DNA of 46,627 nt, from contig JAQWHO010000178.1 of the NCBI GenBank assembly GCA_029249355.1, positions 1-46,627 of the forward strand, read 5' to 3'. The position numbers and the translations under genes are program-made. This stretch comes from Thalassotalea sp. GTDB taxonomy: Bacteria > Pseudomonadota > Gammaproteobacteria > Enterobacterales > Alteromonadaceae. This document shows, piece after piece, positions 1 through 46,627 of the stretch (positions are counted from its first letter, which is position 1; each line of letters opens with the position of its first letter). The notes under the pieces are model-generated. The model saw only the letters and a list, made by a program, of their open reading frames with translations. It made no database searches and was not told where the DNA came from.

Positions 1-974
1 CCTGTGACCATTAATGGCGTGCCAGGTAACGTTAAACCGGTAATTTTAATGAATTCATTATCATGCTCTTTATATTCGAAAGAGGCACGAAACCATGTGT
101 TGGGTACACGGATACCAAGGTGCATATCATTGGCCACAATCGCACTGCCTGTACTACTAATAGCACCAGAAACTGCCCAATTGTTTGAGCCTGGAAAGTC
201 TTCACTTGAATAATCTGTGTTAGCAGTTAGTGATTGTTTATTTGCTAGGAGTTTTTTAGTTGAAGAAGTCCAAGCTTTATCTGGAATAGGCGAGGGCGAA
301 TATTGACTACTATCAATTGCCGCGTCCCAAATGCTGCCTTTGGGATTTAAAAAGGCAAATACCGTTGGATCAAAAGTTGATTGAAGTAAACCTAAGGTTC
401 TTTCTCGAGCACCATCTTTATACTGTAAATCTAAATACATACTGAGTATGGTCAGTATTGAGTCTTCTTCGCGCCATTCAACAGGCTCTTGTTGTAATAA
501 TAAATATTCAAAAGGTTTGGCCTTTAGTGCTCTTAGTCCTTCATTTACGCCGACGGTATAGGCTTTTATAAGTGCTGATTGCTCTTGGGGAAGTTGCTCG
601 AAGATAGTAATTGCTCGTTCACGAAAGCGGTGAAGTCTAATTGTTTTGTCATAGCTTAATGCCATTTTGCCGAACAAACTGGCTAGTTCACCTGCAGAAT
701 TCCTTCTCAGTAAATCCATTTGAAAAAAACGTTCTTGCGCATGAATAAATCCGGTAGCGACAGCTAAATCAGTTCTACTTTCTGACTTTATAGTCGGTAT
801 GCCTTGAATATCTCGTTCAACAGATACATTGGTAGTAAGTCCCATAATGGTCGTTTTACCTTCAAGCACAGGTAAAGCGCTGTCAACTTGGCTATAAATC
901 CAAGTGGCAAACATTGAACTAACTAATAATAAAATCAACAGACTACTGAAAAGTACTTTTTTTATTTTTTTCAT
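1..974 (-). CDS. Penicillin acylase / AHL-acylase family Ntn-hydrolase (5' part; runs off window start)
   Basis: Not in the ORF track; translated by hand from ATG at 974: MKKIKKVLFSSLLILLLVSS (membrane anchor)...VERDIQGIPTI...GFIHAQERFFQMDLLRR...FPGSNNWAVSG...IVANDMHL. GSNNW is the autoproteolytic Ser nucleophile motif (Ser codon 186-188). Confidence 0.9.
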   Translation of the reverse strand, partial: MKKIKKVLFSSLLILLLVSSMFATWIYSQVDSALPVLEGKTTIMGLTTNVSVERDIQGIPTIKSESRTDLAVATGFIHAQERFFQMDLLRRNSAGELASLFGKMALSYDKTIRLHRFRERAITIFEQLPQEQSALIKAYTVGVNEGLRALKAKPFEYLLLQQEPVEWREEDSILTILSMYLDLQYKDGARERTLGLLQSTFDPTVFAFLNPKGSIWDAAIDSSQYSPSPIPDKAWTSSTKKLLANKQSLTANTDYSSEDFPGSNNWAVSGAISSTGSAIVANDMHLGIRVPNTWFRASFEYKEHDNEFIKITGLTLPGTPLMVT

Positions 975-1306
975 GATACTTCTTTGTGCCTTGATAAAGG
1001 TAACAAGCAGATAAGTGAATAAAGAGTACATTAAAAATTTAGCGTTCACAAACCTTGATAGAGGATTTTTTATCAATACTGACTTTAACTAACTTATTGT
1101 TTTATTGTTGTTTTGTTAATTGGTTTATCAGGATTTAGTTGGAGTTACTTCATTTTTAGAGTGGTAAAATCGTTTTTGTTTTTCTCAAAGTAATACAAGA
1201 TGTTGCTAGCTGTTTAAAATGTCATTAAACGTTACACTTGTTCGATTGTTTGAATGCTTTTGCCTTGATATTTTACCCTTAACTTTTAGTTCGTAATCAC
1301 TTTATC

Positions 1307-2572
1307 ATGTCAAATATAAGTCCATGGAAGAAAGACTTTCCTATTTTTGTCCCGCAGGCTCATCCATATTTATGCTATTTAGATACTGCAGCGACATGTT
1401 TAACACCTAAACATGTCGCAGAAGCTATGTTTCATTATCAATGTTATTCCCATGCGAATAGCCATAAAGGCATGTATCAATTAAGTATGACAGCCACTGA
1501 AAAAGTTGAACAAGCACGCGAAAAAATTGCAAGCTTTATTGGTGCTCAACAGGCACAAAGTATCGTTTTCAACTCAGGGGCGACTGAAGGTGTAAACCTT
1601 GTTGCTTATAGTTTTGTGGAACCATTAATTATAGAAGCGATGAGTAAAGGAGAGCGTTGTAATATTGTTATTTCAGCCGCAGAACATCACGCAAATTTAC
1701 TGCCTTGGCAGCGACTAACACAGCAGTATAATATTGAGTTACGTATAGCGCCTTTAGCAATAGATGGCACGATTGATTTGGCAAGGCTTTCGCTTTTATT
1801 AGATGATCAAACCTGCATATTAGCGTTCACCCATTGCTCAAACGTCATTGGGAAAATAAATGCGGTAGATAAAATCTGTCAATTGGCAAAGAATAAAAAC
1901 ATTCCGACATTAATCGATGGTGCTCAAGCCGTTTTAAGAGGCGACATTAATGTAAAAGCCATTGATTGCGACTTTTATGTTTTTTCTGCACACAAAATTT
2001 ATGGACCAACAGGGTGTGGCGTCTTATATGCTAAGCCTCATTTAATAGAGCAAATGAGGCCTTATCAATTAGGTGGCGGCATGATAAATACGGTTGATTT
2101 TCAACAAAGTGAATACTTGGGCGGGCCTTTAAAGTTTGAATCAGGCTCACATAATGTTGCGGGTATCGTGGGTTTGGTGGAAGCAATTGATTATATGAAT
2201 GATCTTTCGATAAAAGATATTAATTTATATATTGATGACTTAGCTTTGTATATGCATAAATCACTGCGTGAATTATCTTTTTATCGTCCTGTTGTCGATG
2301 AAAAATTATCGTTAATGAACAATAAAATGACTTCGTTAGTGAGTTTTCAATGTGAAGGGATTCAATGCCAAGATATCGCGAATTTACTCGATAGTGAAAA
2401 TGTTGCCCTAAGAGCTGGACAGCATTGTGCACAGCCTTTACATAAAGTTTTAGGAGTGAATGAAACGTTAAGAGTTTCGTTAGGTTTATATAATGGCTAT
2501 GCCGATATTGATAAATTAATTGCGGGTTTGATTCATTGTCATCAAGTTATGGCGATGGAAAGCTTGGCTTAG
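1307..2572 (+). CDS. SufS/CsdA-type (group II) cysteine desulfurase, PLP-dependent class V aminotransferase fold
   Basis: YLDTAAT, EHHANLLPWQ, DGAQ, FSAHKIYGPTG (PLP Lys), RAGQHCAQP (catalytic Cys), RVSLGLYN. Confidence 0.9.
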   Translation: MSNISPWKKDFPIFVPQAHPYLCYLDTAATCLTPKHVAEAMFHYQCYSHANSHKGMYQLSMTATEKVEQAREKIASFIGAQQAQSIVFNSGATEGVNLVAYSFVEPLIIEAMSKGERCNIVISAAEHHANLLPWQRLTQQYNIELRIAPLAIDGTIDLARLSLLLDDQTCILAFTHCSNVIGKINAVDKICQLAKNKNIPTLIDGAQAVLRGDINVKAIDCDFYVFSAHKIYGPTGCGVLYAKPHLIEQMRPYQLGGGMINTVDFQQSEYLGGPLKFESGSHNVAGIVGLVEAIDYMNDLSIKDINLYIDDLALYMHKSLRELSFYRPVVDEKLSLMNNKMTSLVSFQCEGIQCQDIANLLDSENVALRAGQHCAQPLHKVLGVNETLRVSLGLYNGYADIDKLIAGLIHCHQVMAMESLA

Positions 2573-2675
2573 TTAGCTTTGATTTAGTTCTAATTGATTT
2601 AGCGCTATGCAGCCAATATGTTCAACGCTACTATAACAAGTAATTATTATAGTCATCGTTGATTCAACTTTAATC

Positions 2676-3290
2676 ATGTCAGAAAAACTAGCAATCATCA
2701 TTCTTGCCGCAGGCAACTCTTCTCGACTAGGTCAAGCTAAGCAGTTTGTCACTTTAAATGGTGAAAGTTTATTGTTGCGCCAATGCAAAATGGCAAAAAA
2801 ATTGAGCAAGAATGTTAGCTGTGTATTTGGTTATCAAGCGCAAAATATGATTGATGAAGTCGCAGAGCTTTCGGTAAAAACTATTATCAATGATGATTGG
2901 CAAAGTGGTCTTTCATCTTCTATTGCGAAAGGTGTTTCAGCAATAGATGATGATACTGATGCCGTGATGTTGATATTAGTAGATCAATGGCAATTGAGTG
3001 CTCAACATTACCAAGATATTTATCAACACTGGCAAGATAACCCACAAAATATTATTAGTGCTGCACAATCGATAAAGGGGTTAAATGTAACAAGCCCGCC
3101 GGTGATTTTCCCCGCATATTGTTTTTCACAACTGAAAGAATTAAATCAAGGAAGTGGCGCTAAGCCTGTGATTAAAAAACATCAAAATCAATTACTATGC
3201 TTATTAATGCCCGCAGCATTTGTTGATTTAGACACGCCAGAACAGTTACAAATATTGAAAAACTATCAACTTAGTCAGCAAAAAAATTAA
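2676..3290 (+). CDS. MocA-like nucleotidyltransferase (molybdenum cofactor cytidylyltransferase family)
   Basis: IILAAGNSSRLGQAKQ, NDDWQSGLSSSI, LVDQ, PPVIF, GAK, VDLDTPE motifs. Confidence 0.85.
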   Translation: MSEKLAIIILAAGNSSRLGQAKQFVTLNGESLLLRQCKMAKKLSKNVSCVFGYQAQNMIDEVAELSVKTIINDDWQSGLSSSIAKGVSAIDDDTDAVMLILVDQWQLSAQHYQDIYQHWQDNPQNIISAAQSIKGLNVTSPPVIFPAYCFSQLKELNQGSGAKPVIKKHQNQLLCLLMPAAFVDLDTPEQLQILKNYQLSQQKN

Positions 3291-3377
3291 TAAAGCACGT
3301 TATTGCTATTAAATAAAAATTTACTTGATAAAATACTGACATTAAGTTTTTACAAAATTAGTTAACGTTGGATCAAA

Positions 3378-3929
3378 ATGGCATCTCTACAAGATCAATT
3401 ACTCAAAGCTGGGCTTACTACTAAGCAAAAAGCACGACAAGCTAACAGCGATAAACGAAAAAAGAATAAACAAAAACGTAGTGGCGTTGAAATGGAAGCG
3501 TCGTTACAGGAAAAAATTAAACAAGATTTGGTTAAAACGCAACAAGATAAACAAGCTAAAGATCAAGCGCTTAATGAAGAGAAAAAACAGCAACGTGAAA
3601 AGAAAGAGCAAAAATTAAGAATTCAACAAATTTTGCAACATCACCAAATTAAAAACTGTAATGGTGAAACTGTGTATAACTATACCTTTGATAGTAAAAT
3701 TAAGAAGTTATATCTAGATGCTGTTACTCATCGAGCACTTGTTAATGGTCGTTTAGCGTTATGTGGTCAAGATGAGGTTACTTATATTGTTACCTGTGAA
3801 ACAGCTGCAAAATTAGCTGAGTTAGATACAACTGTTATATTACTTCAAAATGAAAAAGTACAATCTGACCATGTTGAAGAAGATGACCCATATGCAGATT
3901 ATCAAATACCTGATGATTTAATGTGGTAA
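3378..3929 (+). CDS. DUF2058 (YaiL-like) protein
   Basis: N-terminal SLQDQLLKAGL and C-terminal DDPYADYQIPDDLMW signatures. Confidence 0.88.
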   Translation: MASLQDQLLKAGLTTKQKARQANSDKRKKNKQKRSGVEMEASLQEKIKQDLVKTQQDKQAKDQALNEEKKQQREKKEQKLRIQQILQHHQIKNCNGETVYNYTFDSKIKKLYLDAVTHRALVNGRLALCGQDEVTYIVTCETAAKLAELDTTVILLQNEKVQSDHVEEDDPYADYQIPDDLMW

Positions 3930-4074
3930 TTACCAATATTCCACTTTTTTAAAGCGCGTGTTTGTAGCAACTTATATATAGTTTTGCTAAAATCGCGCGC
4001 TAAATTTCACTCCATTTAATTCTGTTATTTACTTAGCTTATATTTTTTGTCTAGTTGTTCATTAAGGTGTTGTT

Positions 4075-4437
4075 ATGTTTATTATTCGTTGGGTTCTTGG
4101 TCGTATCATCTTGTTTTTTGATTTTATTTTTTCACCGAGTAAGCCTAAAAGAGCGGCAGAACTACAGGCGAAAATTGATGCAAGCACAGACCACTTGAGT
4201 TTATATCAACTGCCAGCGTGCCCTTTTTGCGTAAAAGTGCGTCGAGAAATGAAACGTGGTGGTTTGAATATTGCGCTTAAAAATATTAATCAAGACCAAG
4301 CATCTAATGACGAATTAATAGCTAAGGGCGGTAAAAGAAAAGTACCTTGTTTACGAATCGTTGATGAAAACCAAGAGGTTAGCTGGTTGTATGAATCATC
4401 AGCGATTAATCAATATATTCAACAGTTTGTTCGTTAA
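4075..4437 (+). CDS. Glutaredoxin-like protein with N-terminal hydrophobic helix
   Basis: CPFC active site, GGKRKVPCL, WLYESSAI. Confidence 0.85.
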   Translation: MFIIRWVLGRIILFFDFIFSPSKPKRAAELQAKIDASTDHLSLYQLPACPFCVKVRREMKRGGLNIALKNINQDQASNDELIAKGGKRKVPCLRIVDENQEVSWLYESSAINQYIQQFVR

Positions 4438-4586
4438 AAATCAATAAACGTTATTTATAACTAAAATTTAAATAAACAATTCATCGAATTATTTTGCTAC
4501 TTTAATGGTCTAGCATTAAAACACCACTGACTTTGTGGTAACTCTGTTTTAAACAGAAAAGTTTTATGACCGGATAAGTAGCAAAT

Positions 4587-5591
4587 ATGATCAAAAATAT
4601 TACTCGAAAATTTTCTTCATGTCAGTTAACTGAAAATCAAGTGACTGACGAAACCGTATACCTCAAACGTAGACAAGTTTTAAAGCAACTAGGTTTTGCT
4701 GGCGCATCGGCGCTTTTAGCCAATAATGCGCAGGCTGACTGGTTTTCGAAAGAAGAAGTTACTCCGTTTACTACCCAATTGTTATCTGCAAAAAATACGA
4801 TAACAACCGATGATATTTTAACACCTGAAGCGAAAGTGATCAGTCATAATAATTTTTATGAATTTGGCACATCTAAAAATGATCCTATTGAAAATGCTCA
4901 ACAATTTAAAGTAAATCCTTGGCAATTAACGATTTCTGGTGAAGTCGATAAACCGATAACTTTAGATTATGACGACTTATATAAGGCTTTTCCTTTAGAG
5001 GAGCGTATCTATCGCTTACGATGTGTTGAAGCGTGGTCGATGGTTGTACCATGGATTGGCTTTCCATTGGCAGACTTGATCAAAAAAGCTCAACCTAATA
5101 GCAAAGCTAAATATGTCGCTTTTGAAACGCTATACGACCCAGAGCAGATGCCCGGTCAATCGAGTCGTCGAATTGGTGGCGGTATTGATTACCCTTATCT
5201 TGAAGGTTTACGTATTGATGAAGCCATGAACCCATTAACGTTGCTCAGTGTTGGTCTATATGGCAAAACATTACCAGCTCAAAATGGTGCGCCGATTCGC
5301 TTAGTTGTTCCATGGAAATATGGTTTTAAAAGTATCAAGTCTATCGTTGCAATAAAGCTTATGGAAAAAATGCCACCAACTACATGGAATATATTAGCGC
5401 CTCGAGAATATGGTTTTTATGCCAATGTAAATCCGCAGGTTGATCACCCCCGTTGGAGCCAAGCAAGTGAACGAAGAATTACTTCAGGAGGATTATTTGC
5501 CCGAAATCGCATCGAAACTTTGCCGTTTAATGGCTACGGCGAAGAAGTTGCGCACCTTTATAAAAACATGGATTTAAGGAAAAACTATTAA
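4587..5591 (+). CDS. msrP: Periplasmic protein-methionine-sulfoxide reductase, catalytic Mo subunit
   Basis: Tat signal [28 protein letters not shown] (Mo-ligating Cys), [25 protein letters not shown]. Confidence 0.95.
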
Positions 5592-6196
5592 TGTCGGCGA
5601 AGGTAAACAATAATCGTATTGTTTTTTCTTTAAAAGTCGCTATTCATGTTATTAGTCTTTTCCTACTGAGTAATCTTTATTTTCAAGCAGTGAGTGATAA
5701 TTTAGGCGCTGATCCGGTTGAAGCTGTTTTGCATTTTACCGGTATTGGTGCATTCAATTTATTAATATTAAGCTTGATTATTTCTCCGTTAGCCCAGCAT
5801 TTTAAATGGGCTTTTCTATTAAAAATTAGACGATTACTGGGACTGTATAGTTTTACGTATGCTTTGTGTCATCTCTTAAGCTTTTTAGCCTTTGAAGTAC
5901 AGTTTGATTGGTCATTATTTATCAGTGAGATTATTGAAAGGCCTTATATAACGGTTGGTATGCTTGCGGTGGTTATTTTGTTATTGCTAACGATCACATC
6001 ACTGTCATTGATAAAAAAGAAAATGGGACGAAACTGGCAACAATTGCATAACTGGGTTTATCTCGCGTTGTGTTTAGTCGCCTTACATTTTTATTGGTCT
6101 GTAAAGTCTGAAATAATTGAACCCAGTATTTATATAGCTATAAGCTTATTGTTAATCTATCTGCGAAAAAATAAAATTACTCGTTGGTTTAAGTAG
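5591..6196 (+). CDS. msrQ: Heme-binding membrane subunit of MsrPQ
   Basis: Overlaps the msrP stop (TAATG); LGADPVE, RRLLGL, RPYITVG, WQQLHNWVY. Confidence 0.95.
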   Translation: MSAKVNNNRIVFSLKVAIHVISLFLLSNLYFQAVSDNLGADPVEAVLHFTGIGAFNLLILSLIISPLAQHFKWAFLLKIRRLLGLYSFTYALCHLLSFLAFEVQFDWSLFISEIIERPYITVGMLAVVILLLLTITSLSLIKKKMGRNWQQLHNWVYLALCLVALHFYWSVKSEIIEPSIYIAISLLLIYLRKNKITRWFK

Positions 6197-6430
6197 ATTA
6201 GAAACACCGATTCGTTCTACAACTTTCAGCCTCTTTTAGTTAATTTCAACATATCAGTACTTGTCTGCTGGCTATTCATCGTTGCAAAAACACCACTCAT
6301 CGCAGTGATAGGTGTTTAATGATGATTAAACTTGTCGAAATGTTTCAATCGTAATAATGTTAACCAGTGAAAATAATTATAAAACTCATTTTTGGTGAGT
6401 AATAAGTCAAAAATTTACTAGGAACCTCAT

Positions 6431-7813
6431 ATGCAAAAGTTTATACCATCACTCTTGGTGGCGGCTATTTCAGTCTCATTAAGTGCGTGTATGCAGTCAG
6501 AAAAACAAGATGAAAAAGTTGTATTAAATAAAAATCCATACCCTAGCACTTATCAAGTGATACCAAGTCAAACCGTTCTTATTAAAAATGCGACAGTATT
6601 AACGGGCGCTGGTGAGCGTATCGATAATGCTGATGTCTTAATGAGTAATGGTAAAATTGAGCAAGTCGGTCAAGGTTTATCAGCGGATAACGCAATTGAA
6701 GTTGACGGTAGCGGCAAATGGGTGACACCAGGTGTTATCGATGTACATTCTCATTTAGGTGTATACCCAAGTCCATCTGCAGAATCTCATTCAGATGGTA
6801 ACGAAGCAACACAACCCAACACTTCAGAAGTTTGGTCTGAACATAGTGTTTGGCCGCAAGATCCTGGTTTTCAAGCTGCTCGTGCTGGCGGTATAACTAC
6901 ACTACAAATTTTACCCGGTTCAGCTAATTTATTTGGCGGCCGAGGCGTTACGCTTCGTAATGTGCCAAGTCACACCATGCAAGGTATGAAGTTTCCAGCA
7001 GCACCTTATGGTTTGAAAATGGCGTGTGGTGAAAATCCTAAACGTGTTTATGGTAGTCGTAAAGTTTCTCCAGCAACACGTATGGGGAATATGGCTGGCT
7101 ATCGTATGGCGTGGAGCGAAGCGACAGAATATAAACGTGCTTGGGATAAATATGAAGCAGACTATGACGCGGGTAAAAACCCAGAAGCGCCAAAACGTGA
7201 TATAGAATTAGATACTTTGAAAGGCGTGTTAGATGGCGACATACTAATTCATAATCATTGCTATAAAGCTGAAGAAATGGCGATGATGATTGATTTAGGC
7301 AAAGAATTTAATTATCACTCAGGTACTTTTCATCACGCAATTGAGGCCTACAAGGTTGCTGATACATTAGCAGAAAATGGTAACTGTGCAGCAATGTGGC
7401 CAGATTGGTGGGGTTTCAAAATGGAAGCTTACGACATGGTGCAAGAAAACGTAGCCATTGTTGATGCTAAAGCAAACTCTTGTGCGGTTGTGCATTCTGA
7501 CTCAGGTACAACAATTCAGCGCCTTAACCAAGAAGCTGGTAAAGTCATGTATCGCGCGAATGAAAATGGTTTTGATATTAAGCCTGAGCATGCCATTACA
7601 TGGATCACTTTAAATTCAGCTAAATCTTTAGGTGTTGCCGATAAGACCGGTAGCTTAGAAAAAGGTAAAAACGCTGATGTTGTGCTGTGGAATCAAAACC
7701 CGTTTAGTGTTTATGCCCAAGCAGAGCAAGTGTTTGTCGATGGTGCAAAAGTATACGATCGTTTTGATGAAAAATATCAAGCGAAAAGCGATTTCATGTT
7801 AGGTCAGAAGTAA
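6431..7813 (+). CDS. Amidohydrolase-family lipoprotein (metal-dependent, predicted active)
   Basis: Lipobox LSAC; PGVIDVHSHLG (HxH), LKMACGENP, HNHCY, FHHAIE, HSDS, GSLEKGKNADVV. Confidence 0.88.
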   Translation: MQKFIPSLLVAAISVSLSACMQSEKQDEKVVLNKNPYPSTYQVIPSQTVLIKNATVLTGAGERIDNADVLMSNGKIEQVGQGLSADNAIEVDGSGKWVTPGVIDVHSHLGVYPSPSAESHSDGNEATQPNTSEVWSEHSVWPQDPGFQAARAGGITTLQILPGSANLFGGRGVTLRNVPSHTMQGMKFPAAPYGLKMACGENPKRVYGSRKVSPATRMGNMAGYRMAWSEATEYKRAWDKYEADYDAGKNPEAPKRDIELDTLKGVLDGDILIHNHCYKAEEMAMMIDLGKEFNYHSGTFHHAIEAYKVADTLAENGNCAAMWPDWWGFKMEAYDMVQENVAIVDAKANSCAVVHSDSGTTIQRLNQEAGKVMYRANENGFDIKPEHAITWITLNSAKSLGVADKTGSLEKGKNADVVLWNQNPFSVYAQAEQVFVDGAKVYDRFDEKYQAKSDFMLGQK

Positions 7814-7830
7814 GGAAAGGGGTAAAAATT

Positions 7831-9084
7831 ATGAAACTATTTAAATCTTCACTTATCGCTTTAGCACTTGCTTCAGCGTCATCTGTATATGCAGAAAGTA
7901 TCGCAATCACTAATGCAACGGTTCATACCGTGACAGAACAAGGCACATTAACCAATGCGACTGTTGTTATGGACAATGGCGTAATCACGGCGATTAATCC
8001 ACAAACGGTTACCGCTGATTCAACCATTGATGCCATGGGGAAAATTTTAACACCAGGCTTTATTGGTTCAATGAATACGCTTGGTTTAGTTGAAGTATCC
8101 GCTGTTTCACGTACACGTGATGCAAGTGATAAAAAAGCAGATATTACTTTTGATGCAAGTACAGCATTTAACCCAAAATCTGCAGCCATTGCTTATAGCC
8201 GAAAAGGTGGCATTACCACAAATATTGTGACACCTCGAGGCGGCGAAGACATGTTTAAAGGTCAAGCGTTTATTGCTGACCTTTCTGGCGAATATGACAG
8301 TATTGTTGAAACCAATACTGCGGTACTTGTTGATATTGGTTCAAAAAGCAAAGGGTCGCGTGCGTTAACATTGCAAGATCTTCGGAACAAGTTAGATGAT
8401 GCAAAAACAGCTTTAGCAAAAGAGAAAAAAGAGCAAGCAGACGCTAAAAAAGATAAGAAAAAAGACGCGAAAGAGCCAAAACGTGATGAAAAAGTTATCA
8501 ATGCGTTATTAGCTGGTGAAAAACCATTGATTGCCTATGCTGACAGAGCGACGGATATTTTAGCATTAATCAAATTAAAACAAGAGTTTGGTCTTGATTT
8601 AGTGATTGCAGATGCTGGTGATGCTGTTAGTGTTGCAGCACAAATAGCGAAAGCTAAAGTCCCTGTTATTATCGCTACTATTGATAACTTACCAAGTTTT
8701 GATGCCCTTCATCAGTCATTAAAAAGTGCGAAAGTGTTGATGGATGCTGGTGTTACCGTTGCGTTTAAAGTAAACGGTGATACTCATAATTTATATCAAT
8801 TACGTTATGATGCCGGTGTAGCAATCGCAAACGGTGTTTCGCAAGAGCAAGCCTTAGCCGCAGTAACGGCAAATATTGCTGATGCATTTAACTATGATGC
8901 GGGTCGTATTGCTGTTGGTAAAAAGGCTGACTTAGTGCTTTGGAGCGCTGATCCATTTGAATTAAGTACGCGCGTTGAAAAAATGTGGATTGATGGTGTT
9001 GAGCACACAACTGAAAGTCGTCAAGATGCTTTACGTGACCGTTATACTACTGACAGTGATATGCCACGTGCTTATACTAAATAG
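7831..9084 (+). CDS. Secreted amidohydrolase-fold protein lacking most metal ligands
   Basis: Signal peptide; LTPGFIGSMNTLG (no HxH); GGITT; GRIAVGKKADLVLWSADP; 17 bp after the previous gene. Confidence 0.82.
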   Translation: MKLFKSSLIALALASASSVYAESIAITNATVHTVTEQGTLTNATVVMDNGVITAINPQTVTADSTIDAMGKILTPGFIGSMNTLGLVEVSAVSRTRDASDKKADITFDASTAFNPKSAAIAYSRKGGITTNIVTPRGGEDMFKGQAFIADLSGEYDSIVETNTAVLVDIGSKSKGSRALTLQDLRNKLDDAKTALAKEKKEQADAKKDKKKDAKEPKRDEKVINALLAGEKPLIAYADRATDILALIKLKQEFGLDLVIADAGDAVSVAAQIAKAKVPVIIATIDNLPSFDALHQSLKSAKVLMDAGVTVAFKVNGDTHNLYQLRYDAGVAIANGVSQEQALAAVTANIADAFNYDAGRIAVGKKADLVLWSADPFELSTRVEKMWIDGVEHTTESRQDALRDRYTTDSDMPRAYTK

Positions 9085-9117
9085 TATGAAGTAAGTAGCA
9101 TTTGCTTAAAAAGAATG

Positions 9118-9153
9118 AAAAAGCCAAGGTAATTAACTCACCTTGGCTTTTTT
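9118..9153 (+). terminator. Rho-independent terminator after the amidohydrolase pair
   Basis: AAAAAGCCAAGGT-loop-ACCTTGGCTTTTTT. Confidence 0.85.
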
Positions 9154-9289
9154 ATCAGCAAGCTTTTTATAAGGAAGGTTTTTATCAGAGAGTTTTAGGC
9201 GTATGTACTCTTTTATGCTTTATTACAAAACTTTCATTGGTTAACATAGCGCTATTAAAAATCGTGAGTTCATTCCATGAGAGTATTCA

Positions 9290-10174
9290 ATGTCTGATGC
9301 AATTTTGTCTTCAACCCCTTTTGCTTCTATTTCTCAAGCATCTGTAGCACAAAATATTTCGACACTTGAGATTAAACATTTTTTATTTACCGCATCTGTA
9401 TGTTTACATGGCGGTCATGTTTTATCTTGGCAACCAACAGGGCATGATGAAGTTTTTTGGCTTAGCAAAACTACAGAATTTAAAAATGGTAAAGCGATAC
9501 GTGGCGGCATTCCTATTTGTTGGCCTTGGTTTGGTCCAAATATCGATGAGGAAGGCAACAATGGTGGTAATCATGGTTTTGCCCGAACCAATTGTTGGCA
9601 ATTAGTCAGTCATGAAATTACTGAACAAGACGTGACCTTAGTCATTGAAATTAATGGTGAAAACGAACATTATTTGTGGCCAGCTAAGTTTAAGTTATTG
9701 CAAACTTTGGTATTTTCAACGACTTTTACTCAACAACTTTCCATCACCAACCTTTCGTTAGAAACAGTAAATTTTTCATCGGCTTTACATAGCTATTTTG
9801 CGGTGAGTAACCCTGAAAATGTGCAAGTGCCATATCTAGAAGGCGCTTTATTTGATGATAAAATAACGGGTAAAAAGCAACAAGAAGATCAGTTAGTAAA
9901 TTGTGTTGGTCCTATTGACCGCATTTATTATTGTTCGGATAAACAAGTCATTATTGATGAAGGTCTACAGCGAAAAATCACTATTGAAGCGAGTCAATGT
10001 CAACAATGGGTCTTATGGAATCCAGGGCAGGAAATTGCAGGAAATATGCAGGATATTCATCCTCACGGCGAAAATGAGTTTGTTTGTTTAGAAGCAGCCA
10101 ATACGCAATGGCAATCGATTGGTGCTGGTGATAGCGTAATACTTTCTCAAAAAATTACCCTAGCAAAAATTTGA
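9290..10174 (+). CDS. yeaD: D-hexose-6-phosphate mutarotase (aldose epimerase family)
   Basis: GGHVLSWQP, KAIRGGIPICWPWFG, HGFAR, ALHSYF, VLWNPG, FVCLE. Confidence 0.92.
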   Translation: MSDAILSSTPFASISQASVAQNISTLEIKHFLFTASVCLHGGHVLSWQPTGHDEVFWLSKTTEFKNGKAIRGGIPICWPWFGPNIDEEGNNGGNHGFARTNCWQLVSHEITEQDVTLVIEINGENEHYLWPAKFKLLQTLVFSTTFTQQLSITNLSLETVNFSSALHSYFAVSNPENVQVPYLEGALFDDKITGKKQQEDQLVNCVGPIDRIYYCSDKQVIIDEGLQRKITIEASQCQQWVLWNPGQEIAGNMQDIHPHGENEFVCLEAANTQWQSIGAGDSVILSQKITLAKI

Positions 10175-10218
10175 TGATATTTGACTCTGCTAATCCATCC
10201 TAGTTGTAATTATATTGG

Positions 10219-11667
10219 TTATTTCGTTGCTTTCTCATTAAATATTATTGATTGATTACGGCCATTATTTTTTGCTTGATACAACGCTTTATCGGCCTCT
10301 TCAATAAGCTGTTTAAAACTAACATTATCAGTCGGACTTTCGCTAATACCAAAGCTGATTGTCGTGTTAAATATATGATTTGAACTACTGACTTGGAACG
10401 GTGTATTAGCAATGCTTTCCCTAATACGCTCAACAATTTCAAACGCTTTTTGACATGGAGTGTTGGGTAAAAGCATGACAAATTCTTCACCTCCCCAACG
10501 TCCACTGATATCGTCACTACGTAAATTAGCATTTAATTGTGAAGCCACTTCTTTTAGCACTTCATCACCAACGGTATGCCCATAAGTATCATTGACTATT
10601 TTAAAGTAATCAATATCAGCAATAATCACACAAATACTGTCGTGCTGACAAATAAGCTCTTCAAATCGCCAATTTAAGTAACTTCGGTTGGGTAACTTTG
10701 TTAAAAAATCTGTTTCAGAGTCTTTGACTAAGTGTTTTTTAAAGTAATCGACGATAGTGATAAAGAAAAAATAAATAATAAATATCAGTAGAATAAATAT
10801 TCCGATTTTTGCTAAAAACAATTGTAAATATTCATCCTGCTTCGAGACCGGCGGGGAAAGAATAAACATTCGCCAATCTAACGCTTGGATAGGCATTTGT
10901 GAAATTATACGTTCATCACTTTCAACAGTGATGACCGTTTTTTTTACTTGAGATAGGCTTTCTTGGCTGAGTAAGTTTTGATACCAATCTAACTGACCTA
11001 TATTAATGGTTTCATCTTTTCGATGATGACTTTCTGTTTTCATTAAATGGTTAGACGACAGCATAATGTCATTATTTTGATCAACAAAGATCAATTCAAA
11101 ACCGAACCGTTTACTATATTCTTGAAACTTTTCAGAAAAATGGTTGAGATCTATTGCAACACCAATGAAGCCAATAAATTCCTCTTGGTGATTAAAAAGT
11201 TTCATATCAAAATATAAATGAGGGTTGTCAACGTTACCTATATCTGAAAATTGATTTTTATCTTGTGCTTTTAAGCGGTGATACCATTCTGCTTTCTCAT
11301 TAACGAGTGAAATAGATTTGTTATTTGAATCGAGGATCAAGTCGTGTTTTTCTAATGCGACAAAGGTCAACATGTTATAACGTTGAGAAAATCGCTGAAG
11401 ATATTGTAAAAGGCTATTTTTATCGATTTTTTCTTGTTCGATAAAGTCAATTAACATCTGATCATTTGCCATAAAAGAGGCAATGTTTAACGGGCGAATT
11501 ACTTCGCTATTAACAATAGAAAATAGCGGAATAATCGCCTGATGCTGACTTTTGTTATAACTATTTATCACATCTTTAAAGGTAAAGTATGAAGTGATAA
11601 CTATGGCAAAAATAGTTAAAAAATATAATGCACTAATACTTTGATTAAACTTATTTATAAACTTCAT
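10219..11667 (-). CDS. Membrane-bound diguanylate cyclase with periplasmic Cache-like sensor
   Basis: Two TM segments; DFLTKLPNR, DIDYFKIVNDTYGHTVGD, RSDD I-site, GGEEF, ADKALYQAK. Confidence 0.93.
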   Translation of the reverse strand: MKFINKFNQSISALYFLTIFAIVITSYFTFKDVINSYNKSQHQAIIPLFSIVNSEVIRPLNIASFMANDQMLIDFIEQEKIDKNSLLQYLQRFSQRYNMLTFVALEKHDLILDSNNKSISLVNEKAEWYHRLKAQDKNQFSDIGNVDNPHLYFDMKLFNHQEEFIGFIGVAIDLNHFSEKFQEYSKRFGFELIFVDQNNDIMLSSNHLMKTESHHRKDETINIGQLDWYQNLLSQESLSQVKKTVITVESDERIISQMPIQALDWRMFILSPPVSKQDEYLQLFLAKIGIFILLIFIIYFFFITIVDYFKKHLVKDSETDFLTKLPNRSYLNWRFEELICQHDSICVIIADIDYFKIVNDTYGHTVGDEVLKEVASQLNANLRSDDISGRWGGEEFVMLLPNTPCQKAFEIVERIRESIANTPFQVSSSNHIFNTTISFGISESPTDNVSFKQLIEEADKALYQAKNNGRNQSIIFNEKATK

Positions 11668-11785
11668 AGTAAATATCTGTAAGCATCGTTAAATGTTTGC
11701 ATGTGTTTGCTAAAGGTTAAGTAAGTGAAATTAAAGCGCTTACTACTAGGTATAGTGTTATTCGAACATAATTACTATATCAGCA

Positions 11786-12457
11786 TTAATTTATTCGCAA
11801 AAAACGCTTAATTAATTGGTGAGTGAAAGCTGTTTTTAAATAGAAGCCCCTTGGTAATGTCATAAAAGGTTTGCCATTTTTGTTGAAGGCTTTTGTTTTT
11901 GCTTGGCTATTGGCGGCTTTTGGGCGTAATTGCAATACTTGGCCGTGTTTGCCGTGAATATTTTCTACTTCACCTAAAACAATCATATCGGTTAATTCTT
12001 GCCAATCTTGAGATAAAAGATGTTCTTCATCTTCAGATGGACTCCACAGAAAAGGGGTGCCAACTATTCGTTCTGCGATAGGGATTTCTCTTTCAGAAAT
12101 TACTGGTACCCATAACACTTTATTGAGTTTATTTTTGATGTGGCTATTTTGCCACGTTGCGCCGACTAACCCTGTTAATGGGGCTACACAAACAAATGTG
12201 GTTTCTAAAGGCTTACCATAGCGATTAATAGGCAATGATTTTAATTCGATGCCAAGGTGTGGAAAATCTGGAATAGGCTTAGAGCCAGCGCTAGCGCCTA
12301 AAACCTGTTCGAGTAATAACCCTATCCAACCTTTTTCTTTATTCAAATTTTCTGGTACTTGAATATTTTGTTGGCTGGCAATTTGACCCAAAGTAAATCC
12401 GGACAGCGCTTGAGATCTGTCCATTAATTCATTTTCACTTTCAGGGATTTTAATCAT
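11786..12457 (-). CDS. mutH: DNA mismatch repair endonuclease MutH
   Basis: [48 protein letters not shown]; divergent from rppH. Confidence 0.96.
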
Positions 12458-12694
12458 TTATCTGCAAGAGAGTCTTGTTAGCGCCTAAATAACATTATCT
12501 TTTGCTCGCTATTTGTAAGCAAGCGATTTTTTGTTGTAAAACCTATTAATAATGACAGTGATTAAATAAGTAATAATTTCAACAGCCGCTAATAACTGAC
12601 TGAATTATTAATCAAAAGTTTAGGCAGTTTTTATTTGCTCACAAGGGCAGATTATGGAAGAATCAAGTCATATAAAAATTTTTTAGGAATACCT

Positions 12695-13198
12695 GTGATA
12701 GATGCCGAAGGCTATCGAGCTAATGTCGGCATAGTAATAATCAATGACAGGGGACAAGTTTTTTGGGCAAGACGTTTTGGACAACATTCATGGCAATATC
12801 CTCAAGGGGGAGTTGACGAGGGTGAAACGCCAGAACAGACTATGTATCGGGAGCTTCGTGAAGAAGTTGGTTTAAAACCTGAACATGTTAAAATTATTGC
12901 CACAACTAAACATTGGCTAAAGTACAAATTACCAAAACGATTGATCAGGCATGAAAGTAAGCCTGTTTGTATTGGACAAAAACAAAAGTGGTTTTTGTTA
13001 AAGTTAACAGCTAAAGAATCAGCGGTTGATTTACTCCATACTAAACATCCTGAATTTGATGACTGGCGTTGGGTGAGTTATTGGTATCCTGTAAGACAAG
13101 TCGTTTCATTTAAACGCGAAGTTTATCGTAAAGTAATGAAAGAATTTGTCGCAAATAGTTTACCTAATCATCGACATGAACGTCGTAAAAGACGGTAA
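12695..13198 (+). CDS. rppH: RNA pyrophosphohydrolase
   Basis: Start corrected to GTG 12695 (AGGA RBS at 12685), giving [13 protein letters not shown]; Nudix box [22 protein letters not shown]; GQKQKWF; PEFDDWRWV. Confidence 0.96.
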
Positions 13199-13272
13199 TT
13201 GATTATCACTGTGTTGTATAAATTTAATCCCTGATTAGTTAATCATTATTTAATTAATTCAGCGAAATAAAC

Positions 13273-13305
13273 ATAGCTCGCACTTAATATGTGGGCTATT
13301 TTTTT
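13273..13305 (+). terminator. Probable terminator between rppH and ptsP
   Basis: ATAGCTCGCA-loop-TGTGGGCTAT (with G-U pairs) followed by a T run. Confidence 0.6.
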
Positions 13306-13391
13306 CTATAAAGTCTGATATAAATTTACTGAGTTTTACACTCAATAAGGTCTAAAGTTTTTATCATACTTTAAACATCAATAGGGATCTC

Positions 13392-15668
13392 ATGTTAACG
13401 AGTTTACGTCGAATAGTGCTTGAATTTAGCCAGAATACTGAGCTAGAAAGTGCTTTGCGTCGTATTGTTAGTCAAGTGAAGCAAGTGATGAAAACTGAAT
13501 GTTGTTCAGTTTATTTGGCTGATCATCAAAAACAACACTTTATTTTAATGGCGTCAGACGGCTTAGATGAAAAGTCATTAGGTCACACAACAATTGGTTT
13601 TACTGAAGGGTTAATTGGCTTAGTTGCTCAACGTGAAGAACCTTTAAACATCGCAAATGCTCGTTCTCATCCTCATTTTATTCATGCGCCAGAAGTCAAA
13701 GAAGAAAATTTAAACGCGTTTCTTGGCACACCCATTATTCACCAAAGAAAAGTGCTAGGTGTTATTTCAATTCAACAAGAAAAAGCACGTTTTTTTAATG
13801 AGAACGAAGAAGCCTTTCTTGTGACATTGTCGGCGCAAATAGCGACTGCAATGGCAAGTGCTGAAGCAACAGGCTTAATTGCACAACGTCAAGGGAATAA
13901 TCATTGGACTAAAGCAATTCAAGGTGCAGCAGGCTCATCAGGTGTAGCTGTTGCTCCTATGCTTTTAGTGCAACCTCATGCAGATTTAAGTGCAATAGCT
14001 ATGTCTAAAGCTGATGATATTGCGATAGAACAAGAGCGATTTGAGCAAGCGGTTATTCAGACACGTGCTGATTTCACTCAAATGGCAAGTAAGCTTGAAG
14101 CCATTATTGTCGATGACAGCTTAGATATTTTTGAAATGTATAAGCAATTGCTCGATAAGGCGAATTTAGGCCGAGAAGTTGCTGAAAAAATTGATGAAAA
14201 TTGGAACGCTGAAAGTGCTTTAAAAATAGTGATTGATAACTATGTTGTTCAATTTGAGGGATTAGAAGATAATTATTTACGCGAAAGAGCCAGCGATATT
14301 AAAGACCTTGGTAATCGTTTACTTTTTAATATTCAATCACTAAACAAAATACCTAAAGAGATTCCTAAGCAATTTATTTTAGTGGCAGAAGATGTGACAG
14401 CCTCAATGGTTGCTGAATATCAACACTTAGGCTTAAAAGGGATAGTGTCATTACAAGGCTCAAATAATTCACATGCGGCTATTTTGGCCAGAGCGTTAGC
14501 ATTACCTGCTGTGATGGGCATTGAAAGAATTCCATTAGGTAAACTTGATAAACACTTATGTATTATCGACGGTTATAGTGGTGAATTATTTGTAGATCCT
14601 AATGAAGCGTTAATTCGCGAGTATGAACATTTAATTGCAGAAGAAAGTGCGTTAACAGATAAAGTGAAGCAAGTTGAGCTTTTACCTGCAATGACTCCTG
14701 ACGGCAAAGAAATTGAGTTAATGCTTAATGCCGGATTATCGTCTGGCTTTGAACATTCTAAAAATTCAGGTGCTGCAGGCATTGGTTTGTACCGTACTGA
14801 AATTCCTTTTATGAGCAAAAGCTGTTTTCCGTCGGAGCTTGAGCAAACGGTATTATATCGTCAAATTTTAGAAACATTTCCAGGAAAGCCTGTAACAATG
14901 CGTACACTAGATGTTGGTGGTGATAAATCATTGCCTTATTTTCCTATTCATGAAGACAATCCTTTTTTAGGTTGGCGTGGCATTCGTATCACGTTAGATC
15001 ATCCTGAAATATTTTTACTGCAAATACGCGCAATGTTAAGAGCCAGTGTAACGTCAAAAAATTTAGAAATTATGTTACCGATGATTTCAAGTGTAACTGA
15101 AGTTGATGAAGCGGTTAGGCTAATTAATCAGGCATATTTTGAATTATCATCAGAACTTGAATTTAATGATGGCAAAGGTTTAGCTCGTCCTCGTATTGGT
15201 ATTATGATTGAGGTGCCAAGTGTTATTTTTCAATTAGAAGAATTGGCTAAGAAGGTAGACTTCTTTTCCGTTGGCAGTAATGACTTAACGCAGTATTTAT
15301 TGGCGGTAGATCGTAATAATTCACGCGTTGCCAGTATTTATAGTTCATATCATCCGGCGGTGTTAAAAGCGTTACAAATGATAGCCCAAGAGTCGCAGAA
15401 ATACTCTATTCCACTGAGTTTATGTGGTGAACTTGCCAGTGAACCTGCTGGTGCACTGCTATTATTAGCTATGGGTTATGATAAATTAAGTATGAACCCA
15501 CATAATATTTCGAAAATAAAATGGGTTATTAGGCATGTTGAGTTTAAAGTAGCTCAAGCTATATTGGCGAAAGCATTGACCTTTTCTAATGCTAAGCAAG
15601 TGCATAGTTATTTAAATGAACAATTAGAGCTGCTTGAATTGGGCGGCTTTGTTCGTGCTGGCATGTAA
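13392..15668 (+). CDS. ptsP: PTS enzyme I-Ntr (GAF + PEP-protein phosphotransferase)
   Basis: N-terminal GAF domain; NSHAAILARA (phospho-His), GIGLYRTE, RTLDVGGDK, NPFLGWRGIR, SVGSNDLTQY, LCGELA. Confidence 0.97.
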   Translation: MLTSLRRIVLEFSQNTELESALRRIVSQVKQVMKTECCSVYLADHQKQHFILMASDGLDEKSLGHTTIGFTEGLIGLVAQREEPLNIANARSHPHFIHAPEVKEENLNAFLGTPIIHQRKVLGVISIQQEKARFFNENEEAFLVTLSAQIATAMASAEATGLIAQRQGNNHWTKAIQGAAGSSGVAVAPMLLVQPHADLSAIAMSKADDIAIEQERFEQAVIQTRADFTQMASKLEAIIVDDSLDIFEMYKQLLDKANLGREVAEKIDENWNAESALKIVIDNYVVQFEGLEDNYLRERASDIKDLGNRLLFNIQSLNKIPKEIPKQFILVAEDVTASMVAEYQHLGLKGIVSLQGSNNSHAAILARALALPAVMGIERIPLGKLDKHLCIIDGYSGELFVDPNEALIREYEHLIAEESALTDKVKQVELLPAMTPDGKEIELMLNAGLSSGFEHSKNSGAAGIGLYRTEIPFMSKSCFPSELEQTVLYRQILETFPGKPVTMRTLDVGGDKSLPYFPIHEDNPFLGWRGIRITLDHPEIFLLQIRAMLRASVTSKNLEIMLPMISSVTEVDEAVRLINQAYFELSSELEFNDGKGLARPRIGIMIEVPSVIFQLEELAKKVDFFSVGSNDLTQYLLAVDRNNSRVASIYSSYHPAVLKALQMIAQESQKYSIPLSLCGELASEPAGALLLLAMGYDKLSMNPHNISKIKWVIRHVEFKVAQAILAKALTFSNAKQVHSYLNEQLELLELGGFVRAGM

Positions 15669-15750
15669 TTGAATTTTTTGTAATATTTCTTTTTAAGTGT
15701 ATTGAATAGTTAATTTTCTTTAAGCTTATTCACATCTATTTAGGTTATTT

Positions 15751-16542
15751 ATGTTTATCAGTGTATTACTTGTATGTGCTGTATTAGGTTGTTTAGCCGG
15801 GTTTTTAGCTGGACTATTGGGGATTGGTGGCGGCCTGGTAATAGTGCCCGCTTTAGTTTATTTATTACCTACTTTGGGTTTTTCGCCAGATGTAGTGATG
15901 CCTGTAGCCATAGCTACTTCTTTAGCTTCTATCGTCTTTACCTCGGCTTCAGGTACCTTTGCTCATCACAAAAATAACAATATTCCTTGGGATGTCGCTA
16001 AACAGCTGATGATAATGATTGCGATTGGCGCGCTATTGGGGGCTTATATTGCGGATTCTTTATCGAGTGAGTTATTAACGTATATTTTTGCGGTAGCGGT
16101 AACAATTCTTGCCAGTTATATGTTGTTTTCAGTGCGAATTGTAAAAAGTAAACCTTTACCGAATCATTGGGTAATTAAATCTATAGGTTTAGGCACAGGT
16201 TATATTTCTAGCCTAATGGGAATAGCAGGTGGCGCTATTTTAGTACCGGTATTAACTTATTATTCTTTATCACTGAGGCAAGCTATTGGCACAGCGACCG
16301 TTTGTGGATTTGTTGTCGCTTTGTTTGGCGCGACAGGGTTCGTTATTACCGGTTTAGATCAAACAGATTTACCTTCGTGGAGCTTAGGTTATATATATTT
16401 GCCGGCATTGTTCGGTATTATTTCTACGTCTTCATTATTTGCACCTTTTGGTGTAAAAATGGCAGAAAAATTACCGGTGAGATATTTAAGACGAATTTTT
16501 TCAGGCTTCTTAATTTCAGTCGCAATAAAAATGGTTTTATAG
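15751..16542 (+). CDS. TauE/SafE family sulfite exporter (TSUP permease)
   Basis: GFLAGLLGIGGGLVIVP, AIATSLA, second repeat GIAGGAILVP; about 8 TM segments. Confidence 0.92.
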   Translation: MFISVLLVCAVLGCLAGFLAGLLGIGGGLVIVPALVYLLPTLGFSPDVVMPVAIATSLASIVFTSASGTFAHHKNNNIPWDVAKQLMIMIAIGALLGAYIADSLSSELLTYIFAVAVTILASYMLFSVRIVKSKPLPNHWVIKSIGLGTGYISSLMGIAGGAILVPVLTYYSLSLRQAIGTATVCGFVVALFGATGFVITGLDQTDLPSWSLGYIYLPALFGIISTSSLFAPFGVKMAEKLPVRYLRRIFSGFLISVAIKMVL

Positions 16543-16662
16543 CTTTTCTCAGTACGAGGTTTTTAAGGCGATATCGTCTTTTTCGTAGTATTTTTTGAAT
16601 ATATTCGGCATAATTTAATCGATTAATTCTCCCAATTCTCATTATCAATTTTAGGAAAAATA

Positions 16663-17496
16663 ATGAAAGCTTATTTAGATTTAATGCGTCACGTTTATGA
16701 ACATGGCGTAGAAAAGTCAGATCGAACAGGTACTGGTACTAAAAGTATTTTTGGCTATCAGATGCGTTTTGATTTATCTAAAGGCTTTCCCTTAGTCACA
16801 ACAAAAAAATGTCATTTAAAATCAATCATTCATGAATTGCTATGGTTTATTAAAGGCGAATCTAACATTGCTTATTTAAAAGAAAATGGCGTGAAAATTT
16901 GGGATGCTTGGGCAACACCAGAAGGCGAATTGGGGCCTGTTTATGGTGTGCAATGGCGAAATTGGCCATCGGCCAATGGCGAAACGATTGATCAGTTAGC
17001 ACAGTTAATTCATGATTTAAAAAATAACCCTGATTCGCGCCGTCACATCATCACAGCATGGAATCCCGCATTATTGCCTGATACCTCTATTAGTCCTGAT
17101 GCGAATGCAGCAATTGGTAAACAAGCACTTCCACCGTGTCATACACTTTTTCAGTTTTATGTCCTGGAAGGAAAATTGTCTTGTCAGTTATACCAACGCA
17201 GTGCAGATATCTTTTTAGGTGTACCTTTTAATATTGCCAGTTATGCACTTTTCACTATGATGATCGCACAAGTGTGTGATTTAGAATTAGGAGATTTCGT
17301 TCATACCTTTGGTGATGCTCATTTGTATTTGAATCATATGGAACAGGTGCAAGAGCAACTATCGCGTGAGCCATTATCATTGCCGACTATGGCGATTAAT
17401 CCTGATGTGAAAAGCATTTTTGATTTCACTTTTGATGACTTTGAATTACAAGACTATCAAGCTCATCCTCATATTAAAGCGGCAATATCTGTTTAG
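16663..17496 (+). CDS. thyA: Thymidylate synthase
   Basis: [51 protein letters not shown]. Confidence 0.97.
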
Positions 17497-17522
17497 TTAG
17501 ATTAAGTTAAATATTACAAAAA

Positions 17523-17549
17523 GAAAAAGGAGCTCAGGCTCCTTTTTTC
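17523..17549. terminator. Bidirectional terminator between thyA and yfhL
   Basis: AAAAAGGAGC-TCAG-GCTCCTTTTTT. Confidence 0.88.
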
Positions 17550-17596
17550 ATATCAACGTTAAACTTAACTTCAATTACTAAAACTCGCATTATCGA

Positions 17597-17842
17597 TCAA
17601 CCATGCATTCGCATAAACTTTGCCAGTAAAGTTGCTTCATCTTCGATGTGGAGAGGATCTTTTTTAATACAATCTATCGGACACACTGAAATACAAGTGG
17701 GTTTATCGTAATGACCGATACACTCTGTGCATTTTTCAGGATCAATTTCATACACCGCTTCACCTAACGTTATTGCTTGATTTGGACACTCAGGATCACA
17801 CATATCACAGTTAATACAAGAGTCTTCAATGATTAATGCCAT
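17597..17842 (-). CDS. yfhL: YfhL-family 2x[4Fe-4S] ferredoxin
   Basis: CINCDMCDPECPN and CTECIGHYDKPTCISVCP; downstream of trhP. Confidence 0.93.
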   Translation of the reverse strand: MALIIEDSCINCDMCDPECPNQAITLGEAVYEIDPEKCTECIGHYDKPTCISVCPIDCIKKDPLHIEDEATLLAKFMRMHG

Positions 17843-17847
17843 TTTCG

Positions 17848-19212
17848 TTATGTCTGCTTAACTTGGTTTTGAGCGAAAGGGTGACGTGTGGTTCCTCCTT
17901 CATCTAAATAACGCATTATTATCGCGAATTTCAAATCTAACTCAGTGTCTAACTTGATAAAAACAATGTGCCCAGAGCCTTTTGCGTCAGTAATTTCTTC
18001 GCCTTTGTTGTTTTCCATATACTCAAGGTTAAAGGATAAATTGCCTTTAGGTGTCATCAACTCTAAGCGATCACCCGTTAAAAACTTATTTTTCACTTCT
18101 ATTTGAATTAACTTTTTATCATCACTGCTACCGATAACTTCACCGACAAATTGTTGGGTATCACTTTTTGAATAACCGTAATCGTAGTTTTGTGTATCAC
18201 CGTGACGATGGCGCTGTAAAAAGCCTTCTGTATAGCCACGGTGTGCTAGATGCTCTAAATCAGTATTGAGTGATTGATTGAAAGGTTTGTTAGCCATTGA
18301 ATCTAAAATTGCTTGATGATATATCTGAGCGGTTCTCGCACAATAATAAAAAGACTTAGTACGGCCTTCTATTTTAAGTGAATGAACGCCTATTTTTACT
18401 AGGCGGTCAACATGTTCTACTGCGCGTAAATCCTTGGAATTCATAATATAAGTCCCGTGTTCATCTTCAAATGCGGGCATATATTCACCTGGACGACCTT
18501 GCTCTTGTAATAAAACAATATCATCAATAGGTTTTTGGTCAGGCATATAAATATCTACAGGTTGGGCTATCACATCACCCGTTTCAGTTTCTTTTGCTTC
18601 ATGCACATCATATTTCCAGCGACAAGAATTAGTACAAGTTCCTTGGTTGGGATCGCGTTTATTTATATAGCCTGATAATAAACAACGACCAGAATAAGCC
18701 ATACAAAGAGCACCGTGAACAAATACCTCTAGTTCCATTTCAGGGCATTGAAAACGTATCTCTTCTATTTCGTCTAATGATAATTCTCGAGATAAAATGA
18801 CGCGTTCAACACCTTGTTGGTACCAAAACTTTACCGTTGACCAATTAACGGCATTTGCTTGTACCGATAAATGAATCGCCATATCAGGAAAATTTTCTCG
18901 AACCATCATAATTAAACCAGGATCAGACATGATCAAGGCATCAGGTTTCATGGCGATAACTGGTGAAATATCTTTTAAGAAGGTTTTTAATTTACTGTTG
19001 TGAGGCGCAATATTATTGACTAAATAAAATTTCTTACCGAGTTGATGGGCTTCATGAATGCCTTGTTTGATTGTTTCAAGATTAAACTCATTATTTCGTA
19101 CCCTTAATGAATAACGAGGTTGGCCAGCATAAACAGCATCTGCACCGTAGGCAAATGCATATCGCATATTTTTTAAACTCCCCGCAGGCGAAAGTAATTC
19201 AGGTTTAATCAT
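17848..19212 (-). CDS. trhP: Prephenate-dependent tRNA 5-hydroxyuridine synthase (U32 peptidase family, YegQ)
   Basis: PELLSPAGS, YGADAVYAGQPRYSLR, HGALCMAYSGRCLLS, NQGTCTNSCRW, LKIEGR; ATG 19212 preferred over GTG 19221. Confidence 0.94.
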   Translation of the reverse strand: MIKPELLSPAGSLKNMRYAFAYGADAVYAGQPRYSLRVRNNEFNLETIKQGIHEAHQLGKKFYLVNNIAPHNSKLKTFLKDISPVIAMKPDALIMSDPGLIMMVRENFPDMAIHLSVQANAVNWSTVKFWYQQGVERVILSRELSLDEIEEIRFQCPEMELEVFVHGALCMAYSGRCLLSGYINKRDPNQGTCTNSCRWKYDVHEAKETETGDVIAQPVDIYMPDQKPIDDIVLLQEQGRPGEYMPAFEDEHGTYIMNSKDLRAVEHVDRLVKIGVHSLKIEGRTKSFYYCARTAQIYHQAILDSMANKPFNQSLNTDLEHLAHRGYTEGFLQRHRHGDTQNYDYGYSKSDTQQFVGEVIGSSDDKKLIQIEVKNKFLTGDRLELMTPKGNLSFNLEYMENNKGEEITDAKGSGHIVFIKLDTELDLKFAIIMRYLDEGGTTRHPFAQNQVKQT

Positions 19213-19240
19213 AGTTAGCACTCAAAATTTAAGGGCGTGC

Positions 19241-19269
19241 ATTATAGGGATAGCTTGCTATCCGTTCAA
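19241..19269 (-). promoter_or_regulatory. Sigma70 promoter of trhP-yfhL with palindromic spacer
   Basis: Minus strand TTGAAC (19269-19264), 17 bp, TATAAT (19246-19241), then GC-rich discriminator GCACGCCC. Confidence 0.75.
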
Positions 19270-19442
19270 ACGTCCTGATCAATAAATAGTGAAATAATTA
19301 TAAAAAAAGCTTGCACTTCAACATGAGGATTTGTATGCAAAAAATTGAATTAAAATATTATCGAAAAAAAATTTGTTTTGTGTGAAATTTTCCTGTGTTA
19401 TCAGAAATATGTGCTATTTTTAAAAAAGAGAAATAATAATTA

Positions 19443-20297
19443 ATGAGGTTCTTTATGGGAACGGAAAATGCGCTTTACACCATTTTGGTGGAAAAAATTA
19501 AACAAGAATCTTTAGTATTACCCACATTACCTGAAGTTGCGTTAAGAGTAAGAGAAGCAGCAGATGATCCTGAAATCAATTTAGGTCAAATGAGCGAAAT
19601 TATTTCACATGATGCCGCATTGTCTATGGGCATGTTAAAAGTCGCTAATAGCGCAATGTTAGGTCGAGGCATCAAAGTTGAAACGGTTAACCAAGCGGTG
19701 ACAAGAATAGGCTTAAGACAGATTAAAAGTATTGCGACTGCAATGGCATTAGAACAAGTATTTATTTCAGAAAATGAAATTGTATCTATGTATTTGAAGA
19801 AGTCATGGACTAAAACTGTTGATGTTGCTTCTGTTGCTATTTCATTGATGACCTTTTATTTGAAGAAAAACAAACACTCATCATTGATGTTAGAAACGGT
19901 CACTTTAGCTGCGCTTATTCATAGTATTGGCGTATTACCTATTTTAACCGAAGCAGAAAGTCATCCTGATGTTTTTGCTAATCCAACATTTTTACAACAA
20001 GCCATTATTAAATTATCTAGCAGTGTTGGCGCAGAAGTCACAAAAGCTTGGGGCCTTTCTGAAGATTTTACCGATATAGTACAAAACTGGAGTGATTTAA
20101 CGATATTACCTGATGATGTTCATTATTTAGACTTTATTCGTGCTGGTGCGATTTATCATGGCATTTTCAAAAATGAATCTACGAAAGCAATTCTTTTGAA
20201 AAGTTACGTAGCCAAAGGAATTATGCCTGATATTGATTTTATGGAAAGCGATGACTTTATAGAAACGGTCTCTGATGTGAAGACCATGTTTAGCTAG
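19443..20297 (+). CDS. Stand-alone HDOD domain protein
   Basis: LPTLPEVA, DAALSMGMLKVANSA, VNQAVTRIG, ALIHSIGVLP, AWGL. Confidence 0.9.
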   Translation: MRFFMGTENALYTILVEKIKQESLVLPTLPEVALRVREAADDPEINLGQMSEIISHDAALSMGMLKVANSAMLGRGIKVETVNQAVTRIGLRQIKSIATAMALEQVFISENEIVSMYLKKSWTKTVDVASVAISLMTFYLKKNKHSSLMLETVTLAALIHSIGVLPILTEAESHPDVFANPTFLQQAIIKLSSSVGAEVTKAWGLSEDFTDIVQNWSDLTILPDDVHYLDFIRAGAIYHGIFKNESTKAILLKSYVAKGIMPDIDFMESDDFIETVSDVKTMFS

Positions 20298-20333
20298 TAA
20301 ATAGTTTAGCTAGAAAGTGGTTTGCGAATAAAT

Positions 20334-20359
20334 AAAAAGGCGCATTAAGCGCCTTTTTT
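20334..20359. terminator. Bidirectional terminator between HDOD gene and rdgC
   Basis: AAAAAGGCGC-ATTAA-GCGCCTTTTTT. Confidence 0.88.
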
Positions 20360-20386
20360 GACCTAATTCATTGATTATTTGATCAA

Positions 20387-21307
20387 TTATTCTTCTAAAT
20401 AATCAGTCGTTTTAACTGAGAATTCAGCTAATAAGTCATTAATAAAACGGTTTATTTCACCAGCCATTAATGCAAAGTCAGCATCAAGTCGAGCAATAAT
20501 ATCATCTTTATCAATGTCTTCATTTTGCTCATGAATCACATCAAAAAACTTAAGACGCTTTATGGCTAGGTCATCACATAAAATACAAGACAGTGCTTCG
20601 TCCCACTCTAAAGCCAGTTTAACCACAAACTTTTCAGCATCTAAGTGTACTTTGATTTCATCGCTATCTAAATCTTGATTTTTTACACGAACAACAGCTC
20701 CGTCATCGCCTAGGCCATGAAATTCAGCTTCCATACCTAGCTGAAAGTTTTCGCCAATATTTTTTTCAACCAACCAATCAGTCATTAGCTCATCAGGGGC
20801 TTTTTCTGGTGAAACACTGGTGACCGGAAGTGTGCCTAATACTTTTCTAAGTAAAGCTAAAAAGTCTTCAGCTTTGTTTCTGCTACTGGTATTAATAACG
20901 ATAATATTATGTTCAGGATTAATATAAGCGTGGGTATCAGAAATCTTAGAAAAAGCACGGGGTAATAATTCAAAAATAATATCTTCTTTAAATTGTTCTT
21001 TCTCTTTTTTAGTTGCGCCACGTGATTGCTCTTCTTCTAATTGAGCCACTTTTTTATCAATCATGTCTTTAATAACGGGAGCAGGTAATATTTTCTCTTC
21101 TTTTCGTGCGCATAATAAATGATTGCCATTCACTGAGTGAACAGTACTACTACCATTTTTACCTAACGCATTGACCCAGCCAAAATGAGACATTTCGGTT
21201 GAACCACATGGTGTAAATAAATGTTCACCAAGATGTTTTTCTAGATCTTGTTCTGACCATTCAAACGGACGGGTAAAAGCGAAAAAATAGAGATTTTTGA
21301 ACCACAT
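20387..21307 (-). CDS. rdgC: Recombination-associated protein RdgC
   Basis: MWFKNL, FTPCGS, EEKILPAPVI, LLPRAFS, LRKVLGTLPV, DADFALMAGE. Confidence 0.95.
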   Translation of the reverse strand: MWFKNLYFFAFTRPFEWSEQDLEKHLGEHLFTPCGSTEMSHFGWVNALGKNGSSTVHSVNGNHLLCARKEEKILPAPVIKDMIDKKVAQLEEEQSRGATKKEKEQFKEDIIFELLPRAFSKISDTHAYINPEHNIIVINTSSRNKAEDFLALLRKVLGTLPVTSVSPEKAPDELMTDWLVEKNIGENFQLGMEAEFHGLGDDGAVVRVKNQDLDSDEIKVHLDAEKFVVKLALEWDEALSCILCDDLAIKRLKFFDVIHEQNEDIDKDDIIARLDADFALMAGEINRFINDLLAEFSVKTTDYLEE

Positions 21308-21413
21308 TAAAGCTATCCTTCGGCCATTTTCAGGCCTGAAAACAAAAAGGAAGCTATCTTAACTTAATTCATTTAATGAGTCATACATTAAGTGGTGTGC
21401 GAGAAGTATTAGC

Positions 21414-23153
21414 TTAACGCATATCATTAAACGTGATTAAGTAGCTTAATCCTTGGTTTTCTTCAGAGCTCGCAACAATTGAGCCGTTTAATGTATCGGT
21501 GACTAGGCTGTGGACAATATGAGTACCTAAACCAGTACCGCCTTTGCCTGACTTTGTCGTAAAGAAAGGTTCAAATAATGATGATAATGATTCTTTGGGA
21601 ATACCTAAACCATTATCCTCATAAGTTATTTGTACTTCGTCATTGTGCATTTCAACTTTAATATTAATTTTCCCACGGTTAATGCCTTCAAAACCATGAA
21701 TAATTGAATTAATAATTAAGTTCGTGAAAATCTGTGAAATAGCACCCGCATGACAATAAATTTCGATACTGTTTGAACAATCAATATTTATAGAATGGTT
21801 CGTTTTTTTAAGCTTAGGGTGTAATGATTGGATTATTTCATCAATATATTTTGCCAGGTTGATATGGCGAATTTTGTCGCTTGTTTGATCAACAGCAACT
21901 TGTTTATAACTACTAATAAGATCGGATGCTCGATTTAAGTTATTCATTAATAACTCAACACTTTGATTGGCATTCTGCCTAAATTCATCGAGCCCGCGTT
22001 TACTTAATTTATTGGTGTCAATATCACCATTTAGTTTTGTGAGTATATCAGATAAGTAGCTGGTAGATGTAATGCTGACACCAATAGGTGTATTTATTTC
22101 ATGGGTGATTTCTGCAGATAAGGCACCTAGAATAGCCATCTTTTCTGCGTTTAATAGTCTTTCTTGTGCTTTTTTAAGTTCATTAATTGAACTTTTAAGC
22201 TCATCATTGGTATTGGTTAATGTTTTTTCGGTTTGGCTTCTACGACTGTTTTCTGCTTGAAGTTGGCTTTGTTGTGTTAGCAACTCTCTTTGTTGCATTT
22301 CCATTTTTAACATGGTGGTACTAAGAGACGAGGTTTTCTTAGCAACTTCTTGTTCAAGCATTAAGTTTTGCTCATCAAGCTTGTTATTTGAGGCGATAAT
22401 TTCACTTTGCGCTGTGGCCAATTCTTCTTTATACCGCGTTAGTTCTGACAGTAAATTATTGTAGGCGTTTTGCAGAATACTGAGTTCATTTCTTTCATAA
22501 TTGACAACATGAAGTTTTGACGCTTCGGGGTCATCAATATCAAACTGGTTGATTTGCTCGGTTAATTCATTCAGAGGGTTCGTTAATAATTGCGAGAATG
22601 CTATCGAAAATAAAAACACTAATGCCGCTGTTTTTACCATCGCGTTGCCAATGAGGAAATATATACCTACTTCAATACGATCAAAAATAACTTGGTTACT
22701 TGATAATAAAGTGACTGTTCCTACTTTAGTGGTACGGCCTGAAAATTCAAAAATTAAAGGAAAGCTGTAACCAAATAACCCTTCAGAGAGTGAACTGATA
22801 TTAAAATAGCTTTTGTCCTTACTGTCTAATTTTATGTCGCCGTCTTGAGTTCTATTTTCACCAAGTTGAGTGATAACTTGATTATTTTCATCGGTAACTT
22901 TTATCCCTTTAATCATAGGGATAGCAACAAGTCCTTCAGCAATATCTATTGCTTGCTGTGTATTTAATTCCCATACGGCGCGAGTTAAACTACTACTAAA
23001 GGTTTTTTCTAAGGTGAGTAATTCGCTATTGATATGGCTTTTGGTATTTATGTATTCAGCACCAATTTGTACGCAAGTTACGAGGAAAGTTAAGACAAAA
23101 TAAAATGACAGAACACGAGTTAAAAGCTTTCGAGAAATGCTAGTTACTTTCAT
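21414..23153 (-). CDS. Orphan membrane sensor histidine kinase (periplasmic sensor, HAMP, coiled coil, HisKA, HATPase)
   Basis: Two TMs; EITHEINTPIG (H box), QIFTNLIINS (N), EDNGLGI (G1), FEPFFTTK (F), GGTGLG (G2). Confidence 0.92.
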   Translation of the reverse strand: MKVTSISRKLLTRVLSFYFVLTFLVTCVQIGAEYINTKSHINSELLTLEKTFSSSLTRAVWELNTQQAIDIAEGLVAIPMIKGIKVTDENNQVITQLGENRTQDGDIKLDSKDKSYFNISSLSEGLFGYSFPLIFEFSGRTTKVGTVTLLSSNQVIFDRIEVGIYFLIGNAMVKTAALVFLFSIAFSQLLTNPLNELTEQINQFDIDDPEASKLHVVNYERNELSILQNAYNNLLSELTRYKEELATAQSEIIASNNKLDEQNLMLEQEVAKKTSSLSTTMLKMEMQQRELLTQQSQLQAENSRRSQTEKTLTNTNDELKSSINELKKAQERLLNAEKMAILGALSAEITHEINTPIGVSITSTSYLSDILTKLNGDIDTNKLSKRGLDEFRQNANQSVELLMNNLNRASDLISSYKQVAVDQTSDKIRHINLAKYIDEIIQSLHPKLKKTNHSINIDCSNSIEIYCHAGAISQIFTNLIINSIIHGFEGINRGKINIKVEMHNDEVQITYEDNGLGIPKESLSSLFEPFFTTKSGKGGTGLGTHIVHSLVTDTLNGSIVASSEENQGLSYLITFNDMR

Positions 23154-23307
23154 TTTATTTTCTTTAAGTGCGCAATTGATAATTTGATAATAGCGCTTTT
23201 AAATCACGATTAAAGTGTTTTTTTCTATTTTTACCATAAATATTCACAAAAAGACTTAGTTTTCCACACTATAGACTATACTTTTTTACAAATATAAATG
23301 GACTGCG

Positions 23308-23336
23308 TTGTCATAAAAGTGAAACAGTAAAGACAT
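23308..23336 (+). promoter_or_regulatory. Distal Pho-box-like array upstream of the porin
   Basis: TTGTCAT-AAAA-GTGAAAC-AGTA-AAGACAT, 11-bp period. Confidence 0.5.
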
Positions 23337-23380
23337 AAAAAAATCTTTTTTTTTCATTTTTTTGTAAAAAAAAATACACA

Positions 23381-23414
23381 TTGTCACAAAAGTGTCATCT
23401 TTTGTCGGCACAAT
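23381..23414 (+). promoter_or_regulatory. Pho box and -10 of the porin promoter
   Basis: TTGTCAC-AAAA-GTGTCAT (23381-23398), 10 bp, CACAAT (23409-23414). Confidence 0.85.
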
Positions 23415-23456
23415 GTGCGGTAAATAAATACAAAACAAACTTTAAAGGGTTTATAC

Positions 23457-24383
23457 ATGAAACTTTCATATAGCACTCTGGCTACAGCATTATTAGCCAC
23501 AATATCTGTGTCGTCATTTGCTGCCGATGTAACTATTTATGGTAAAGCAAATGTTTCAGTTCAATCTTCTGACGAAGGCGAAGGTTCTTTTACAGAAATT
23601 AAAAGTAATGCCTCACGCATTGGCTTTAAAGGTACTCATGAATTATCAGATGGCTTATCTGTCGTTTACAAAGCTGAATTTCAAGTAGATTTAGATGGTG
23701 ATTCAGCAAAAGGTGACAGCATTACTGACCGTAATCAGTATGTAGGTTTAAAAGGCAATTTTGGTGAAGTATTGCTAGGTAATAATGATACTGTATTAAA
23801 GCAGTCTCAAGGAAAAGTAGATTTATTTAGCGATTTAAATGGTGATATTAAAAGCTTATGGAAAGGTGAAAACCGTATGGCTGATACTATTACTTTTAAA
23901 TCTAAAAAATTCAACCAATTTCAGTTTGGTATGACGTATGTTGCTGAAGATAGTGTTGATGGTGAAGATGCTACCTCTCTTGCGGTAACTTATGGTGATG
24001 CCGAGCTTAAGAAATCTAAATTTTATGCGGCAGTTGCGATTGATTCAGAAATGAAAGGCTACGATGTTACCCGTGCAACATTTCAAGGTAAGTTAGCAGG
24101 TTTCACTTTAGGTGCTATGTTACAAACTCAAGAAGAAGTATCGTCTGGAAAAGAAATGGATGGTTTCCTTGCTTCTGCAAAATACTCAATCGACAACTGG
24201 TCTTTAAAAGCACAAATGCAAACCGCCAATTTCGATGGTGGTGATGATAAGTCAGGCGTAACGGTTGGTGCAGATTATAAACTTGCTAAAAATACAAAGT
24301 TGTATGGTTTCTACACGACATTTGACATGGACAGTGGTGCTGATGAAGATTATTTAGCAGCAGGTATTGAATATAAATTTTAA
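23457..24383 (+). CDS. Gram-negative trimeric porin, predicted phosphate-starvation induced
   Basis: Signal peptide; VTIYGKANVS, SNASRIGFKG, RNQYVGLKGNFGEV; C-terminal GIEYKF; upstream Pho box. Confidence 0.92.
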   Translation: MKLSYSTLATALLATISVSSFAADVTIYGKANVSVQSSDEGEGSFTEIKSNASRIGFKGTHELSDGLSVVYKAEFQVDLDGDSAKGDSITDRNQYVGLKGNFGEVLLGNNDTVLKQSQGKVDLFSDLNGDIKSLWKGENRMADTITFKSKKFNQFQFGMTYVAEDSVDGEDATSLAVTYGDAELKKSKFYAAVAIDSEMKGYDVTRATFQGKLAGFTLGAMLQTQEEVSSGKEMDGFLASAKYSIDNWSLKAQMQTANFDGGDDKSGVTVGADYKLAKNTKLYGFYTTFDMDSGADEDYLAAGIEYKF

Positions 24384-24406
24384 TACAGAGCTATAAACGG
24401 CATAAT

Positions 24407-24431
24407 AAAAGCGACTTTGAGTCGCTTTTTT
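24407..24431 (+). terminator. Terminator after porin
   Basis: AAAAGCGACT-TTG-AGTCGCTTTTTT. Confidence 0.88.
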
Positions 24432-24478
24432 CTTGTCTAAAGTAACTTGTTCGTGAATGATGAGCTAAAATTTAGTAT

Positions 24479-24512
24479 GTGTAATATAATTGTCACAAAA
24501 ACTTATCACAAT
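24479..24512 (+). promoter_or_regulatory. Pho box and -10 of phoBR (autoregulation)
   Basis: GTGTAAT-ATAA-TTGTCAC (24479-24496), 10 bp, CACAAT (24507-24512). Confidence 0.85.
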
Positions 24513-24554
24513 GTTCATTAGAAGTTGTCAATTGACTAGCAGGAAATTTTTTAC

Positions 24555-25256
24555 ATGAACAGACAGATTTTAGTTGTTGAAGATGAAACACCGATCAGGG
24601 AAATGATCACCTTTGTGTTGGAACAAAATGGTTTTAATACTATTGAAGCTGAAGATTATGAAGAAGCTAAGTCAAAAATAGTTGAGCCTTACCCCGACCT
24701 AATTTTACTTGATTGGATGCTTCCTGGTGGCACCGGTGTTAAGTTAGCAAAAACATTAAAGCAAAATGAATATACTCGTTCAATTCCTATTATCATGCTT
24801 ACTGCACGCGCTGATGAAGATGATAAAGTAAAAGGTTTTGATGTTGGGGTTGATGATTATGTGACTAAACCATTTTCACCGAAAGAATTAATCGCTCGAA
24901 TTAAGGCTGTTATTCGTCGCGTTTCACCAACAGCGCTTGAAGAAGCCATTGAGTTTCATGGTATGAAGCTTGATCCTGTCGCTCATCGTGTTTCTATTAA
25001 TGAAAGAGCTTTAGATTTAGGTCCTACAGAATTTAGACTCCTACATTTTTTTATGACTCATACAGAAAGGGTTTATAGTCGCGAACAATTATTAGATAAT
25101 GTTTGGGGCACAAATGTTTATGTTGAAGACAGAACGGTAGATGTTCACATTAGACGATTACGAAAAGCTATTGCCGGTGAAGGTCATGAAGACTTTATTC
25201 AAACTGTTCGTGGCTCGGGTTATCGTTTCTCTGGCAAAATAAAAATGAGTATCTAA
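24555..25256 (+). CDS. phoB: Phosphate regulon response regulator PhoB
   Basis: [65 protein letters not shown]. Confidence 0.97.
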
Positions 25257-25267
25257 AGTTCGAATAT

Positions 25268-26572
25268 ATGTTTTTTCGTTTATCTGCAAGAACCATAATT
25301 AGCCGCTTAATCGTTATTTTAGCATTAAGTGCTGCTGTTGGCTTTTTAGTCGGCAATACTTTTTTATTTGTTGCGCTTAGCGCGGTAACTATTTTAGTTT
25401 GGCATTATCATCATTTATTTAAATTAATAACATGGTTGTGGCGCAGTAAAGCGATATCCCCTCCTGAATCTGAAGGTGTGTGGGGTAGAATATATGATGG
25501 TCTTTATCATCAAACAAAAAAACATCGTAAAAAGCAAAAAGTATTAAATGCAAAAATTCGTCAATTTAGAGATGGGGCTGAAGCATTACCCGACGCTGCG
25601 CTTGTTTTATCTGACGAGCTCATCATTGAATGGGGAAATAAAAAGGCGCAACGCCTTTTAGGTATTCGCTGGCCGGGTGATATTGGTCAACGCATTGATA
25701 ACTTATTACGTTTTCCCGAATTTAGTCAGTACCTTGAAGATGCGAATTTTGAATCACCTTGTCATATCCCTTCACCAATAAACGGCGAAGTTATATTAGA
25801 GTTAAGGTTGATGGCTTATGGGACAGAACAAGTCTTATTTCTTGCTAGAGATGTTAGTAAAGTTCATCGACTTGAAGAAATGCGTCGCGATTTTGTGGCT
25901 AATGTTTCACATGAATTAAAAACCCCCCTTACCGTGGTGCGTGGTTATGTTGAAATGGTACAAATGACAGAGCATGCCTTAGACCCTTACTGGCAAAAAG
26001 TCTTTAATACCATGGAAACGCAAGTTTCAAGAATGGATCGCCTTGTAGAGCAACTTCTTATACTTTCTCGTGTAGAAATAAATATTGATGAAGATGATAA
26101 ACAATTAATTGATATGCCAAAGTTGATTCATGCCTTAGTTGAAGATAGTAAATGGCTCAACCAAGATAAAAACCATCAAATAACAGCCAATATTGATGAT
26201 CATCTTGCTATCGAAGGTATTGATAGCGAAATTAAAAGTGCATGCTTAAATTTAATTTCTAATGCGATAAGTTATACCCAAGAAAGCGGCAATATTCATA
26301 TTTCATGGCAAATGGATGGTAATAAAGCGAAGTTCTCTGTTAAAGATGATGGTCCAGGTATTCGTCCTGAAAATGTTAATAGAATCACTGAGCGATTCTT
26401 TCGTGTGGATAAATCGAGATCGCGTGACACAGGTGGTTCAGGTTTAGGCTTGGCGATTGTGAAACATGTGCTCAATCATCATCATGCTGAGTTATCTATT
26501 AATTCTAAGTGGGGAGCGGGAAGTGAATTTATTATTTACTTTGACCCCAAGTGTATCCGCACACTTTCTTAA
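25268..26572 (+). CDS. phoR: Phosphate regulon sensor kinase PhoR
   Basis: FRDGAEALPDA, PAS domain, RRDFVANVSHELKTPLTV, ERFFRVDKSRSRDTGGSGLGLAIVKH. Confidence 0.96.
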   Translation: MFFRLSARTIISRLIVILALSAAVGFLVGNTFLFVALSAVTILVWHYHHLFKLITWLWRSKAISPPESEGVWGRIYDGLYHQTKKHRKKQKVLNAKIRQFRDGAEALPDAALVLSDELIIEWGNKKAQRLLGIRWPGDIGQRIDNLLRFPEFSQYLEDANFESPCHIPSPINGEVILELRLMAYGTEQVLFLARDVSKVHRLEEMRRDFVANVSHELKTPLTVVRGYVEMVQMTEHALDPYWQKVFNTMETQVSRMDRLVEQLLILSRVEINIDEDDKQLIDMPKLIHALVEDSKWLNQDKNHQITANIDDHLAIEGIDSEIKSACLNLISNAISYTQESGNIHISWQMDGNKAKFSVKDDGPGIRPENVNRITERFFRVDKSRSRDTGGSGLGLAIVKHVLNHHHAELSINSKWGAGSEFIIYFDPKCIRTLS

Positions 26573-26575
26573 GCT

Positions 26576-26620
26576 TTTATTTCCTTTATTTCCTTTATTT
26601 CCTTTATTATCTTTATAACT
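26576..26620. repeat. 9-bp tandem repeat (TTTATTTCC)x3 plus two degenerate copies
   Basis: TTTATTTCC at 26576, 26585 and 26594, then TTTATTATC and TTTATAACT. Confidence 0.85.
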
Positions 26621-26733
26621 TTCTTAATCACATTTTTCTGAGAATTCACAAATTTGGGCTTAAAGCTTTTTATAAATGTGTTTTTAAAAAACGTACTCAT
26701 AATTACTTCAATTTCATGACAGTTATTTTACGG

Positions 26734-26789
26734 TTGTCACATAAGTGTCATAAACTTTAAATATAATTGTCATATTAGCTTTATATAGT
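26734..26789 (+). promoter_or_regulatory. Four-unit Pho box array and -10 of pstS
   Basis: TTGTCAC (26734), GTGTCAT (26745), TTTAAAT (26756), TTGTCAT (26767), 10 bp, TATAGT (26784). Confidence 0.9.
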
Positions 26790-26857
26790 GTTCGCAAATT
26801 AACAAGGTTATACCAATAAATAATGAATTTGGTATACAACTCTCATTGGAGAATAAT

Positions 26858-27817
26858 ATGAGTATCAAACGTGCATTAGGCATTATTGGTTTAGCAAGTA
26901 TGGTGAGCTTTTCATCAGTAGCGATAGATAAAGATTTACCTGTTTATAAAAAAGTCAGTGGTGTTTCAGGTAATGTCTCTTCAGTTGGTTCTGATACATT
27001 AGCAAACATGATGACATTTTGGGCGGAAGAGTTTAAACGTACTTATCCTAACGTGAATGTACAAATTCAAGCGGCAGGTTCTTCTACTGCTCCACCGGCA
27101 TTAACTGAAGCCACTTCAAACTTAGGGCCAATGAGTCGTAAAATGAAGTCTCGCGAAATTGAAGCCTTTGAAAAACGTTACGGTTACAAGCCTACAGCGG
27201 TTCGTGTAGCCATTGATGCCTTAGCTGTTTTTGTTCATAAAGATAACCCATTAAAAGGTTTACGCATCGATCAAGTAGATGCCATTTTTTCTAACAATCG
27301 CAAATGTGGTGCAGAAAAAGAAGTGGATCGTTGGGGTGACTTAGGACTTACTGGTGAGTGGACAGGTAAAGATATTCAATTATACGGCCGCAACTCAGTT
27401 TCAGGTACTTATGGATACTTTAAGAAAAAAGCTTTATGTAAAGGTGATTTTAAAAACAATGTAAATGAGCAACCAGGTTCTGCATCTGTTGTTCAATCAG
27501 TTTCAGCATCATTAAACGGTATTGGTTATTCTGGCATTGGTTATCAAACATCTGGTGTTCGTGCTTTACCTCTTTCAAAGAAGGGTGACAACTTTGTTGA
27601 AGCAAATATGGCGAATGCTGTTTCTAAGAAATATCCATTATCTCGCTTCTTATATGTTTATGTTAACAAGCACCCAAACAAGCCATTAGCGCCAATGGAA
27701 GCAGAATTTTTGAAAATGGTATTATCACAATCAGGTCAAAAAATTGTAGAAAAAGATGGTTATATTCCTTTACCTAACTCGGTTGTTGAAAAAGAATACA
27801 AAAAGTTAGGTTTATAA
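26858..27817 (+). CDS. pstS: Phosphate-binding periplasmic protein (PstS family)
   Basis: ATG 26858 after GGAGA; [49 protein letters not shown]. Confidence 0.95.
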
Positions 27818-27859
27818 TTTAGCGCGAAATTATTTATTAATAACACTTTTTACCTTCCT

Positions 27860-27889
27860 AAAAGGTCTGACAAATGTCAGACCTTTTTT
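27860..27889 (+). terminator. Terminator after pstS
   Basis: AAAAGGTCTGACA-AA-TGTCAGACCTTTTTT. Confidence 0.92.
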
Positions 27890-27945
27890 ATTGCGAAAAT
27901 CTCTAAATTTATAATGTCTTGACTCTATATACGCTCTAAGTTTCT

Positions 27946-28023
27946 CTGTCATATTACTGTCATTCTTTAGCAACAAAAACTACATATTTCTAAAACATTT
28001 CTGTCATTTTTCATCAGTAGGAT
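27946..28023 (+). promoter_or_regulatory. Extended Pho box array and -10 of the lipoprotein-TBDT operon
   Basis: CTGTCAT-ATTA-CTGTCAT (27946-27963), three degenerate units in phase, CTGTCAT at 28001 (5x11 bp later), 10 bp, TAGGAT (28018). Confidence 0.9.
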
Positions 28024-28068
28024 AGCTACAACTTTTTTAAAAACTATTTATCTTCGGAGCAAAAAGAA

Positions 28069-29670
28069 ATGCAAATGAAATCACTATTCAAAGTAAGCGC
28101 GATCGCTTGTGCTTTAACATTAGTTGGTTGTGGTGGCGATATTCAAATTACGCCGACTGTTAACGATAACAGTACAACAACTGATAACAGTGTAAGTAAC
28201 TCAAATAACACTTCTAATGAAGGTACAACAGAGCCAGTTGAGTGTTCAAGTTATGAAACTGATGCAGGAACAGTAGAAGGTTCATTTGATGGTTTAGATT
28301 GTTTATATAATGATTCATTCGCCAGCAAAAATATTTCTATTACTGCAAACCTTACTTTTGAAGAGTTACCTGATGGCGGCATTCATGTTTTTGAAGATGC
28401 GTTACTAATTGGTGAAGATGGCCGCACTGATGAAGGGTTTGTAGTGCCGGTAAATGGTCCAACAATGACGGTAAAACCTGGCGCTACTTTAGCGTTTACG
28501 TCTGGTGAAGCGATTGTTCGTATCGCCCGTGGCGCAAAAATTCAAGCGGTAGGTACAGCTGAAAAACCAGTAACGTTTACTTCTGCATTTGCTTATGATC
28601 GTCATGATCTTGAAGGTAAAGGTGCACAGTATGCAGATTGGGGCGGAATTATCATTAATGGTAATGGCTTAACTAACCAATGTACTAATGCTCAGCGTGC
28701 TGCAGATACCTGTAACGTTGGCTCTGAAGGTATTACAAGTTACTTCGGCGGTAACGACAATGAAGACAGTAGCGGTAAAATCAAATGGGCAAAAATTTGG
28801 TACGCAGGTTCTGGTCCTCGTGTAGGTGGTGAAGGTGACGATTTAAATTCTCTTACACTAAATGCTGTTGGTTCAGGTTCTTCTTTTGATTACCTTCATA
28901 TTCACCAAGGATTTGATGACGGTATTGAATTTTTTGGTGGCGCTTCAAATATCAAGCATATTGTAGTTACAGATACTCAAGATGATGCCATTGATGTTGA
29001 TGCTGGGTGGAAGGGTAATGCACAGTTCTTATTTATTCAACACGGTACAGTAACAACACGTGACGGCGCTACTGCTTTTATGGGCAATAACGGCTTTGAA
29101 ACTGATGGTGAGAAAAATGGTGGTGATGATTACAGTGAAGTGCCAGCTTCATTCCCAACCATTGCTAACGTAACGGTTATTACAACGGATGGTGCATCGG
29201 TTCGTGATGAAGATCCTTCACAAGCGCATAAGTTTGATGATGCAATTAAAACGAATTACTACAACTCATTAGCGATTAAAACTGACTCATCGAATGGAAC
29301 AGACTGTATTGAGTTTAAATCTGATGGTTTAAAAAATGCCGCTGAAATCAAGTTCAATAATTCAGTATTAGCATGTTCAAGCGAGTTTAAAGATGCGACT
29401 CAAATGCCGGCAGAAATGTCAGTTGAGCAATGGTATGAAAACGGTGGCATTAACCAGCGAGTTGGTGGTGATGCAGACGTATTATCTGCAGATGGTTTCT
29501 CAACTAATTCAGCGTCTACGGCTATTACTATTTCTGCGAACGATTTATCAGACTTAGATTCAAGCTTTTTCGACACAGTTGATTTCATTGGTGCTGTATC
29601 AGACCAAGACACAAGTTCAGCTTGGTACAAGTGGGTAGAAGCAGCAGTAACTGCAGCTAACAACGACTAA
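28069..29670 (+). CDS. Acidic outer-membrane lipoprotein with predicted parallel beta-helix (possibly ElpS-like); function unknown
   Basis: Lipobox LVGC; S/T/N-rich linker; TVKPGATLAF, AVGTAEKPVTFTS, DWGGIII, DDGIEFFGG, DDAIDVDAGW, NNGFETDG rung-like motifs; C-terminal FIGAV. Confidence 0.75.
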   Translation: MQMKSLFKVSAIACALTLVGCGGDIQITPTVNDNSTTTDNSVSNSNNTSNEGTTEPVECSSYETDAGTVEGSFDGLDCLYNDSFASKNISITANLTFEELPDGGIHVFEDALLIGEDGRTDEGFVVPVNGPTMTVKPGATLAFTSGEAIVRIARGAKIQAVGTAEKPVTFTSAFAYDRHDLEGKGAQYADWGGIIINGNGLTNQCTNAQRAADTCNVGSEGITSYFGGNDNEDSSGKIKWAKIWYAGSGPRVGGEGDDLNSLTLNAVGSGSSFDYLHIHQGFDDGIEFFGGASNIKHIVVTDTQDDAIDVDAGWKGNAQFLFIQHGTVTTRDGATAFMGNNGFETDGEKNGGDDYSEVPASFPTIANVTVITTDGASVRDEDPSQAHKFDDAIKTNYYNSLAIKTDSSNGTDCIEFKSDGLKNAAEIKFNNSVLACSSEFKDATQMPAEMSVEQWYENGGINQRVGGDADVLSADGFSTNSASTAITISANDLSDLDSSFFDTVDFIGAVSDQDTSSAWYKWVEAAVTAANND

Positions 29671-29687
29671 TCACCCAACTGATTAAT

Positions 29688-29721
29688 AAGGCGCCACGAA
29701 ATGTATTAAAGGCGCCTTTTT
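29688..29721 (+). terminator. Intra-operon hairpin / weak terminator between lipoprotein and TBDT
   Basis: AAGGCGCC-15 nt loop-GGCGCCTTTTT. Confidence 0.55.
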
Positions 29722-29745
29722 ATTGAACTGAATTAGGAAAAAGAA

Positions 29746-32433
29746 ATGACAAATCAACATAAACTCCAAAAGCTCGCTGTTGCTGTGGGGCTAGGTTTGT
29801 TCAGCTATACAAGCGCTGCTATTGCTCAAGAAGAAGAGCAACAGGTGATGGAAGAAGTCGTGGCAAAAGCGACACGTTTGCAAGGAAGTGCGGCGGCGGT
29901 TATTGCTGAACGAAAAAACCAAGCTTTTGTTGCTGATATTCTTGGCGCAGAGCAAATGTCTAGAACAGGTGATAGCGATGCTGCTTCTGCATTGAAGCGA
30001 GTAACAGGTTTAACGCTAGTTGATGATAAGTTTATTTATGTTCGTGGTTTAGGTGAACGCTATTCAAGTGCGAGATTAAATGGCGCAAATATTCCTAGCC
30101 CTGATTTAACACGAAATGTTGTACCTCTTGATATTATTCCTTCAAGTATCATTGAAAGCATGGCGGTGCAAAAAGCGTTTTCTGCAAATATGTCAGCTGC
30201 GTTTGGTGGCGGTGCTATAGATATTCGTACTAAGTCTGTGCCGAGCGATTTCACTTCCAGCATCGAAGTTGGCTTAGCACATGATACGAGTGCAAGCGAT
30301 GGATATACCTATGATCGCCCAAACGGTGGTATTTCAAGCGAATTAAAAAATGCCATTGTTGATTATCGTGGTCGTTTTACCATTGATAATATTATCAAGC
30401 GTTCAAATTTAACCGATACTGACAGCCAAACGGTTTCAGAACAAGCGATTGCTATTAATAACGGTTTATTGGGTTCTTTACCTCGTGATCTGATTATTTC
30501 AGAAGAGTCTTTAGATCCAACATATAACGTGAAAGCCCATATTGGTAATAGCTTTGATGAAAATTATTTTGGTGGACGTTTTGGCTTTTTAGCTTCAATT
30601 GCTTATGAAAATAAGTGGGACTCTGCAGAAAAGAAAACCTCCGTTATCGCTCAAGATATCGCTTCTGATTGTTCAACGTTATTAGCGACGGCAGAAGATG
30701 TTGCAAGTTCTTGTTTTAATACCGTTAAAAATGCCACTGTTACGACTGAAAATGAACGTTATAGTGGTGTATTAAATTTAGGCTATAAACTCGATAATCA
30801 CTCACTTTCATGGAACAACTTATATTTAGTTGATAATGAAGATGAAGTAGAAGTGTCACAAGTTGAAAGTCCAGCAGGTAGTACTGTTTATACCGTTGCA
30901 ACAGACGATAGAGCGAATCGTGTTCATGAATTTGACTATGAAGAACGCACATTGCACGTATCACAATTGCTAGGTCAACATACCTTTGTTGATTACTGGG
31001 GATTAGGGTTTGATTGGCAATATACTCGTTCGAAGGCGAAAACAGACATTCCGTTTAGTGCTAAATTTAACTTCAGAGACAACTTTGAAAACGGTAGTTA
31101 TGCTAATTCGAATATCACTGGCGATGATAACCGAGCAACTTATTCCTACACGGATATGGAAGACAGAGTTAACTCATATGGCGGTAATTTAACATTACCT
31201 GTATATGGTAAAGGCTATGAACTTGAGCTAAAAGCTGGGTATGATTTTTCTGACCGTGGTCGTAATTACACAACTTCAAGTTTTGCTGTTCATAATAAGT
31301 CAGGCTCTGGTGTTGTCATTAATGATGGTTTGCAATCACCATTAGCAAATAGCGGTTATTTGACTGATTCGTTTATTGCAGGTCAACGTATTTTAGTGGA
31401 CTTTAATGAACCTTCAGCACCCGATGCCGATGATTATATTGCCGCGCAAAAAATTGATGCTGCTTATGGGGCATTTGACGTGATTTTAGCTAATCAATAT
31501 CGCGTTAGTGGTGGTGTACGTTACGAAGCGTTTAAACAAACCTCAGTAGGTACTTCAAGTTTAATTTTTGGGAAAGAAGAGCTCGATATCTTTTGGGCAC
31601 CAGAGAAAATAGAAGCGGGTAGTATTAACGCTGACGACTTTTATCCTTCTTTAGCCTTCACTTATTTAGCGAATGAACAATATCAAATTCGTGCAAGTTA
31701 TGGTGAAACAATTGTAAGACCTGATTTACGTGAAGTGGTCCCTGTTGCCTATTTTGATCCCTTAACGGATATTCGCACCTTTGGTCGAGTAGGTTTACAA
31801 AGTAGCCCAATTAAAAATTACGATTTACGTTATGAGTATTATGCCGAGAATGGCAATAGCTATACCGTTGCCGCATTTTTTAAAGACATAGAATCACCCA
31901 TTGAAACGGTTTTACAAGTAGGTGATGAAGATTATTCAGCTACTTTTGTTAACGGTGAAACAGGTGAAGTTAAAGGCGTTGAATTTGAATGGATGGTTGA
32001 CTTAGTTAAAGTCGCTGACGGTTTTTTTACCTCAGGTAATATAACGTTAAGTGATTCAGAAGTGAGCATAGATCCAAGTTTAGCGGGTAACCTAACGAAC
32101 CCAACTAAGCGAATGAGTGGTCATTCAGAATACGTGGTGAATTTACAATTAAACTACGATTCTGCTGACGGCAATCATTCAGGTTCATTAGTATATAACG
32201 TATTCGGTGAGCGTATTATCGCTTCTGGTGTTGGTGGACGAGAGGACGCTCTTGAACAACCATTCCATGCATTAGATTTGGTGTATACCTATTACCCTGA
32301 TTTTAACTCGCAGATTAAATTGAAAGTTAAAAACCTTTTAGATGAATCTCAAGAGGTTACTCAATCAGATATCGCAGTACGAGAAAAAGAAGTAGGCACA
32401 TCCATTAGTTTAACCTATACCTACGACTTTTAA
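29746..32433 (+). CDS. TonB-dependent transporter (Pho-regulated)
   Basis: Signal peptide, TonB box EEVVAKA, plug ALKRVTGLTL...YVRGLGERYS...GGAIDIRT, LKVKNLLD, C-terminal YTYDF. Confidence 0.93.
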   Translation: MTNQHKLQKLAVAVGLGLFSYTSAAIAQEEEQQVMEEVVAKATRLQGSAAAVIAERKNQAFVADILGAEQMSRTGDSDAASALKRVTGLTLVDDKFIYVRGLGERYSSARLNGANIPSPDLTRNVVPLDIIPSSIIESMAVQKAFSANMSAAFGGGAIDIRTKSVPSDFTSSIEVGLAHDTSASDGYTYDRPNGGISSELKNAIVDYRGRFTIDNIIKRSNLTDTDSQTVSEQAIAINNGLLGSLPRDLIISEESLDPTYNVKAHIGNSFDENYFGGRFGFLASIAYENKWDSAEKKTSVIAQDIASDCSTLLATAEDVASSCFNTVKNATVTTENERYSGVLNLGYKLDNHSLSWNNLYLVDNEDEVEVSQVESPAGSTVYTVATDDRANRVHEFDYEERTLHVSQLLGQHTFVDYWGLGFDWQYTRSKAKTDIPFSAKFNFRDNFENGSYANSNITGDDNRATYSYTDMEDRVNSYGGNLTLPVYGKGYELELKAGYDFSDRGRNYTTSSFAVHNKSGSGVVINDGLQSPLANSGYLTDSFIAGQRILVDFNEPSAPDADDYIAAQKIDAAYGAFDVILANQYRVSGGVRYEAFKQTSVGTSSLIFGKEELDIFWAPEKIEAGSINADDFYPSLAFTYLANEQYQIRASYGETIVRPDLREVVPVAYFDPLTDIRTFGRVGLQSSPIKNYDLRYEYYAENGNSYTVAAFFKDIESPIETVLQVGDEDYSATFVNGETGEVKGVEFEWMVDLVKVADGFFTSGNITLSDSEVSIDPSLAGNLTNPTKRMSGHSEYVVNLQLNYDSADGNHSGSLVYNVFGERIIASGVGGREDALEQPFHALDLVYTYYPDFNSQIKLKVKNLLDESQEVTQSDIAVREKEVGTSISLTYTYDF

Positions 32434-32463
32434 TTGTCGTACTCAAATTAATGAATATTTATT

Positions 32464-32489
32464 AAAACCCGTCGAATGACGGGTTTTTT
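32464..32489 (+). terminator. Terminator after the TBDT
   Basis: AAAACCCGTC-GAAT-GACGGGTTTTTT. Confidence 0.92.
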
Positions 32490-32543
32490 ATGTTGAGTCA
32501 TTTATGAGTAAACTTGGCTAAAACATCATAGTGTCGTTCTTAA

Positions 32544-32626
32544 CTGTAAGAAAAATGTCACTTTTTTGTCATTTAATAAAGTTGCAATATTAGTGAAACA
32601 TTAGTGTAACAGTACGTTATTAAAAT
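32544..32626 (+). promoter_or_regulatory. Two Pho-box arrays and -10 of the TonB operon
   Basis: CTGTAAG/ATGTCAC/TTGTCAT at 32544, 32555, 32566; TTGCAAT/GTGAAAC/GTGTAAC at 32582, 32593, 32604; 10 bp; TAAAAT (32621). Confidence 0.75.
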
Positions 32627-32737
32627 TCTTCCCCAGTAATCTATCAAACTAGTTATTAAGATATTTTTTGCTAGTCACTGCGCTATTTAAAACAATGTAA
32701 AAAATAGTGCAAAAACATCTACTTTTAGGGTTTTAAT

Positions 32738-33526
32738 ATGAAAATCACAAAATGGGCACAAGCAGGTTTATTCATAAGCATGTCAGCCTTTTCACTGTAT
32801 GGATATTCTGTTGGGTATAGCACTTCAAATGAAGAGTTGAGTAAAGTGGTTAATGCAGGAAAACAGATCAATCAATCGGCCAATGCTTCCCAACAAAAAG
32901 TCGACTCGATCAGTGAACAAATTCAATCAAAGCTACAACAATTTAAAGTCGTTAATAAAGAAATTGACGGGTTAAATGTTTATAACCGCCAAATGCAGGC
33001 GCAATTAAATAACCAACTGACAGAGCTTGAACAGTTAGCGACTTCCATGGAACAAGTTAGCATTATTGAACGTCAAATTTCACCTTTGATGGCGAGAATG
33101 ATTGATACCTTAGTATCTTTTGTTCAATTAGATGTGCCTTTTTTGCCACAAGAAAGAAGTAAAAGAACTACTGACTTACAAAAACTACTTGAGCAAGCCG
33201 ATGTTTCTGTTGCGGAGAAATTTCGTCGAGTATTAGAAGCTTATCAAGTTGAAGTGGATTACGGCCGTACTATCGAAGTTTATAGCGGTACTCAATTGGT
33301 GGATGGCACAGAAAGAGATGTTGATTTTCTTCGTATTGGCCGTGTGAGCTTTGTTTATCAAACGCGCGACGGTGAGAAAATGGGCATGTGGGATAAAGTG
33401 AGCCAATCATGGCAACCATTACCTGCCGACTACCGCACTGACATTAATAAAGCCCTTCGTATTGCACGTAAGCAGCTTGCACCCGATCTTATTATTGTGC
33501 CAATTGCACAAGATTCAGCAGAATAA
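32738..33526 (+). CDS. DUF3450 protein (TtpB-like accessory of TonB2/3-type systems)
   Basis: Signal + coiled coil; DVPFLPQER, AEKFRRVLEAYQVEVDYGRTI, DFLRIGRV, ARKQLAPDL. Confidence 0.88.
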   Translation: MKITKWAQAGLFISMSAFSLYGYSVGYSTSNEELSKVVNAGKQINQSANASQQKVDSISEQIQSKLQQFKVVNKEIDGLNVYNRQMQAQLNNQLTELEQLATSMEQVSIIERQISPLMARMIDTLVSFVQLDVPFLPQERSKRTTDLQKLLEQADVSVAEKFRRVLEAYQVEVDYGRTIEVYSGTQLVDGTERDVDFLRIGRVSFVYQTRDGEKMGMWDKVSQSWQPLPADYRTDINKALRIARKQLAPDLIIVPIAQDSAE

Positions 33527-33535
33527 GGCTTTATC

Positions 33536-34912
33536 ATGAAAACACTTAATAAATTTTTTACCACGCTTGCACTTTGTTCTTTTGTTATCTCGGCGAATGC
33601 TCAACAAGCAACCAATTTAGACGAGCTTTTAAAGCAACTTGAAAAAGGTCAAATTGCGCAAACACAGCAAAATAAAGATCGTGAAGCAGAATTCTCTGCG
33701 AAAAAATCACAACAAGATACTTTGTTAAAACAAGCCATTACTTCAAGAGAACAAGCGGTTGCCAATAGCACTCAGCTTGAAAATAACTATCAAGTTAATG
33801 AAGTGGATATTGCTAATAAAACAGATGCCTTAAATAAGCGCATGGGTGAATTAAAAGAGCTTTTTGGTGTATTACAACAAGTTGCTGGCGATACACGCAG
33901 CAAGTTTCAAACATCCACTATTTCAGCGCAAATTCCAGGGCGAGGTGAGTTTTTAGATGAATTTGCCCAAAGTATGGGGTCAAGTTCAAAACTTGCTTCT
34001 ATCGAAGAAATTGAACGTCTATGGTTTGAACTACAACGTGAAATGACCGAAAGCGGTAAAGTGCATAAGTTTAGCGCTCAAGTTGTCGCGGCCAATGGTG
34101 AGAAAGTGCAAAGTGACGTGATCCGCGTCGGTGGTTTTAACTTAATCTCTAACGGAAAATATTTAGAATATATTGATGAAACAGGTTCTATCGCCGAGTT
34201 AATTAGACAACCATCAAGTAGATATTTAGATAGTGCAATCCAATTATCGCAAACAAGCGCTGAAGCTGTTCCTTTTGCTTTAGACCCAACAGGTGGCTCA
34301 ATTTTAGGCTTGCTTGTTCAAGCACCTGATACACAAGAGCGCATCGAACAAGGTGGCCCTGTGGGTAATGTGATTATTGCCTTAGGTGTTATTGGATTAT
34401 TAATTGCTTTAGAGCGCTTTATTTCATTATTCCTAATCGGTAACAAAGTTAATCGACAATTAAAAACCACCGTTGCTTCAGACGATAATCCGTTGGGCCG
34501 TGTGATGTTAGTTAAAGATAATAATATTGATGCAGATACTGAAACGCTTGAATTGAAGCTATCTGAACGTATTTTGAAAGAAGTGCCAGTACTAACCAGT
34601 CGATTAACCTTAATTAAAATTGTTTCAGTCATTGCCCCGCTTATTGGTTTATTGGGTACAGTTACTGGGATGATCAACACTTTCCAAGCGATTACCTTAT
34701 TTGGTACCGGTGACCCTAAACTGATGGCAGGCGGTATCTCTCAAGCGCTTGTTACTACTGTGCTTGGCTTAGTGGTTGCCATTCCAATGGTCTTTATTTC
34801 AACCCTTCTTAATACTCGTTCGCGTGGCATTATCAATGTTTTACAACAGCAAAGCGCAGGCATAATTGCCGAAAGGGCAGAGCGTGCTGAAGCTTCTGTA
34901 AAAGGAGCTTAA
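33536..34912 (+). CDS. ttpC: TtpC-type long MotA/TolQ/ExbB proton-channel protein
   Basis: Signal and periplasmic coiled coil; VIRVGGFNL, LDPTGG, QGGPVG, APLIGLLGTVTGMI, MAGGISQALVTT. Confidence 0.88.
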   Translation: MKTLNKFFTTLALCSFVISANAQQATNLDELLKQLEKGQIAQTQQNKDREAEFSAKKSQQDTLLKQAITSREQAVANSTQLENNYQVNEVDIANKTDALNKRMGELKELFGVLQQVAGDTRSKFQTSTISAQIPGRGEFLDEFAQSMGSSSKLASIEEIERLWFELQREMTESGKVHKFSAQVVAANGEKVQSDVIRVGGFNLISNGKYLEYIDETGSIAELIRQPSSRYLDSAIQLSQTSAEAVPFALDPTGGSILGLLVQAPDTQERIEQGGPVGNVIIALGVIGLLIALERFISLFLIGNKVNRQLKTTVASDDNPLGRVMLVKDNNIDADTETLELKLSERILKEVPVLTSRLTLIKIVSVIAPLIGLLGTVTGMINTFQAITLFGTGDPKLMAGGISQALVTTVLGLVVAIPMVFISTLLNTRSRGIINVLQQQSAGIIAERAERAEASVKGA

Positions 34913-34915
34913 ATC

Positions 34916-35443
34916 ATGGTTTTATTCATCGACATGATGAATAGCATTCGTGAATTTCTTGATACTGGCGGTCAAGTATTGACCGTCATCGCTGGTGTTA
35001 TTTGTTTAATGTGGTTACTCATTTTTGAACGTTTATATTTCTTTTTGAAAAGTTATAAAGACATTAGAAATGACATGATCGCCAATTGGCAAAATAGAAG
35101 TGAACGTTATTCATGGAATGCTGAGCAAATTCGTTCGGCACAAGTTTCTCGCATTACTGAGCTGCTAAATAACAATGTCGCTATTATTCAAAGTTTAGTG
35201 GTGCTTTGTCCATTACTTGGTTTATTGGGGACAGTCACCGGCATGATTGAAGTGTTTGATGTCATGGCTATTTCTGGTAGCGGAAATGCACGTTCAATGG
35301 CGTCGGGTGTTTCTCGCGCAACGATTCCTACTATGGCTGGAATGGTGGGTTCTTTGTCAGGCGTTTTCATGGTGACTTGGTTACAAAGAAAAACGAAGCG
35401 TAGAACTGAGCAAATGGAAGATTCATTGCCAATGGCTCATTAG
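34916..35443 (+). CDS. exbB: ExbB proton-channel subunit (short form)
   Basis: LIFER, CPLLGLLGTVTGMIEVF, MASGVSRATIPTMAG. Confidence 0.92.
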   Translation: MVLFIDMMNSIREFLDTGGQVLTVIAGVICLMWLLIFERLYFFLKSYKDIRNDMIANWQNRSERYSWNAEQIRSAQVSRITELLNNNVAIIQSLVVLCPLLGLLGTVTGMIEVFDVMAISGSGNARSMASGVSRATIPTMAGMVGSLSGVFMVTWLQRKTKRRTEQMEDSLPMAH

Positions 35444-35526
35444 CTTTAGTGATTATCAAACCGATTATCAATACTTATTAGCCCTAGTGGTTTTTATTAA
35501 AAGATACAAATGAAAGGATTAAGAAC

Positions 35527-35940
35527 ATGCGTTCTCAATTATCAAAAGTTTTACAAGAGCAAGAAGAAGCCGAAGAAATAAACATGACACCAATGTTAGA
35601 TGTAGTGTTCATCTTATTGATCTTCTTTATTGTTACTGCTTCGTTTGTTAAAGAAGCAGGCATAGAAGTGAACCGTCCAGAAGCGGCGACAGCCGTTAAA
35701 AAAGAACGTGCGAATATCTTAGTCGCCATTAGTGATAAGGGGGATATTTGGATCAATAAACGCAAAGTTGATGTACGTGCGGTGCAGGCGAATATTGAGC
35801 GATTAAAAGCAGAAAATCCACAAGGCACTGTTGTTATTCAGGCAGATCAAAAAGCGACCACAGATATTTTGATTAAAGTGATGGATTCAGCAAGAGCTGC
35901 CGGTGTGTATGACGTATCAATTGCTGCTCAAGAGGTTTAA
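35527..35940 (+). CDS. exbD: ExbD
   Basis: EINMTPMLDVVFILLIFFIVT, VVIQAD, VMDSARAAG. Confidence 0.95.
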   Translation: MRSQLSKVLQEQEEAEEINMTPMLDVVFILLIFFIVTASFVKEAGIEVNRPEAATAVKKERANILVAISDKGDIWINKRKVDVRAVQANIERLKAENPQGTVVIQADQKATTDILIKVMDSARAAGVYDVSIAAQEV

Positions 35941-35948
35941 CAAAACCG

Positions 35949-36608
35949 ATGAATACTAACTTAAACAACACTAATTTAAACAATAGTCGCTTAAATAATT
36001 TCGGGCGATACGGCATTAGCTTCGCTTTATCTATTGCGGTTACGTTTGCATTGTTGTGGAGTATGCAAGCGCTTATTTCCGGTGGTAACGATGTATTAAC
36101 TGAAGCCCCTCGTGGTAATGTTCTTGATTTTATTCGTCTGAAAAAAGAAGAGTCTATTGTTAAAAAAGATCGTAAACCGCAAAAACCACCGCAACCGAAA
36201 CAGCCACCTCCGCAGTTGCAACAACCGCAAATGCAACAAGCTAATCCCAATGTGAATGCGGTTAGTACAAACTTTACTGCGCAGGTCGATAGCGTTTCTG
36301 GTTTAACGGGTGGGATAAGTTTAGGTAGTAGTGATGGTGATTATTTACCGATTGTAAAAGTTGCACCTATATATCCTCGTCGAGCCCAATCAAGAGGTTT
36401 AGAAGGTTATGTCATTGTTGAATTTACCGTAACGAAAAATGGCTCGGTTAAAGATCCTGTCGTGATAGAAGCAAAACCCGAAGGTGTATTTGACCGCGCA
36501 GCGATAGATGCCGCACTTAAATTTAAATATAAACCACGTGTCGTTGATGGCACCCCTGCAGAAGTTGCCGGTGTGCAAAATAAAATTTCATTTGAAATTG
36601 ACGGCTAA
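35949..36608 (+). CDS. tonB: Energy transducer TonB
   Basis: TM anchor, Pro/Gln/Lys-rich linker, PIYPRRAQSRGLEGYVIVEFTV, FDRAAIDAALKFKYKP. Confidence 0.95.
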   Translation: MNTNLNNTNLNNSRLNNFGRYGISFALSIAVTFALLWSMQALISGGNDVLTEAPRGNVLDFIRLKKEESIVKKDRKPQKPPQPKQPPPQLQQPQMQQANPNVNAVSTNFTAQVDSVSGLTGGISLGSSDGDYLPIVKVAPIYPRRAQSRGLEGYVIVEFTVTKNGSVKDPVVIEAKPEGVFDRAAIDAALKFKYKPRVVDGTPAEVAGVQNKISFEIDG

Positions 36609-36632
36609 ATATAAAAATACGGAGGAGAACTT

Positions 36633-37928
36633 ATGAAAAATTTATATATTTCAATGTTAGCTCTGGGAAGCTTTTACTTATTACCAGTAACAATTGACGA
36701 TATTTCAACAAGCTATGCGGCTGAAGTAGCTGAACCGATTAAACAGTCGGTAAAGGTACCAGCAATGCGTAACCGTGTTTATGCACAATTAGCGAGAGCA
36801 CAAAAATTGGCAGATGAAGGTGTTAAACTTGAAGGGTTTGACGTGCTTGATGAAGTTAAAGACCGTATTGATAGCTTAAATAGCTATGAAAAAGCCATGT
36901 TATGGAATTTTTATGGCTTTATGTATTACGGAAATGATGATTTGGCTTCGGCGATAGATAGCTTTCAAAACGTAATTGCTGAAGTGGCGATCCCTCAACC
37001 GCTACGTTTATCGACGTTATATTCATTAGCGCAGTTATCAATGCAACAGCAAAATTATAGTGAAACTTTGTCATACCTTAAGCAATGGCAACAAATTAAC
37101 ACCAAAGAATTAACCGCTGAACAGCATATATTATTTGCTCAAGTGTATTATCAAGACAAACAATTTGAACCTTCACTAATGGCAATCAATAAAGCGATCA
37201 ATGAAGTGACGATGAAAAATAAGTTACCAAAAGAAAATTGGTTGATTTTACAGCGGGCTAATTATTACGAATTAAAGCAACCTAAAAAAGTGACAGAAGT
37301 ACTTGAAGCACTCGTTAAGCATTATGAGAAACCAGAGTATTGGTTACAGCTTAGCGGTATGTACGGTGAAATTGGCAACGAAGAAAAGCAGTTAGCGGCT
37401 ATGGAAACTGCATGGCAAGCAGGATATATAACTAAGTCTCAAGATATTGTTACGTTAGCGCAATTATATCGCTTTAACGGGGTGCCATATAAAGCGGCAA
37501 AATTATTAAATAATGCGATATCTGAAGGGAAGATTGTTGCGAATGAACGTCATTATGAAATGTTAGCACAATCTTATTTAGCAGCTAAAAATGACAAAGA
37601 GGCAATTCCAGCATTAATCAAAGCGAGTGAAATTACTGAATCTGGCAAATTTGACGCGCAATTAGCGCAAGCTTATTTAAATACCGAGAAATGGCAATTA
37701 GCGATTAAATCAGCGGATAGTGCCTTAAATAGAGGTGGCATAGAAAGGGTTGGTGATATGCACCTTGTTATTGGTATGAGCTACTTTAATTTAGAACAGT
37801 TTGAGCAATCGTTAGCAGCGCTTAAAAATGCTGAAAAAATTTCCAGCTCTGCAAAAGTCGCTACACAATGGTATAAATATGTTAAGCGTGAACAAGTTCA
37901 GCATGCGCAATTAGCGATGTTAAATTAG
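36633..37928 (+). CDS. Periplasmic TPR protein (TtpD-like)
   Basis: Signal peptide and repeated TPR-like helices; last gene of the ttpB-ttpC-exbB-exbD-tonB cluster. Confidence 0.85.
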   Translation: MKNLYISMLALGSFYLLPVTIDDISTSYAAEVAEPIKQSVKVPAMRNRVYAQLARAQKLADEGVKLEGFDVLDEVKDRIDSLNSYEKAMLWNFYGFMYYGNDDLASAIDSFQNVIAEVAIPQPLRLSTLYSLAQLSMQQQNYSETLSYLKQWQQINTKELTAEQHILFAQVYYQDKQFEPSLMAINKAINEVTMKNKLPKENWLILQRANYYELKQPKKVTEVLEALVKHYEKPEYWLQLSGMYGEIGNEEKQLAAMETAWQAGYITKSQDIVTLAQLYRFNGVPYKAAKLLNNAISEGKIVANERHYEMLAQSYLAAKNDKEAIPALIKASEITESGKFDAQLAQAYLNTEKWQLAIKSADSALNRGGIERVGDMHLVIGMSYFNLEQFEQSLAALKNAEKISSSAKVATQWYKYVKREQVQHAQLAMLN

Positions 37929-38074
37929 CAATGTTAAGTTAGCCCTGCTGAATTAGTGCCGTAATAAGTAACTTATTAGGTTAGGCGGATTAGTTTGCCT
38001 AGTAAGTTACTCCTAAGCTTACCGGTAACCATAGTTTGGTAAGGCTGATAAAAGAACTTTATAAGAAAATTACG

Positions 38075-38530
38075 TTAATGTTTATACAAAAACGATTGAA
38101 TGCTTTTCATATTTTCATCAGTAAAGTTGGGGTTTGGGATCTGGATTATTGTTCTTTCTTTTAAATTTGCCCGTTCAATATCTTTCTAATAATACTTATC
38201 TAATATTGCTTTCATTTCTCCACTTTCTAATAGTTTATCTAAGCCTAATTGTAATCGTTGGCTTAATCTAGGTTCATTTTTTGAGACATATACAGGGAAT
38301 ATAGGTAAATATAAAGCAATGTTAGGTTCAACGACTACATTTTCTAAATTGTCTTGACGTATTTGTAACTCATCATAAACTTCGTGAATAGCACGAGAAA
38401 GATAATCAAATCGAGATTTATCTAACATTAAAAATACCCCTTCAAAGATACTTGTTTCCATGATCTTCATATTTAACTCATTAAACACCAATTTACGCCT
38501 GTCACATTTTTGTATATCTCTAAAAAGCAC
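38075..38530 (-). pseudogene. Decayed extracellular solute-binding (family 3-like) protein gene, C-terminal remnant
   Basis: FEGVFLMLDKSRFDYLSRAIHEVYDEL...YVSKNEPRLSQRLQLGL...ILDKYY*KDIERANLKERTIIQIPNPNF...LYKH*: in-frame TAG at 38188-38186, natural stop at 38077-38075; no N-terminal half or signal peptide. Confidence 0.75.
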
Positions 38531-39001
38531 TGGTTTTATAGTAGTGAAAATTTAGTGGTAAAAAGGTTGTTATTACCAATTGTATTGTTGAATGTTTTAT
38601 TAGATTTAAACCGTTAATTGTAGAGATGTTAATTGAAATTCTATTGTTTAATAGCCCTGTAGTTATATATTGTGTTTATTACGCTTAAGAGAGTATTGTT
38701 TTTTTAGTTAATCTTTTAAGTGATATATCCTCAATTAAAACGTAACAAGTTTAATTTATGATCTTATTTTATTACGATAAATAACGAGGGTCGTTTATTA
38801 GTAATAAACCCAAAGAGTAAATCTGCGAGTAGTTACTGAAGCTACAGTCATTAGTGCGTTAGAGCATTTTGCCAATTCTGTGCTTAACACTTGCTCATTT
38901 CTATAAAATCGATTTGTTGGTAATCTATTTTCCCCTCGGTATTCCTTAATTAAAAAGCTTAAATTATACGGATATTTATTTTGGTAAGTGTTATTTATTA
39001 A

Positions 39002-39036
39002 ATTGGTTGACAATAAGTGTTTGCATTGGTTAGTAT
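39002..39036 (+). promoter_or_regulatory. Sigma70 promoter overlapped by ATTGGT operator half-sites
   Basis: TTGACA (39007-39012), 18 bp, TAGTAT (39031-39036); ATTGGTTG at 39002 and ATTGGTTA at 39025. Confidence 0.6.
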
Positions 39037-39316
39037 TGTTTCAGCGGTTTGATAGGGGCTTTGTAAGCAGTGTCAAACTCAACATATTTGAAATTAAATA
39101 GAAACAGTTTCAAGGGTGAACAGCTGTCATCACTTTTAGATGGAATGCCCAATTAAACTTTTTCATACCAATTTAATGTATCTGATGAGCACTATCAGGC
39201 ATTAATCTGAGCATTAGTTGATATTGTTATTTTATAAAATGAAATAACGTTCATCTAATGAGGTGGGCAACTCTCATACTCAGATAAACATACAGCAATA
39301 TATTTAGGAGTTAGAC

Positions 39317-40201
39317 ATGACAAAACCTACTATAGGTTTCATAGGCCTTGGCCTTATGGGCGGCAACATGGTTGAAAATCTTCAAAAACGTGGCTTTAAA
39401 GTAAATGTAATGGATCTTAATAAAGATGCTGTTACGAAGGTTCTTGCTCGTGGCAATGCTACTGAAGTTTCTTCAGGTAAAGAGTTAGCTGAAAAAAGTG
39501 ACATCGTGATGCTTGCGCTTACGACTTCTGCAGTAGTTGAATTAGTTGTTTATGCTGAAGACGGTATTTTAGCAGGCATGTCTGAAGGCAAAACATTAAT
39601 TGATTTTGGTACTTCTATTCCTGCTTCTACACGTCAAATTGGTGCTGACCTTGCTAAAAAGGGTGCAGGCATGATTGACGCTCCTTTAGGTCGTACTCCT
39701 GCTCACGCTAAAGATGGTTTATTAAACATTATGGCTGCGTGTGATATTGATACATTTAATAAAGTTAAGCCTGTTCTTGACGAGCAAGGCGAAAACGTAT
39801 TCCACCTTGGTGCACTTGGTGCGGGTCACACAACTAAGTTAATTAATAATTTTATCGGTATGACTACGGTTACTGCTATGTCACAAGCTTTTGCTGTTGC
39901 TAAAGCTGCTGGTGTTGATGGTCAACAATTGTTTGACATTATGTCAGCAGGCCCATCTAACTCGCCATTTATGCAGTTCTGTAAGTTCTATGCTGTAGAC
40001 GGTGATGAAAAGTTAGGTTTCTCTGTAGCTAATGCAAACAAAGATCTTGGTTACTTCAACCAAATGGTTCAGGATTTAGGCTCTGAGTCTTTAATTGCTC
40101 AAGGTACTTCAGCTAACTTACAAGCTGCTGTAGATGCCGGTTTAGGTCAAAACGATGTACCGGTAATTTTCGACTACTTTAATACTCAGTTAGAGAAGTA
40201 A
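39317..40201 (+). CDS. NAD(P)-dependent beta-hydroxyacid dehydrogenase (3-hydroxyisobutyrate / tartronate semialdehyde reductase family)
   Basis: IGFIGLGLMGG, IDFGTS, IDAPLGR, GAGHTTKLINN (catalytic Lys), KDLGY. Confidence 0.9.
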   Translation: MTKPTIGFIGLGLMGGNMVENLQKRGFKVNVMDLNKDAVTKVLARGNATEVSSGKELAEKSDIVMLALTTSAVVELVVYAEDGILAGMSEGKTLIDFGTSIPASTRQIGADLAKKGAGMIDAPLGRTPAHAKDGLLNIMAACDIDTFNKVKPVLDEQGENVFHLGALGAGHTTKLINNFIGMTTVTAMSQAFAVAKAAGVDGQQLFDIMSAGPSNSPFMQFCKFYAVDGDEKLGFSVANANKDLGYFNQMVQDLGSESLIAQGTSANLQAAVDAGLGQNDVPVIFDYFNTQLEK

Positions 40202-40455
40202 TTCGAATATATCATGCTTCGGTTAATGTTGGTATTAATTGACTGAAGTCGGATTAGTTTAATAGATGAAGTTTTAACTTGTTATAATTTCTAGTGTTTA
40301 CTTGATTAGGTTCAAATTGAGTGATTACCGACAATGGCTTTATCTATTGAACAAAAATAAATTTAAGTGCTCGCGTACTAAAATAGTCTTATTAAAGTTT
40401 GATGACTTTATAAGCAGTTAAGATGATTAAAATTAAATGGATTTAATGTTTTTAT

Positions 40456-40481
40456 AGCCTCTCATTGAGAGGCTTTTTTTT
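40456..40481 (+). terminator. Rho-independent terminator
   Basis: AGCCTCTCA-T-TGAGAGGCT followed by a long T run. Confidence 0.88.
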
Positions 40482-40800
40482 GCCTGAAATTATGTGCGCC
40501 ACTGTTTATTTAATGGATCTAGCTATAACTATTAACAGAGGACTTATAATTAATAGCTTCTAATTAATAGCTAATGATAAATAAGTGTTTGATAGGAAAG
40601 TGCTTGATAAAAACTTACGGAGCCTTATGAACCATATATAGCGTTTAATCAGGCTGGTAATAAGAAATATGACTCAACTATACGATAGTAGTGTTATGGG
40701 TATACAGACACAGTCTGGATTGATTTATGAGGGAGTAAAGAAAACAGTGAAAGCAGGGCAAGAGTTTAACTCAATCGTTAACTTAAATACTGTAACTAAC

Positions 40801-41538
40801 CTAAACTCTTGGGACTAAATTTTCGATAGAATAAAGACCACGTTTTTCACTGTTTTTACGTTTTATTTCTTCAAGGGCTCTTGATTCTTCCGCATCAAAT
40901 AATTTGTTGATCAAGCGGTTGAAGTGACCATGCATAGCATGCCTAGCTTCATTAGCATCTCTAGATTTTAATGCTTGATATATAGCACGATGTTCTTCAA
41001 TGGTTTGAGAATTACTTTTGCTACAAACACTATCATAATCTCGAATAATTTCTTGAGTAGAGCTTCTTAATGCCCATAAGTTTTGCACGGAAGCTATCAT
41101 CGCAGCATTGCGCGTTGACGTTGCAATAATATTATGGAATTTTTTATCTGCTTGTTGAATGTCTTTACCATTTTCCATATCAATTAACGTTTGATGTAAC
41201 TCTGTTAATTCTTCCTCGGTAATTGTTGTTGCGCTTAAAGCGGCAACTTCACCTTCAATTAAGGCTCTTGCTTGAGTAACTTCGAAGGCATTGATCTTGT
41301 TTTTGGCAAGCGTGGTGTTGGCTGAATCAAGTACATAAACCCCAGAACCGGTTTTTACTTCAACTTTCTCTCTCGCTTCAAGCGCAATTATAGCTTCGCG
41401 AACGGTAGGTCTGCTGACTTGAAAAGACTCTGCTAATTCTCGTTCTGGCGGTAAACGACTACCTGCGGGATATTCTCCTGCATTAATAGAGGCTTCAATT
41501 TTATCAACAATTTGCCAAAACATTCGACGATTAGCCAT
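40801..41538 (-). CDS. GntR/FadR-family regulator (wHTH + FCD), probable alginate/uronate repressor
   Basis: GSRLPPERELAESFQVSRPTVREA, GSGVYV; FCD motifs ARALIEG, DKKFHNIIA, EEHRAIY, AMHGHF. Confidence 0.92.
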   Translation of the reverse strand: MANRRMFWQIVDKIEASINAGEYPAGSRLPPERELAESFQVSRPTVREAIIALEAREKVEVKTGSGVYVLDSANTTLAKNKINAFEVTQARALIEGEVAALSATTITEEELTELHQTLIDMENGKDIQQADKKFHNIIATSTRNAAMIASVQNLWALRSSTQEIIRDYDSVCSKSNSQTIEEHRAIYQALKSRDANEARHAMHGHFNRLINKLFDAEESRALEEIKRKNSEKRGLYSIENLVPRV

Positions 41539-41688
41539 GGGAGTACCTTTTTGAAAATTCTATTTTTAAAACAAAAAACACATATTATCGCCATCTGTAA
41601 ACATTGGCAAAATATATCTTACCGTTACCTTGTTTAAATAACTATTACAATACATATTTCTAATTCACTGTAAAGACTACATTAAATT

Positions 41689-41769
41689 ATTGGTAATAAC
41701 AAATATTATTGGTAAAGATGTAATTGGTAAAATAAGTGATTGACAATTGGTTAGGTGATTGGTTAAATT
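41689..41769 (+). promoter_or_regulatory. TBDT promoter with five ATTGGT(A/T)A operator half-sites
   Basis: ATTGGTAA at 41689, 41708, 41723; ATTGGTTA at 41746, 41758; TTGACA at 41740-41745; -10-like TAAATT at 41764. Confidence 0.7.
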
Positions 41770-41834
41770 TAGTTGATATTGCTGTATATAGGTAAATTGT
41801 TCAGCTAACAAAATATAAAATCCAACTGGGGGAG

Positions 41835-44800
41835 GTGAACGTGAAACTTAATAAAATTAGTAACGCTCTAAGAAAAAACCGAACATTTATAGCCAGCACC
41901 GCAATAACGGCTTTGCTAACTGCACCTGCTTATGCATTTCAAGAAGCTGAACAAAGCATTGAAAAAGCAAGTACTATTGAAGTGGCTAATAAAGCGGGTG
42001 AAATTGAAGTTATTGAAGTACGCGGTATGCGCGGCACAATGACTCGTTCACTTAATGAAAAGAAAAATACTACGGCAATTGTTGATGCTATTGCTGCAGC
42101 AGACTTTGGTGATTTACCGGGCCTTTCATTATCTGATGTTATAGAAAATGTTTCGGGTGCTTCTGGTCACCGCTTAAAGGGTAGCCAAAACGAAATATCA
42201 ATTCGTGGATTGGGTTCATACTGGGGTTATTCAACGTTTAACGGACGTACTATCACCAACGCGGGCCCAGGTCGTGCAGTTAATTTTAAAAAATTCCCAT
42301 CAAGCCTTGTTGATAAAGTGACTATTTATAAATCACAACAAGCAAATTTAGTGGAAGGTGGTACTTCAGGTACTATCGAAGTTGGTTCTTTACGCGCGGT
42401 TGATTACGGTAAAAGTAAAACAACGGTTGAAGCGCAAGCGTCAAATAACAGTTACTATACAGATGCTGATAACCAATCAGAGTGGGGTAATAAATTCACT
42501 CTTTCTACCGTGCAAAGTTTTGAAACCGAATCGTTCGGTGATATGGGTTTCAGTTTAGGTTTTGTACAAAGCAACTCTGCTAACCCAGAAGAAAACTATG
42601 GTAGTAGTTCAACATTAGCAGCATGTAGTTTTAGAGCGGCTGATGGCTCACCTTTAACGACAAACAACGGCGACAATGAACGTTGTGGTGATCGTGATTT
42701 AAACAGCAGTAACAATAATATGCCTGATAATGACTCGATGGTGAGTCCAGGTCGTTCAGCTGATCTAGTAACTTTAGGTCCAAATGCTGATGTTGATAGA
42801 TTTGGTGTAAATGGTGCCGATCATTTAGCTAAATTTGATCCAAATTCTATTTTCTTTATTCCTGATGATTCATATTGGCGTACCGGTCGCGACGAAGATG
42901 AACGTCGTAATATCGTTGGTACTTTCCAGTGGGTGCCAAATGAACAATGGGATATTAATTTAGATTATGCTTCATCACGTTTAGAATATACTGAAGATCG
43001 TATGGAACTCGCGCAAGAGCGTGGTAAAAACTTAAACCCAGAATCATTAATTATTGATGATTCTGGAAACCTTATTTATGAAGAAGGTGAAGGTAAACTT
43101 ACGTTACAAGGTGAAAACCGTTACCAACTAGATGAATATGATGGTTTTGGTTTGAATATTGATTTTGAACCTAATGATAATTTGGTGCTTTCTTTTGATG
43201 CTTCTTATTCAAAATCTTATCGTTACCGTTTACGCCAACGTGCAAAGTTTCGTCATGAATCTACTACCGCTTATTCATTAGACTCAAGAGGAACCGTTCC
43301 TAAGCTATATCTTGGTGATCATGAGCAAATTGAAAACGCTAACTTCTTCTATTCTTCACAAGGCGGATCACTCGTTGAGAATCCAAATTATGGTGGTGCT
43401 GCATTTGACGTAAGCAACATGGCAAGCTTCATTAATAGTGATGGTGGTGCCTATTTAGAATACGGTCGTGAGAACGATGAACGTGAAGATGATATTTGGG
43501 CGGTTAAATTTGATACCAAATACTCATTTGATGATTATGAAGTAATTTCTTCTATTGAAGCGGGCGTACGTTATTCACGTGAGCATTTATATGATTACTC
43601 AGGTATTCAAACAGCATTTAACGTAGATGACGGTTCTCGTCGTCCTATCGATGACAACTGGAACTCAGATGATCATGTTGATAGAGACGGGGCTAATAAT
43701 GATTTTGATAGCTTATATCCTGATGAACATGCACAAGTGACTGCAGCTGCAGCGGCCTGTGGAGATAATGGTCATAGCCTTGAAGGCTTTATGGACAGCT
43801 CTGGCGGTGCAGCAGATGCAGGTAACTTCCTAACGTTTGACGCACAATGTTTAATTGGTGCTTATTTAGGCCAAGTAGGTTTCCTTTCTCCGGGTGGCAA
43901 CAATCCTAATATTGGTTATTACGATATTGGTGAAGATCCAGACAAACGTAGTGGTCAAGTAAAAGATGTTAGAGAAGATACAACAGCATTATATGCAATG
44001 GCGTGGATTGATACTGAGTTTTCAGGTATTCCTGTCTCAGGTAACGTAGGTATTCGTTATGTTAAAACTGAAACTAGCTCACAATCTTGGGGTGAAAAAG
44101 CGATTTTAACGCAATCGTTTTCCGAAGTAGATGATCCATTAACAGAAGATATTGATGAAGTCGGTCTTGAGCAGTGGAATTATACTTCTGAAACAGGTGA
44201 AGTTTATTTGGAAGATGACTATTCAGAATTCTTACCAAGTTTAAACCTTACCTTTCATCTTAGTGATGAATTATATTTAAGAACTGCAGCTTATCGTTCA
44301 ATGTCTCGTTTTGCGATGAATGCAATGTCTGCAGGGCAAAGCTTGACTGATTGTAACTCTGCTGACACCAGCGAAAGCGCGACCTGTGGCAGTTACGATT
44401 CACAATTAGTGTCGGGTTATGCACAAGGTAATATGATGAATCCATTTACCGCTAATAACTTTGATTTATCTTTAGAGTGGTACCCAAGTTTGGATATGGC
44501 CGTTACTTTAGCGGGTTATTGGAAAAACTTTACCGGTGGTACAAAGTTGGTGATTGAAAACCGTGTGCCTACTGTGACGAATGTTTCAGCAGATGGAACG
44601 GTTACCGTAGGTGATTATTCACATGAAATTCCTTACAGTGTGAACCAAGTAGCTGATGATGAATCAACCATTAAAGGCTTTGAATTAACTTTCCAAAAGC
44701 ATTTTGCTGAGTTACCTGGTATTTGGAGTGGTTTAGGTATTAAAGGTGCATGGAACCATGCGGTTTCTGACTTTAATTCTGAAGAGCCTGCTAACTGGGG

Positions 44801-45143
44801 CATTAGCCCGGATGCAAACTTAATGGGATTTTCTAAAAACGTTGCTTCAGGTTCTATCTACTGGGAAGGTGATAACTTATCTATGCGTTTAATGTATAAA
44901 TACCGTTCACGTTATTTCCAACCAAACGACTTACCATTTCCTCATAAAGGTAATCGTTGGGTAGAAGATAGTGATTATGTTGATGCGGCTATCAAGTACA
45001 AAATCAATAAGAGTGTTTCAGTATCGTTAAAAGCACTTAACTTACTAGAAGAAGCACAAGTAATGACACGTGGCCCAGGAACTGTATCTGATTATTCATT
45101 CTCAGGTCGTAAGTTTTTCCTTGGGGTGAAAGCGAGCTTTTAA
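41835..45143 (+). CDS. TonB-dependent transporter, probably for alginate oligosaccharides
   Basis: GTG after GGGGAG; TonB box EVIEVRG; VDAIAAADFGDLP, ISIRGLG, YKSQQANLVEGG; NFDLSLEWY; C-terminal KASF; upstream of a PL6 lyase. Confidence 0.92.
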   Translation: MNVKLNKISNALRKNRTFIASTAITALLTAPAYAFQEAEQSIEKASTIEVANKAGEIEVIEVRGMRGTMTRSLNEKKNTTAIVDAIAAADFGDLPGLSLSDVIENVSGASGHRLKGSQNEISIRGLGSYWGYSTFNGRTITNAGPGRAVNFKKFPSSLVDKVTIYKSQQANLVEGGTSGTIEVGSLRAVDYGKSKTTVEAQASNNSYYTDADNQSEWGNKFTLSTVQSFETESFGDMGFSLGFVQSNSANPEENYGSSSTLAACSFRAADGSPLTTNNGDNERCGDRDLNSSNNNMPDNDSMVSPGRSADLVTLGPNADVDRFGVNGADHLAKFDPNSIFFIPDDSYWRTGRDEDERRNIVGTFQWVPNEQWDINLDYASSRLEYTEDRMELAQERGKNLNPESLIIDDSGNLIYEEGEGKLTLQGENRYQLDEYDGFGLNIDFEPNDNLVLSFDASYSKSYRYRLRQRAKFRHESTTAYSLDSRGTVPKLYLGDHEQIENANFFYSSQGGSLVENPNYGGAAFDVSNMASFINSDGGAYLEYGRENDEREDDIWAVKFDTKYSFDDYEVISSIEAGVRYSREHLYDYSGIQTAFNVDDGSRRPIDDNWNSDDHVDRDGANNDFDSLYPDEHAQVTAAAAACGDNGHSLEGFMDSSGGAADAGNFLTFDAQCLIGAYLGQVGFLSPGGNNPNIGYYDIGEDPDKRSGQVKDVREDTTALYAMAWIDTEFSGIPVSGNVGIRYVKTETSSQSWGEKAILTQSFSEVDDPLTEDIDEVGLEQWNYTSETGEVYLEDDYSEFLPSLNLTFHLSDELYLRTAAYRSMSRFAMNAMSAGQSLTDCNSADTSESATCGSYDSQLVSGYAQGNMMNPFTANNFDLSLEWYPSLDMAVTLAGYWKNFTGGTKLVIENRVPTVTNVSADGTVTVGDYSHEIPYSVNQVADDESTIKGFELTFQKHFAELPGIWSGLGIKGAWNHAVSDFNSEEPANWGISPDANLMGFSKNVASGSIYWEGDNLSMRLMYKYRSRYFQPNDLPFPHKGNRWVEDSDYVDAAIKYKINKSVSVSLKALNLLEEAQVMTRGPGTVSDYSFSGRKFFLGVKASF

Positions 45144-45215
45144 CTTAGTTCTTTTTTTAACTTAGCCCTGCTTTAATTTAAAGTGATGCTAAACGTTATA
45201 AGTATAAATGTAAGT

Positions 45216-45263
45216 AAAAATGGAGTTCTCTTTTACGGGTGTAATTGAGAACTCACTATTTTT
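45216..45263 (+). other. Intergenic stem-loop between TBDT and PL6 lyase
   Basis: GAGTTCTC (45223-45230) pairs with GAGAACTC (45247-45254), inner TTAC/GTAA, outer AAAAAT/ATTTTT. Confidence 0.6.
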
Positions 45264-45301
45264 AAGTATAAGTTTTTAAGAATGACTCTTTTGAGGTAAA
45301 T

Positions 45302-46627
45302 ATGTACAAATCAAAACTTTTTCAAACGGTATTTTTATCAAGTTTATTTATATTAATCACTGCTGCTTGCCAACCATCAACGGCAAAATCTTGGTTAGTG
45401 AGTTCTCAAGTCGAATATAAAAATGCACTCGATAAATTGTCAGCAGGCGATGAAATCGTTTTGTCTAATGGTACATGGAATAATTTTGAAATTTTATTTA
45501 AAGGTGAAGGGACAGAAAATGCGCCAATCACATTAAAAGCAGAAACAAATGGTAAAGTATTTTTAACTGGGCAATCTAATTTAAGATTAGCGGGTAAATA
45601 CTTAGTTGTTTCAGGTTTAGTATTTAAAGACGGTTACACGCCAAGTAGCGCGGTTATCGAATATCGTCAAAATAAAAAGAATTTAGCTTATCACTCACGC
45701 GTTACAGAAGTGGTAATAGAAGACTACTCAAACCCTGATAAAGCAGAAGGCGACTATTGGGTTAGCATGTATGGAAAACATAACCGTTTTGATCATAGCT
45801 ACTTAGCCGGTAAACGTAACAAAGGCGTTACTATGGCGGTTCGTTTAAATACCGAAGACAGTCAAGAAAACCACCACCAAATTGACCACAACTATTTTGG
45901 TCCTCGACCTATATTAGGTTCAAATGGTGGTGAAACGTTAAGAATTGGTACTAGTCATTACTCATTAAGTAATTCATTCACTAAAGTAGAAAACAACTAT
46001 TTTGACCGTTGTAATGGTGAAGTAGAAATTATTTCGGTTAAATCAGGTAAAAATGAATTAATTAACAATACCTTTTTTGAATCTCGTGGCACATTAACCT
46101 TACGTCATGGTAACGGTAATATTATTAAAGATAACGTTTTCTTCGGTAATGGTGTTGATCATACTGGCGGTATTCGCGTGATTAACAAAGACCAAATCAT
46201 TCGTAATAACTATATGGAAGGGTTAACAGGCTACCGTTTTGGAAGTGGCTTTACGGTGATGAACGGCGTTCCTAATTCGCCGATTAATCGTTATCACCAA
46301 GTTGAAAATGCCTTAATTGAAAATAACTCAATGATTAATGTTGACCATGTTCAACTTTCTGCCGGTAGCGATGCTGAACGTTCAGCGGCACCATTAAATA
46401 GTAAAATTCAGAACAACTTAGTGTTTAATGAAAACGGCAAACAACCTTTTACATTATTTGATGATGTTTCAGGTATCGCTTTTGAAAATAACTTAACGAA
46501 CAGCACACCATTAACTGAAATAGCGAAAGGCTTTCAGGTTAAAAAATTAACACTAGAGCGTGCTGAAAATGGTTTGTTATATCCTGTTGGTGAAAGTGCT
46601 GATGAAAGTATTGGTGCGGATAAATCC
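45302..46627 (+). CDS. Polysaccharide lyase family 6 alginate lyase (chondroitinase-B-like beta-helix); runs off window end
   Basis: Not in the ORF track; ATG 45302 after GAGG: MYKSKLF...ITAAC...AGDEIVLSNGTW...GTENAPITLKAE...IDHNYFGPRPILGSNGGETLRIGTSHYS...CNGEVEIISVKS...GTLTLRHGNGN (catalytic Lys/Arg motifs of PL6). Confidence 0.93.
   Translation, partial: MYKSKLFQTVFLSSLFILITAACQPSTAKSWLVSSQVEYKNALDKLSAGDEIVLSNGTWNNFEILFKGEGTENAPITLKAETNGKVFLTGQSNLRLAGKYLVVSGLVFKDGYTPSSAVIEYRQNKKNLAYHSRVTEVVIEDYSNPDKAEGDYWVSMYGKHNRFDHSYLAGKRNKGVTMAVRLNTEDSQENHHQIDHNYFGPRPILGSNGGETLRIGTSHYSLSNSFTKVENNYFDRCNGEVEIISVKSGKNELINNTFFESRGTLTLRHGNGNIIKDNVFFGNGVDHTGGIRVINKDQIIRNNYMEGLTGYRFGSGFTVMNGVPNSPINRYHQVENALIENNSMINVDHVQLSAGSDAERSAAPLNSKIQNNLVFNENGKQPFTLFDDVSGIAFENNLTNSTPLTEIAKGFQVKKLTLERAENGLLYPVGESADESIGADKS

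What the first reader, a model, noticed from the sequence alone, without database searches (positions are those of the whole stretch)
27946..37928. Top candidate: PhoB-controlled lipoprotein + TonB-dependent transporter + dedicated six-gene TonB motor for phosphorus scavenging
Seen: directly after phoBR-pstS lie an uncharacterised 533-aa lipoprotein and an 895-aa TBDT under the strongest Pho box of the window (CTGTCAT-ATTA-CTGTCAT). They are followed by a full DUF3450/TtpC/ExbB/ExbD/TonB/TPR operon with its own Pho boxes. No Fur box, siderophore gene, CAZyme or phosphatase is in the cluster. Known: TBDTs usually carry iron, B12 or glycans, and Pi itself crosses via porins (one is encoded upstream). 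P-starvation-induced lipoprotein/TBDT pairs have been reported in Caulobacter (ElpS) and Flavobacterium (Pus), with substrates largely unresolved as far as I recall. Inference: an energised, SusCD-analogous uptake system for a large or scarce P source (polyphosphate, nucleic-acid fragments, phytate, phospholipid or phosphonate polymers, or mineral-bound P) with a private motor.
Basis: partly seen in the sequence, partly recalled or inferred. Interest (0 to 1): 0.85.

Follow-up and report, generated by a model that had tools for sequence, protein, structure and literature searches.

The report
Phosphate-starvation importer with its own motor
This marine bacterium carries a known but unsolved gene pair (an ElpS-family lipoprotein and its TonB-dependent outer-membrane transporter) that is likely switched on by phosphate starvation, and beside it a second, separately Pho-boxed energy-motor operon that tends to be gained and lost with the pair across its family, so the whole unit likely pumps a phosphorus-bearing molecule into starved cells.

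Summary
Observation confirmed. The Pho box at 27946 is the only perfect one in the 3.47-Mb assembly; the motor operon has three in-phase half-sites of its own. The pair is not new: the lipoprotein is homologous (28% over 437 aa) to a protein with ElpS's published lipobox, Asn38 and synteny, and the transporters also align. Caulobacter's pair is PhoB-regulated, and a 'lid' role is already proposed in print. The six-gene Ttp/TonB layout is known from Vibrio. The scan has noted this module before on other DNA, once with a motor.

Added here: (1) the motor is a distinct paralog. In 136 near-complete family genomes it occurs in 100 of 111 with the lipoprotein and 0 of 25 without. It keeps a Pho box (31/38 linked, 10/15 more distant copies), whereas the universal paralog does not (1/25). 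(2) The predicted beta-helix carries about eight highly conserved carboxylates, including two DDxx(D/E) motifs, probably a metal site. (3) No phosphatase or nuclease recurs among the neighbours examined. Best guess: energised capture of inorganic or short-chain phosphate. Cargo, binding and regulation in this organism are untested.

The parts
23381..23398 (+). Pho-box-like repeat before the porin (3 mismatches)
23457..24383 (+). Gram-negative porin (context; Pho-boxed)
   Evidence: Porin_4
24555..25256 (+). phoB
   Evidence: TIGR02154 above cut-off
25268..26572 (+). phoR
   Evidence: TIGR02966 and NF008235 above cut-off
26734..26751 (+). Pho-box-like repeat before pstS (further in-phase half-site at 26767)
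26846..27817 (+). pstS phosphate-binding protein
   Evidence: TIGR02136 above cut-off
27946..27963 (+). perfect Pho box CTGTCAT-ATTA-CTGTCAT, the only 0-mismatch copy in the assembly
28001..28023 (+). third perfect half-site in 11-bp phase, followed 10 bp later by a -10-like TAGGAT
   Evidence: promoter role inferred
28069..29670 (+). ElpS-family lipoprotein: lipid Cys21, conserved CGGDI peptide, flexible linker, predicted right-handed beta-helix (52-533) with a conserved carboxylate cluster (D258, D283, D284, E287, D305, D306, D309, E344, D346)
29746..32433 (+). cognate TonB-dependent transporter; EEVV TonB-box-like motif; own clade
32464..32487 (+). terminator-like hairpin plus T run after the TBDT
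32544..32572 (+). three in-phase Pho half-sites heading the motor operon
   Evidence: conservation
32738..33526 (+). ttpB (DUF3450), window-type clade
33536..34912 (+). ttpC (long ExbB)
34916..35443 (+). exbB
35527..35940 (+). exbD
35949..36608 (+). tonB
36633..37928 (+). ttpD (TPR protein), window-type clade

Best explanation
The lipoprotein, its transporter and the six-gene TonB operon likely form a PhoB-induced, proton-powered outer-membrane importer that would capture a small phosphorus-bearing anion, most likely inorganic phosphate or short polyphosphate, through metal bridges on the lipoprotein. Steps: (1) PhoB turns on two transcription units, lipoprotein-TBDT and ttpB-ttpC-exbB-exbD-tonB-ttpD (boxes shown; regulation inferred, and shown only for the Caulobacter pair). 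(2) The lipoprotein is tethered by Cys21 and a flexible linker at the cell surface (surface location shown for ElpS, inferred here). (3) Its beta-helix groove binds Ca/Mg through two DDxx(D/E) motifs and nearby carboxylates, and the metal holds the phosphate (fold predicted, conservation shown, binding inferred). (4) It docks on the outer face of the cognate TBDT (predicted for the Bacteroides homologue; not tested here). (5) The Pho-boxed Ttp motor opens the plug and the cargo reaches periplasmic PstS without a dedicated hydrolase (inferred). A second motor would be useful because phosphorus demand far exceeds iron demand (own knowledge).
For: Boxes at <=3 mismatches upstream of the lipoprotein in 39 of 60 loci and of ttpB in 31 of 38, against 14 of 448 other neighbouring genes and 0 of 60 TBDT genes; G000 background 24 of 1078. 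Window-type ttpB copies outside the 60 fetched loci: 10 of 15 boxed; universal paralog 1 of 25; the G000 paralog has none (6 mismatches). Co-occurrence in 151 genomes: both 108, lipoprotein only 14, motor only 2 (both incomplete MAGs), neither 27; among the 136 near-complete ones 100/11/0/25. In 11 genera with both states, every genome lacking the lipoprotein also lacks this motor. In two neighbouring families, 3 of 4 genomes with the window-type ttpC have the lipoprotein, beside it in two; the miss is 74% complete. Caulobacter CCNA_00169/00170 rise from about 400-2500 to about 130,000-320,000 reads in a pstS mutant, stay low in phoB mutants and are in the direct PhoB regulon (PMC11208175 supplements). 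ElpS is iron-independent and surface-exposed (PMC2996285). Flavobacterium FI is 18.7% of the Pi-depleted exoproteome. Across 328 domains from 151 diverse proteins: D283 0.97, D284 0.97, E287 0.96, D305 0.97, D306 0.90, D309 0.97, E344 0.95, D346 0.87, E at 258 0.89, R or K at 390 0.93. Cognate TBDTs form their own clade (97 distant ones score 339-914; other G000 TBDTs <=78) with invariant arginines R105, R401, R506, R662, R695, R823 (outgroup of <=3 sequences, so weak). Recurrent neighbours are phoBR (20/60), pstS (14/60) and the motor (39/60); no phosphatase, nuclease or phytase family recurs among the flanking genes scanned, and 30 long homologues are fused only to T9SS tails and PKD/Ig/LTD-type domains, unlike PusCD loci, which sit with phosphatases.
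Against: No cargo was measured here or in the papers read. Pi crosses porins and PstS binds it tightly, and I recall no TBDT for Pi (own knowledge). The mature lipoprotein is strongly acidic (pI 4.1; 79 D/E against 28 K/R), which suits a cation as well. The window protein has D at 390, where the family has R/K (K388 is nearby; register uncertain). ElpS deletion left supernatant phosphatase unchanged, the 2010 paper found cc0171 constitutive and saw no change in intracellular phosphate. BT4055/BT4056 had no clear phenotype in 519 fitness experiments, and their predicted complex had few confident contacts. Caulobacter exbB/exbD are in an earlier direct PhoB list but were not regulated in the 2024 data. 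11 of 111 near-complete genomes with the pair lack the motor. Only 58 of 75 neighbour families were scanned, some others, and absent neighbours do not exclude distant hydrolases. Genomes are related, so the counts overstate independence.
Confidence: 0.45

Rival explanations
1. Same regulation and motor, but the cargo is organic. The lipoprotein is a metal-dependent surface enzyme (phosphodiesterase or lyase) or binder for phosphate-containing polymers (nucleic acid, teichoic-acid-like or phosphorylated polysaccharide, lipid head groups), and the TBDT imports the fragments.
For: The carboxylate cluster is as conserved as an active site. PL9 lyases, in the fold list (1ru4 Z 18.3, 5olq Z 17.4), bind Ca through Asp residues on successive coils, with a Lys base (PMC6627557); that the PL9 motif reads DDGxD is recalled. 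The phi29 gp12 beta-helix (3gq7, Z 17.6) digests wall teichoic acid (PMC9863714 passage). Lidbury et al. suggested glycan binding or hydrolysis. ElpS is released from the cell by proteolysis, as suits an exoenzyme.
Against: Z values of 16-21 are shared by dozens of unrelated beta-helices at 6-14% identity. The position that I take to match the PL9 lysine is Glu (E344, 0.95). ElpS had no pNPP activity. No processing enzymes recur nearby or in fusions.
Confidence: 0.25
2. The system imports a metal (Ca, Fe, Zn or a lanthanide) needed by Pho-induced phosphatases, with the acidic lipoprotein as a metal collector.
For: pI 4.1 and a carboxylate-only core. ElpS overproduction raised phosphatase activity without ElpS being a phosphatase. 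The top VIA match is the NosDFY complex (7o0y chain A, Z 21.3, tied with tailspikes); that this chain is the copper-handling NosD is recalled.
Against: Ca and Mg are millimolar in seawater (own knowledge). A conserved basic residue lies at 390 and the TBDT has invariant arginines. No Fur-like box. No PhoX found in G000, which is 84% complete.
Confidence: 0.17
3. The TBDT and motor export or anchor the lipoprotein, which acts as an adhesin or mineral-surface protein rather than as a lid.
For: CGG(G)DI follows the lipid cysteine in 59 of 60 family proteins, then a variable linker. One to five tandem domains and PKD/Ig/T9SS fusions resemble adhesins. ElpS reaches the surface without the T2SS. A TBDT needed for protein secretion is known (PMC6434023, search listing only). 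Price et al. note that the export route in Proteobacteria is unexplained.
Against: T9SS-tailed forms have their own export route. Deleting cc0171 did not stop ElpS production (surface location not reported there). The predicted BT4056 contact is on the outer face.
Confidence: 0.08
4. The motor is a general Pho-regulon or housekeeping TonB system that merely lies beside the pair.
For: It has its own promoter behind a terminator. It directly follows the TBDT in only 24 of 60 loci. G000 has at least 27 TBDT barrels over the cut-off. The pair exists without it.
Against: 0 of 25 near-complete genomes without the lipoprotein keep it, while all keep the other paralog. Service to other Pho-regulated TBDTs as well is not excluded.
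Confidence: 0.15

Closest known systems
ElpS (CC0170/CCNA_00169) with TBDT CC0171/CCNA_00170, Caulobacter crescentus (PMC2996285: parts 1-4 of 6 read, supplements unreadable; PMC11208175: passages, supplement 3 hits, supplement 4 whole)
   Same: Lipoprotein then TBDT, same order; homology to the ElpS-matching protein of G586 (28%/437 aa, E 1e-38) and of its TBDT (27%/884 aa); Pho control; cargo unknown.
   Different: Followed by T2SS genes in Caulobacter and Xanthomonas (gspD/E/F homologues in 50-52 of 80 loci), by a Ttp-TonB motor here. Release by a protease is not tested here.
Flavobacterium johnsoniae FI/FII/FIII (Fjoh_3856/0546/4889) with TBDTs Fjoh_3857/0545, and Bacteroides BT4056/BT4055 (PMC8115612 passages; bioRxiv 10.1101/2023.03.17.533168 parts 1-2 of 3 and passages)
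   Same: Papers place them in the ElpS family with a pectin-lyase fold; FII lies in a phoBR-porin cluster like this one; Pi-specific induction; lid role predicted; pair in 621 genera, 171 of them Proteobacteria.
   Different: Not aligned directly here (Bacteroidota homologues were seen as plasmid hits). No private motor is mentioned in the passages read.
Vibrio TonB2/TonB3 systems: TtpB-TtpC-ExbB-ExbD-TonB-TtpD (PMC6957404: part 1 of 8)
   Same: Identical six-gene order and domain types.
   Different: TonB2 is iron-regulated and TonB3 serum-induced. The window's TPR protein is only 23-26% identical to Vibrionaceae copies. It belongs to a separate paralog with a conserved Pho box and no Fur-like box.
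PusCD1/2 of F. johnsoniae (bioRxiv 10.64898/2026.09.03.749221: abstract, outline and a term search)
   Same: Precedent that a TBDT plus surface lipoprotein imports a phosphorus compound (phosphatidylinositol-derived) under P limitation.
   Different: SusC/SusD-type proteins with neighbouring phosphatases; no such homology or neighbours here.

Membership tests
ElpS / FI-FIII / BT4056 lipoprotein-TBDT pair | Sequence homology to ElpS | tested here: met
   G586 protein with LAGC at 17-20 and Asn38, as published for ElpS, before a TBDT and gspD-G; 28% over 437 aa. It is identified as ElpS or a near orthologue by these features, not by name.
ElpS / FI-FIII / BT4056 lipoprotein-TBDT pair | Lipobox and no other recognised domain | tested here: met
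   LVG-C21; no family
ElpS / FI-FIII / BT4056 lipoprotein-TBDT pair | Pectin-lyase-like beta-helix | tested here: met
   AlphaFold pLDDT 87.8; VIA Z up to 21.3, rmsd 3.8, 296 aligned; a prediction
ElpS / FI-FIII / BT4056 lipoprotein-TBDT pair | Adjacent cognate TBDT of the same clade | tested here: met
   60 of 60 loci; homology
ElpS / FI-FIII / BT4056 lipoprotein-TBDT pair | Induced by Pi starvation via PhoB; surface-exposed | not testable with these tools
   Boxes present and conserved; expression and location not measured
ElpS / FI-FIII / BT4056 lipoprotein-TBDT pair | [quoted passage not shown] | not tested
   The complex predictor was not available
Vibrio-type six-protein Ttp-TonB system | ttpB-ttpC-exbB-exbD-tonB-ttpD order and domains | tested here: met
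Vibrio TonB2 proper | Iron/Fur regulation | tested here: not met
   Best Fur match 9 of 19 mismatches; Pho half-sites instead; sequence scan only
SusCD / PusCD | SusD-family lipoprotein and SusC-type TBDT | tested here: not met
   No SusD or SusC model hit; beta-helix fold instead. It may still work like a lid.
PL9 / GH28 beta-helix enzymes | Sequence-level family match and catalytic constellation | tested here: inconclusive
   No Pfam or PDB sequence hit; fold shared at about 14% identity; Asp motifs look similar, base position differs; no coordinates to superpose

The most novel reading that the evidence does not exclude
Alteromonad marine bacteria run an active, TonB-powered pump for inorganic phosphate or short polyphosphate across the outer membrane. 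A Ca-loaded beta-helix lipoprotein is the collector, and a dedicated PhoB-controlled six-protein motor powers it. This would be phosphate uptake energised at the outer membrane, by a pair reported from over 600 genera.
Probability: 0.25. Interest if true: 0.85.

Novelty: new variant of a known kind. Interest (0 to 1): 0.45.

Why it matters
The ElpS pair is among the most strongly phosphate-induced surface systems in Caulobacter and Flavobacterium and is very widespread (4947 clusters at 50% identity; 122 of 151 family genomes), yet its cargo was unresolved in every paper read here. This locus gives two handles: a motor that can be deleted without touching the housekeeping TonB paralog, and a short list of conserved carboxylates to mutate. 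A TonB motor paralog tied to the Pho regulon was not found in my searches (open-access library only).

Tried and rejected
Complex prediction of lipoprotein with TBDT: tool not available; no result. ESM Atlas unreachable. No RNA holder listed for this stretch. PDB sequence searches found no relative of the lipoprotein or the TBDT. Foldseek gave no lipoprotein match at E<=0.001, and the TBDT model matched only generic TBDTs at 9-13% identity, so no cargo can be read from structure. PF28492 is not in the local Pfam. ElpS supplements were unreadable; the GP12 primary paper is not held. The sigma-70 scan gave fewer sites than shuffles (29 against 49) and was not used. Fusion search: repeats and surface-display domains only. 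Passages searched in PMC7190382, PMC1790865 and PMC12872454 held nothing on this locus. Rejected: SusD/PusD identity; Fur control; conserved adjacency to phoBR as the defining feature; an obligatory motor. Ocean-abundance claims were not tested.

Full report
Setting. The window is contig C178 of a 3.47-Mb, 84%-complete assembly. The closest named homologues of the lipoprotein are from Thalassotalea (87-90%), in a family that includes Colwellia, Pseudoalteromonas, Alteromonas and Idiomarina.

Observation. The Pho pattern has 10 matches at up to 3 mismatches in the window against 3.1 expected; four of them sit before the porin, pstS, the lipoprotein and DUF3450. The lipoprotein's box is the only perfect one in the assembly, and the same scan picks up pstC on another contig, a positive control. 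The motor operon follows a terminator-like hairpin and has three in-phase half-sites. No Fur-like box precedes either unit (consensus recalled).

The pair is known. The lipoprotein has homologues in 122 of 151 family genomes as one-, two- or three-domain forms, in 39 of 401 phylum genomes (two of these are signal-peptide-only matches), and in 4947 clusters at 50% identity. I fetched 20 kb around 60 of the 122 (40 high-scoring single-domain, 20 multi-domain; not a random draw). The cognate TBDT follows in 60 of 60, the motor is within the stretch in 39, phoBR in 20, pstS in 14. In 80 mostly Caulobacterales/Xanthomonas loci a TBDT homologue is present in 76, T2SS genes in about 50 and the motor in none; this is the arrangement drawn for ElpS (PMC2996285). 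One Caulobacter relative, G586, encodes a protein with ElpS's published LAGC at 17-20 and Asn38. It aligns with the window protein at 28% over 437 residues, and its TBDT at 27% over 884. In Caulobacter both genes are strongly PhoB-dependent (I map cc0170/cc0171 to CCNA_00169/00170 from the neighbouring gsp numbers, and one search confirms CCNA_00170). Flavobacterium FI-FIII and Bacteroides BT4056 are placed in the same family in print, and a lid role was predicted for BT4056 with few confident contacts and no phenotype. The scan's own notes list this module in at least eight other genomes; I treat them as leads only.

The motor. The six-gene order is that of Vibrio TonB2/TonB3. Almost every family genome has one such operon (150 of 151), and G000 has two. 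The TPR protein separates the window-type paralog (E <= 7e-75) from the others (E >= 3e-58 as best hit). Crossing searches gives both 108, lipoprotein only 14, motor only 2, neither 27; for the 136 near-complete genomes 100, 11, 0, 25 (lists transcribed by hand, and nine negatives deduced from their absence in the positive list). Eleven genera contain genomes with both and genomes with neither; two genera lose the lipoprotein where the motor was already absent, and three have the pair without the motor in some or all members. A Pho box at <=3 mismatches lies before window-type ttpB in 31 of 38 linked copies and in 10 of 15 further copies (one had only 54 bp upstream, one is probably a third clade), but in only 1 of 25 copies of the universal paralog (40 copies picked from the listed matches). 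So the motor looks like a Pho-regulon paralog nested within the distribution of the pair. It is dedicated in the sense of co-retention, not required, and possibly shared with other Pho-regulated TBDTs. Against novelty: Caulobacter exbB/exbD were in an earlier direct PhoB list, though not regulated in later data, and one earlier scan note describes a similar motor.

The lipoprotein. The model is a right-handed beta-helix from residue 52 (pLDDT 87.8), matching NosDFY, tailspikes, alginate epimerases and lyases about equally (Z 16-21), which shows fold only. Across 328 domains, carboxylates at 258, 283, 284, 287, 305, 306, 309, 344 and 346 are 87-97% conserved, with Arg/Lys at 390 in 93%. They fall at or just before strands of successive coils; that they line one face is inferred, as I had no coordinates. 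This pattern resembles the Ca sites of beta-helix lyases (motif recalled). A CGG(G)DI peptide follows the lipid cysteine in 59 of 60 proteins. Thirty long homologues carry only repeats and display domains.

Mechanism. Regulation, abundance in homologues, a cognate TBDT and a co-retained motor point to energised uptake under phosphate starvation. The choice of cargo is inference. Loci for polymers or phosphodiesters usually carry their hydrolases, as PusCD loci do. Here none recurs among the flanking genes scanned (a few single lipases and one sulfatase-family protein were seen), while pstS and, in the closest relatives, the porin do. I therefore favour inorganic or short-chain phosphate held by metal bridges (0.45), ahead of an organic polymer with a possibly catalytic lipoprotein (0.25), metal import for phosphatases (0.17) and an export/adhesin role (0.08). 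The general-motor rival (0.15) concerns only the motor and is compatible with any cargo. Results against the best reading are the acidic surface, D390 in this protein, the absence of mutant phenotypes in print and the 2010 report of a constitutive cc0171. Binding of the two proteins could not be modelled here.

Verdict. A real, well-supported Pho-boxed locus; a member of the ElpS-TBDT family; a new variant through its Pho-boxed Ttp motor paralog. Interest 0.45. Unseen supplements of PMC2996285 and of the bioRxiv papers may bear on the ElpS sequence and on the BT4056 contact counts.

Noticed in passing
L266 (NZ_OX359244.1, Alteromonas macleodii plasmid pBGP9) 4790-24137: The whole rdgC-kinase-phoBR-pstS-oxygenase-lipoprotein(3 domains)-TBDT-Ttp motor block lies on a 239-kb record annotated as a plasmid, beside a Tn3 transposase: possible mobilisation of the P-scavenging unit, or a misassembly.
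   Followed up: partly
L042:5994-6815, five further loci and L266:11003-11794: A 2OG-Fe(II) oxygenase (PF13640) sits directly upstream of the lipoprotein in 6 of 60 loci and on the plasmid; role unknown.
   Followed up: no
window 28129-28170: Invariant CGG(G)DI peptide after the lipid cysteine, in a region predicted disordered; Caulobacterales have CG(G)A/S-x-x-V/I-x-SPG at the same place. Possible export signal or barrel-binding strand.
   Followed up: partly
G000 C126:15554 and C331:4082: Strong Pho-like boxes (1 and 2 mismatches) before a 257-aa protein that looks like an EAL domain (by eye, not scanned) and an uncharacterised 370-aa protein.
   Followed up: no
window 39317-45143: Separate locus: 6PGD/3-hydroxyisobutyrate-dehydrogenase-like gene, GntR/FCD regulator and a 1102-aa TIGR01782 TBDT; probably carbon uptake, unrelated.
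   Followed up: no
window 38186-38530: Short 114-aa fragment resembling a family-3 solute-binding protein, possibly a remnant.
   Followed up: no
G082, G016, G146, G108, G071: A third Ttp paralog clade (TPR 32-33% identical) occurs in a few genomes; regulation not examined.
   Followed up: no
H26 (LR745206.1, 635-kb 'uncultured phage') 80284-81012: A lipoprotein homologue on a very large phage record; two small faecal 'phage' contigs also match.
   Followed up: no
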